From Mobula hypostoma (taxonomy: Eukaryota), in NCBI RefSeq assembly GCF_963921235.1, contig NC_086097.1, positions 109,928,001 to 109,992,000 on the forward strand: a stretch of 64,000 bases of DNA, in the 5' to 3' direction. Below, in pieces: positions 1-64,000 of the stretch. Within the stretch, counting starts at the first letter, position 1; the number at the start of each line of letters is the position of its first letter. A program made the translations under genes and the position numbers. The notes below the pieces were generated by a model. That model did no database searches and was not told the origin of the DNA. It was given only the letters and a program-made list of their open reading frames with translations.

Positions 1-71
1 TGTTTGGGCTAATTTGAGGGCACAAACAGACAAACAGATAAACAGAATGAGAATTTTAGTAATGTATAGAT

Positions 72-578
72 ATGCTGACATTGGAGAGGGTTCAGAGAAG
101 ATTCACAAGAATGAATCCAGGAATGAAAGGGCTACCGTATGAGGAACATCTGGCAGCTCTTGGGCTGTATTCCCTGGAGTTCAGGAGAATGAGGGGGGAT
201 CTCATAGAAACATTCTGAATGTTAAAAGGCCTGATCAGATTAGATATGGCAAAGTTATTTCCCATGGTAGGGGATCCTAGGCCAAGAGGGCACAACTTCA
301 GGATTGAAGTACATCCTTTTAGAACTGAGATGAGGAGAAATTACTTTAGTCAGAGGATGGTAAATCTGTGGAATTTGCTGCCACAAGCAGCTCTGGAGGC
401 CAAGTCATTGGGTGTATTTAAGGTAGAGATAGATAGGTTCTTGATTAGCCAGGGCACCAAAGGGTATGGGATGAAAGCAGAGGAGTGGGAATGACTGGAA
501 GAATTGGATCAGCCCATGACTGAATGGCGGAGCAGACTCAATGGGCCGAATGCTCCTATATCTTATGGTCTTATGGTC
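72..578 (+). mobile_element. CR1 LINE 3' fragment that truncates the foamy-like integrase
   Basis: ORF 219-494 matches the CR1 ORF2 C-terminus (RGHNFRI..FSQRMVNLWNLLP); (CTTATGGT)n tail at about 562-578. Confidence 0.9.
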
Positions 579-1014
579 TATTGAAGGAAAACCGTCAGTT
601 GACATTATTGCAGCTGGGGATGCCAGCATGTGAAATTATAGAGCTTTGGAGTGTAGTGATGCTTGTGGCCTCACTACAAGAATTTGTGGGAACTAACCAT
701 GTATATTCCGTACAAAGATCAGCTATCACAAGAATATACTTATTAGGTTTTCAGTAAGATGGATTGCTTTGGGATGCCAAAATAGACCTATATAATCAAC
801 CTCCCACACCTGCATTGGTGCAGTTGGTTTTATTTGTCTGAGAGGAGATGGTCTTGTGACTGTTCCCTTATGATAGGTCAGACATTCTTTACAATTTGCA
901 ATGAGTTGCTTCCAGTCACTCAACTTCTAAGGCCACCAGTCTAACATTGATAATTTTGCATGCCTGTTCCCACCAGGATTATGTTGGAATTCTCAGTGGG
1001 CATCTTGAAACAAT
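579..1014 (-). pseudogene. pol: Foamy-like integrase remnant (HHCC zinc finger and first part of catalytic core)
   Basis: Reads LFQDAH*EFQH..WWP(930-938)..CKEC(882-893)..PMQVWEVDYIG(786-797), then after a frameshift YILVIADLCTEYTWLVPT..AGIP. Compare PFV IN: QAHNLAH..YWWP..CQQC..IDYIGP..YVLVVVDGMTGFTWLYPT..IAIP. Confidence 0.88.
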
Positions 1015-2095
1015 TATGTGCACTCCCAGCTTTGTGCTCCTAACTCTCTCTATAGAGAAGCCATGTATATGCAGAGATGAGCATCTTCCTGAAGTCCACA
1101 ATACTCTCTTTGGTCTTGTCCATGTTGAAACTTAAGTTGTTGAGCTCTCATCATTCTACCAGCCCTCTACCTCCTCTTTGTGTGTCATCTCGTTGTCGCT
1201 GTTCATGAGACCAACCACTGTTATGTCAGCAGTGAACTTGATGACTCAGTCTGAACTGGATCTAGCAGTGCAGTCATGTGTCAGCAGCATGAACAGCGGT
1301 GGGCGGAGCACGCATCTTGGGGAGCGCCAGTGCCCAGCGTGATGGAGCTAGAGATGTTTCTGCCAACACGGACTGACCTGGGCCTTTCTGTCAAGAAGTC
1401 TAGGATCCAGTTACAAAGAGAGGTGTTGAAACTGTTTATCTACCAGCTTCTGAGGTATGGTCATATTGAATGCTGAGCTGAAGGCAATAAACAAGTCTTG
1501 ACATATAAGGCACCATTTTCCAGGTGGGACAGGATTGAGTGCAGAGGCTACAACATCATTAGTGGACCAACTTGAGCGATAAGTGAACTGGAAATGGTCC
1601 AATGTAGCAGGAAAATTCTATCCCTGACCAGCCGTTCAAAGCACTTCATCATTGTTGAGGTCAGTGCCACTGGATGGTGTCACTGAAACAGGTTTCTGTT
1701 GCTCTCCTGGGTGTCAGGATGATGGTGGCCACCTTGAAGCGTGAGTGGACAGTGGACTGTTCCAGAGAGATATTGAAGATGTTTCTTAGATTCTCCGTTA
1801 ACTGAGCTGTACAGTCCCTCTGCACCCGACCAGGTGTGATGTCAAATCCCGCAGCATTATATCAGTTGATCTTGGCTGGGGTCTTCCTCACATCAACTGC
1901 GACCCGACAGAGTGCCCACTCCTCAGAAGGAAGGGGAGCCTTTCTCGTCGGCACATTGTTCTGTACATCAAAATAAGCATAAGACACATTCTGCCTATCA
2001 GGAAGAGAAGCACCACTGTCATTAACACCCATTGTGGACTTGTAGTCCATTATAATCTGGAGGCCCTGTCACATGTGCCTCATGTCTCCATATTT
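1015..2095 (-). mobile_element. Rex1/Babar-type LINE internal RT fragment, truncated at both ends
   Basis: Minus-strand QGLQIIMDYK, FQFTYR, DFSSAFN-like, GAPQ, KTKExxVDFRK and IERVRSTK-LGVHI motifs; ends abruptly at about 1015 with no 3' tail. Confidence 0.8.
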
Positions 2096-3917
2096 GAGAA
2101 TAGAGCTTAAAAATGCTGTGTTACATTGGGTCATGAAGAAGATGGTTTTGCATCTTCCATGACAGGTAAATTTGTAAGTCATAACTCTCGGGAGCATATT
2201 CCAACTTAAACATTTCATTTTATAGGTGTTTGCCATTCCCCCATTCGTTCACTGGTAATTTGCTGTCATTCTTTAAAGTACAAACTCCATTTGTATAACA
2301 GCGGTTTGTCCCTTGCAATGGCCTTACTGCAATATGTGTATAGAATACCGAAGGCATTGTTCTGAGGCAGTACATTTCTCTTCCGTTGGGGTGAAATTAT
2401 ATGAGTCATAGTGTATAGGGGCTTGTGTTTCTTCCCCCTCATTATAGCAGATGTCTCCAGTAGATTTAGAGAAACAGGAATTTGCAGAACAAGAGATTTT
2501 ATTAGGTCTCTTGTCTGGAGGTCCATTGTTTGCTGAACAGCATTCATCAATTTCTCTTGTGCCTCATAATTTTCTGGGGTAAATACGAAAGGTTTTTTCA
2601 TTTTTCAGTGTACATATGTCCTAGAATGATTTTGACGATGGGTCATAGTCAGGTATGAAAGCTGTAACATAATTCAATAGGCCTAGGGTTAATTTTAAGG
2701 CTTTTAGGGTCTTTAGATATCCTACTAAAGTGAAATTTTGTCTAAAGTCATGTGTTAAACATTGTCCCTGATTGGTAATTGAAAATTTACTTCTGTATGA
2801 TTTTTGTTTATGTTAATTACATAGCCTCTGTCTGTCAGTCTTTAAATGACAATCTCAATCTGTGTGAAACACTCATCCAATGTGTCGGCTGTGCAGTATA
2901 TGATATCCACATATGCACAGATATCTGGTATTCCCTGTATAGTCTGAATAGCTCCTGCTGAAAATATCTGTGGACTATTCTAGAAAACTTGTAGGAATCT
3001 GGTTCTCTGATATTGAGAGCCATCAGATGCTGTAAAAGCATTTTAACCTCTGTCACTTTCAGGGATTGGGTGTGACCAGAGCCAAGAGCCAGATCTTTGC
3101 AAGATTGCTGGGACAAATTAGCTCCTGAGTGTTTATTCAAAATGATGTAGTTGATGACAAATCACTATCATCCATCAGGCTTTGCTACACCAAACATGGG
3201 TGACTTAAACTGAGAAGATTTCTTTCATTAAGACACATTGTATATAGATGGTGACTTCAATTTCCTGTAGGGATTACTTTCCTCTATGCTCGGAATATGC
3301 CACTGTTTCTGCATGGTAAAGGACTGCATCCTACTTTAATTGGTTCAATAACAAACTATATTACAATAGTTAGGATGTTGTTGTAGGTGGTCACAATATT
3401 TGTACAAAATATATTTCAATTTCACTCTGATAATAGACTAGCTGTTTCTGAATATGTACATCTCATTCATTCAGTGCAGTTGCATTGTTAGTTGGTTTGA
3501 TTATAGGACAAATCCAACAGGAAACATCAGGTGTTCCTATTAGAAATAGTGCTTTAGTATAACCTGGGGCAAGCTGGTGTAAAGACTTTATGGCTACTTC
3601 CATTGTTTGAATATCTGTAGGGGAATTTTATAAATTGGGCACTCTACCTTGTTGCAATGTATGCCTACAATTTTAATTTTCCCTGTTAACTCCCCTAATT
3701 TATCACATTGAATAATATCAGAATTTAGCATTGAAATGTCTGCACCTGTATCAAAACAGCAAGGTCGTATAACGAGGTTTGGTCTGCCTAATCCGCGTCC
3801 TATCCCTTCATCCTTCCAGTCTCTGACTTGAAGAATAAAATATTCATCGTATTCAATTTGAAGAGCAGTCAGTGTATTATCCCATTTTTCTGCTATATTA
3901 TTAACACATTCGTAATA
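2096..3917 (-). pseudogene. pol: Foamy-like protease, reverse transcriptase and connection domain
   Basis: FDTGA at 3741-3752; KIVGIH; FLIGTPDVSCW; QKQW; SPMFGVAKPDG followed by TGA TAG TGA (3162-3182, explicable as decayed R-W-R); DLALG[F]WSHPI; YVDIIY (2902-2913, second Asp lost); ITNQGQCLTHDF; LGLLNYVTAFIPDY; LQTRDLIKSLVLQI; YNEGEETQAPIHYDSYNFTPTEEK. Confidence 0.9.
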
Positions 3918-3939
3918 TCAGGAATCTTAATATCAGCCA

Positions 3940-4145
3940 GCATTTTGGTTTCAATTGGCACATTTAATGTCAGAGAAATGTATGCAATATACATCCTGAA
4001 GTTCTTTTTCTTCGCAAACATCCACAAAAACAGAGGACTGCCCCAATGAATGGCAGTTAAATGTTAGAACCCCAAAGTCCTCCCAACTCCCCCCTCCCAC
4101 ACATAAGCAGCAGCAAGACAACAACCCAACCCCTCCCCCACCAGG
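3940..4145 (-). repeat. Short interspersed repeat (LINE-3'-end-like) inserted upstream of the protease
   Basis: Reverse complement resembles the repeat at about 57575-57718 (tcattc..gtggatgt..aggttgt..attaaatgt..ttgaaa). Confidence 0.55.
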
Positions 4146-4799
4146 GCTCTAACATTTATCCTTCATGGCCGGTTTAGCTGCCAATACCCATTATTTGAAT
4201 TATGAGTCCCTTCTCCCTACCAAGGAGGAGATACTACCAGCTAACAAAGTTGTTTAAATACAGTACATTTATTTTTAGTGATACGTGTTTAATTACAGAC
4301 AAAATTCTGAAAACTCATCTAACTGCAGAGGATTTCTATCTTATAAAAGGTTCTCAAATTATAAATGATTTCTAAAACACAGAACAATTCTTATAAGTTA
4401 AAAAAATATGCCAACAAGTTGCAGATAATCGAATGGTCCATCACAATATTCGAAGGTACAGGAATGGATTCTAGCCGCCATGTCTTTCTGTCATTCTTCT
4501 TGCTGTTCCATGACCATTCCTATCCAACTTGACTACTCCCTATATTGATACTGTTTTTTTTCGCTACTTGAGTGACTTCATACTCATGTGAAATTTCATC
4601 AGAAACCTTTTTACACAAGTGGTCTAAAAGCTTCTGGAGATAGAGTTCCCAGATTCCCACAATTAATGCAATGAAACTGGCTCAGAGTGCACAAACCTTC
4701 CAGCTATTAACATATCAGCTATTTGATGTGCTAAGTGATTATATCAATCAGGTCTGTAAGCTTCCTTGAACTAAATAACTTAATCAGTGTTGCCTGGTT

Positions 4800-5330
4800 T
4801 GAAATAGGCCAATTAGTCTTACACTGCATCTCTTGTGCAGTCATCCTTGGTGCCGTAGGCCAGCATCCTGTGTTTTATAGACAGTGCAGTTTGTAAAGCT
4901 GTTCTTTTAACTTCAGACTGATTATTGCTTGCCATTTGCACTAATAACTGAAGACTGGCTGCCATTAATTAATAAAGCTGAACAAAAAATAAGGATTGTA
5001 GCTCAACTTACTCAAAAACAACTGATTTATCTCTACCAGTGTCAGCTGCTATGTCAGAAAACTGAACCTGGCAAAGAAAGAAGGCCTCCCGGTCCTGGAT
5101 AGTGAAAACAACCATTTTCATATTTTTACAGTTGACATTAAATAAATTATACTCAAAATACTTTACGAGATCTAAAATGTGTGAGTTTTGAAGTTAACCA
5201 ATTAATTTCATCTTAGCTTGTATTGTAAAAATTTGGAATACACCTATTTTGGCAGCAGTTGAACAGCTAAATGGTCAAAAATTCTATAAACTCCAATCCT
5301 TCAGCAGGAGTATCAGCAGGATACCAGTCG
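4800..5330 (-). pseudogene. gag: Possible foamy-type Gag capsid-region remnant
   Basis: Frameshifted reading DTPAEGLEFIEFL / STAAKIGVFQIFTIQAKMKLI / GLLSLP..FSDIAADTG / SQSSVISA weakly parallels PFV Gag EPPRNPREIPIWL / NAPAIDGVFPVTTPDLRCRII / MHQLGNVIKGIVDQEG / GQAVVTA; position upstream of pol fits. Confidence 0.45.
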
Positions 5331-5334
5331 AACT

Positions 5335-6650
5335 TTGAGTCATGGCTGAAGGATCATAGTGGAGAACATAACATTGAAGGATACACATTGTATCCGAAGG
5401 ACAGGCAGGTAAGCGGGGTGGGGGGGGGGGGTTGGGATGGCTCTATTGATAAAAGAAATTAAATCAAATCCTTGGAAAGAGGTGACATAGGATCAGAAGA
5501 TCTAGTATCCTTGTGGGTGGAGTTAAGAAAAATCAGATTGTACTGAATCCCAAGGGAGAGGATTTATAGAATGGCTTTTTAGAGCAGCTTGTAGTTGAGC
5601 CCACTAGGGAAAAGACAATTCCAGTCTGGGTGTAATTTAATGAATGAATGAGATTTGATTAGTGAGCTTAAAGTAAAGGAAACCTTAGATTTGCCTGACA
5701 AATCAACTGGAATTTTTTTTGAAGAAAGAACAGGCAGGGTAGACAAAGGATAGTTAAAAGTTGTTTACTTGGATTTTTAAAAGGTATTTGACAAGATGCC
5801 ACACATGAGGCTGCTTAACAGGAGAAGAGCCCATGGCATTACAGGAAAGATACTAGTAGGAAAGATACCGGCCGGAAGCAAAGAGTGGGAAAAATGACAG
5901 CCTTTTCTGCGTGGCTGCCAGTGATTACTGATATTCTGCAAGGGTGGTGTTTGAATTACTTCTTTTTACGTTATAAGTTAGTGATTTGGATGACAGAAAT
6001 GATGGCTTTGTGGCCAAATTTGTGAACAATTCAAAGATAGGTGGTGGGGATTGTAGTTTTCAGGAAGGAGAAATCTGCAGAAGGGCTTAGACAGATTGGG
6101 AGAATGGGCAAAGAAGAGGCAGATAGAATGTAGTGAGGGGACTATTTTCTAAATGGGGACAAAATTTACCACTCTGAGATGCAAGGCGACTTGGGAGACT
6201 TTGTGCAGGATTCTGTGGGTTGAGTTGGTGGTAAGGAAGGGAAATACTATTTTAGCATTCATTTCAAGAGGACTAGAATATAAGAGCAAAGATTTAATGC
6301 CGAGGCATTGGTCAGACTGCACCTAAAACATTGTGAGCAGTTTTGGCCCTTTTTCCAAGAAAAGGTATGCTGGTATTGGAGAGGATGTTCATGTAAATGA
6401 GGAGCATTTGATGGTCTGGTCTGTACTCGCTAAAGTTTAGAAGAATGAAAGGCAATCTCATTGAAATCTATTGAATATTGAAAAGTCTGGACAGAGTAGA
6501 TGTGGGGAAGATGTTTCATACAATAAGTGAGTCTAGAACAGAGATGAGGAGGAATTTCTTTAGCTAGAGGGTGGTGAACCAGTGGAATTTATTGCTGCAG
6601 ATGGCTGTGGAGATCAAGTCATTGAGTATATTTAAAGCGAAGGCTGACAA
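5335..6650 (+). mobile_element. Old, internally deleted CR1 (EN and RT remnants)
   Basis: Degenerate WLK..GYTLY..DRQ, VVYLDF.K.FDK.PH and CR1 3' motifs. Confidence 0.75.
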
Positions 6651-7086
6651 ACAATGAGCCCAGTACCAGCTTCCAGTCCTAGAAACAACCTTCCAAAATC
6701 ATACTATGCATTTCACTATCAACCAAACAGGTATGTAATTAGCCAGTTTTCCATCGATCCCATGCAATCTAACATTCCAGAGCAGTCTGCCATGTGGAAC
6801 CTCGAAGATCTCCCTGAAGTCTATATAAAACACATCTATGACCCAGCCTGAATCAGTTCTCTTGGTCACCTGAAAAGCTCAGATCAAGTTCAAAAGACAT
6901 GACCTCCCATGCTGACTACGCATAATACCTTTCGAAACTTACTCATACTTTATCTCTCAGAATCCTCTCAGTAGCATAGATACCATAGATAGACTTACTG
7001 GCCAATAGCTCCCAGGTACTTTGCTATCCTTTTTAAAAGCACAACATTTGCTATCCTACAGTCTATCAGCACTGCACCCTTGGATA

Positions 7087-8579
7087 ATAGAAACATAGAA
7101 ACATAGAAAATAGGTGCAGGAGTAGGCCATTCGGCCCTTCGAGCCTGCACCGCCATTTATTATGATCATGGCTGATCATCCAACTCAGAACCCAGCCTTC
7201 CCTCCATACCCCCTGACCCCTGTAGCCACAAGGGCCATATCTAACTTCCTTTTAAACATAGCTAATGAACTGGCCTCAACAGTTTGCTGTGGCAGAGAAT
7301 TCCACAGATTCACCACTCTCTGTGTGAAGAAGTTTTTCCTAACCTCGGTCCTAAAAGGCTTCCCCTCTATCCTCAAACTGTGACCCCTCGTTCTAGACCT
7401 CCCCAACATCGGGAACAATCTTCCCGCATCTAGCCTGTCCAATCCCTTTAGGATCTTATACGTTTCAATCAGATCCCCCCTCAATCTTCTAAATTCCAAC
7501 GAGTACAAGCCCAGTTCATCCAGTCTTTCTTCATATGAAAGACCTGCCATCCCAGGAATCAATCTGGTGAACCTTCTTTGTACTCCCTCTATGGCAAAGA
7601 TGTCTTTCCTCAGATTAGGGGACCAAAACTGCACACAATACTCCAGGTGTGGTCTCACCAAGGCCTTGTACAACTGCAGTAGTACCTCCCTGCTCCTTTA
7701 CTCGAATCCTCTCGCTATAAATGCCAGCATACCATTCGCCTTTTTCACCGCCTGCTATACCTGCATGCCCACTTTCAATGACTGGTGTATAATGACACCC
7801 AGGTCTCGTTGCACCTCCCCTTTTCCTAATCGGCCACCATTCAGATAATAATCTGTTTTCCTATTTTTGCCACCAAAGTGGATAACTTCACATTTATCCA
7901 CATTAAATTGCATCTGCCATGAGTTTGCCCACTCACCCAACCTATCCAAGTCACCCTGCATCCTCTTAGCATCCTCCTCACTGCTAACACTGCCACCCAG
8001 CTTTGTGTCATCCGCAAACTTGGAGATGCTGCATTTAATTCCCTCATCCAAGTCATTAATATATATTGTAAACAACTGGGGTCCCAGCACTGAGCCTTGC
8101 GGTACCCCACTAGTCACCGCCTGCCATTCTGAAAAGGTCCCGTTTATTCCCACTCTTTGCTTCCTGTCTGCTAACCAATTCTCCACCCACACCAATACCT
8201 TACCCCCAATACCGTGTGCTTTAAGTTTGCACACTAATCTCCTGTGTGGGACCTTGTCAAAAGCCTTTTGAAAATCCAAATATACCACATCCACTGGTTC
8301 TCCCCTATCCACTCTACTAGTTACATCCTCAAAAAATTCTATGAGATTCGTCAGACATGATTTTCCTTTCACAAATCCATGCTGACTTTGTCCGATCATT
8401 TCACCGCTTTCCAAATGTGCTGTTATCACATCCTTGATAACTGACTCCAGCAGTTTCCCCACCACCGACGTTAGGCTAACCGGCCTATAATTCCCCGGTT
8501 TCTCTCTCCCTCCTTTTTTAAAAAGTGGGGTTACATTAGCCACCCTCCAATCCTCAGGAACTAGTCCAGAATCTAATGA
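7087..8579 (-). mobile_element. Young 5'-truncated CR1 (RT and 3' end)
   Basis: ORFs 7755-8543 and 7185-7673 ([30 protein letters not shown]); (TTTCTATG)n tail; near-identical to about 27870-29356 in opposite orientation. Confidence 0.95.
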
Positions 8580-8686
8580 TGCAAGTTTCTCAGCCAGGGC
8601 TCCAGCAATTTCTTTTACAACCTCCCACTGTGTTCTCAGATAAACCTGGTCAGGCCCTGGAGATTATTATACTTTCATACCTTGTA

Positions 8687-11600
8687 CAATAGACAATAGA
8701 CAATAGACAATAGGTGCAGAAGTAGACCATTCGGCCCTTTGAACCTACACTGCCATTCTGAGATCATGGCTGATCATCTACTATCAATACCCGTTTCCTG
8801 CCTTGTCCCCATAACCCTTGATTCCCCTATCCATAAGATACCTATCTAGCTCCTTCTTGAAAGCATCCAGAAAATTGGCCTCCACTGCCTTCTGAGGCAG
8901 CATGTTCCACAGCTCCACAACTCTCTGGGAGAAGAAGTTCCTCCTCAATTCTGTCCTAAATGACCTACCCCTTATTCTTAAACCATGCCCTCTGGTACTG
9001 GACTGTCCCAGCATCTGGAACATATTTCCTGCCTCTATTTTGTCCAATCCCTTAATAATCTTATATGTCTCAATCAGATGCCCCCTCAATCTCCTTAATT
9101 CCAGTGTGTACAAGCCCAGTCTCTCTATCCTCTCTGCGTAAGACGGTCCGGACATCCCAGGAATTAACCTAGTGATCCTACGCTTCACCTCCTCCACAGC
9201 CAGGATGTCTTTCCTTAACCCTGGAGACCAAAACTGCACACAATACTCCAGGTGTGGTCTCACCAGGGCCCTGTACAAATGCAAAAGGATTTCCTTGCTC
9301 TTGTACTCAATTCCCTTTGTAATAAAGACCAACATTCCATTAGCCTTCTTCACTGCCTGCTGCACTTGCTCATTCACCTTCAGAGACTGATGAACAAGTA
9401 CTCCTAGATCTCTCTGTATTTCACCCTTACCTAACTCCACACCGTTCAGATAATAATCTGCCTTCTTGTTCTTGCACCCAAAGTGAATAACCTCACACTT
9501 ATTCACATTAAACGCCACCTGCCAAGTTTCTGCCCACTCACCCAGCCTATCCAAGTCACCTTGAACTCACCTAACATCCTCATCACAAGTCACACTGCCA
9601 CCCAGCTTAGTATCATCAGCAAACTTGCTGATGTTATTCACAATGCCTTCCTCTAAATCATTGACGTAAATCGTAAACAGCTGTGGTCCCAATACCGAGC
9701 CCTGTGGCACCCCACTAGTCACCACCTGCCATTCCGAGAAACACCCATTCACTGCTACCGTTTGCTTTCTATCTGCCAACCAGTTTTCTATCCATGTCAA
9801 TATCCTCCCCCCAATGCCATGAGCTCTGATTTTACCCACCAATCTCCTATGTGGTACCTTATCGAATGTCTTCTGAAAGTCAAGGTACACCACATCCACT
9901 GGAACTCCCGCGTCTATCTTCCTGGTTACATCCTCGAAAAACTCCAATAAATTAGTCAAGCATGATTTGCCCTTGGTAAGTCCATGCTGGCTCGGCCCAA
10001 TCCTATCACTGCTATCAAGATATGCTGCTATTTCATCTTTAATAATGGACTCTAGCATCTTCCCCATTACTGATGTTAGGCTAACAGGGCGATAGTTCTC
10101 TGTTTTCTCCCTCCCTCCTTTCTTAAAAAATAGGATAACATTAGTCATTCGCCAATCCTCAGGAACTGATCCTGAATCTAAGGAACATTAGAAAATGATC
10201 ACCAATGCATCCACAATTTCCAGAGCCACCTCCTTTAGTACCCTAGGATGCAGACCATCTGGACCTGGGGATTTGTTCGCCTTCAGTCCCATCAGTCTAC
10301 TCATCACCATTTCCTTCCTAATGTCAATCTGTTTCAGTTCCTCTGTTACCCTATGTCCTTGGCCCATCCATACATCTGGCAGATTGCTTGTGTCTTCCCT
10401 AGTGAAGACAGATCCAAAGTACTTATTAAATTCATCTGCCATTTCTCTGTTTCCCATAACAATTTCTCCCAATTCATTCTTCAAGGGCCTAATATTGCTC
10501 TTAACTATCTTCCTTCTCTTCACATACCTAAAAAAACTTTTGCTATCCTCCTTTATATTCCTAGCTAGCTTGCGTTCATACCTCATTTTTTTCTCCATGT
10601 ATTGCCTCTTTAGTTAAGTTCTGTTGCTCCTTAAAAGTTTCCCAATCATCCATCTTCCCACTCACCTTAGCTCTGTTATACTTCTTCTTTTACAATGCTA
10701 TGCTATCTCTGACTTCCTTTGTCAATCACTATGGCCACTTTCCCCCCTTTGAATCCTTCCTTCTCCAGGGGATGAACTGATTTTGCCCCTTGAGCATTAT
10801 TCCCAAGAATACCTGCCATTGATGTTCCAATGTCTTTTCTGCTAGGATATCCGACCAGTCAACTTTGGCCAGCTCCTCCCTCATGGCTCCATAGTCTCCT
10901 TTGTTCAACTGCAATACTGACACTTCTGATCTGCCCTTATCCCTCTCAACTTGCAGATAAAAACTTATCGTATTATGATCGCTACCTCCTAATGGCTCCT
11001 TTACTTCAAGATCACTTCTCAAATCCTGTTCATTGCACAACACTAAATCCAGAATAGCCTTATCCCTGGTTGGCTCTCGTACAAGCTGCTCCAAAAATGC
11101 ATCTCGTAGGCACTCTACAAACTCCCTATCCTGGGGTCCAGTACCAACCTGATTTTCCCAGTTCACCTGTATGTTGAAATCCCCCATAACAACTGTGACA
11201 TTTCCTTTGCCACATGCCATTGTTAACTCCCTATTCAACTTGCACCCAATATCCATGTTACTATTTGGGGGCCTGTAGATAACACCTATTAGGGTCTTTT
11301 TGCCCTTACTGTTCCTCAGTTCTATCCACACTGATTCTACTTCTCCTGATTCTATGTCCCCCCTTGCAAGGGACTGAATCTCATTCCTCACCAACAGGGC
11401 CACCCCACCCCATCTGCCCACCTTTCTGTCCCTTCGATAGCATGTATACCCCTGTACATTCAATTCCCAGGTCTGATGCCCCTGCAGCCATGTCTCCGTT
11501 ATCCCAACAACATCATAGTTACCCATTCACACCTGAGCTTCAAGCTCATCCGCCTTATTTCTGACACTTCGTGCATTCAGATATAGAATTTTTAACCCAT

Positions 11601-12760
11601 TTCTCCTCTCTCTGTTTAAATCGCTGCCTATTGTGCATAACCAAGCTCCCCGAACTCTCACCGGGCTATACGCCCCTTGAATTTTGTTGTCCTTCTTAAA
11701 TTTACTTACTCTTTCTGCACATTTAACTCCATGCTCCATCAGACCATCCCTCTGCACATGTATCCTCCTTATCACTCGTTCTGCCTCACCCTTCTCTACT
11801 TCACACTTAATATTCCGGAACCGTGTAGTCCCCACCTGTCCTTTATACTTCATCTCGCTATCCTCTCTCACATTCTGGATCCCTGCCCCCTGCAAATTTA
11901 GTTTAAACCACGCCCCCCCCCCAAGCAGCACTAGCAAACTTTCCTGCAAGAATGTTAGTACCCCTCCAGTTCAGGTGTAAACAGTCCTGTCGGAACAGAT
12001 CCCACCTTCCCTGGAACAAAGCCCAGTTATCTAAAAACCTGAAGCCCTCCCTCCTGCACCATCCTCTCAGCCACATATTGATCTGTATAACCCTTCTGTT
12101 CCTCGCCTCACTCGCACGTGGCACAGGTAGCAATCCTGAGATTGTTACCCTGGAGGTCCTGCCCTTCAACTTCGCACCTAACTCCCTGAACTCTCTACAC
12201 AGGACCCCCTCACTCTTCCTACCCATGTCGTTGGTCCCTACATGGACCACAACATCTGGATTCTTGCCCTCCCTCTCTAGAATAACCTGCACCCGATCTG
12301 AGATGTTCCGGACCCCGGCACCAGGGAGGCAACATACCATCCGAGACTCCCGATCTCCCCCACAAAATCTCCTATCTGGCCCCCTGACTATAGAATCCCC
12401 TATCACTACCGCTGTCCTCTCTTCCCTCCTCCCCTTCTGAATAGAGGGTCCAACCTCAGCGCCAGAGACAGGACCACTGCAACTTGTTCCTGGTAGGTCA
12501 TCCCCACCAACAGTAGCCAAAACGGTATACTTATTGTTGATGGGAATGGCCACAGGGGTGCTCTGCTCTCTCTGTCTGCTCCCCCTCCATCTCCTGACAG
12601 TCACCCAGTTGCCTACCTCCGTCTTTTCGGTGTGACTACCTCCCGACAACTCTTATCTATCTCTGTCTCTGCCTCCCGAATGATCCGTAGTTCATCCAGC
12701 TCCAGCTCCAATTCCCTAACTCGCTCTGATAGGAGCTGCAGCTGGATGCACCTTCCAGTA
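8687..12760 (-). mobile_element. Near full-length CR1 with ORF1 (SGNH esterase) and disrupted ORF2 (APE endonuclease and RT)
   Basis: ORFs 11903-12649, 11527-11949 (ILYLNARS), 10729-11526 (ITETWL, GDFN, SDH), 10188-10598, 9567-10148 and 8784-9554; (ATTGTCT)n tail at about 8687-8712. Confidence 0.95.
11903..12649 (-). pseudogene. CR1 ORF1 SGNH/GDSL esterase domain
   Basis: VIGDSIVRG, CLPGA, HVGTND and D(C)LH blocks. Confidence 0.85.
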
Positions 12761-13305
12761 CCTTCTCTGCTGTAATGTGGACTAACCTCAAGATCTCCCC
12801 AATTCATTTTCCCAGTTCTAATGTCTTCATGTCTTTCTCCATAGTAAGAATATAACAGAAATATCCACTAAAGACCTCACCCCTCTCCTGTGGCTTCACA
12901 CAAAGGTCTTTCCTTTGGTCTTTGAGGGGCCCGATTCTCTCTGGTTACGATTTTTTCCTTAATATAGTTATAAAATATTTTTGATTGTACGTAGTCTTCT
13001 CTGCCAATTCCTTTTGATTTGCCCTTTTGATTTCCTTCTTGAGTAAACTCTCGCATCCCCTACACTCTTCCAGGGATTCTTCAGATCCTGGCTGTATCTA
13101 CCAGAACCATGCCTACTTTTCCTTGGCAAGGTCCTCAATATTCCCTTGTCATCCAGCGTTCCCTGCACGTTCTAGCCTTGCTCTTTTGTCGAACAGGAAT
13201 ACGCAGCCCTTGTGCTGTCATTATCTCAATTTAAGTAGCCTCTGCTTGCCTGTGGTCCCTTTGCCAGCAAACAGCCTTGTCCAAGCTTTGCTTGTGCCTG
13301 TCTTA

Positions 13306-16300
13306 CATAGAACATAGAATAGTACAGCACAGTACAGGCCCTTTAGCCCACAATGTTGTGCCGACCCTCAAACCCTGCCTCCCATATAAGCCCCCACATT
13401 AAATTCCTCCATATACCTGTCTAGTAGTCTCTTAAGCTTCACTAGTGTATCTGCCTCCACCACTGACTCAGGCAGTGCATTCCACGCACCAACTACTCTC
13501 TGAGTGAAAAACCTTCCTCTAATATCACCCTTGAACTTCCCACCCCTTACCTTAAAGCCATGTCCTCTTCTATTGAGCAGTGGTGCCCTGGAGAAGAGGC
13601 ACTGGCTATCCACTCTTACCTACTCCTTTTATTATCCTGTACACCTCCATCATGTCTCCTCTCATTCTCCTTCTCTCCAAAGAGTAAAGCCCTAGCTCCC
13701 TTAATCTCTGATCATAATGCATACTCTCTGAACAAGGCAGCATCCTGGTAAATCTCCTCTGTACCCTTTCCAATGCTTCCACATCTTTCCTATAGTGAGG
13801 CGACCAGAACTGGACACAGTACTCCAAATGTGGCCTAACCAGAGTTTTATAGAGCTGCATCATTACATCGCGACTCTTAAACTCTATCCCTCGACTTATG
13901 AAAGCTAACACACCATAAGCTTTCTTAACTACCCTATCCACCTGTGAGGCAACTTTCAGGGATCTGTGGACATGTACCCCCAGATCCCTCTGCTCCTCCA
14001 CACTACCAAGTATTCTGCCACGTACTTTGTACTCTGCCTTGGAGTTTGTCCTTCCAAAGTGTACCACCTCACACTTCTCCGGGTTGAACTCCATCTGCCT
14101 CTTCTCAGCCCACTTCTGCATCCTATCAATGTCTCTCTGCAATCTTTGACAATCCTCTACACTATCTACAACACCACCAACCTTTGTGTCATCTGCAAAC
14201 TTGCCAACCCAGCCTTCTACCCCTACATCCAGGTCGTTAATAAAAATCACGAAAAGTAGAGGTCCCAGAACAGATCCTTGTGGGACACCACTAGTCACAG
14301 CCCTCCAATCTGAATGTACTCCCCCACCACGACCCTCTGCCTTCTGCAGGCAAGCCAATTCTGAATCCACCTGGCCAAACTTCCCTGGATCCCATGCCTT
14401 CTGACTTTCTGAATAAGCTTACCATGTGGAATCTTGTCAAATGCCTTACTAGCTAAAATTTGCAAGGGTAAAAGGACCCTGATGGCGGTTAACAGCTGCA
14501 GGGATGTGGACTACAAATTACAACTGGAAATAGAAAAGGCTTGTCAGAAGGGCAGTGTTATGATAATTGTGGGGGATTTTAACATGCTAGTGGATTGGGA
14601 AAATCAGGTCGGCACTGGATCTCAAGAGAGAGAACTTGTAGAATGTCTGCGAGATGGCTTTTTAGAACAGCTGTTTGCTGAGCCCACTAGGGGATCGGCT
14701 GTACTGGATTGGGTATTGTGTAATGAACCGGAGGTGATTAGAGAGATTGAAGTGAAGGAACCCTTAGGAGGCAGTGATCATAACATGATTGAGTTCACTG
14801 TGACATTTGAAAAAGAGAAGCCGAAATCTGATGTGTCGGTATTTCAGTGGAGTAAAGGAAATTACAGTGGCATGAGAGAGGAACTGGCCAAAGTTGACTG
14901 GAAAGGGACACTGGCGGGAAAGACGGCAGAGCAGCAGTGGCTGGAGTTTATGTGAGAAGTGAGGAAGGTGCAAGACAGTTATATTCCAGAAAAGAAGAAA
15001 TTTTCGAATGGAAAAAGGATGCAACTGTGGTTGACAAGAGAAGTCAAAGCCAAAGTTAAAGCAAAGGAGAGGGCATACAAGGAAGCAAAAATTAGTGGGA
15101 AGACAGAGGATTGGGAAGTTTTTAAAACCTTACAAAAGGAAACTGAGATGTTCATTAAGAGGGAAAAGATTAACTATGAAAGGAAGCTGGCAAATAATAT
15201 CAAAGAGGATACTAAAAGCTTTTTCAAGTATATAAAGAGTAAGAGACAGGTGAGAGTAGATATAGGACCGATAGAAAATGATGCCGGAGAAATTGTAATG
15301 GGAGATAAGGAGATGGCAGAGGAACTGAACGAGTATTTTGCATCAGTCTTCACTGAGGAAGACATCAGCAATATACTGGACACTCAAGGATGGCAGGGAA
15401 GAGAAGTGTGCGCAGTCACAATTACAACACAGAAAGTACTCTGGAAGCTGAATAGTCTAAAGGTAGATAAATCACCAGGCCCAGGTGGAATGCACCCTCG
15501 TGTTCTGAAGGAAGTGGCTGTGGAGACTGCAGAGGCATTAGCGATGATCTTTCAAAAGTCGATAGATTCTGGCATGGTTCCGGAGGACTAGAAGACTGCA
15601 AATGTCACTCCGCTATTTAAGAGGGGGCAAGGAAGCAAAAAGGAAATTATAGACCTGTTAGCTTGACATCGGTGGTTGGGAGGTTGTTGGAGTCGATTGT
15701 CAAGGATGAGGTTACAGAGTACCTGGAGGCATATGACAAGATAGGCAGAACTCAGCATGGATTCCTTAAAGGAAAATCCTGCCTGACAAACCTATTACAA
15801 TTTTTTGAGGAAATTACCAGTAGGCTAGACAAGGGAGATGCAGTGGATGTTGTATATTTGGATTTTCAGAAGGCCTTTGACAAGGTGCCACACATGAGGC
15901 TACTTAACAAGATAAGGGCGCATGGAATTACAGGAAAGTTACATACGTGGATAAAGCGTTGGCTGATTGGCAGGAAACAGAAAGTGGGAATAAAGGGATC
16001 CTATTCTGGTTGGCTGCCGGTTACCAGTGGTGTTCCACAGGGATCAGTGTTGGGGCCGCTTCTTTTTACATTGTACGTCAATGATTTGGATTATGGAATA
16101 GATGGCTTTGTGGCTAAGTTTGCTGACAATACGAAGATAGGTGGAGGGGCTGGTAGTGCTGAGGAAACAGAGAGTCTGCAGAGAGACTTGGATAGATTGG
16201 AAGAATGGGCAAAGAAGTGACAAATGACGTACAATGTTGGAAAGTGTATGGTTCTGCACTTTGGCAGAAGAAATAAATGGGGCAGAGTATTATTTAAATG

Positions 16301-18125
16301 GGGAGAGAATTCAAAGTTCTGAGATGCAATGGGACTTGGGACTCCTTGTACAGGATACCCTTAAGGTTAACCTCTAGGTTGAGTCGGTAGTGAAGAAGGC
16401 AAATGCAATGTTGGCATTCATTTCTAGAGGAATAGACTATAGGAGCAGGGATGTGAGGCACTGGTGAGACCTCACTTGGAGTACTGTTAGCAGTTTTGGT
16501 CTCCTTATTTAAGAAAGGATGTGCTGACGTTGGAGAGGGTACAGAGAAGATTCACTAGAATGATTCCGGGAATGAGAGGGTTAACATATGAGGAATGTTT
16601 GTCCGCTCTTGGACTGTATTCCTTGGAATTTAGAAGAATAAGGGGAGACCTCATAGAAACATTTCGAATGTTGAAAGGCATGGACAGAGTGGATGTGGCA
16701 AAGTCGTTTCCCATGATGGGGGAGTCTAGTACGAGAGGGCATGACTTAAGGATTGAAGGGCGCCCATTCAGAACAGAAATGCGAAGAAATTTTTTTAGCC
16801 AGAGAGTGGTGAATCTATGGAATTTGTTGCCACAGGTGGCAGTGGAGGTCAAGTCATTGGGTGTATTTAAGGCAGAGATTGATAGGTATCTGAGTAGCCA
16901 GGGCATCAAAGGTTATGGTGAAAAGGCGGGGGAGTGGGACTAAATGGGAGAATGGATCAGCTCATGATAAAATGGTGGAGCAGACTCAATGGGCCGAATG
17001 GCGGACTCCTGCTCCTTTGTCTTATGGTCTTATGGTCTAAAATCCATATAGATCACATCCACTGCACTACCCTCATCTATATGCCTGGTCACCCCTTCAA
17101 AGAACTCTATCAGGCTTGTTAGACACGATCTGCCCTTCATAAAGCCATGCTGACTGTCCCTGATCAGACCATGATTCTCTAAATGCCCAGAGATCCTATC
17201 TCTAAGAATCTTTTCCAACAGCTTCCCCACCACAGACGTAAGGCTCACTGGTCTATAATTACCCGGACTATCCCTACCTCTTATGAACAAGGGGACAATA
17301 TTCGCCTCCCTCCAATCCTCCAGTACCATTCCTCGTGGACAACGAAGACATAAAGATCCTAGCCAGAGGCTCAGCAATCTCTTCCCTCGCCTTGTGGAGC
17401 ATCCTGGGGAATATTCCGTCAGGCCCCAGGGACTTATCCGTGCTAATGTATTTTAACAACTCCAACACCTCCTCTCCCTTAATATCAACATGCTCCAGAA
17501 CATCAACCTCACTCATATTGTCCTCACCATCATCAAGTTCCCTCTCATTGGTGAATACCGAAGAGAAGTATTCATTGAGGACCTCGCTCACTTCCACAGC
17601 CTCCATGTACATCTTCCCACTTTTATCTCTAATCGGTCCTACCTTCACTCCTGTCATCCTTTTTTTCTTCACATAATTGAAGAATGCCTTGGGGTTTTCC
17701 TTTACCCTACTCACCAAGGCCTTCTCATGCCCCCTTCTTGCTCTTCTCAGCCCCTTCTTTAGCTCCTTTCTTGCTTCCCCATATTCCTCAATAGACCCAT
17801 CTGATCCCTGCTTCCTAAACCTCATGTATGCTGCCTTCTTCCACCTGACTAGATTTTCCACGTCACTTGTCATTCATGATTCCTTCACCCTACCATTCTT
17901 TATCTTCCTCACTGGGACAAATTTATCCCTAACCTCCTACAAGAGATCTCTAAACATCTACCACATGTCCATAGTACATTTCCCTGCAAAAATATCATCC
18001 CAATTCACACCCGCAAGTTCTAGCCTTATAGCCTCATAATTTTCCCTTCCCGAATTAAAAATTTTCCTGTCCTCTCTGATTCTATCCTTTTCCATGATAA
18101 TGCTAAAGGCCAGGGAACAGTGGTC
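13306..18125 (-). mobile_element. CR1 (13306-14451 and 17040-18125) split by a plus-strand CR1
   Basis: ORFs 17274-17873, 17030-17377, 13606-14370 and 13368-13613 are colinear; host sequence AAATGCCTTACTA|AAATCCATATA rejoins across the insert; GTCTTA at both ends. Confidence 0.9.
14452..17039 (+). mobile_element. 5'-truncated CR1 (part of EN, RT, 3' end)
   Basis: ORFs 14434-14955, 14959-15591, 15663-16220 and 16521-16943; (CTTATGGT)n tail; same family as 47951-51529. Confidence 0.93.
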
Positions 18126-18430
18126 TTATACTGTAAACATTTGCCTTGCCCCGATTTAGAACTTGATCCAATTGTGCTCATTTCCATAGCAAGTCTAAAA
18201 ATATTAGAACAATGGTCATTGATTCCAAAGTCCCCAAAGTCCCCAAAGACCACAACCCTCTTATACCTGCTGGAAAACCACCTTGCTCTTTTCATACCTG
18301 CATTCAGATTTTAGTTCCACTTCCACCTCTCCACATACTGTCAAACCTTTTCACTATTTATTGGAAATATGAGCTAATAAATGACAAGGCAAGTCTGTAT
18401 GTGTATGCAAAGGTGGAGGATATACCATTA

Positions 18431-18627
18431 ACACACACAAAATGCTGGAGGAACTCAACAGTCCAGGCAGCATCTATGGAAAAGAGTACAGTTGACATTT
18501 TGGCCCAAAACGTCAACTGTACCCTTTTCTATATATGCTGCCTGGCCTGCTGAGTTCCTCCAACATTTTGCGTGTGTTGCTCTGATTCCCAGCATCTGCA
18601 GATTTTCTCTTGCTTGTGATTGAATGA
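18431..18627. repeat. Penelope-derived palindromic (hairpin) element
   Basis: Arms cacacaaaatgctggaggaactca.. / ..tgagttcctccaacattttgcgtgtg are inverted; 7-bp TSD ACCATTA at 18424-18430 and 18628-18634. Confidence 0.8.
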
Positions 18628-20871
18628 ACCATTAGTAGTTTTGAAAACACAGGTTTCCTGCAGCTCCCAGTCAGAGGAGATTACCACATATTGTTGCATT
18701 ACATTGTTACAAGGATCACCCCTTAGTAATAATGATCAGTTAGGCACAGTAGGATTATGAATTTACTGACTAACACTTTTATTGTCTCAACTGAAGAGCA
18801 TGTGAATTTAGACAACTGATAACCTGTGTGCAAACCGATGAAGTTTTCCTAACTCTCCATGAACAGTCAAAGAATAGAAAAGCTAACACCCGGTAAAGGA
18901 ATCTGCACCAGTTGGGTATTCTTTGTGGTCCCGATCTAATCTCCACATATCCTTGGGGTATTCCTTGCTTTTATATTTTTCCTTACCAGTTCAAGTGTCA
19001 CATTTCATTCTCATAGGCTGTGGGTCATCTGACTGATCTATATCACCTTCTTATTAGCTCTTGTCCAAGCCAGCATCCATGTATTGCCCTCTTCCACAAG
19101 TGATAACTGGTAATTTGTGGATTTTTGTTTTAACTCAGTTACCAAACCAATAACCAGCTCCAATCACTCAGGGTAAACACAGACCCTACCATTCACAAAC
19201 CTGCATGTTATATCTAACCAAAGAACACCTCACAAATTACTTCTTATTTGGAAATCATCTGTAGCCAAGCAGAACATTGTGTCTACATTAAAACACTGAT
19301 TCAGTTCAGCAAAACTAGTTTGCAAAATTGAGGATGCAGAGTGGCTTCACAAAACGGCAGCTTCCATTCATTTAACCTCATGGCAAGAACAAAGACAATC
19401 AGTTTGTCTACTTCCACTGTCCTTGATTCATTTGAATTTACTGATTTGTAGACTGTAGTTCTTTCTGGCCAATCTGAATACTCTTATCAGCCACACTATG
19501 CACCAAGTGATCCCACAGCAGTCAATCCAAAACATTTGGAAATTAGGCCTTTTCTAGTGTCTTCAGCCTGACCATCCTGTTAGTCCCTAAAGCAACAAAA
19601 TCTCATCATTAATTCAATCCCTGCTAATAAGAGGAGAGTTTTCAACAGAATATCCTATAGCAATTACAGCAAAGTCTCAACTAAACAGCTAGCGTTGTTA
19701 AAATAATACATTGTCCTAGTACCATGTGAACACTACACCATATTCATTTTCTTTCATGGGATTGTGTTCTATATCATTATCATATTGCTCTATTGCTGAG
19801 TTGATTAGCTTCCCCAGTTAAATAAAATTCTGCTTATTAAGATAACACAATTAAAAAAAAAATAAACTTTGTTTGAGAATAAGCCTTTTCTGCATATATA
19901 CAAGAGAAAACTTATGACTTCTTGAGTTTTGCTTTTCATATATACCCTGTACATTTAGAAATAAGAGCTCCATTAACTTCTTAGGTTAGTTTATGTCAGG
20001 AGAATAAGGAAATCATGGAACATAGAACAGTACAGCACGGGACCAGGCGGTGCTGAACTAATTAAAAGTCCCGCTTAACTAATCCCTTCTGCCTACACAG
20101 GCCATATTCTTCCATTTCTGCAACATTCATATGCCTATTGAAGAATCTTTTGAGTGTCCCTACTGTAAATGCAGCATACGCTAGATAACCCACACTGAGA
20201 AAACAAAACTTGCCTGGACATCTCCTTTGAAGTAATCTTATCTCACTTTAAACAAATGCCCTCTAGTATTAGACGTTTCAATCAAATGGGAAAAATAAAA
20301 GAGAAAAAGCAGGCCATTTACTCTATCTATGTCTCTCGGTCCTATAAACTTCCATTAGGTCTCTCAGTTTCCAGTACTCCAGACAAAATAACTTAATTTT
20401 GAGCAACAACTCCTTATAACACATGCCCTCTAATCCTGGGGAAAGCTGGTAAATATCTTTGGTAAAGCTTCACCATCTTCCATATAATGGAGCTATTGGA
20501 ACTGAATGCAATGTTCTAGATGTAGCCGAACAAAAGTTTTATAAACTTGGAATACAAGATCCTGACTCTTGAACTCAGTTCCTTAACTAATAAAGGCAAG
20601 CATGCCACATGCTTTCTTTACCACTCTGTCAACTGTGTAGCTGCTTTCAGGTAGCTATGAACTTGAACCCATGTCCCTCAGTTTATCAACATTAACAATG
20701 CGATTAGCAGTGTTCTGCCTCTTTACATTTAATTCTCCACCTGATATCTGGCTGAATTAAACACCATATTCCACTATTTTGCCCATATCTATAACTGATC
20801 TATATCTTGCAGTACTCTATGCCAATCTTCTACACTATCCATAACACCAGTCTTCATATTCTCTGCAAACA

Positions 20872-22982
20872 GTTGTCACCAACTTCATCAAGATCTATGT
20901 GGATGAGTATGTGCCTTCAAGAACATACTAGACATACCCAAATCAAAGGACACAGATGAACCAGGAGGTTTGTAGTCTGCTGAGGGTAGGTCTGTGGCAT
21001 TCAAGACCAGTGATCCAGAACTATACAAGAAGTCTCAGTATGATCTACAGAAGGCTACTTTAAGAGTGAGAAAAAAATTCCAAATGAGGCTAGAGATGGA
21101 ATCAAATGGCTGTCAACTCTAGCAGGGTTTGCAGGCCATTACTTCCAACAAAGTGAAACCAAACATCATGAATGGCAGAGATGTTTCACTCCCAGTTGAG
21201 TTCAATGCCTTTTATGCACACTTTGAAAGGGAGAATAAAACTACATAAATGCAAATTCCTGCAGCATCTGGCAACCCCGTGATCTCTATCTTGGAGGCTG
21301 ATGTCAGAACACCTTTCAAGAGAGCAAACCCTAACAAAGGAGTTAGTTCCTGACGGTCTACCTGGTAGGGGTCTGAAAACATGTGCCAAACCAACTGGCG
21401 GGAGTGTTCAAGGCCATTTTCAAACTCCCACTACTGCAGATCAGAGGTTCCCACCTTCTTCAAAAGTGCAGCAATCATACCAGTGCCCAAGAAGAGCAGG
21501 GTGAGCTGCCTCAATGACTATCGCCCAGTGGCACTCACATCTACTGTGATGAAGTGCTTTGAGAGGTTTGTCATGGCTAGAATCAACTCCTGGCTAAGCA
21601 ACGAGAATCAACCGGGCCTGCTGTAATGTGCCTAACACCACAATAGGTCTACAGTAGATGCAATCTCACTGGCTCTCCACTCGGCCCTGGATCACCTGGA
21701 CAATAGTACTGCTTACATCAAGCTGTTTTCTAGTGACAACAACTCAGCATTCAACACAATCAGAGCCTCAGTTCTAATCAAAAAGATCCAAAACTTGGGC
21801 CTTTGTACCTCCCTCTGCGATTGGATCCTTGACTTCCTCACTGGGAGAACACAGTCTGTACAGATTGAAAATAATAACTCCTCCCCTCTCACAATCCATA
21901 CTGGCAGACCCCAAGGATGCATTCTTAGCCCATCGCTCTACTTTCTCTATACCCACAATTGTGTGGTTAGGCACAACTCTAACACAATTTATAAATTTCC
22001 TGACAACACAACTATTGTTGGCAGAACAAAACATATAAAATGCTGGAGGAACTCAGGAGGCCAGGCAGCATCTATGGAAAAAAGTACAGTCAACGTTTCA
22101 GCCCAAAATATCGACTGTACTTTTTTCCATAGATGTTGCCTAGCCTGCTGAGTTCCTCCAGCATTTTGTGTGTGTTGGCAAAATTTCAGATGGTGATGAG
22201 GGTGTGTACAGGATCAGCTGGTTGAGTGGTGTCACAGCAACAGCCTTGCACTGAACATCAAAAAGACCAAGGAATTGACTGTGGACTTCAGGAAGGCTAA
22301 GTCAAGGGAACACACAGCAGTCCTCATAGAGGGATCAGAAATGAAAAGGATCAGCAGTTTCAAGTTTCTCAGTGTCAACATCTCAGAGGATCTTTCCTGG
22401 GTCGACCATATTGATGCAGCTACAAAGGCAGCACAATTGTAACTGCATTTCATTAAGAGTTTGAGGAGAATTGGTATGTCACCAAAGAGGCTCGCAAATT
22501 TCTACAGATGTACCATGGAGAGCATTCTAACTGGTTGCATAACTGTCTGGTATGAAAGAGCCACTGCACAGGATCAGAAAGTGCTGTAGAAAGTTGTAAA
22601 CTCAGCCTAGCACTGGCCTCCCCAGCATCCCAGGACACCTTCAAAAGGCGATGCCTCAAAGAGGCTCCATCCATATCAAGGACCTCCATTGCTCTTCTCA
22701 TTGCTATCATCAGGGATCAAGTACAGGAGCCTGAAGGCATGCTCAATGTTTTGAAACAGCTTCTTCCCCTCCACCTTCAGATTTCTGAATGGACAGTGAA
22801 CCCACGAATACTCGCTCAGTACTTTTCCTCTCATTTTGCACTACTTATTTAATTTATTTTTATATCTACTTTTCATTCTAATTTATGGTTTCTATTACTA
22901 TGTATTGCACCGTACTACTACCGCGGAACAACACATTTCACAATATATACCAGTGATATTGAACCTGATTCGGATTCTGAAC
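20872..22982 (+). mobile_element. Degenerate Rex1/Babar LINE
   Basis: [37 protein letters not shown] and KTKELTVDFRK; 3' tail ..aacctgattcggattctga. Confidence 0.85.
22027..22172. repeat. Penelope-derived hairpin element inside Rex1
   Basis: Inverted arms as at 18431; flanking direct repeat TGTTGGCA(G/A)AA. Confidence 0.8.
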
Positions 22983-23669
22983 TTACAAACTGACCGATCT
23001 AATTTTTCATCCTGGTCTTTATGTATCATGAACAATAGAGTTCTCAGCAGCGGATCCCTGTGGAACAGTACTAGTCACAGATCTCCAGATAAAAATAAGA
23101 CCCATCAACCAGTATTCTCTTTGTTTTATGGGCAAGCCAGTTTTGAACTGAAACAGCCAATTCACTATAAATCCCATACACTTTAATCTTCTGGATGAGT
23201 CTCCCACATAGGCAACTTCCACAGCACACCCTTCATTCACATTTCTCACCTCCTCAAAAAATTCTACTATGTTGTTAGGGCATGACTTGCCCCGTACGAA
23301 GCTATGCTCCCTAATAGGCCATGGTTTTCCAATTGCTCATAGGTACGATCCCTAAGAATCCTCTCTAGTAACTTCCCTACCAGTGATGTGAGTTTCTAGG
23401 ATTATTTGTTTCTGTTCTTGGCTAATTGAATAGCATTGACCACACCAGGACTTCAACTGTTGTTAGAGATGACACAAACATATTAGCAAAGGTTACAGCA
23501 ATTATATCTCTTTCCTCAATCAATACTGTGGGATAGACGCTATCAGGATTGGGGACTTACCCACCTTAATGTTTTTAGGAGAACCCACACTATCTCTTTT
23601 ATCTCAAAATTCTCTAGTGAATTAGCACATTCTACACTGATCTCTCTATCAACCACGTCCTTTTCCTTG

Positions 23670-25540
23670 AATCAGAATTAGGTTAATTATCGCTAACATA
23701 TTTGCATGTTATGAAAATTGCTGTTTGTGGCAGCAGTACAGTGCAATACAAAATCTGCTATAAATTACAAATAAGAAAGATTGTAATAAATTGTAACAAA
23801 TTTCTTAAAATGAGAACTATTGTAAGAAATTACAATAAATTACAATAAGAAATACGGAAGTATCAAATAAGTAGCATAAAGAGAGCAAAAATAGTGAGGT
23901 AGTGTTCATGGGTTCAATGTGCATTCAGAAACCTGATGGCAGAGGGGAAGAAGTCCTCGAATCGTTGAGTGTGTGCCTTCAGGCTCCTGTACCTCCTCCC
24001 TGCCGGTAACAATGAGATCAGAGCACCTCCTGTGTAGTCGGGGGTTTTAATCTTGGATACTGCCTTGTTGAGGCATTGCCTTTTGATGGTGTCCAGGATG
24101 CTGGGGAGGTTAGTGCTCACAACACGCTGCGTTTACAACTTTCTGCAGCTTTTCCCAATCTTTTGCATTGGCCCCTCCATACCTGATGGTGATGCAACCA
24201 GTTAGAATGCTCTCCACAGTAGAAATTTGTAAATCTTTGGTGACAGACCAAATCTCCTTAAGCTCCTAATTAAGTATAGGTGCAGGTGTGCATCCTTCAT
24301 AATTGTATCGATATATTGGGCCCAGAGAGGATAACATACAGGAACGTGAAACTGCTCATCTGTTCCACTGCTGACCATTCAAGGACGACTGGTGTCCAGT
24401 ATCTTCCCTCACCTTCCCCTTCCTGATGGAAGATTGATTTGTCTCACTGATGTTTAGTGCAAGGTTGTTGTTATGACACCACTCAGCTGCCGGTCTACCT
24501 CACTCCTGTAATCACCATCTGAGATTCTGCTGAAAACACTTGTGTCATTGGTGAATTTATAGATATAACTTTGCACTGTGCCTGGCCACAGTGCCCAGAG
24601 AGTTGAACAGCAGACCATGCACACATCCTTGAGGTCCATCTGTGTTGATTGTCAGTGAGAAGCAGGTGTTATTTCTGATCCACGCTGACTGCGGTCTCCC
24701 AATGAGGAAGTCAAGGATGCAGTTGCAAAGGGAGGTACGGAGCTTGTGAATTTGTACTGAGCAGATAATGATGTTGAACATTGTGTGCTAATCAATAAAC
24801 AGCAGCCTGACATTGGTATTGTTGATGTCCAGCCAGCTCAAGGCCAAGTGGAAACCTCGTGAGGTTGCATCTACTGTAGACCTATGCGGCAGTCGGCAAA
24901 TTCCAGCAGGTCCAAGTATTTGCTTAGGCAGAGTTAATTCTAGCCTTGATCAACCCCTTGAAGCACTTCATCACAGTAGATGTGAGTACAGCTGGACTAC
25001 AGTCGTTCAGCCAGCTCACACGGTTCCTCTTGGGCACCACCAGTATGATGGATGCCCTTTTGAAGCAAGTGGAAACCTCCAACAGCAGCGGTGAGAGATT
25101 GAAAATTTCCTCGAACATTCCAGCCAGTTGGCTTGCACAGGGTTTTTGTGCCCTACCAGGTATACCACTGGGGCCCGATGCTTTGTGAGGGCTCATCATC
25201 TTGAAAGATGTTCTGATGTTAGCCTCTGAGAGAGGTATCAGTTACCAAGTGCTGCAGAGATTCGCACAAGCATAGTTTTATTCTCCCTTTCAAAGCATTG
25301 ACTTCACCTGGGAGTGAGGCATCACAACCATTTGGAATGTTTGTTTTCCTCTTGTAGGAAGTAACGGCTTGCAAAGCCTGCCAGAGCTGACATGCATCCA
25401 ATTGAAATTCTAACTTCTCTCAGAATTGTTTTGTTTTTGGCTCTTAAATTAGCCTTTTGCAGGTTGTACCTGGACTTCTTGTAGAGTTCTGGATCACCGG
25501 TCCTGAACTCTACAGATCTAGGTTTCAGCAGACTTGAATG
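23670..25540 (-). mobile_element. Degenerate Rex1/Babar LINE
   Basis: ORFs 24924-25199, 24557-24781 and 23914-24120 (LLPAGRRYRS..FFPSAIRFLN); tail complement aatcagaatt at about 23670. Confidence 0.85.
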
Positions 25541-26395
25541 GTCCTCTCTGCTCCCTTGTTACCCTCATGTTCATTGATGCATAGAATGCATCATGAATCT
25601 TTTTAATCCTACTTGCCAAGGACTTTTTATGGTCCCACCTGGCTTTTCTAATTCCCTTTTGAGTTTTTTGCTGCCATCTTTATATTCCTTTAGGGCTCTG
25701 TTTGATCTTAGCTTCCGAAAGCTTACATATGTTTCTATTTTCTTCTTGACTAAATTCACCACTCCTCTTGACATCTCTGATCTTGCCATCCTTGTCTTTC
25801 CTTCTCACTGGAACGTGCTTGTCCTGTACTCTGTGCAGTTTGTCTTTAAACACTCACCACATTTCAGATATCTTGCCCAAAAACAGCTGTTCCCAATTAA
25901 CCACGCAAACACGAGACTCTCACAGCTACCTGTACTATTCCTCTTCTCACCCTGTCTCTTGCAAAAATCCCATCCCCTTCTCGCAATTCCTCCGTCTCCG
26001 CCGCATCTGGTCTCAGGATGAGGCTTTTTATTCCAGGATGAAGGAGATGTCCTCCTTTTTTAAAGAAAGGGGCTTCCGTTCCTCCACTATCAACTCTGCT
26101 CTTAAACGCATCTCCCCCATTTCATGCACATCTGCTCTCACCCCATCCTCCCACCACCCCACTAGGAATAGGGTTCCCTTTGTCCTCTCCTACAACCCCA
26201 CCAGCCTCCGGGTCTAATATATAATTCTCCGTAACTTCCGCCACCTCCAACAGGATCCCACCACTAAGCATATCTTTCCCTCCCCAACCCCCTGCTTTCC
26301 ACAGGGATCCCTCCCTTGTGCATTTGTCCCCCCCAATCCCTTCCCACCAATCTACCTCATGGCACTTATCTTTGTAAGCGGAACAAGTGCTATAT

Positions 26396-29356
26396 ATAAT
26401 TGTATAACAATTATGTTCAACATAATTGTATAAGGGCTAAGAGAGTTGTAAAAGAGTGCCTGAAGGCTTTATGTGTCAATGCAAGGAGCATTCATAATAA
26501 GGTGGATGAATTGAAAGTGCAGATTGTTATTAATGATTATGATATAGTTGGGATCACAGAGACATGGCTCCAGGGTGACCAGGGATGGGAGCTCAACGTT
26601 CAGGGATATTCAATATTCAGGAGGAATAGACATGAAGGAAGGGGAGGTGGGGTGGCGTTGCTGGTTAAAGAAGAGATTAACGCAATAGAAAGGAAGGACA
26701 TAAGCTGGGAAGATGTGGAATCGATATGGGTAGAGCTGCGTAACACCAAGGGGCAGAAGACGCTGGTGGGAGTTGTGTACAGGCCACCTAACAGTAGTAG
26801 TGAGGTTGGAGATGGTATTAAACAGGAAATTAGAAATGTGTGCAATAAAGGAACAGCAGTTATAATGGGTGACTTCAATCTACATGTAGACTGGGTGAAC
26901 CAATTTGGTAAAGGTGCTGAGGAAGAGGATTTCTTGGAATGTATGCGGGATGGTTTTTTGAACCAACATGTCGAGGAACCAACTAGAGAGCAGGCTATTC
27001 TGGACTGGGTTTTGAGCAATGAGGAAGGGTTAATTAGCGATCTTGTTGTGAGAGGCCCCTTGGGTAAGAGTGACCATAATATGGTGGAATTCTTCATTAA
27101 GATGGAGAGTGACATAGTTAATTCAGAAACAAAGGTTCTGAACTTAAAGAGGGGTAACTTTGAAGGTATGAGACGTGAATTAGCTAAGATAGACTGGCAA
27201 ATGACACTTAAAGGATTGACGGTGGATATGCAATGGCAAGCATTTAAAGGTTGCATGGATGAACTACAACAATTGTTCATCCCAGTTTGGCAAAAGAATA
27301 AATCAAGGAAGGTAGTGCACCCGTGGCTGACAAGAGAAATTAGGGATACGATCAATTCCAAAGAAGAAGCATACAAATTAGCCAGAGAAAGTGGCTCACC
27401 TGAGGACTGGGAGAAGTTCAGAGTTCAGCAGAGGAGGACAAAGGGCTTAATTAGGAAGGGGAAAAAAGATTATGAGAGAAAACTGGCAGGGAACATAAAA
27501 ACGGACTGTAAAAGCTTTTATAGATATGTAAAAAGGAAAAGACTGGTAAAGACAAATATAGGTCCCCTGCAGACAGAAACAGGTGAATTGATTATGGGGA
27601 GCAAGGACATGGCAGACCAATTGAATAGTTACTTTGGTTCTGTCTTCATTAAGGAGGACATAAATAATCTTCCAGAAATAGTAAAAGACAGAGGGTCCAG
27701 TGGGATGGAGGAACTGAGCGAAATACATGTTAGTAGGGAAGTGGTGTTAGGTAAATTGAAGGGATTGAAGGCAGATAAATCCCCAGGGCCAGATGGTCTG
27801 CATCCTAGAGTGCTTAAAGAAGTAGCCCAAGAAATAGTGGATGCATTAGTGATAATTTTTCAAAACTCGTTAGATTCTGGACTAGTTCCTGAGGATTGGA
27901 GGGTGGCTAATGTAACCCCACTTTTTAAAAAAGGAGGGAGAGAGAAACCGGGGAATTATAGACCGGTTAGCCTAACGTCGGTGGTGGGGAAACTGCTGGA
28001 GTCAGTTATCAAGGATGTGATAACAGCACATTTGGAAAGCGGTGAAATAATCGGACAAAGTCAGCATGGATTTGTGAAAGGAAAATCATGTCTGACGAAT
28101 CTCATAGAATTTTTTGAGGATGTAACTAGTAGAGTGGATAGGGGAGAACCAGTGGATGTGGTATATTTGGATTTTCAAAAGGCTTTTGACAAGGTCCCAC
28201 ACAGCAGATTAGTGTGCAAACTTAAAGCACATGGTATTGGGGGTAAGGTATTGGTGTGGGTGGAGAATTGGTTAGCAGACAGGAAGCAAAGAATGGGAAT
28301 AAACGGGACCTTTTCAGAATGGCAGGCGGTGACTAGTGGAGTACCGCAAGGCTCAGTGCTGGGACCCCAGTTGTTTACAATATATATTAATGACTTGGAT
28401 GAGGGAATTAAATGCAGCATCTCCAAGTTTGCAGATGACACGAAGCTGGGTGGCAGTGTTAGCTGTGAGGAGGATGCTAAGAGGATGCAGGGTGACTTGG
28501 ATAGGTTGGGTGAGTGGGCAAATTCATGGCAGATGCAATTTAATGTGGATAAATGTGAAGTTAGCCACTTTGGTGGCAAAAATAGGAAAACAGATTATTA
28601 TCTGAATGGTGGCCGATTAGGAAAAGGGGAGGTGCAATGAGACCTGGGTGTCATTATACACCAGTCATTGAAAGTGGGCATGCAGGTACAGCAGGCGGTG
28701 AAAAAGGCGAATGGTATGCTGGCATTTATAGCGAGAGGATTCGAGTACAAGAGCAGGGACATACTACTGCAGTTGTACAAGGCCTTGGTGAGACCACACC
28801 TGGAGTATTGTGTGCAGTTTTGGTCCCCTAATCTGAGGAAAGACATCTTTGCCATAGAGGGAGTACAAAGAAGGTTCACCAGATTGATTCCTGGGATGGC
28901 GGGACTTTCATATGAAGAAAGACTGGATGAATTGGGCTTGTACTCGTTGGAATTTAGAAGATTGAGGGGGGATCTGATTGAAACGTATAAGATCCTAAAG
29001 GGATTGGACAGGCTAAATGCAGGAAGATTGTTCCCGATGTTGGGGAAGTCCAGAACGAGGGGTCACAGTTTGAGGATAGAGGGGAAGCCTTTTAGGACCG
29101 AGATTAGGAAAAACTTCTTCATACAGAGAGTGGTGAATCTGTGGAATTCTCTGCCACAGGAAACTGTTGAGGCCAGTTCATTGGCTATATTTAAGAGGGA
29201 GTTAGATATGGCCCTTGTGGCTACGGGGGTCAGGGGGTATGGAGGGAAGGCTGGGGCGGGGTTCTGAGTTGGATGATCAGCCATGATCATAATAAATGGC
29301 GGTGCAGGCTCGAAGGGCCGAATGGCCTACTCCTGCACCTATTTTCTATGTTTCTA
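26396..29356 (+). mobile_element. Young CR1 with complete ORF2 broken by a single stop
   Basis: ORFs 26400-28640 and 28668-29267 are in the same frame, separated only by TGA at 28638-28640; (TTTCTATG)-type tail. Confidence 0.97.
26400..29267 (+). pseudogene. CR1 ORF2 (APE endonuclease and reverse transcriptase), one nonsense codon
   Basis: [42 protein letters not shown] and KFADD; the paralog at 7087-8579 reads QRDLG (CGA) at the stop position. Confidence 0.93.
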
Positions 29357-29747
29357 TCTTTCTATATGCCCTTACACTTCCTCCCTCACCACCATTCAGG
29401 GACCTAGACAGTCCTTCCAGGTGAGGCGACACTTCACCTGTGAGTCGGCTGGGGTGATATACTGCGTTCGGTGCTCCCGATGCGGCCTTCTATATATTGG
29501 GGAGACACGACACAAGCTGGGGGACCATTTCGCTGAATACCTACGCTCTGTCTGCCAGAGAAAACTGGATCTCCCAGTAGCCACGCATTTTAATTCCACA
29601 TCCCATTCCCATTACGGTATGTCTATCCACGGCCTCCTCAACTGTCAAGACAAAGCCACACTCAGGTTGGAGGAACAACACCTTATATTCCGTCTGGGTA
29701 GCCTCCAACCTGATGGCATGAATATTGACTTCTCTAACTGCCGTTAA
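29357..29747 (+). pseudogene. Penelope GIY-YIG endonuclease domain
   Basis: FTCESAGVIYCVRCSRCGLLYIGETRHKL..PVATHFN..RLEEQHLIFRLGSLQPDGMN. Confidence 0.88.
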
Positions 29748-30056
29748 TGCCCCACCTCCCCTTTGTACCCCATTCATTGTTTATTTATTTATTTATTATT
29801 GTTATTATTATTAATTATTTTTTCTCTCTCTTTCTTCCTCTGCCCCTCTCACTATACTCCTTGCCCATCCTCTGGGCCTCCCCCCTCCCTCTTTCTTTCT
29901 CCCTAGGCCTCCTGTCCCATGATCCTCTCATATCCCTTTTGCCAATCAGCTTTTCAGCTCTTAGCCCCATCCCTCCCCCTCCTGTCTTCTCCTATCATTT
30001 CGGATCTCCCTCTCCCCCTCCCACTTTCAAATCTCTTACTATCTCTCCTTTCAGTT

Positions 30057-30092
30057 AGTCCTGACAAAGGGTCTCGGCCCAAAACATCGACT
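30057..30092 (+). ncRNA. Decayed minimal hammerhead ribozyme motif of the Penelope element
   Basis: AGTC-CTGACAA-AGGGTCTCGGCCC-AAAAC-ATC-GACT equals AGTC-CTGACGA-stemII-GAAAC-GTC-GACT with three CpG-type G>A changes. Confidence 0.55.
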
Positions 30093-31706
30093 GTACCTCT
30101 TCCTATAGATGCTGCCTGGCCTGCTGCGTTCACCAGATTTTTATTGCGTTCCCAATTAACTCTCCCTGTTTCCTGCCTAATACGCTCATAATTTGTCCTG
30201 CTACAATTTAATACTCTCCAAGGTTCATAATTATCATTATTCATAGTTATTTTAACTTAAAGAATAGGAATTGTGATTACTGTTCCTTAACAGCTCTCCC
30301 ACTGAAATGTCAGTCACCTGGCCCAGCGCCAGGTCAAGTATGGCCCCTTCTCTTGATGGGCAACCTACATATTGATTTAAGAATCTCTCCTGTATGTACC
30401 TCACAAACTCTGTCCCAGCTAAACTTTTTGCACTAATAAGGTGCCAGTGAAAATTAGTGAAGTTGAGGGTATCCTGTTGTTTTTACTTCTGTCCCTAATC
30501 GGATGGCATTTTTGTTCCTCAAAGTCCCATTGGCTATAAGCGGTGGTGCAGTCTGCCATATAATCGCAGAGTGATTGTATTTCTCTTATTTTTGATTTCT
30601 GCCCATATAGGATTCAATGGATGTACCCTCCATTATATCCCCTCAAAGTGCAGTTGTGATTATTGACACTGATTAATAATGCACCTCCACCCACCCCACC
30701 AAACTTTGACCTCCTTCTCTATCTTTTCTAAATATCGAAACCCTGGAACATTAAGCATCCATTCCTGTCCCTCTTTCAACCAAGTCTCTGTACTGGCCAC
30801 AACATCATGGTTCCATATTCAGATCCATGTTCGTATCCGTTAATCATCCATTATTATCCCAAGCACCCCTGCAACCCGCCCATCCCAATGCATCCATCAC
30901 CTTGCTTCTCCCCCAGCAGTATCACTTATTGCTTAGGGGAATGGTCACAGGAGAGGCCTTCACTGAATGCCTGTTCCTTTTGCTTCTCTTGGTGGTTACC
31001 CACCCATCTGAAGCCTGTTCCCTGGCTATGACCACCTCTGTAAGTCTCATCTATGTGGTTTTCAGCCTCCCAGATGGTATGAGTTTATCCAGCTCCATAC
31101 CGAGACCCAGTCTGTAAGGAACTGCAGCAGAGTGCACTTCACACAAATGCTGTTGTCAGGGAGGTCCCCTAACTTCCCAAATCGTGCAGGAAGAATATTT
31201 TTCTGCCCTAACTACCATCCTGCCAACAGATTTAGGAGTGAGGATTTACAGACAACAAAATAAAACCTTCACACTGAAGCCTTTATTTTCAACCATAACT
31301 GTTGTCGCACCCCACACATGGACCACATATTCTGCCTCTTGAGCTGAAGCCTTAGCTCCACACTCCTCTACTTCTGCTTCGGCTTCTTTGTCTTCTTGTA
31401 AAGTTTAACCAACAGAACAATACAGCCACCTACTGAAATAACTCAAATAATATCAAGAAGTCTAATGGTTTTTAGAAAGTCAAATATGCCCCTATATACT
31501 TTACATTGGCAGTGATATCCTAACAAACTTTCCATGTTAAACTTGTCTGTCCCAAAGATTTCAATTTAGCAATTAGATGTTTCCTTTGTACCTCATAGGA
31601 ACTGTGTTCAAACAAGATATGCCGCACTGTTTCTTGACAAATGCACTCCGTTCAAGTGCCTGTATCATGCACGTTAAATCTGAACAAGGAATTATTCAAC
31701 CTATTA

Positions 31707-32117
31707 AAGGCATCCGTTAGTCTTGCAAGACCATGGATCTGTGCCTGGAAAGTCTTCACTCTCTAGGGCGCAGGCCTGGGCAAGGTTGTATGGAAGATCA
31801 GCAGTTGCCCATGCTGCAAGTCTCCCCTCTCCACGACACCAATGTTGTCCAAGGGAAGGACATTAGGACCCATACAGCTTGGCACCAGTGTCGTCGCAGA
31901 GCAATGTGTGATTAAGTGCCTTGTTCAAGGTTACAATATGTTGCCTCGGCTGGGGCTCGAACTCATGACCTTCAGGTCGCTAGTCCAATGCCTTAATCTG
32001 AGTTGGATGATCAGCCATGATCATACTGAATGGTGGTGCAGGCTCAAAGGGCCGAATGGCCTATTCCTGCACCTGTTTTCTATGTTTCTATGTTTAACCA
32101 CTTGGCCACGTGCCCAC
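31707..32117 (-). mobile_element. tRNA-derived SINE carrying a nested CR1 3' tail (about 31997-32092)
   Basis: Head gggcacgtggccaagtggttaa (A box) and gagttcgagccc (B box); 12-bp TSD TTCAACCTATTA at 31695-31706 and 32118-32129. Confidence 0.85.
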
Positions 32118-32807
32118 TTCAACCTATTATGTACACTTATTATCAAAGTGTGTATGCTGGGAAGACGAATCTCCCCGGGTTGTATACTACACACATACTT
32201 TGAATCTTCCAGATCTTTGAATCTTTCCCTCCTTTTATACCTGTCTCCCAGCTGAGTTCTCACCATCCTCTGAATATTATACAAATGCCATCCTTTCTTT
32301 TCTTTGTCCTAACCTTGTTGCCACAGTGATCACATAGACTTCTTAATTATGGTTTTTGCCTCCACTTTATGCAAAGGCACCACTACATTTATATAACTAA
32401 TTTTAAGTGATTGCTTGGCTAGAATGTCTGCCACATTGTTTCCTTCAACTTCAGCTTGGGCAAGGACCCATAAGAAATGTATACACAAGCCTAGACCCTG
32501 CTGCCTCAGCAAAAGTTTTCCAATCTCAAGAATATTTGTCCTACGATTTGAAATTCCTGCATAATCAATGTTAAAACCAAGAACAAATCAGAGCACAGAA
32601 GTACATAGTTAGGGCATACTTCTTCAACTTATTCCAAGGCTAAAATGATAGCAACTATCTCAGACGTGAATACTGATACTTTGATGATCTTTTAATCTTT
32701 TCTTAATAGTCACCTGAAACTTTGGAATATAAACAGAAGCACCTGAACGTCAATGGATGTTTTGAACCACCTGTGAGGATATATAAGAAGCCCTAATATC
32801 TGCCTGT

Positions 32808-33124
32808 ATATAGAGAGAATTCAGAGAACACAGCCTCAGAATAGAGGGACATCTTTTTAGAATGGAGATGAGGAGGTATTTCTTTAGCCAGAGAGTGGTG
32901 AATCTGTGGAATTCTTTGCCATAGGCAGCTGTGGTGGCCAAGTCTTTATGTAATTTAAGGGTGAGGTTAATAGAGTCTTGATTGGTCACAGCAGGAAGGG
33001 ATATGGGGAGAAGGCAGGAGAATGGGGCTGAGAAGAAGATTGGATCAGCCTTGATGAAATGACAGAGCAGGCTCGATAGGCCAGCTGGCCTAATTCTGCT
33101 CCTATATCTTATGGTCTTATTGTC
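32808..33124 (+). mobile_element. CR1 3' fragment inside the Nimb-like element
   Basis: agccagagagtggtgaatctgtggaattct and cttatggtctt tail. Confidence 0.8.
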
Positions 33125-33226
33125 CTATATGTTGCTGAACATCCTTTGCCACTGATATACAATCACTCCGTGGCACGTGGCCAAGTGGTTAAGGTGTTCC
33201 TTTGCCACTGATATACAATCACTGTG

Positions 33227-33528
33227 TTGGCGCGTGGCCAAGTAGTTAAGGCGTTTGTCTAGTGATTTGAAGGTTGCTAGTTCGAGCCTTGGCTGAGGCA
33301 GCGTGTGTGTCCTTGAGCAAGGCACTTAACCACACATTGCTCTGCGACATAACTGGTGCCAAGCGGTATGGGTCCTAATGCCCTTCCCTTGGACAACATT
33401 GGTGGCGTGGAGAGGGGAGACTTGCAGCATGGGCAACTACTGGTCTTCCATACAACCTTGCCCAGGCCTGCGCCCTGGAAACCTACCAAGGTGCAAATCC
33501 ATGGTCTCATGAGACTAACAGATGCCTA
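33227..33528 (+). mobile_element. tRNA-derived SINE (same family as 31707-32117)
   Basis: tggccaagtagttaagg A box, agttcgagcc B box, shared body and ..gagactaacagatgccta end. Confidence 0.85.
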
Positions 33529-34604
33529 TACCAATCATTCCTAATCTTGATCGTTTCCAAGGCCCAAATTAACCTCACGCAAAGGGAAAACCCATGGAGG
33601 AGTGACAGAAGGGGGTATCCTGGGACAATATTTCGTGCCCAGTCATTTCCCATCCATCCAAAATTGAAGGCCTTGTGAATGCAGTGCTCCCAATACTCTA
33701 CTAATTGGACAACCAGCTTTCTGTCCTCTTACATTAACCCAATAAACCGTAGCTATCTGTAATCTATGTAGATGTAAAGGTACTTCTCCCAATGCCGCTA
33801 CTAATGCCAAAATTGGGGATGATTTTATAGCACCACAACATAATCTCAATGCTTAAGCTTGAACTTTATCTATGGGCTTTAATACTGTGGGTGAGGCTGA
33901 CCCATAAGCAACAGATCCATAATCAAAGACAGATCTGATTTAATATACATTTGACCTCATACTCACACTCCAATCACACCCAACTAAGCACAGGAGCACA
34001 TTTATACTTCTTATACTTCTCTAGAATTTCGTTTATATGCACTTTCCATGTTAGCCTGGTGTCCAACCACATACAGTACCTAGAAACTTCACCACTGACT
34101 CGTGTTTAAGAGATTGACCAAGTAACTTGAGATTAAATATGGATGTAATGCTCCTTTTAGAAAGACAAATAACTGGGGTCTTTGCAACAGAAAATTTAAA
34201 GCTGCTCCGACATCCCCATTCCTCTACTTCATTAATAACTGCCTGCGTTTTCCTTACTATATAATTTATATTCCTGCTTCGCTTCCACAGCGCACTATCA
34301 TCAACATATAATGATTTGGAAATATCTGAGCCTACATTTAAAAAAATATCATTCATCATAATATTAAAAAAGAGTGGGCTACACACACGCCCATGTGGAG
34401 TCCGTTCTCTATCTCATACTCTTAGAGAATGTTGTTCCCACCCTAACTTGTATCTTCCTATCACATAAAAACTCTTGAATCCAATTTTGAACATTCTACC
34501 ACCTATTCCCATCTTTTCCAGTTTAACCAGCAACCCTTGTGCCCATAACATATCACAAGCTTTCTCTACATAAGATAAAACTGCTACTTCTGATTATTTA
34601 ACCC

Positions 34605-34790
34605 AGGAAATTCTGCAGATGCTGAAAATCCAAAGTAACACACACAAAATGCTGGAGGAACTCAGCAGGCCAGGCAGCATCCGTGGAAATGAGCAAACTG
34701 TCAACTTTTCAAACTAACACCTTTCTTCAAGATTGGAAAGAAAATAGAAAGAATTCCCTTCTGCCCTTTTACCTTTTCTCACCAGCAATT
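34605..34790. repeat. Penelope-derived terminal fragment
   Basis: aattctgcagatgctg..cacacaaaatgctggaggaactcagcagg, shared with the other copies in the window. Confidence 0.65.
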
Positions 34791-35029
34791 TGTTATCAAC
34801 CTGTATCAGAGTCTAAACTTAACAGAGGCCACGGTCATTCTCAGTTTACGAAATCCAGATTGGTATACAACTAATTTTCCAGTACTTTCCACCAAATAAT
34901 TAAGCCTTGTTAAACCATTCGTTCCATTATCTTACATCCACGTGAAGTTAGCGAAATATGTCTAAAACTGGAAGTACGTGATTGAACCTTACCAAGTTCC
35001 AATATAGGGATAACCACCTTTATTTTCAA

Positions 35030-35420
35030 GGAAGCCAGAAGTCACCCATGTTGTATTAAAGACAATACCCTTGTGACAAGTCAATCTTTGAAAACCTCTC
35101 CCTGCCTGCAAAAACGTCTTCTATTGATGGCAGGGGATACTGCACAGAATGCAGCCTAGGGTTGATGCACACTTTGAACTGCCCGCATATGCGAATAGCT
35201 CCAGCCTTCCCTTTCTTGATAACTGCGGCAATGGGCCTGGCCCAATGACTCCACTCAACTTTGGAGAGTATGCCAGACACCTCCAAGTTCTGAAGATCAG
35301 CATCCACTTTAGGACATAATGCATAAAAGACTGGACGCACTTTATGGAATCTTCCATAAAGCAATATCCTTCAAAGCAAATGATCAGGAAATCTATTTGC
35401 ACATAAATCAATCAAAGTTC
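35030..35420 (-). mobile_element. Gypsy RT fragment (same family as the 37767-47810 element)
   Basis: RPVFYAL..SHWARPI..IRICGQFK..YPLPSIEDVFA..FSKIDLSQGY. Confidence 0.75.
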
Positions 35421-37531
35421 AATCTCTTCATGCACAAACAGTTGGAGCTCAGGACCCTCCTTCTTCACTCTGTGATCCCCTCGGACCACCTCGATCTGCT
35501 GCCTGGGACCAACAACAGTTGTTGACCAGATGCTCCACACAAGTCCGTCTCTGTCTCCTCTCCTCGCCGCACACCCTGGATCTCGGACTCCTGCGTGGGG
35601 TCCGACCCCATTAGCAGACTCACAGCATCTTGTCCATCCTCTGTCTCTCTCTCTCCCACCTTCTGCACAAAAACCCGCACATCACACTAACTTACAGACA
35701 CACAGAAAGAATAACATCTTTCCCAATTTTGTTTGTTCATCCTCTTATCGGTAACATGATCCGAACAAACTGCTAGCAGGAGGACTTTCTCAGCAGTTAA
35801 CATAACAAAGAAGCCATTTTAATTAGACTACGCAGTAACATAAAAGAAGAAACCCCTTACATATCATCATACAGTTACACACACTTGACCTATATTCAGA
35901 TACCATCATGAGATCTTTAGCAAAAACAGGGTTGTTAGATAGATTTATCCTTGTACTCCCACCATCATTCAAGCACACCAAACAGTTTTCTTCCAGAAAG
36001 TCTTCCACCACCATCTCATTCACATTATTGTCACTACAATCCCACGTAGTACTATGAACATTAAAATCCCCACACCACCTGACCTTATTTTTCCCAATTC
36101 CATCCACACTTTTCCAATATATCAGGTTACATTTTCCAATATAACCTTTCCAAGGGTTATAAACAATTATTATCAGTATTTTATTATTCTTTCCCACAAT
36201 TTCAACCACAATTGATTCATAAGCAGCTCCAATATCTATAACTCCCATTTTTGACGAAGTTAACCTCTCCTCTATTACTCACTTTCCAATGTCATCTTAT
36301 ATGAACATAACCCTGTATCTTAGACAATATTTCAACCAAATTTCCTATGCATGTATATACATAACATCAGGTTTATTTGGTAAGTCTTCAATAAATTTCT
36401 TAAACTCTTAACCATTAGCTAACAGACTTCTAGCATTCCATTGTAAGATTAGAAAAACTATTACAAACTCTCCTTTGAAGTCTGAACATCATTTACTTCT
36501 CCTTGTGAGGCATTAATAACGTCTAGAGTAAAGTTTTTTATCTCTGTATATTTTTATGCAACTTTTAATATAACTTTAATTCTTTTCTGTCCTAGTTTTG
36601 GTCTGCTGTACAATTTACCACATCTGCTATGAACGTGACAAACTTCAGTTTATCAAAAGTCAACAAATCATTTGTTATATAATCATGTACCTGGAGGGAA
36701 GTAACATAGAACTCCAGCTGTGGTCTAACTAGTGTTTTATAAAGTTATATCATAACCTCGTACCCTAATACTGTTTTCCCCTACTGGAACAAAGGAACTA
36801 ACCCAACTACTTCTCATTTTCAGGGACCCTTGCATTTATACATCTTGGTCCTTTGGATATTCCTTGTATATCTCTGACCTCAGTAGTCCCCCTAAATGCA
36901 TTACTTCACAATATGGAGGATGAAATTCCATCTGCTATTGCTATGCTCATCATATTTACTCACCAATATTATCTTGTAGTTTAAGACTGCCCTCCTTACT
37001 ATCAAGGGCACCAAAAATATTGAGGTTAAAATGCTGACATGGACTGAAAATTGGCTGACAGGCAAGACACGGAGAATTAGAATAAATAGATATTTTTCAG
37101 GGAGACAGGCAATGACAAGTGGAGTTCTGCAGGTATCAGTGCTTATGCTTCAGCTTTCTGAAATATAGTTTAATGACTTGCGTGAGAGATCCAATAGTTC
37201 TAAGTTTACTGATGACAAGAAAGTACGTAACATTGTAAGCTGTAAGGACAACACAGAAAATCTCCAAAGTGACGTTGACAACTTGAATCAATGAACACAT
37301 GGCAGAAGCACTATAACATGGATTACTAAGATGTTATCTACTTTAACTACAGAAACAAAGGCAGGGTGTTAGTTAAATGGTGAGAGGTTTACATACAATG
37401 ACCAAGATGCCCTTCTACATAGCTCATTAAAAGGAGATATGCATTGAGCAGTCAAGAATACATATTGTGCATTGGCCTCTATTACAAGAGGAACAGGAAC
37501 ATGATCTTCATAAACATACCATAGATAGAGA

Positions 37532-37738
37532 ACACAAAATAATCTACAGATGCTGGGGTCAAAGCAACCCTCACTACATGCTGGAGGAACTCAGCAGGTC
37601 AGACAGCATTCGTGGAAAAGATCAGTCGACGTTTCGGGCCTTCTATCCCAACGAAGAGTTCCAGCCCGAAACGTCGACCGATCTTTTCCGCTGATGCTGC
37701 CTGACCTGCTGGGTTCCTCCAGCATGTTGTGAGTGTTT
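37532..37738. repeat. Penelope-derived hairpin element
   Basis: Inverted arms with gtcgacgtttcgggc / gcccgaaacgtcgac; 12-bp TSD CATAGATAGAGA at 37520-37531 and 37739-37750. Confidence 0.82.
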
Positions 37739-37766
37739 CATAGATAGAGAGTTCAGTGAAGATTTC

Positions 37767-37831
37767 TATTGTGTCTGTACAATTATGTATCAAATAAATA
37801 AAGGCATCACTCAGAGGTGAAGTTAACTACA
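37767..37831 (-). repeat. Gypsy 3' LTR (internally deleted, 65 bp)
   Basis: Aligns to 47632-47695 plus the LTR end; adjacent cttcctcccctttta is the PPT complement. Confidence 0.8.
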
Positions 37832-37846
37832 CTTCCTCCCCTTTTA
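37832..37846 (-). promoter_or_regulatory. Polypurine tract of the Gypsy element
   Basis: Minus strand TAAAAGGGGAGGAAG immediately before the 3' LTR. Confidence 0.8.
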
Positions 37847-40800
37847 AATTAATGTAATATAAAGCTGTATATGTAACAAAACATTCAATTTCCCTTTAAC
37901 GGAACATGTTCAAATAAACATGCTTTCACAATGACAGTGACTACTTGATTTTTTTTAAGTAACAGTCCATAACTAACTTCACTACACTAAAGATCCAGAG
38001 TTAGCGCTCTGGACCTATGGAGTTGCATCAGGCTTGACAGGTTTCTTGACAAAGACAACTTTCTCTGTTGTAGGTGAGTTGTTGCTGTTAGTGAGATAAT
38101 CATCACTCAGAGGTAAGTCCGGTGGATGCAATGTGCCTGTCTGTTTGGACGCAGATGACCCAGCTATATTCTTCAGCTGAGCATTCAGTATCTAGTCTAT
38201 ATGATGTCTCCATGTATGATCTCCAACATACACTGTGTACATCAGTGGTCCAGTTCTTGTAACTATCCTACCGGGTGTCCACTTGTCTTCTCAGTAATCA
38301 CACACTAGGACTTCCTGTCCAAACATAAGCTCCTTGCTGCTTCACTTGGCAACTGGCTAAACTGTTTATTCTGCACTTCCCTCTGGAGGTCTGGTTTCAG
38401 GAGGCCTGTGCAAGATCTCAGATTCCTGTTCATGAACAGCTTTGCAGGTGTTTAATCTGTCGTCGCATGAACAGAGTTCCGATACAAAAAAGGAAAGTGC
38501 CCTCTTTGTGCTGGAGAGAAATGTCCTCCATTTCCATAGCCTTTAATGGACTTCTTGAAGGTTTGGCTAAACTTTTCAGCTAACCCATTCATTGCTGGAT
38601 GATGAGGAGCTGACTTGAAATGTTTGATGCCATTTTTCTTCATGATATTCTGAACTCTTCTGACATGTAGTATGGTCAGTTGTCATTCAAAATTTGTTCA
38701 GGTAAGCCATTTCAGGTGAAGATAAGTCCTCGGAACGGAAACGCTCTTTTCTGATGAGATTGACTTAATTGGTATGATCTGAGGCCACTTCAAATGTGCA
38801 TCCACAGGAATCAGAAACATGGAGTTCATGAATGACCCAACAAAGTCAATATGCACTCTTTACTATGGTGAAGATGGCCACTCCCACTGGTGTAAAGGTG
38901 CCTGTGGGGTGCATTTTGAACTGAACAGCTTTTAGTCAATCTTCAATCTATCTATTTCTGGCCACCACACATAGCTCTAGGTGAGACTTTTCATCTTGAC
39001 TGTACCCAGGTGTCCTTCATGCAGATTTTCTAACACTCTGGTGCGCAGTTTAGGGGGAAACACAACACGAGAACCACACATCAGAGTTCTTTGACATACA
39101 GACCGTTGTTCTCATCTCATTGAGAACTCCGGAAACATAGGATTACCATGAGCTGGCCATCCTTGCATGGTGATGTCATAGGCTTGTGAGAATATCAGGT
39201 CATTCCTTGTATCTCTTTGTATTTCAGAATTTCTTACCAGGAGCTGGTCCAACAAAGATGTGTAGAACACCTCTGCTGGCTCAGAGAATGAAGACTTTTC
39301 ACCTTCAGTTCAGAGAATGAAGACCTTTCAACTTCATTTGTGGAAGACATGACAAGCTGTCAGCATTGCTATGTGCTTGGTACCCTTGAACTCTATGCCA
39401 TAAGAGTGTGCTCCTAGGAATAGTGCCCAGCCTTGTAACCACTGTTTCAGTCTTCTCTTGTGACTTATGTAAACCATGCTTGTCAATGACATGGCCAGAA
39501 TATGTGATTTCATTCTTGAAAAACTCACATTTGTCTCTTTGTATGCAGACCATACTCATTCAGCCTGGTAAGCACTTTACCAAGGTCCTGAAGGTGCTCT
39601 TCATCATTCTTGCCAGTCACAATGATGTCATCAAGATAACATTGTGTTACTGGGATATCTTGGAGCACTTGGTCCATTGTTCTTTGTCAAATTGCTGGAG
39701 CTGATGTGACACTAAAGTCAAGACCATTTTACTGGAACAGTCCCTTGTGAGTGTTGATTGAGAGGAACTTCCTGCTTGACTCCTCAATCTCTATTTTCAG
39801 ATAGGCTTGTTACAAGCCAACCTTTGCAAACCTCTCCCTGCCAACAAAGTATCTTCTATTCACGTAAGGGGATACTGCACAGTATGCAGCACAGGGTTGA
39901 CGCTCACTTTGAATTCCCCACATATGTGAATAGTTCCAACCTTCACTTTCTTAATCACTGGGGCACTGGGCCTCGCCCTATCGCTACACTCAAATTCGGA
40001 GAGAATTTCAGCCACCTCCAAATCTGAAGTTCAGCATCCACTTTAGGATGTAATGCGTAAGGCACTGGACATACTTTATGGAATCTTGGTGTTGCTGCTT
40101 CATCATCCAGTTCAATTCTGGCCTTCATGCCTTTGAGTTTACCGATACCCTTCTCAAGCACCTTCTCATTGGCATTAAGCTGCTGTGATAGTCTCTGGTT
40201 AATGCTACCATTTGGGCTGCCGTTGCCTGTTGATGACACATTGAGAGCTTTGATTGTGTGCCAGTCTAGAAACATAGAAACATAGGAAACCTACAGCACA
40301 ATACAGGCCCTTTGGCCCACAAAACTGTGCCGAACATGTCCTCACCTTAGAAATTACCTAGGGTTATCCATAGCCCTCTATTTTTCTGAGCTCCATGTAC
40401 CTGTCCAGGAGTCTCTTAAAAGACCCTATCATATCCACCTCCACCACCGTCGCCGGCAGCCCATTCCACACACTCACACTCTCTGCATAAAAAACTTACC
40501 CCTGACATCTCCTCTGTACCTACTTCTAAGCACCTTAAAACTGTGCCCTCTCGTACTAGCCATTTCAACCTGGGAAAAAGCCTCTGACTATCCACACCAT
40601 CAATGCCTCTCATCATCTTATACTCCTCTGCCAGGTCACCTCTCATCCTCTATAGCTTGAAGGAAAAAAGGCCAAATTCACTCAACCTGTTCTCATAAGG
40701 CATGCTCCCCAATCTAGGAAAAATCCTTGTAAATCTCCTCTGCACCCTTTCTATGGTTTCCACATCCTTCCTGTAGTGATGCAACCAGAACTCCAACCAG

Positions 40801-43800
40801 TCTGACCAGGGTCCTATATGGCTGCAACATTACTTCTTGGCTCCTAAACTCAATCCCACAATTGATGAAGGCCAATGCACCGTATGCTTTCTTAACCACA
40901 GAGTCAACCTGCGCAGCAGCTTTGAGTGTCCTATGGACTCGGACCCCAAGATCCCTCTGATCCTCCACACTGTCAAGAGTCTGACCATTAATACTTTATC
41001 CTGCCATCATATTTGACCTACTAAAATGAACCACTTCACACTTATCTGTGTTGAATTCCATCTGCCACTTCTCAGCCCAGTTCTGCATCCAATCAATGTC
41101 CCGCTGTAACCTCTGACAGCCCTCCACACTATCCACAACACCCCTCAACCTTTGTGTCATCAGAAAATTTACTAACCCATCCCTCCACTTCTTCATCCAG
41201 GTCATTTATAAAATTCACGAAGAGTAGGGATCCCAGAACAGGTCCTTGAGGCACACCACTGGTCACCGACCTCCATGCAGAATATGACCCGTCTACAACC
41301 ACTCTTTGACTTCTGTGGGCAAGCCAGTTCTGGATCTACTTAGCAATGTCTCCTTGGATCCCATACCTCCTTTCTTTCTCAATCAGCCTTACATGGGGTA
41401 CCTTGTCAAATGCCTTGCTGAAATCTATATATGCTACATCTACTGCTCTACCTTCATCAACGTGTTTAGTCACATCCTCAAAAAATTCAATAATGCTCGT
41501 AAGGCACGACCTGCCTTTCACAAAGCCATGCTGACTATTCCTACTCATATTATGCCTCTCCGAATGTTCATAAGTCTTGCCTCTCAGGATCTTCTCCATC
41601 AACTTACCAACCACTGAAATAAGACTCACCGGTCTATAATTTCCTGGGCTATCTCTACTCCTTTTCTTGAATAATGGAACAACATCCGCAACCCTCCAAT
41701 CCTCCGGAACCTCTGCCGTCCCCATTGATGATTCAAAGATCATCGCCAGAAGCTCAGCAATCTCCTCCCTCGCCTCCCACAGTAGCCTGTGGAACATCTC
41801 TAATGGTCCTGATGATTATCCAACGATGCTTTCCAAAGCTCCAACACATCCTCGTTCTTATTATCTGTATGCTCAAGGTTTTCAGTCAGCTGTAAGTCAT
41901 CCCTACAATCGCCAAGATCCTTTTCGTAGTGAATACTGAAGCAAAGTATTCATTAATTAACTTTGCTATCTCCTCCAGTTCCATATACACTTTTCCACTG
42001 TCACACTTGATTGGTCCTATTCTCTCACGTCTTATCCTCTTGCTCTTCACATACTAGTAGAATGCCTTGGGGTTTTCCTTAATCCTGTCGGCCAAGGCCT
42101 TCTCATGGCCCCTTCTGGCTTCCTTAATTTCATTCTCAAGCTCCTTCCTGCTAGCCTTATAATCTTCTAGATCTCTATCATTACCTAGTGTGCGTATGCA
42201 CCGGTCATGCATGCAGCCCGTTACAGTTGCTCCGTCTAGTTTTCCCACTTTTCTTACTTTTTAAACTTCTTTAATTTACGTTATTTGTTGTATTTTTTTC
42301 ACGGTAACTCGTTGAAGCTGCATCCTCTCTAACATGCTGGTGGAGAGAGTTTTATTTGGGTTTTTAGTGCTGTAAGTAGTTACATTCGGACGCGTCTCAT
42401 TTGTGTGGCAGCAGTATGGTCGCATTGTTTATTCCAGGGACCAGCTAATTGCATTCATGCCGGCCTGTTTAGCGAACAGAGCGGCAGACACCCCGGCTGA
42501 AATCTGGAGGAAAACACACAGAGGATGCAGAGGGGGATCAAAAAGGCAAGGGAAGAGGACCGGGTTGAGACAACAGCGGCTTACGGAGAAGAGAAGTCAT
42601 AAGCCGTGTCTCCCCTCTCTCATTATGGGCAATGTGAGGTCGCTGGGTAATAAAATGGATGAGTTGACGGCGCTAGTCAGGAGTCAGAGAACATTTTGGG
42701 AGAGCAATGTTATGTGTTTTACTGAAACATGGCTGCACGAGGACATACCCGATCAAAACGTTTCCATAGAGGGCTTCCAGACCGTTCAGGCTGACTGGAA
42801 TTGCACTGAGAGTGGTAAGCGTAAAGGAGGGGGGCTTGCTGTTCTGGTAAATAACAGATGGTGCAATCCTGGGCATATTACGATCAAGGAACGTGTTTGT
42901 AGCCCGGATATTGAACTTCTTGTTGTTGGACTCCGGCCATATTATTTGCCACGAGAAATCTCACATGCAATTGTGGTTGTTGTGTACATCCCTCCCTCTG
43001 CCAACCCGATGTCGGCGTGTAACATCATTTACTTCATCATAGCCAGATTACAAACCCAGCACCCGCGTGCCCTCATTACCATCTCGGGTGACTTCAACCA
43101 TGTTCCCATGGCTAGAACACTGCCCAACTTCATGCAGTATGTGAGCTGTACAACCAGAGGGGAGAGGACTCTGGATTTGATGTACGCTAACGTTAAGGAT
43201 GCATACAGCTCCCCTCCCCTCCCCCCACCGGGAAGGTCAGATCACAACCTGGTGCATCTAAAACCCTGCTACATGCCTCTGGTGAAGAGCAAACCTGCAA
43301 CCTCGAGGACAGTGAGGAAATGGTCGGAGGAGGCTTATGAGGCGCTCCAGGGTTGTTTTGAGGTGACAGACTGGCAGGCACTCTGTGAGCCACATGGAGA
43401 GGATATTGATGGGCTCACAGAGTGCATCACTGATTACATCAACTTCTGTGTGGACGGCAATGTTCCGACAAGAACCGTCCTTTGTTATTCAAATAACAAG
43501 CCATGGGTAACAAAGGACATTAAGGACATCCTGGACGCTAAAAAGAGGGCATTTAGAGATGGAAATAGGGAGGAGCTGAGGACAATGCAGAGGGACCTGA
43601 AAGCCAGGATCAGGGAAGCTAAAGACAGGTACAGGAGGAAGCTTGAGTGGAAACTCCAGCAGAACAACATGAGAGAGGTCTGGAGTGGGATGAGGACCAT
43701 CACTGGGTTCCGGCAAACTAGCAACAGAGGAGCTAAAAGCAGTGTGGACAGGGCCAACAGATTTGACATTGTGGCCCCTGCCCATCCTCCACATGAGTCA

Positions 43801-45340
43801 TCTGTTGTCGGCCACCAACCAACACATATTCCACTCTCCCCTCCCACCCTTCCTCACAGTCCCCCACCCTGCTCTCATGACTATACTCCTTCCCTACACG
43901 AAACCACCATGGTGGTCTTCACAGCTGAACAGGTGAGAAGACAGCTGAAACATCTCAACCCAAGCAAGGCTGCAGGACCGGGTGGTGTCAGTACCAGGGT
44001 GCTCAAAGTCTGTGCCCCTCAGCTATGTCGAGTACTTCACCATGTATTCAACCTGCGCCTGAGGCTCCGGAGGGTTCCTGTGCTGTGGAAGACGTCCTGC
44101 CTCGTCCCTGTGCCAAAGACGCCACGCCCCAGCGGCCTCAATGACTACAGACCGGTGGCATTGACCACCCACATCATGAAAACCCTGGAGAGACTTGTTC
44201 TGGAGCTGCTCCAGCCTATGTTTAGGCCACTCTTAGATCCCCTCCAGTTCACCTACCAGCCCTGACTAGGAGTTGAGGATGCCATCGTCTACCTGCTGAA
44301 CCGAGTCTACGTCCACCTGGACAAGCCAGCGAGCACTGTGAGGGTCATGTTTTTTGACTTCTCCAGTGCGTTCAACACCATCTGCCCTGCTCTGCTGGGG
44401 GAGAAGCTGACAGCGATGCAGGTGGATGCTTCCGTGGTGTCATGGATTCTTGATTACCAGACTGGCAGACCACAGTACATGTGCTTGCAACACTGTGTGT
44501 CCGACAGAGTGATCAGCAGCACTGGGACTCCACAGGGGTCTGTCTTGTCTCTCTTTCTCTTCACCATTTATACCTCGGACTTCAACTACTGTACTGTCTT
44601 GTCATCTTCAGAAGTTTTCTGATGACTCTGCCATAGTTGGATGCATCAGCAAGGGAAATGAGGCTGAGTACAGGGCTACGGTAGGAAACTTTGTCACATG
44701 GTGTGAGCAGAATTATCTGCAGCTTAATGTGAAAAAGACTAAGGAGCTGGTGGTAGACCTGAGGAGAGCTAAGGCACCGGTAACCCCTGTTTCCATCCAG
44801 GGGGTCAGTGTGGACATAGTGGAGGATTACAAATACCTGGGGATACGAATTGACAATAAACTGGACTGGTCAAAGAACACTGAGGGTGTCTACAAGAAGG
44901 GTGAGAGCCATCTCTATTTCCTGAGGAGACTGAGGTCCTTTAACATCTGTCGGACGATGCTGAGGATGTTCTACGACTCTGTGGTGGCCAGTGCGATCAT
45001 GTTTGCTGTTGCGTGCTGGGGCAGCAGGCTGAGGGTAGCAGACACCAACAGAATCAACAAACTCATTCGTAAGGCCAGTGACGTTGTGGGGATGGAACTG
45101 GACTCTCTGACGGTGGTGTCTGAAAAGAGAGTGCTGTCCAAGATGCATGCCATCTTGGACAATGTCTCCCATCCACTACATAATGTACTGGTTGGGCACA
45201 GGAGTACATTCAGCCAGAGACTCATTCTACCAAGATGCAACACAGAGCGTCATAGGAAGTCATTCCTGCCTGTGGCCATCAAACTTTACAACTCCTCCCT
45301 TAGAGGGTCAGACACCCTGAGCCAATAGGCTGGTCCTGGA

Positions 45341-45482
45341 AACAACAGGAATTCTGCAGATGCTGGAAATTCAAGCAACACACATCAAAGTCGCTGGTGA
45401 ATGCAGCAGGCCAGGCAGCATCCCTAGGAAGAGGTGCAGTCGATGTTTCAGGCCGAGACCCTTCGTCAGGACTAACTTCGTC
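45341..45482 (-). repeat. Penelope-derived short insertion in the Rex1 3' UTR
   Basis: 14-bp TSD AGGCTGGTCCTGGA at 45327-45340 and 45483-45496; reverse complement matches about 30055-30135. Confidence 0.85.
45438..45473 (-). ncRNA. Minimal type I hammerhead ribozyme motif
   Basis: Minus strand AGTC-CTGACGA-AGGGTCTCGGCCT-GAAAC-ATC-GACT: intact CUGANGA and GAAA core, stem I AGTC/GACT, NUH triplet AUC. Confidence 0.65.
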
Positions 45483-47084
45483 AGGCTGGTCCTGGACTTA
45501 TTTCCTGGCATAATTTACATATTACTATTTAATTATTTATGGTTTTATTACTATCTAATTATTTATGGTGCAACTGTAACGAAAACCAGTTACCCCCAGG
45601 ATCAATAAAGTATGACTATGACTGTGACTACTACTAGTTTTTTGAACCTTTGGTAAACTCTTCTTTTCTTCTTGACCAGATTTACAACAGCCCTTGTACA
45701 CCACGGTTCCTGTACCTTACCATACTTTCCCTGTCTCATTGGAATGTACATATGCAGAACTCCACGCAAATATTTCCTGAACATTTTCCACATTTCTTCC
45801 ATACATTTCCCTAAGAACATCTGTTCCAGTTTATGCTTCCAAGTTCCTGCATGATAGCCTCATATTTCCCCTTACTCCAATTAAACACTTTCCTAACTTA
45901 TCTGTTCCTATCCCTCTCCAATGCTATGGTAAAGGAGATATAGTTTATGGAAATTTCCATGCTGAATAGATGGAATTAGTGAGAAAGGCAGCATTGGCTA
46001 CCGGTTTTCTCTACAGGCCAGCAGGTACATGTATAGTAGACCTTGATCATGGATATACTGTGTGCCAGTGTGTAAATATAACCCTTTAGCATCTAGTTGG
46101 ATTTTTCTCAACTATGCATGCCCAAAAAGTGCTGTCCCTGCACTTTTCAACACATAAAGCTCTAACTGCTGTGTTTTGCCTCTGTATGTCACATTCACTT
46201 TCAGTATGCCTTTGGTTTTCTGTCTCTGTAGATCTTTACCATCACAGAAGTCTTTCCTAATGATCGCCTAGATAACAGTCTGTTGTAGCCAGTATCTGAA
46301 ATTATAGACAAAGCTGAGTCTATATCCAGCTCCATTTTCAGTTTTAGACCAGACTCATCTGTTGTGATCCATATGACTTTGCGACCTGCTTCTGGAATGC
46401 TATGCAGTTCCAGGCATGACAGCTCGCTTTTGTTAGATCTTGTGTTTTCTGATTCAGTTTCACAGTCAGCCACTCAGTTTTTTGTTTAGTTTTGTGTTTG
46501 AAATGTTTCACTCTGTGTGGTTTTTCTCTTTGGTTGTGACTTTTATCAGACTTGCACACTCTCTGTGTGATCTTGTCTATGACACTTTCTATAAACTTTT
46601 TCTTTGCATTTGCATCATGTGAGGATTTGTCACATCAATAACATTGTTGGCTTTTTGCACTACTGATAGACATTTTGTGTGTTTCACATTCTAAACTCTT
46701 TTTCTGTAGTTCTGACACATCCTTTGCTGCAGTCTCTCAATGTCCATTGTAAGGTTAGGTCTCTTCCTGACAGTAGCTTCTTTAGAGCATCTTAACTATG
46801 AATGTCACATACAAGCCTATCCCTTAGTGCATCAGAAAGTCCATCTCCACAGTAACAGTATTGGGAAAGTTTGCACAGTACTGCAGTGTATTCAGAAATG
46901 CTTTCATCGTTTGATTGGTTCCTTTTGTGAAATCTAAATCTCTCAGCTATTACTAGCGATTTTGTAAAATTTCAACAGTTTCGTCGAACATCTTACTTGC
47001 TGGTTTTACAGGAGTTACTAAGTTGAATAAGAGATTGTACATTTTAGCATCCATTAAGCTAAGATGTGTGGAGACTTTATTATC

Positions 47085-47298
47085 ATAGAACATAGAACAT
47101 AGAAATTACAGCACATTACAGGCCCTTCGGCTCACAATGTTGTGCCAACCACGTAACCCTACTCTAGAGACTACCTAGAATTTCCCTAGCGCTATTTTTC
47201 TAAGCTCCATGTACCTACCTAAGAGGCTTTTAAAAGACGCTATTCTATCCGCTTCCATCACTGCCGCCGATAGTGCATTCCACGCACCCACCACTCTC
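47085..47298 (-). mobile_element. CR1 3' fragment inside the Gypsy gag
   Basis: catagaacatagaacatag tail and gtgcattccacgcacccaccactct. Confidence 0.8.
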
Positions 47299-47615
47299 TA
47301 TCCTCATCCACATCGTTAGCATTACGATATCATTCAACCCCCTCGATATATGATTCCCAGTCCTCATTAGCATGATCAAATTTGTCGACTTTCTCAACTA
47401 AGGCCATCGTCATGTTATTTTCACTTTAGCTTTGCTAATTTTGCATCTCTCACTGTGTACTGTGCACTGTCACTCACTCATCCCTGTGCTGGCATCTGTG
47501 ACTGTCTTCTCTCTACTGCTTCATTCTTTCCTCTTGCTGTCTCTCTCCCTTCCTCCAAGTTCTGTCATCTCATAACTGTCAGTGCAATTAGTGATATTCA
47601 CTGACGTTCCGGATC

Positions 47616-47628
47616 TTCCTCATCACCA
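47616..47628 (-). promoter_or_regulatory. Primer-binding site (tRNA-Ser(GCU)-like)
   Basis: Minus strand TGGTGATGAGGAA, a CpG-decayed TGGCGACGAGGA, 3 nt from the 5' LTR. Confidence 0.7.
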
Positions 47629-47631
47629 GTT

Positions 47632-47810
47632 TGTTGCATCTGTACAATTACATATCAAATAAATAAAGGCACAAATTCAAGTGGTGAAGTTAACTGGTAC
47701 ATTCACCTTGCAGAGTGGACAACAAATTCAATACACATGGGTGAGTTATCGGTCGATAATTAGTGCTAAGGGGAGTCATTGCACTAAAAGAAATAGATCT
47801 GTACCCTGCA
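47632..47810 (-). repeat. Gypsy 5' LTR (179 bp)
   Basis: TG...CA termini, bounded by the PBS and the ATTTC TSD. Confidence 0.8.
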
Positions 47811-47950
47811 ATTTCCAAAGCAGATTCCTGGGATGGCAAGACTGGCATATGAGGATATCTTGCATTGACTGACATGCAATGTTCAAGTTTAAAAGATGAA
47901 GAGGGTTTGTACAAAATTTAGACAAGGCTAGATCGACTGGATCATTCCGT

Positions 47951-50900
47951 AAGACCATAAGATTCGAGTCTGCTCCGCCATTTTATCATGAGCTGATCCA
48001 TTCTCTTATTTAGTCCCACTCCCCCGCCTTCTCACCATAACCTTTGATGCCCTGGCTACTCAGATACCTATCAATCTCTGCCTTAAATACACCCAATGAC
48101 TTGGCCTCCACTGCTGCCCGTGGCAACAAATTCCATAGATTCACCATCCTCTGACTAAAAAATTTCTTTGCATTTCTGTTCTGAATGGGCGCCCTTCAAT
48201 CCTTAAGTCATGCCCTCTCGTACTAGACTCCCCCATCATGGGAAACAACTTTGCCACATCCACTCTGTCCATGCCTTTCAACATTCGAAATGTTTCTATA
48301 AGGTCTCCCCTCATTCTTCTAAACTCCAAGGAATACAGTCCAAGAGCAGACAAACGTTCCTCATATGTTAACCCTCTCATTCCCGGAATCATTCTAGTGA
48401 ATCTTCTCTGTACCTTCTCCAACGTCAGCACATCCTTTCTTAAATAAGGAGACCCAAACTGCCCACAGTACTCCAAGTGAGGTGTCACCAGCGCCTTATA
48501 GAGCCTCAACATCACATCCCTACTCCTATACTCTCTTCCTCTAGAAATGAATGCCAACATTGCATTCGCCTTCTTCACTACTGTCTCAACCTGGAGGTTA
48601 ACTTTAAGGGTATCCTGTACGAGGACTCCCAAGTCCCGTTGCATCTCAGAACTTTGAATTCTTTCCCCATTTAAATAATAGTCTGCTTGTCTATTTCTTC
48701 TGCCAAAGTGTATAACCATACACTTTCCAACATTGTATTTCATTTGCCACTTCTTTGCCCATTCTTCCAATCTATCCAAGCCTCTCTGCAGACTCTCCGT
48801 TTCCTCAGCACTACCGGCCCCTCCACCTATCTTCGTATCGTCAGCAAACTTAGCCACAAAACCATCTATTCCATAATCCAAATCATTGATGTACAATGTA
48901 AAAAGAAGCGGCCCCAACACTGACCCCTGTGGAACACCACTGGTAACCGGCAACCAACCAGAATGGGATCCCTTTATTCCCACTCTCTGTTTCTTGTCAA
49001 TCAACCAACGCTCTATCCACGTATGTAACTTTCCCGTAATTCCATGGGCTCTTATCTTGTTAAGTAGCCTCATGTGTGGCACCTTGTCAAAGGCCTTATG
49101 AAAATCCAAAGACACAGCATCCACTGCATCTCCCTTGTCTAGACTACTGGTAATTTCCTCAAAAAATTGTAATAGGTTTGTCAGGCAGGATTTTCCTTTA
49201 AGGAATCCATGCTGAGTTCTGCCTATCTTGTCATATGCCTCCAGGTACTCTGTAACCTCATCCTTGACAATCGACTCCAACAACTTCCCAACTACCGATG
49301 TCAAACTAACAGGTCTATAGTTTCCTTTTTGCTTCCTTGCCCCCTTCTTAAATAGCGGAGTGACATTTGCAATCTTCCAGTCCTCTGGAACCATGCCAGA
49401 ATCTATCGACTTTTGAAAGATCATCACTAATGCCTCCGCAATCTCCACAGCTACTTCCTTCAGAACACACGGGTGCATTCCATCTGGTCCGGGAGATTTA
49501 TCTACCTTTAGACGATTCAGCTTCCTGAGTATTTTCTGTGTTGTAATTGTGACTGCGCACACTTCTCTTCCCTGCCACCCTTGAGTGTCCGGTATACTGC
49601 TGTCTTCCTCAGTGAAGACTGATGCAAAATACTCGCTCAGTTCCTCTGCAATCTCCTTATCTCCCATTACAATTTCTCCGGCGTCATTTTCTATCGGTCC
49701 TATATCTACTCTCACCTGTCTTTTACTCTTCATGTACTTGAAAAGCTTTTAGTATCCTCTTTGGTATTATTTGCTAGCTTCCTTTCACGGTTAATCTTTT
49801 CTCTCTTAATGACCTTCTTGGTTTCCTTTTGTAAGGTTTTAAAAACCTCCCAATCCTCTGTCATTCCACTAATTTTTGCTTCCTTGTATGCCCTCTCTTT
49901 TGCTTTAACTTTGGCTTTGACTTCTCTTGTCAACCACGGTTGCATCCTTTTTCCACTTGAAAATTTCTTCTTCTTTGGAATATGCCTGTCTTGCACCGTC
50001 CTCATTTCTCGCATAAACTCCAGCCACTGCTGCTCTGCTGTCTTTCCCGCCAGCGTCCCTTTCCAGTCAACTTTGGCCAGTTCCTCTCTCATGCCACTGT
50101 AATTTCCTTTCCTCCACTGAAATACCGACACATCAGATTTCGGCTTCTCTTTTTCTAATTTCACAGTGAACTCAATCATGTTATGATCACTGCCTCCTAA
50201 AGGTTCCTTCACCTCAATCTCTCTAATCACCTCCAGTTCATTACACAATACCCAATCCAGTACAGCTGATCCCCTGGTGGGCTCAACAACAAGCTGTTCT
50301 AAAAAGCCATCTCGCAGACATTCTACAAATTCTCTCTCTTGAGATCCAATGCTGAACTGATTTTCCCAATCTACTCGCATGTTAAAATCCCCCAACAATT
50401 ATCATAACACTGTCCTTCTGACAAGCCTTTTCTATTTCCAGTTGTAATTTGTAGTCCATATCCCTGCAGCTGTTTGGAGGCCTATAAATAACTGCCATCA
50501 GGGTCCTTTTATCCCTGTTATTTCTTAGCTCAACCCATAAGGATTCTGCACCTTCTGATCCTATATCACCTCCTTCTAATGATTTAATATCATTTCTTAC
50601 CAATAAAGCCACGCCTCCCCCTCTGCCTACCTTCCTATCCTTCCGATACACTGCGTATCCTTGGACGTTCAGCTCCCAGAGACATGCATCCTTTAGCCAT
50701 GTCTCAGTGATGGCCACAATATCATACCTGCCAATCTGTAGCTGTACAACAAGATCATCCACTTTATTCCTTATGCTGCGTGCATTTAAGTACAACACCT
50801 TAAGACCAGTATTTGATACTTCTCGCTTTGATTTCACTGCAACTTTATTGCATTGCAACTCATCCCAATGGATACAAATTTGCCCCATCACCTGCCTGTC

Positions 50901-51529
50901 TTTCTTGACATCTTTACTGCTCACTATCTTAGATTTATTTCTGTTTTCCCCTTCCTCCGCTCTATCATTCCGGTTCCCATCCCCCTGCCAAGTTAGTTTA
51001 CACCCTCCCTAACAGCTCTATTAAACTTTCCTGCCAGGATATTGGTCCCCTTCGGGTTCAGGTGTAACCCATCCTTTTTGAATTGGTCATACTTCCCCCA
51101 GAAGAGATCCCAATTATCCAAGAATCTGAAGCCCTGCCCCCTACACCAGTCTCTCAGCCACGCATTCATCTGCCTGATCTGACTATTCTTGCCTCGCTAG
51201 CACATGGCACAGGTAGCAATCCCGAGATTACTACCCTTGAGGTCCTGCTTCTCAGCTTCCTTCCTAACTCCTGGAAATCTCTCTTCAGGACCTCCTCCTT
51301 TGTCCTATCTATGTCATTGGTACCAACATGTACCAAGACAACTGGCTGCTCACCCTCCCACTTTAGAATATTCTGGACCCGATCCGAGACATCCCATACC
51401 CTGGCACCTGGGAGGCAACACACCATGCGGGTATCTCTGTCAGGCTCACAGAATCTCCTGTCTGTTCCCCTGACTATGGAATCCCCTACGACTACCGCAT
51501 TTCTCTTCTCCCTCCTTCTCTCCTGCACA
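47951..51529 (-). mobile_element. CR1 with partial ORF1 esterase and frameshifted ORF2
   Basis: ORFs 51166-51528 (GDSIVRG, HVGTND), 50382-50924, 49730-50398 and 48141-49733. Confidence 0.95.
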
Positions 51530-54500
51530 ACAGTTCACAATAACACCCCATGGTGGACAAGCATATCAGTTCCGTCCCAGTCCTGGTCACCCGACCTGGA
51601 CCACCTTGTGATTATTTTGTTGTCCACTTTATCTGCCAAAGGAGTTTTCAGCCATCATCTTGGTAGTGGTATACATCCCACCTCAGGCTCATGTCAAACA
51701 GGATCTGACAAACTGAGTGATGTAATGAACATGCATGAGACAGCGCACGTAATGCCTTCCCAATTATTTGGGGGATTTTAACATCAACATATCACTATGG
51801 AACCAGAGGAGCCGACACACTGGACTACTTAATGTGCCATCCCACACCCACACTTTGGAAATTCTGATCACCCGGCTGTACTCCTACCCCTTGAGTATAG
51901 GCAGACACTGAAGACTACCGCACCTATAGTGAGGACCAAGAAGGAGCTGAACAAAAGGAGGTGCAGGAGCACTTACAGGACTGCTTTGAGTCAGTGAACT
52001 GGACGGTACTCAGGGATTCATCATTGAATCTGAATGAATAAGCCACAGTTGTCACTGACTTCATTAAAGCCAATGCGGGTGAGTGTGTGCCTATGAGAAT
52101 ATACCGTACACCACATGAAAAACCATGGATGAACCAGGAGATTCATAGACAGCTGAGGGCTGGATCTGTGGCATTCAAGTCTGGTGATCCAGGACTAAAC
52201 AAGAAGGCCAGGTACAACTTATGAAGGGCCATCTCAAGAGCAAAAGAACAATTTCAGTTAAGGTTAGAGGCAGAATTGGATGCACATTAACTCCGGCAGG
52301 GTTTGCTTCAAAGAAAGCAAAATCTAACACCATGAATGGCAGTGATGTTTCAATCCCAGAGGAGATCAACACCTTTTATGCATGCTGTGAAAGGGAGAAT
52401 AAAACTACAACTATGAGGATCCCTGCAGCACCCAGTGACCCTGAGATCTCTGCCTCAGGGGCCAACATCAGAACATCTTTCAAGAGGGTGAAATCTCGCA
52501 AGGTAAGGGATCCCAGTGGTGTATCTGGTAAGCCAAGGAAAGAGCAGATAGGTAGCAAAAGGGAGTGGGAAGTTGGATGATTGGAAAGCTTTAAAAATCC
52601 AACAAAAGGCAACTAAAAAAACCATAAGAAGGGAAAAGATGAACTATGAGGGCAGACTAGCCAGTAATATAAAGCAGGATACCAAAATTTTTTCCAATTA
52701 TTTAAAAAGTAAAAGGGAGGTGAGAGTTGATATTGGACCACTGAAAAATTATGCTGGTGAGGTAGTAATAGGGGACAAAGAAATAGCAGATCAGCTTATA
52801 TTGCCAGGGGTCAGTAGTGGGAGCGCTGCTTTTCACATTGTTAATGATTTAGATAATGGAATTGATGACTTTGTGGCAAAGCTTGCAGATGATACAAAGA
52901 TAGGTGGAGAGGTAGATAGTGCTGAGGAAGCAATGCAATTGCAGTAAGACTTAGACAATTTGCAAGAATGGGCAAAAAAGTGGCAGATGGAATACAGTGT
53001 TGGGAAATGTACGATAATGCACTCTGCTAAAAAGATTAATAGTGCAGACTATTATCTAAATGGGAAGAAGGTTCAAACATCAGAGGTGCAGAGGGACTTA
53101 GGAGTCCTCATGCAAGACTCCTAGAAGGTTAATTTACAGGTTGAGTCTGTGGCAAATGCAATGTTAGCATTTATTTCAAGGGAAATAGAATATAAAAGTA
53201 AGGAGATAATGCTGAGTCTTTGTAAGACACTAGTCAGGCCACACTTGGAGTATTGTCAACAGTTCTGGGTCCCATATCTCAGAAAGGATGTGTTGTCATT
53301 GGAGAGAGTCCACAGGAGGTTCACAAGGATGATTCCAGGAATGAAGGGGTTAACATATGAGGAGCGTTTGGCAGCTTTGGGCCCTGACTCACTGGAATTT
53401 AGAAGAATGCAGGGGGATCTCATTGAAACCTACCAAATGGTAAAAGGACCAGATCGGGTGGATGTTAAGAGGATGTTTCCTATAGTGAGGGTATCCAGAA
53501 CTAGGGGGCACAACCTCAAAATTGAGGAGCAACCCTTTAGAAGAGAGGTAAGGAGGAAATGTTTTAGCCAAGGAGTTAGTAAATCTGTGGAATGCTCTGT
53601 CACAGACTGTGGTGGAGGCCAAGTCTGTGCATATATTTAAGGTAGAAGTTGGTCAAGGCATCAAAGGATATGGCGAGAAGGCAAGTGTATGGGTTTGAGT
53701 GGGATTGAGAATCAGCCATGATAGAGTGGCGGAGCAGACTCGATGAACTGAATAGCCTACTTCTGCTCCTATGTCTGGTGGTCTCAAGGTTCTGAAAAGC
53801 TATGCCAGCCAACTGGCGGGTATGTTCAAAGCTACTTTCAATCTCTCATTGATACAGTTGGAAGTTTTGCATCTGCCTCAGGAGGGCAACAATTATACCA
53901 GTGCCCAGGAAGAGCAGGGTGCGCTGCCTTAACAACTAACATTCAGTAGCACTCGTCAATGGTGATGCAATGCTTTGAGAAGTTGGTTATGGCTAGAATT
54001 AACTCATGCCTAAATAAGGACCTGGACCCACTGCAATTTTCCTATCACCATAATATGTCTACAGTAGATGTGATCCTATTGGCTTTGCATGTGGCCTTGG
54101 ATCACCATCGATAATAGTAATAGTTACATCAGGCTGCTGATTATTTACTACAGCTCATCTTTTAACACAATCATTCCTACAGTTCTGATCAAAAAGCTCC
54201 AAAAACTGGGTCTCTGTAACTTCCTCTGCAATTAGATCCTCGACTTCCTCACTGGAAGATAACAGTCTGTGCAGATTGGAAATAACTTCTCCACTTCACT
54301 GATAATCAACACTGGCGCACCTCAAGGATGTGTGCTTAGCCCACTGCTCTACTCTCTCTACACCCATGATTGTGTGGTGAGGCACAGCTCAAATGCCATC
54401 TATATATTTCCTGATGACACAACTATTGTTGGCAGAATGTCAGATGGAGACAAGAAGGCGAACAGGAGCGAGATAGATCAGCTAGTTGGTGTCGTAGCAA

Positions 54501-55310
54501 CAACCTTGCACTTAGCATCAGTAAGACCAAAGAGCTGATTGTGGACTTCAGAAGGGGTAAGATGAAGAAACACACACCAGTCCTCAGAGAGAGGTCAGAT
54601 GTAGAAAAGATGAGAAATTTCAAGTTCCTGGGTGTCAATATCTCTGAGCATCTATCCTGAGCCTAACATATTGGTGAAGTTACAAAGAAGGCACAATAGT
54701 GGCTATATTTCATTAGGAGTTTGAGGATATTTGGTAAGTCACCAAAGACACTCATAATTTTCTAAAGATGTACCATGGAGAGCATTCTATCTGGCTGCAT
54801 CACCATCTGGTATGGGGAGAGGGAAGGTGCTACTGCACAAGGTCGAAATAAGTTACAGCAAGATATAAACTCAGCCAGCTTCATCATGAGCATTAGCCTT
54901 CCCAGCATCCAGGACATCTTTGGAGAGCAATGCCTCAGAAAGGTGTCATCCATCATTATGGACCTCCACCGCCCAGGACACACCCTCTTCTCATTGCTCC
55001 CATCAAGGAGGAGGTACAGGAGCCGGAAGGCAAACGCTCAATGGTTCAGGAACAGCTTCTTCCCCTTCGCCATCAGATTTCTGAATGGACAATAAACCCA
55101 TGAACACTACCTCACTACTTTTTCCTCTTTTTGTGTTACTTATCTAATTTAACTTTTTAAATATATATACACACACACACATACTGTATATATCTTACTG
55201 TAGTTTACAGTTTTTATTATTATGTATTATAATGTACAGCTGCCACATAACAACACATTTCATGACATATGCCAGTGATATTAAACCTGAATCTGGTTCT
55301 GATTTTGATT
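51530..55310 (+). mobile_element. Degenerate Rex1/Babar LINE (about 51530-52530 and 53790-55310) split by CR1
   Basis: GDFN, KPWMNQE, TGAPQGCVLSPLLYSLYTHDC and LLPSRRRYRS..SFFP.AIR; tail ctgaatctggttctgatt. Confidence 0.85.
52535..53785 (+). mobile_element. Internally deleted CR1 fragment
   Basis: ORFs 52573-52947 (jumps from the EN-RT linker into the RT core) and 53149-53640. Confidence 0.85.
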
Positions 55311-55439
55311 ACAACACAGGGCTTCTCATTTAGGACAGAGTTATTTTTGGCATTTTAGGATGGAATGATTTACTTAGGTGGTAAAACTGTGGGATTTTTA
55401 GCCACAGAAATCAATACAGTACATGTCACTTAATATATT

Positions 55440-56870
55440 TGAAGACTTCAGATGACTGGAGGATAGACAATGTTGTTCCCCTGTTTAATAAAGGCTTTAA
55501 AAACAAACCAGGAAATTAGAGTCTGACATCAGTAGTGGGAATGTTATTGGCAGGTATTCTAAGGGACTGGATTATATGAATATTTGGACAGACTAGGACT
55601 GATTAGGGATAGTCAGCATGGTTTCATGTGTGATAGGCCATTTATAACCAAACTTACAGAATTTTTTGAGGAAGTTACTAGGAAAGTTGGTGATGGCAAG
55701 ACAGTTGATATTGTCTGCATGGGCACAGCATTTGACAAGGTCCTGGATGGAACTTTGGTCAAGAAATTTCAGTCGCTCAGCATTCAAGATGAGGTAGTAA
55801 ATTAGATTTGACATTGGCCTTGTGGGAGAAGTCAGAGAGTGGTAGTAGATGGTTGCCTTTTCCACATGGTCTGTGACCAGTGGAGAGAAACAGGGATCAG
55901 TACTGGGTCCATTGTTGTTTGTCATCTACATCAAGGATCTGGTGATAATGCGGTTGACTGGATCAGCCAATTTGAGGATTCCATCAAGATTGAGGGTGTA
56001 GTGCGCAGTGAGGAAGACTATCATGGCTTGCATCAGGATCTGGACCAGCCAGAAAACATGGGCTGAAAAATGGCGGATGGAATTTAATGCAGACAAGTGT
56101 GAGGCATTGCACTTCATTAGTGCCAACCAGTGTAGGTTGTAAACAGTGAATGTTAGGGCACTGCGGAGAGCTGTATGAACAAATGGATCTGGAAATACAG
56201 GTCCATAATTCATTGAAAGTGACTTGACAGGTAGATAGGATCATCAAGAAAGCTTTTGGCACATTGCACTTCATAAATCAAAGTATTGCGTTTCTGAAAT
56301 GGGATGTTATGTTGAAGTCGTATAAGATGTTGGTGAGGCCTAATTTGGAATATTATAGGCAGTTTTAGTCAGCTAGCTGCAGGAAAGATGTAAACAAAGT
56401 TGAAGGAGTACAGAGAAATTTACAAGGATGTTGCCAGGTCTGACAGACCTGAGTTATAAGGAAAGATTGAATAGGTTAGGATTTTATTCCTTGGAGCATA
56501 AAAGATTGAGGGGAGATTTGATAGAGGTCTACAAAATTATAAGGAATATAGATAGGGTAAATGCAAGCACGCTTTTTCCACGGAGGGTGGGTGGGTCTAC
56601 AACTAGAGGTCATGGGTTAAGTGTGAAAGGTGAAAAGTTTAAGAGGAACATGAGGGGAAACTTCCCGATTCAGAGGGTGGTGAGTGCAAGTTGTGCATGC
56701 AAGCTTGATTTCAACATCTAAGAGAAGTTTGGATAGTTGTATGAATGGTAGGGGTATGGAGGACTATGTTCTGGTTCAGGTGAATGAGAGTAGGCAATTT
56801 AAATGGTTTGACATGGACTAGATGGGCTGAAGGACCTGTTTCTGTGCTGTAGTTTTCTATGATGCTATGA
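55440..56870 (+). mobile_element. Degenerate 5'-truncated CR1
   Basis: LIRDSQHGF..EFFEEVT and RLRGDLIEVYKI; ttctatgatgctatga tail. Confidence 0.85.
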
Positions 56871-58252
56871 CTATTTAAAAAGGAGATGGATAGATTTCTA
56901 GACACAAAAGGCATGAAGTGTATGGACAGAATATAGTGATGAGATGGAGAATCAGCCATTATTGAATAATGGAATAGGCTTGATAGTTCAATAGCTTACT
57001 GTTGGTTTGACTTGTTATGTATAGATATGTGGACAAAGTAATTTGTCAGTAATAAAGTGGAGTATGAATTCCTGGAGAGTACAATAAATGATTTCCTAGA
57101 TCTATATTTGGAGGAACTGGGGGTGGAGAAGGTGAATGCTATTATAGATTTAGTGTTGTGCAATGAGAAAAAAGTCATTAGTGATCTGGTAATTAAGGGA
57201 TTTTAAGGAAAGTGATCATATTTTATATAAATATGAATACTTTCCTAAATTTTGAATTTTATTTTTATAAAGAAAATAAAATTAATAGTTCATGTAAATT
57301 TTATATAATGATCAAAAATGATTTTGTTCAATTTGAAAGCAGGGACTTGCATAAAGTATGTGGCTGTAATCGATCAAGAAACTATTTCAAATAATTGACA
57401 ACAAAAATATGATCATTAATGTCAAAGAATTAAATAAGCTGTTCACAACGAATTTATACCCCTTTAGAGTGCAGAAATTCAAACAGAAATGGCTAATAAG
57501 AGATTAGCATCAGATCAATGTAGCATAACTGCCAGAAAGAGTAGTACACCCAAAGATTGCAAAAAATTTGATTGTGCGAAGGGAGGGGGAATGGGAGGCT
57601 TTGGGGCTTTGCTGTTTCAGTCATTCATTCTGTGAAGTTTCTTGTTTCGTGGATGTCTGTAATGAGTATGAGTTTTAGGTTGTGTACTGCATACTGATAT
57701 TAAATGTCCCTTTGAAATTCAGAATTCTGCAAAGGACAAAGAAACAAGAAAAACAAAGTCAAAAGCAAAGGTCATCTGGGATAAGACACAGGTAAAAGAC
57801 ACATAATTACTTATAAGAGGCTATTCAGCCCAACAGGTCCATGCCAGTTCCCAACAGTCTCATTCCCCCCTCTTTATTTCGTTGTATAAATATGTAAAAA
57901 GGGAATGATTAACAGAAAGTCAGAGAGAATCTATGGAGTGTAATACACAGTCGTTGTTTCAGGCTAAGAACCTGAAGTTTATTCCCCTAGAGATGTTGCC
58001 TGATTTGCTGAGTTCCTTCAGCATTTTCTGTGTGTTGCTAAAGACAGCATCTGCAAAATATCTTATATTTAAGATTAACAGAAGTTGATCTGGATTCCGC
58101 AAAGGCAGACGCAGGAGGAATTATATTGGGGAATAAAGAAATAGCAAAGGAAATCAAGCAAGTTTTTTTTATGTCAGTCTTCATGGAAGAATAATTCCCA
58201 CAAATAGTAGAGCATAACTGAGGAGCCAAAAAAATTAGTATTAATAATGAAA

Positions 58253-58562
58253 GGACAGCACAGTAGCATAGCAGTTAGCACAACGCTTGATGTTGCCAGT
58301 AATCAGGGTTCAAATCCCGCTGCTATCTATGCAAAATTTGTACATTCTCACCATGACCTCATAGTTTCCTTTGGGTGCTCCAGTTTCCTCCCATATTCCA
58401 AAGACTTATGGGTTAGTAAGGGTTAGTAAGTTGTGGGCATGCTTTGTTGGCACCAGAAAAATGGCGCACTTGCGGGTTGTCCCCCAGCACATCCTCATTC
58501 TGTGTTGGTCATTGGCATAAACAACGTTTCAATGGAGGTGTGACAATTAAAACTAATCTTAT
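58253..58562 (+). mobile_element. V-SINE-like element
   Basis: tRNA-like head (gggttcaaatccc B box) followed by V-domain tttgtacattctc..gggtgctccagtttcctccca..ccaaagac. Confidence 0.7.
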
Positions 58563-58574
58563 GATGAACATACA

Positions 58575-58895
58575 AACTGCCTACTGGTGTTTAGGGCAAC
58601 AATGAAGGTCATGTTTCTGTTTGTCCTTGGACACTCAGATGTAGAAGGATTCTACATTGTTGTTTCTGTAACAATTTTGTTCTACCAGTCAGAGTTGTTA
58701 GCCCTGATCTGAACCCCCAGACCTGGAGGACTAGTGGACCACTCTTATTCTGGCCTCCACTCTTTGATCTGTTTGGCATGGGTGACCCTACAAAGCCAAA
58801 GCATAAAGCCCTGACTCCAGCCAAAGTAGCTCCTGGGGTCACAGAGGCATGCAAGCTTCCAAACCCTACAGCAAAGTTGTGGTCCTCTTAGAGGT
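58575..58895 (-). mobile_element. RTE-like LINE 5' or non-autonomous fragment
   Basis: gttagccc..aacccccagacctggaggac..tggcatgggtgaccctac motif, recognised from memory as RTE-like. Confidence 0.45.
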
Positions 58896-60829
58896 TATGG
58901 TGAACATGCCAAGGTTTTAAAAGAGGTAGCTATGAAGATAGTGGCTACAATTAAGTTCTACATTATTATCCTCACAAATTGGAAGGTAACCCAACTATAT
59001 TAAAAGAGAGAGAGAAAGAGATTAAGAAGCTACAGACCAATTAGCCTGATGTCAATAGTAGGGAAAGTTCTAGCATCTATTACTGAAGACGGCGTACCAG
59101 GGCACTGAAGGAAATAATGATAAAAGTAGGCAGAGTCAATGTAGATTGATGGAACCTACTGTAAATCATATTTAAGGAATATGTTTAAGTTTTTGGAGTT
59201 TCTAACTAACAGAATAAATTTGGGAGCTTAGTGGGCATAGAGTGATTGGACCTTCATAAAGCTGCTCACAAAGTACTACACATGAAGTAATTTTAAAACG
59301 CTAGAGCACACAGGATCAGACATATTATACTGATGTAGACTAAGGGTTGGTTGATGGACAGAGAATCAAAATAGAAATGGGTTGGGACGTTGCAGCATGA
59401 GTCAGTGCTGCAGCCCCGGTTGTTCAGATGAGGAAATGAAGTGTATTGTCAGCAAATGTGGAGACATTATAAATCCGGACAGGAAGGTAACAAAGAGTAT
59501 GCAGAGAAACTTTATGGGAACAAGTTGAAAGAAAGGGCAAAGGCACACTAAATGGAATATAATGTGGAGAAATGGGAAGCCATTCACTTTGCTTGAAAAA
59601 AACAAGAAAAAGATTTTTTATAAATGGTGAGACCTTGAATGGTGTTGGTTTTCTGAAGACCTGGAAAGTCCTGAAAATTTATCTGCAGGAACAGGTACCG
59701 TTAGAATTAGGAAGGGCAAATGGTATGTTGTTAGAGGATTTAAATATAAAAGTAGGAATGGCTTGTTTAAATTGTATAGCATCCTGGAAAGCCAAAATCT
59801 GTAAATTTCTCCCCAAGGAAAAATAGACTTTCAATAAAGGGACTATAGCAAATGTTTGTCTCATTAAGTTGGTCCTATGAGGAGAGATTAAACAGGTTGA
59901 ATGAATACTCTCTAGACTTCAGAAGAATGAAAGGTGACCTCATTGAAACAAAACAAAAATTCTAATGGGTTTGACAGGGTAGGTGCTGTGATGATGTATC
60001 CTCAGTTTGTGTTTCTAATCGGGGCCATTGCCAAGATTGTTCAATTCTATTACATCCAGTGCTTAAAAACACCACTGCCACATGTGATCTTTTAGTCCCT
60101 CCCAGGTTGGTACTCCATTTTCGCTCACGACTAATTACCGCACAAATACTTCACATCCTTTGCTTTGCTTATCAGAATTGGCCTACGTCAATGCATTTCG
60201 CCTTCTGGTTGCATTCCTTGAAGTATCAGCTATGTTGCAGCTTCAGTGAGTTGACACCTCATATTTAGGTACAATTATGCTGCTGCTGCCACTTCCTTCC
60301 GCACTCCTCTTTGAACCAGGGTTGGCCTACTGTCAATCAATCAAAGTACATTTATTTATTTTCAAAGAATGCATAAATTATACACCTTGAGATCTGTTTG
60401 CTTACAGGCAGCCACAAAGCAAGAAACCCGAAGAACCCAATTAAGAAAAAAAGGAAGTCCATAATCAGTGCACAAAGAAAGAAGGAAAAATACACACACA
60501 CACATCATGGAAATAGTAGATGCAAACGATAGTGTTCTGGGCAAAAAGGCTGTAACTGTAGGTTGAAAGATTTGGCAAGCCAGGGCATAAAATTCTTCTG
60601 CTACTGGCAGTCCACAGTGTCTCTCAGATTCTTATTTCTGAGGTGTCAGACATGTTCCATGTTTATCTCCAATAGCATGATTATAATGATGAACAACATG
60701 ACATCAGCATGAAGATGGAATTGTCTCTACAAGAGTTATGTGGTGAGCACTTCCACCAATACCATCACAGGCAATCACATCTGAACCCCAAAAAACCACC
60801 ACGTGGATCACCAGTGTCTCCCTTCCCAC

Positions 60830-61237
60830 TGTTTGTGGCATTTACTGGGAGCATTGTATACAAAGGGCCTGAAGGATTGTGAAGATCTCTACCAACCATC
60901 CCACAATCTCTTTGACACACTATCATCAAGAAGGTGGTACAGGAGCATCAGGACTAGGACTGCCAGACTGGGTAACAGATTTTTCCTTCAGGCTGTGAGA
61001 CTAATGAATACCCTGCCACAACCATGAACTTGTCACTAGGACAGCAAGCTGTTTAAGGTTTACTGCTTACCTTTGCAACACACCCCATGCACTTTGAATT
61101 ATATTTATTAATTTATTTGTGGGAATGTTTTCTTTTATGTACTGTGTGTGATATATGTATTGTAGTCCAAAGCAACGTTATTTTGTTTGGTTGTATATAC
61201 ATAGAGTCAGATGACAACTAATTTGAACTTGAACTTG
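60830..61237 (+). mobile_element. Rex1-type 3' fragment
   Basis: PSHNLF..LSSRRWYRSIRTRTARLGNRFFLQAVRLMN; (GAACTT)n tail. Confidence 0.75.
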
Positions 61238-61802
61238 TAGATTGATGAGGGTGGATTCAGGTATATTTATTCTTCATGTTGATTCATTCACTACCTGCCA
61301 CAGGCCCAGTCTGACAGTTGTGTTCTTCAGGTCAGTTTGCTCAGGGGACTATCAAGCCAGTGCTGGTGATGACATTGAAGTCTACCCAGATGTATGGCAT
61401 GCTCTTACTACTCTCTCTTTGGTGTTCCTACCAAATCTTGTTCAACGTAAAGAAAAACTAATTCTTCAGCTGAGAAAGGATGGTGAGTAGTAATCAGGAC
61501 AATGGTCCCTTGATCATATTGCACTGATATCATGAAACTTAATGCAGTCTGAAGTTGGGAGGTTTTACCTGCCTGTGGTAAAAAAATACCTAGGAATTGT
61601 GACAGGTAAATCTGGCATATTGATTGGAAGTTAAGATTCTGTGAAAACAAGTATATCAGTGTGTTGTTTAAGTAGTTTGCCTCAGGTTAGCTTATAGCAT
61701 ATATGCCAGCCACCAAATGTTTATGAGGAGGATTTCATAATGTTCAAATGTTCATTTATTATCAAAGTATACAACTCTTCTTCTACAGGTAGCCATAAAA
61801 CC

Positions 61803-61842
<40 letters not shown>

Positions 61843-61851
61843 AAAGAAAAG
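61803..61851. repeat. (GAAA)n microsatellite
   Basis: Direct read. Confidence 0.95.
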
Positions 61852-62057
61852 ATCATCAACTCCCAAATCCCTCCCCCTCACATAAAGAAATGAATAAAAA
61901 TAGAACAGGCACATCAACTCCCAAATAACCTTCCCTGCACACAAAAAAACTGAGAAAGGTCAGGCGAAAAACATAGAATACAAACAAACATACGACTGGA
62001 AAAAAGTCCACAGTCCAAGTCCATATCCAAAACACAGAAAACCTAGGCAATATTCTC

Positions 62058-62272
62058 TCTCTCCATAACAGAGTGACCTCACCAGCAATAAAAAGGCAGT
62101 CTCCCCTCTCTATAAGCAGAACGATCTCACCAGTGATAGAAAGGCAGTCTCCCTTCTCCATAGCAGAGCAATCTCACCAGCGATAAAAAGGCAGTCTCCC
62201 CTCTCCACAGCAGAGTGATCTTACCAGCCATCTCCCCTCTCCAGCAGCAGAACAATCCCCCAGCAATAAAAA
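62058..62272. repeat. Minisatellite, about 47-bp unit, about 4-5 copies
   Basis: tcaccag recurs at 62079, 62127 and 62174; unit cagag..atctcaccagc.ataaaaaggcagtctcccctctcca. Confidence 0.85.
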
Positions 62273-62277
62273 AAAGC

Positions 62278-64000
62278 AGGCAGCTGGCAAAGGAAATGGG
62301 GGAGATCTTAAATAGGTTTTTTGCATCTGTATTTACTAAGGAAACTCGCATGAAGTCTATGGAATTGAGGAAATCAAGTAGTGAGATCATGGAAACTGTA
62401 CAGATTGAAAAGGAGGAGGTGCTTGCTGTCTTGAGGAAAATTAAAGTGGATAAATCCCTGGGACCTGACAGAGTGTTCCCTCGGACCTTGAAGGAGACTA
62501 GTGTTGAAATTGCGGGGGCCCTGGCAGAAATATTTAAAATGTCGCTGTCTACGGGTGAGGTACCAGAGGATTGGAGAGTGGCTCATGTTGTTCTGTTGTT
62601 TAAAAAAGGATCGAAAAGTAATCCGCGAAATTATAGGCCGGTGAGTTTAACGTCAGTAGTAGGTAAGTTATTGGAGGGAGTACTAAGAGACAGAACCTAC
62701 AAGCATTTGGATAGACAGGGACTTATTAGGGAGAGTCAACATGGCTTTGTGTGTGGTAGGTCATGTTTGACCAATCTATTGGAGTTTTTTGAGGAGGTTA
62801 CCAGCAAAGTGGATGAAGGGAAGGCAGTGGATATTGTCTACATGAATTTCAGTAAGGCCTTTGACAAGGTCCCGCATGGGAGGTTAGTTAGGAAAATTCA
62901 CTCGCTAGGTATACGTGGAGAGGTGGTAAATTAGTTTAGACATTGGCTCAATGGAAGAAGCCAAAGAGTGGTGGTAGAGAATTGCTTCTCTGAGTGGAGG
63001 CCTGTGACTAGTGGTGTGCCACAGGGATCAGTGCTGGGTCCATTGTTATTTGTCATCTATATCAATGATCTGGATGATAATGTGGTAAATTGGATCAGCA
63101 AATTTGCTGATGATACAAAGATTGGAGGTGTAGTAGACAGTGAGGAAGGTTTTCAGAGCCAGCAGAGGGACTTGGACCAGCTGGAAAAATGGGCTGAAAA
63201 ATGGCAGATGGAGTTTAATACTGACAAGTGTGAGGTATTGCACGTTGGAAGGACAAACCAAGGTAGAACATACAGGGTTAATGATAAGGCATTGAGGAGT
63301 GCAGTAGAACAGAGGGATCTGGGAATACAGATACAAAATTCCCTAAAAGTGGCGTCACAAGTAGATAGGGTTGTAAAGAGAGCTTTTGGTACATTGGCCT
63401 TTATTGATCAAAGTATTGAGTATAAGAGCTGGAATGTTATGATGAGGTTGTATAAGGCATTGGTGAGGCCAAATCTGGAGTATTGTGTTCAGTTTTGGTC
63501 ACCTAATTACAGGAAGGTTATAAATAAGGTTGAAAGAGTGCAGAGAAAGTTTACAAGGATGTTGCCGGGACTTGAGAAACTCAGTTACAGAGAAAGGTTG
63601 AATAGGTTAGTACTTTATTCCCTGAAGCATAGAAGAATGAGGGGAGATTTGATAGAGGTATATAAAATTATGATGGGTATAGATAGAGTGAATGCAAGCA
63701 GGCTTTTTCCACTGAGGCAAGGGGAGAAAAAAAACCAGAGGACATGGGCTAAGGGTGAGGGGGGAAAAGTTTAAAGGGAACATTAGGGGGGGCTTCTTCA
63801 CACAGAGAGTGGTGGGAGTATGGAATGAGCTGCCAGATGAGGTGGTAAATGCAGGTTCTTTATTAACATTTAAGAATAAATTGGACAGATACATGGATGG
63901 GAGTTGTATGGAGGGATATGGTCCGTGTGCAGGTCAGTGGGACTAGGCAGAAAATGGTTCGGCACAGCCAAGAAGGGCCAAAAGGCCTGTTTCTGTGCCG
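62278..64000 (+). mobile_element. 5'-truncated CR1 (RT and 3' end, runs to the window edge)
   Basis: ORFs 62215-62934, 62968-63774 and 63755-63946. Confidence 0.93.

What the first reader, a model, noticed from the sequence alone, without database searches (positions are those of the whole stretch)
579..3917. Hidden endogenous foamy-like retrovirus pol in a probable ray or shark genome
Seen: translating the minus strand across frameshifts gives, in order, protease (CFDTGADISML, KIVGIH, FLIGTPDVSCW), RT (QKQW, SPMFGVAKPDG then TGA-TAG-TGA, DLALG.WSHPI, NSPQIF, AYVDIIY, GYVIN, ITNQGQCLTHDF, LGLLNYVTAFIPDY), connection (LQTRDLIKSLVLQI, YNEG..APIHYDSYNFTPTEEK) and integrase (AH..H..WWP..CKEC..VDYIG..YILVIADLCTEYTWLVPT). 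Knowledge, recalled: these track prototype foamy virus Pol (KTIHG, LLSPTDVPW, PQKQY, KPDGRWR, DLANGFWAHPI, YVDDIY, ITKEGRGLTDTF, LGLLNF, LEERLPEQRLVIKV, YYNETGKKPIMYLNYVF, IDYIGP, TWLYPT) much better than Gypsy or orthoretroviral Pol. Inference: an ancient spumaretrovirus-like integration. Endogenous foamy-like viruses are known from cartilaginous fishes, so novelty would be at lineage or locus level.
Basis: partly seen in the sequence, partly recalled or inferred. Interest (0 to 1): 0.88.

Follow-up and report, generated by a model that had tools for sequence, protein, structure and literature searches.

The report
Decayed foamy-like retrovirus fossil, gag deleted
This is a very old, broken copy of a foamy-virus-like endogenous retrovirus in a cartilaginous-fish genome; such fossils are already known from sharks, but its family gives a clear view of how these ancient relatives of foamy viruses were built.

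Summary
RT and integrase similarity is significant and specific to foamy viruses. X-stopped frames hit only foamy PR-RT (E 4e-13, 2.6e-8) and PFV integrase in the PDB. A family RT profile scores foamy RT at 5e-22 and Ty3/HIV at 1e-4. Feline foamy virus Pol is the third-best of 1.84 billion representatives. In an RT tree the family is sister to exogenous foamy viruses (98/94). The protease call rests on motifs and position only.

The provirus spans about 13.3 kb (window -8229 to 5122), with 1.1-kb LTRs 21.6% diverged, so it is roughly 10^8 years old. RNase H and the integrase N-terminus are replaced by a LINE fragment. A 4.5-kb insertion splits integrase, and the 5' LTR end and PBS are lost.

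The copy belongs to a multicopy family. Full members carry a gag with the spumavirus Gag central domain, ending in an in-frame TAG before pro-pol. The window copy is from a subfamily sharing one in-frame 1.49-kb gag deletion.

Verdict: a new member of a known kind, of moderate interest.

The parts
1..582 (+). 3' part of a CR1-type LINE. It is the right end of a ~4.55-kb block of nested insertions that splits the integrase gene. It is not part of the provirus itself.
   Evidence: tblastn of the window's own CR1 (7185-8663, RVT_1 E=1.3e-34) hits 69-479(+) at 63% identity over 137 aa, E=6.6e-54. ERV homology to paralogs stops at 583 and resumes at window -3968, with adjacent coordinates in copy C21a.
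583..1012 (-). Integrase: end of the zinc-binding N-terminal region and first part of the catalytic core, with stops and at least one frameshift. The rest of the core and the C-terminal SH3 domain lie left of the window at about -3968 to -4390.
   Evidence: PFV integrase residues 69-135 match nt 983-783, E=0.017. FFV Pol 833-883 and 893-922 match 938-786 and 738-649. blastn to paralogs covers 583-1012. For the left flank, PFV IN scores E=8.4e-11 and Pfam SH3_11 scores E=2.6e-4.
1013..2087 (-). Fragment of a non-LTR (LINE) element occupying the place of RNase H and the integrase N-terminus. About 640 nt of ERV sequence, equivalent to FFV Pol ~590-810, is missing here.
   Evidence: There is no homology to any ERV paralog between 1012 and 2088. 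tblastn of a LINE ORF carrying RVT_1 hits 1494-1168 and 1141-1085, 38% over 121 aa, E=5.8e-15. Paralogs do carry RNase H (FFV 634-721).
2088..3314 (-). Reverse transcriptase (fingers, palm, thumb, connection). It reads in three frames, with 5 frame changes and 11 in-frame stops between 3314 and 2172.
   Evidence: Foamy PR-RT chains 7o0h/7o0g/7o24 score E=4.1e-13 (nt 3087-2797) and 2.6e-8 (nt 2788-2351). FFV Pol 190-500 is collinear.
3463..3763 (-). Protease region with one frameshift. The DTGA motif is at 3752-3741, a KIVGIH flap-like motif follows, and the LIGTPD motif is in ORF 3463-3627.
   Evidence: The motifs are in ORFs 3594-3917 and 3463-3627, 5' of RT. No significant similarity was found. 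The best hit is a non-significant alignment of a paralog's protease to PFV Pol 16-77 (E=0.75).
3764..3919 (-). Remnant of the N-terminal part of gag, fused in frame to the protease by the subfamily's 1.49-kb deletion. The junction lies between 3763 and 3762.
   Evidence: In gag-bearing copies the same reading frame runs on from this stretch into 1,491 nt that the window lacks. The junction is identical in 4 of 4 deleted copies examined base by base.
3949..4148 (.). Unrelated repeat that replaces the last ~140 nt of the 5' LTR, the primer-binding site and the start of gag.
   Evidence: It matches an unrelated place at 88% identity on the other strand (C5:158624544-158624699). Paralogs carry LTR end, PBS-like sequence and leader here instead.
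4150..5122 (-). 5' LTR, truncated at its 3' end. Its partner, the 1,105-nt 3' LTR, lies left of the window at -7125 to -8229.
   Evidence: Self-comparison gives 4155-5106 against -8079..-7136, 75.1% over 981 nt. A global alignment gives p=0.216 and K2P=0.258 over 937 sites. The ends come from an alignment with four paralog LTRs.

Best explanation
Window 583-5122 (minus strand) is the 5' two-thirds of one ancient, dead provirus of a foamy-like endogenous retrovirus (FLERV) family in a cartilaginous-fish genome.

The whole provirus runs from window -8229 to 5122. Its order is 5' LTR, a short gag remnant, protease, RT, [RNase H lost], integrase, a ~2.7-kb remnant of an env-sized region with no detectable homology, and 3' LTR.

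The element entered the germ line by reverse transcription and integration roughly 10^8 years ago. It has since decayed neutrally, acquiring frameshifts, stops, three unrelated insertions and three internal losses.

It was already defective when it integrated. It belongs to a subfamily that shares one in-frame 1,491-nt deletion. That deletion removes most of gag, including the spumavirus-type Gag central domain and the in-frame TAG that ends gag in full-length members. It joins the first ~70 Gag codons directly to pro-pol.

Because copies with this same junction sit at many unrelated loci with their own LTRs, I infer that the deleted genome was copied repeatedly. It presumably used Gag, and perhaps Env, supplied in trans by full-length relatives.

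Shown here: homology, anatomy, the deletion junction and the multiplicity of copies. Inferred: trans-complementation, read-through of the TAG in full-length members, and the absolute age.
For: Foamy specificity:
- The only relevant PDB hits of the three X-stopped frames are foamy PR-RT and PFV integrase: 5 of 6, 5 of 5 and 5 of 6 hits.
- The integrase core left of the window gives PFV IN 8.4e-11 against HIV-1 IN 2.2e-4.
- An RT profile of the window plus 5 paralogs gives foamy PR-RT 5.4e-22 (81 bits), against Ty3 1e-4, HIV-1 1.1e-4 and 7sr6 1.5e-4.
- Among 1.84e9 representatives there are 748 hits at E<=1e-3 and 13 at <=1e-10. The top three are a Scyliorhinus torazame gene model, an unnamed Gag-Pro-Pol and feline foamy virus Pol at 4e-17.
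- In the careful ML tree of 62 RT rows, the family scores 100/99. It joins the S. torazame fragment at 99/90 and P0003 at 100/94. It is sister to 10 exogenous-type foamy Pols at 98/94, and is split from gamma-like and gypsy rows at 100/99.
- Gag_FV_central (PF20672) is found in 7 of 10 gag-bearing copies at E<=0.5 and in 4 of 10 at E<=0.01. One copy scores 32.9 bits, above the gathering score of 30.
- The only PDB hits of that gag piece are the PFV Gag central domain entries 5m1h and 5m1g.
- There is no Cys-His box in 10 copies.

Anatomy:
- The LTR pair is shown.
- Pieces are collinear with four 20-kb paralog regions.
- FFV Pol is collinear along the locus.

Deletion:
- The 1,491-nt segment is contiguous with leader and protease in at least 12 of 40 scored copies.
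- The junction is identical in 4 of 4 deleted copies and lies between short direct repeats, in frame.
- With the window as query, 14 rows cross the junction and 4 begin at it.
- With a deleted copy's LTR-to-protease stretch as query, 8 of 40 rows cross the junction and 23 of 40 stop at it.
- Of the 11 paralog loci, 5 are clearly deleted, 1 is probably deleted, 4 carry gag and 1 is unknown.
Against: - No ERV-L, ERV-S, epsilon, SnRV, lokiretrovirus, coelacanth or amphibian foamy-like sequence was in the tree. Placement within class III is therefore shown only against what I could fetch.
- The protease has no significant similarity to anything.
- No env, accessory gene or dUTPase was detected in the post-pol region of 6 copies.
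- The PBS-like sequence does not look like the tRNA-Lys site of mammalian foamy viruses. That comparison is from recall only.
- The in-frame TAG between gag and pro differs from the separate pol mRNA of true foamy viruses.
- A target-site duplication could not be recognised. The two LTRs are therefore tied to one integration only by collinearity.
- Deleted and gag-bearing copies are intermixed in the RT tree: the window groups at 97/90 with three gag-bearing copies and one deleted copy. A single origin of the deleted lineage is not shown.
Confidence: 0.85

Rival explanations
1. It is a class III endogenous retrovirus outside the foamy lineage (ERV-L, ERV-S or XtERV-S-like) that merely shares conserved Pol motifs with foamy viruses.
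For: - gag ends in an in-frame stop followed by pro-pol in the same frame. This matches what is described for the ERV-L-related frog element XtERV-S (passages of PMC8278194).
- No foamy-type env or accessory gene was detected.
- No ERV-L-type sequence was in my tree.
Against: - The Pfam spumavirus Gag central domain is found in 7 of 10 gag-bearing copies.
- PFV Gag structures are the only PDB hits of that gag piece.
- No dUTPase was seen in 6 copies.
- Feline foamy virus Pol ranks third of 1.84e9 representatives, ahead of every other named retrovirus.
- The family is sister to foamy viruses at 98/94.
Confidence: 0.1
2. The gag deletion was not carried by a replicating genome. It arose after integration, either repeatedly at the same short repeat or once followed by segmental duplication or gene conversion between loci.
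For: - The deletion lies between short direct repeats, which could favour recurrence.
- Deleted and gag-bearing copies are intermixed in the RT tree.
Against: - The junction is identical in 4 of 4 copies examined.
- The deleted copies lie on different contigs. Outside the provirus they share only common repeats with the window locus.
- Two deleted copies (the window and C21b) have their own LTR pairs.
- Retroviral recombination between co-packaged genomes would also intermix them.
Confidence: 0.1
3. It is a Ty3/gypsy-type LTR retrotransposon (Metaviridae) rather than a retrovirus.
For: Many of the 150 best representative hits are gypsy-type polyproteins, at E 1e-11 and weaker.
Against: - There is a 55-bit gap between foamy RT and Ty3 RT.
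- Paralogs carry a retroviral-type RNase H matching FFV 634-721.
- The integrase C-terminal SH3_11 domain is present.
- Gypsy rows are split off at 100/99.
- The gag carries a foamy-type central domain.
Confidence: 0.01

Closest known systems
Exogenous foamy viruses (Spumaretrovirinae: feline, bovine, equine, simian and prototype foamy virus)
   Same: - The Pol order PR-RT-RNase H-IN is collinear with FFV and PFV Pol.
- RT, integrase core and the integrase SH3 domain are closest to foamy proteins.
- Full family members carry the Gag central domain.
- There is no Cys-His box.
- The LTR is long, about 1.1 kb.
- The family is the sister group in the RT tree.
   Different: - In full members gag is followed by an in-frame TAG and pro-pol in the same frame. 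Foamy viruses instead have pol in another frame, translated from its own mRNA (established knowledge; also stated in PMC8278194).
- No Pfam foamy protease (Spuma_A9PTase) or foamy Env match was found.
- No tas/bet-like genes were recognised.
- The PBS-like sequence is not Lys-like (recalled comparison).
- RT identity to FFV is only 32-37%.
Foamy-like ERVs of fishes and amphibians: CmiFLERV of the elephant shark and teleost/salamander FLERVs (PMC5512871), teleost FLERVs (PMC5210030), ERV-Spuma.0-Sca of the small-spotted catshark (PMC10699275)
   Same: - It is the same kind of object: multicopy, degraded, foamy-related pol in a fish genome.
- The host class (Chondrichthyes) is already on record.
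- It lies in one clade with teleost gene models and a C. milii gene model carrying foamy-like RT.
   Different: - I could not compare sequences with the published elements, because they are not in the protein collections as named entries.
[quoted passage not shown]
- For the catshark and lamprey elements no Gag domain was found.
- Teleost gag showed no detectable homology.
- Here a foamy-type Gag central domain is detectable.
- LTR divergence here (K2P 0.26) is far larger than the values reported for C. milii ERVs (0.024-0.033). Those are not foamy-like elements.
XtERV-S / ERV-L (class III ERVs; PMC8278194)
   Same: gag and pro-pol are in one frame separated by a stop codon. Gag lacks a Cys-His box.
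   Different: - ERV-L-type elements have a dUTPase after integrase and an MHR-bearing Gag related to ERV-L.
- No dUTPase was found here.
- The gag matches the spumavirus model.
Deleted, non-autonomous ERV variants that outnumber or rival their full-length relatives, such as mouse IAP I-delta-1 and ETn/MusD (recalled, not looked up)
   Same: An internally deleted provirus with intact LTRs is present at many loci alongside full-length relatives.
   Different: Here the deletion removes gag but keeps pro-pol. Activity is long extinct and trans-complementation is only inferred.

Membership tests
Foamy-like ERV / Spumaretrovirinae-related lineage | RT and IN cluster with foamy viruses to the exclusion of other retroelements | tested here: met
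   PDB and representative-library rankings. In the tree the family is sister to foamy viruses at 98/94, and the foamy/FLERV side is split from gamma-like and gypsy rows at 100/99. ERV-L, epsilon, SnRV, beta, delta and lenti were not in the tree.
Foamy-like ERV / Spumaretrovirinae-related lineage | Foamy-type Gag: conserved central domain and no Cys-His zinc knuckle | tested here: met
   This is met for the family, not for the window copy, where the region is deleted. PF20672 is found in 7 of 10 gag-bearing copies, best E=5.9e-8 at 32.9 bits. PFV Gag 5m1h/5m1g are the only PDB hits. There are 0 CX2CX4HX4C matches in 10 copies.
Spumaretrovirinae (true foamy viruses) | Pol made from its own spliced mRNA and start codon, not as a Gag-Pol fusion | tested here: not met
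   The gag C-terminus reads in the same frame into the protease in 5 of 10 copies without a shift. At one site 5 of 10 copies have a stop (TAG verified in 3). The other 5 have CAG, TGG, TGG, GAG or a Tyr codon, each one change from TAG. This is an inference about the ancestor drawn from decayed copies.
Spumaretrovirinae (true foamy viruses) | Foamy-type Env (Pfam Foamy_virus_ENV) and accessory genes tas/bet with an internal promoter | tested here: inconclusive
   An env-sized shared region of about 3.6 kb exists. No Pfam family was found in it in 6 copies. Decay may hide it.
Spumaretrovirinae (true foamy viruses) | Foamy protease family (Pfam Spuma_A9PTase) | tested here: not met
   No Pfam hit was found for the window or for three paralog protease ORFs, even at E<=5. 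Only the DTGA, flap-like and LIGTxD motifs are present.
ERV-L (class III) | dUTPase downstream of integrase; no env | tested here: not met
   No dUTPase was found in frames downstream of IN in 6 copies. A ~3.6-kb shared post-pol region is present.
ERV-L (class III) | RT clusters with ERV-L | not tested
   No ERV-L sequence could be fetched. The only dUTPase-bearing protein in the panel is a lungfish model that falls outside the foamy/FLERV clade.
Metaviridae (Ty3/gypsy) | RT clusters with gypsy elements; gypsy-type RNase H | tested here: not met
   Ty3 RT scores 25 bits against 81 bits for foamy RT. Gypsy rows are split off at 100/99. The RNase H of paralogs matches FFV 634-721.
LTR provirus (any retrovirus) | Two LTRs in direct orientation (TG...CA), a PPT before the 3' LTR, a PBS after the 5' LTR, and a target-site duplication | tested here: inconclusive
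   The LTR pair, the TG..CA ends and a purine run before the 3' LTR are seen. The PBS is lost in the window copy but a PBS-like TGG... sequence is seen in paralogs. No recognisable target-site duplication was found.

The most novel reading that the evidence does not exclude
This chondrichthyan family, together with an intact unnamed Gag-Pro-Pol relative (P0003), represents a lineage that branches next to true foamy viruses. It already has the foamy-type Gag core but still makes Pol as a Gag-Pro-Pol product, by read-through of an in-frame TAG or by direct fusion. If so, the separate pol mRNA that defines Spumaretrovirinae would be a later invention. The family also spawned a gag-deleted, stop-less 'Pol-only' parasite genome that spread through the germ line on the Gag of its full-length relatives.
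Probability: 0.3. Interest if true: 0.65.

Novelty: new member of a known kind. Interest (0 to 1): 0.45.

Why it matters
Foamy-like ERVs are the main evidence that retroviruses are hundreds of millions of years old and arose in the sea. Cartilaginous fishes are the least documented hosts.

For the elephant shark, published work found pol only. For the catshark element it found no Gag domain (passages read).

This locus adds little by itself, because it is a wreck. Its family is more useful. It has hundreds to thousands of fragments. It has a gag that still matches the spumavirus Gag central domain. It appears to have an in-frame stop between gag and pro-pol. It also includes a subfamily with a clean in-frame gag deletion.

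These features bear on two questions. One is when the unusual Pol expression of foamy viruses arose. The other is whether defective genomes parasitised early retroviruses.

Tried and rejected
1. Pfam on 16 separate ORF fragments and on three X-stopped frames of window 1-5400 found nothing relevant. The copy is too decayed for generic RT or IN models.

2. My first reading was that the whole family lacks gag, with the LTR ~330 nt from the protease motif. I rejected it. Many copies break at one point just 5' of DTGA. The 1,491 nt found there in copy C9 is an integral, family-wide segment with a foamy Gag domain.

3. I considered that the deleted form came from a spliced pol mRNA. I rejected that too. 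The segment does not begin with GT or end with AG in the copies examined, and it is flanked by short direct repeats.

4. The protease alignment A2 was misaligned by MAFFT and was dropped. Single protease ORFs gave no PDB or Pfam hit.

5. An ORF-density comparison of the post-pol region across 9 copies was not discriminating.

6. Pfam on the post-pol frames of 6 copies found no env, dUTPase or accessory family.

7. A word-index search with the RT alignment among longer proteins returned nothing at E<=1e-8, because candidates were crowded out.

8. No target-site duplication could be called.

9. Three look-ups of earlier findings returned nothing.

10. The PBS tRNA assignment was left open. The Phe/His-like resemblance is from recall only.
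Full report
**Observation**

Generic domain models see nothing. Pfam gave no relevant family for 16 ORF fragments. It also gave none for the three frames of window 1-5400 read with X at stops.

Direct comparison with solved structures is decisive. Against 177,635 distinct PDB sequences:
- The frame holding nt 3087-2797 hits only foamy-virus protease-RT chains among retroelements. 7o0h/7o0g/7o24 score E=4.1e-13 to 6e-13 and 7kse/7ksf score 3e-12 to 9e-12. That is 5 of 6 hits; the sixth is a phage protein at 0.4.
- The frame holding nt 2788-2351 hits the same five chains and nothing else (2.6e-8 to 2.8e-3).
- The frame holding nt 983-783 hits PFV integrase (0.017; 5 of 6 hits).

No HIV, MLV or Ty3 chain appeared, although the PDB holds hundreds. 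tblastn with feline and prototype foamy virus Pol is collinear along the locus. For FFV:

| FFV Pol residues | Window position |
|---|---|
| 190-220 | 3224-3132 |
| 254-347 | 3081-2797 |
| 358-500 | 2785-2351 |
| 833-883 | 938-786 |
| 893-922 | 738-649 |
| 947-1011 | -3976..-4170 |
| 1087-1122 | -4251..-4367 |

The protease is the weak point. It has no significant hit with the window ORF or with unbroken paralog ORFs. It is called from the DTGA, flap-like and LIGTxD motifs and from its position.

**Anatomy of the locus**

The window lies in a 3.48-Gb assembly. I fetched the 20 kb to its left and four 20-kb paralog regions and compared them.

A direct repeat, window 4155-5106 against -8079..-7136, marks the LTRs (75.1% over 981 nt). 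Aligned with paralog LTRs:
- The 3' LTR runs from -7125 to -8229 (1,105 nt). It has TG...CA ends and is preceded by a purine run.
- The 5' LTR runs from 5122 to about 4150.

The provirus therefore spans about 13.35 kb, and only its 5' part is in the window.

Inside it:
- (a) 3949-4148 is an unrelated repeat. It replaces the LTR's last ~140 nt, the primer-binding site and the start of gag.
- (b) 1013-2087 is a LINE RT fragment (38% to a LINE ORF with RVT_1, E=5.8e-15). It sits where about 640 nt encoding RNase H and the integrase N-terminus should be. Paralogs do have RNase H.
- (c) A clean 4.55-kb block of nested repeats separates window 583 from -3968. Its right end is the CR1 3' end at window 1-582.
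- (d) The integrase core and C-terminal SH3 domain follow at -3968..-4390. PFV IN scores 8.4e-11 against HIV-1 IN at 2.2e-4, and Pfam SH3_11 scores 2.6e-4.
- (e) About 2.7 kb of a post-pol region follows. It lacks ~3.7 kb that copies C18 and C21a share.

RT alone needs 5 frame changes and carries 11 stops. No target-site duplication could be recognised.

**The family**

The RT-protease stretch has at least 40 scored matches out of 2,970 first-look candidates, at 69-80% identity. An LTR-leader query gave 3,408 candidates. All copies examined are broken.

I first thought the family lacked gag, because in the window, C21a, C21b and C9 the LTR lies only a few hundred bases from the protease. That was wrong. 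Many copies break at one point just 5' of DTGA. In copy C9, 1,491 nt are found there. Searching with that segment gave 319 candidates. At least 12 of the 40 scored are contiguous from leader through the segment into the protease, at the family's usual 70-76% identity.

In eight further copies the reading frame of the 'leader' continues into this segment. The segment's end reads into the protease.

Pfam finds the spumavirus Gag conserved central domain (PF20672) in it:
- 7 of 10 copies match at E<=0.5.
- 4 of 10 match at E<=0.01.
- One copy scores 5.9e-8 and 32.9 bits, above the gathering score of 30.
- Three copies have no hit.

The only PDB hits of that piece are the PFV Gag central-domain entries 5m1h and 5m1g. 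They are individually weak, at 0.22 and 1.2. No Cys-His knuckle occurs in any forward frame of the 10 copies.

About 22 codons before the deletion's 3' edge, one codon position is informative:
- It is a stop in 5 of 10 copies. TAG is verified in 3, and the other 2 read as X.
- In the other five it is CAG, TGG, TGG, GAG or a Tyr codon. Each is one change from TAG.
- In 5 of 10 copies the frame runs from that site to the D-x-G-A-D motif without a shift.

I infer that full-length members had gag-TAG-pro-pol in one frame. This is the arrangement of gamma- and epsilonretroviruses and of the class III frog element XtERV-S (passages of PMC8278194). It is not the arrangement of true foamy viruses.

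The closest intact relative in the protein library, P0003, is an unnamed 1,687-aa ORF on a 10,956-nt contig. It has a Gag-like, G/Q/R-rich N-terminus without a Cys-His box, fused in frame to protease-RT-RNase H-IN-SH3_11.

**The window copy is a deletion variant**

The window, C18, C21a and C21b (4 of 4 examined base by base) share the same junction. It lies between window 3763 and 3762, after the second base of a proline codon on both sides, so the deletion is in frame. It sits between short direct repeats of the GACC(N)TGC type. The segment does not start with GT or end with AG, so I rejected a spliced-RNA origin.

The deletion removes the Gag central domain and the TAG. It joins the first ~70 Gag codons to pro-pol. 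A Met codon stands at the expected start in at least five copies by eye, but a pattern search caught only one.

Counts of deleted and gag-bearing forms:

| Query | Rows crossing the junction (deleted) | Rows stopping or starting at it (gag-bearing) |
|---|---|---|
| Window RT-protease stretch | 14 | 4 begin at it |
| Deleted copy's LTR-to-protease stretch | 8 of 40 | 23 of 40 stop at it |

Among the 11 paralog loci, 5 are clearly deleted, 1 is probably deleted, 4 carry gag and 1 is undetermined.

Deleted copies lie on different contigs. Outside the provirus they share only common repeats with the window locus. Two of them have their own LTR pairs. I therefore infer that the deleted genome was itself reverse-transcribed and integrated many times, using proteins from full-length relatives.

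Against a single origin, deleted and gag-bearing copies are intermixed in the RT tree. The window groups at 97/90 with three gag-bearing copies and one deleted copy. Recombination between co-packaged genomes, recurrence at the repeat, or noise from decayed rows could each explain this. I could not tell which.

**Placement**

An RT-palm profile of the window plus five paralogs scores foamy PR-RT at 5.4e-22 (81 bits). The next best scores are Ty3 at 1e-4, HIV-1 RT at 1.1e-4 and 7sr6 at 1.5e-4 (203 sequences at E<=10).

Against 1.84 billion representatives it finds 748 proteins at E<=1e-3 and 13 at <=1e-10. The top three are:
- a Scyliorhinus torazame gene model with an embedded RT fragment (1.1e-20);
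- P0003 (2.3e-17);
- feline foamy virus Pol (4e-17).

For a tree I read the window RT through its breaks with X, inside a script only. I chained paralog HSPs against that row. I added 51 reference RT regions:
- 10 foamy-type Pols;
- teleost, C. milii, S. torazame and H. perlo models;
- gamma-like ERVs;
- gypsy elements.

The careful ML tree (LG+C20+F+G4, 397 columns) gives these supports (UFBoot/SH-aLRT):

| Grouping | Support |
|---|---|
| Family (window plus paralogs) | 100/99 |
| Family plus S. torazame fragment | 99/90 |
| That group plus P0003 | 100/94 |
| That clade sister to the foamy viruses | 98/94 |
| Foamy/FLERV side split from gamma-like plus gypsy rows | 100/99 |

The quick tree agreed.

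Limits:
- No ERV-L, ERV-S, epsilon, SnRV, lokiretrovirus, beta, delta or lenti rows were included, and no coelacanth, amphibian, reptile or bird foamy ERVs. I could not fetch them.
- Several paralog rows contain wrong-frame stretches.
- One row (L005) has a long branch.

The Gag_FV_central matches are independent support for foamy affinity.

**Host and age**

An intact 302-aa CR1 RT ORF at 7755-8663 has its best named matches in Hypanus sabinus (73-75%) and Callorhinchus milii (67-70%). Turtles and birds follow at 50-63%, and unnamed records reach 89-92%. The host is a cartilaginous fish. I did not try to name it.

The LTR pair differs at 21.6% of 937 aligned sites. K2P is 0.258, or 0.243 without CpG sites. 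The age depends on the rate assumed:

| Rate (per site per year) | Age |
|---|---|
| 2e-9 | 64 Myr |
| 1e-9 | 129 Myr |
| 0.5e-9 (used for catshark in PMC10699275) | 258 Myr |

The 2.2e-10 rate assumed for the elephant shark in PMC4422223 would give an age older than the host class, so it cannot apply here. Paralog divergence of 20-31% is of the same order, as expected for one ancient burst.

**What is known**

Foamy-like ERVs are on record for the elephant shark (PMC5512871; passages) and the small-spotted catshark (PMC10699275; passages). The elephant-shark ERVs of PMC4422223 are SnRV- and epsilon-like, not foamy-like (text read).

Those papers report pol only, or no Gag domain, for chondrichthyan elements. 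They report no detectable gag homology for teleost ones (PMC5210030). Supplementary sequences were not seen, so I cannot say whether this family equals a published one.

A full-text search for 'foamy-like' with 'readthrough' found 3 papers. The two listed do not concern fish FLERVs. That single search is the only basis for saying I found no prior description of an in-frame gag stop in a foamy-like ERV.

**Verdict**

The finding is real and correctly interpreted. It is one more decayed member of a known kind. The added value lies in the family-level features described above.

Noticed in passing
window 7078-10184 (minus strand): Two adjacent CR1-type LINE copies, 7078-8579 and 8680-10184, are 73.7% alike. 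The first has an intact 302-aa RT ORF (RVT_1 E=1.3e-34) and a 170-aa C-terminal ORF. It matches copies elsewhere at 92-94% identity, so this CR1 family was active fairly recently.
   Followed up: partly
L018:912-1213 (inside paralog copy C18, not in the window): A ~300-nt element is present at 93-98% identity in at least 33 scored places of the genome. It looks like a young, abundant SINE-like repeat.
   Followed up: no
left of the window, about -11877 to -11010 (L014), plus strand: A second, unrelated retroelement RT gives weak tblastn hits to several retroviral and FLERV-like Pols (21-29% identity). It was not characterised.
   Followed up: no
protein P0003 (unnamed, 1,687 aa, on a 10,956-nt contig): This is an uninterrupted Gag-like-protease-RT-RNase H-integrase ORF. 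It is the closest intact relative of the family and could come from a young or even exogenous foamy-like virus. The tool that would fetch its contig was closed.
   Followed up: partly
protein P0180 (unnamed, 1,156 aa, on a 10,295-nt contig): This is a full foamy-type Pol with the Spuma_A9PTase domain, only 57% identical to feline foamy virus over RT-RNase H. It branches at the base of the exogenous foamy viruses in the tree and is possibly an undescribed foamy virus.
   Followed up: no
protein P0002 (Scyliorhinus torazame gene model named PR domain-containing protein 11): The model is a chimera. A foamy-like RT fragment (RVT_1) is fused to a PRDM/SET protein, which is most likely an annotation artefact caused by an ERV fragment.
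   Followed up: no
window 8001-14000 and 48001-52000: There are long stretches of strongly negative GC skew (-0.33 to -0.41 in 2-kb windows). The first overlaps the CR1 copies. The cause was not examined.
   Followed up: no
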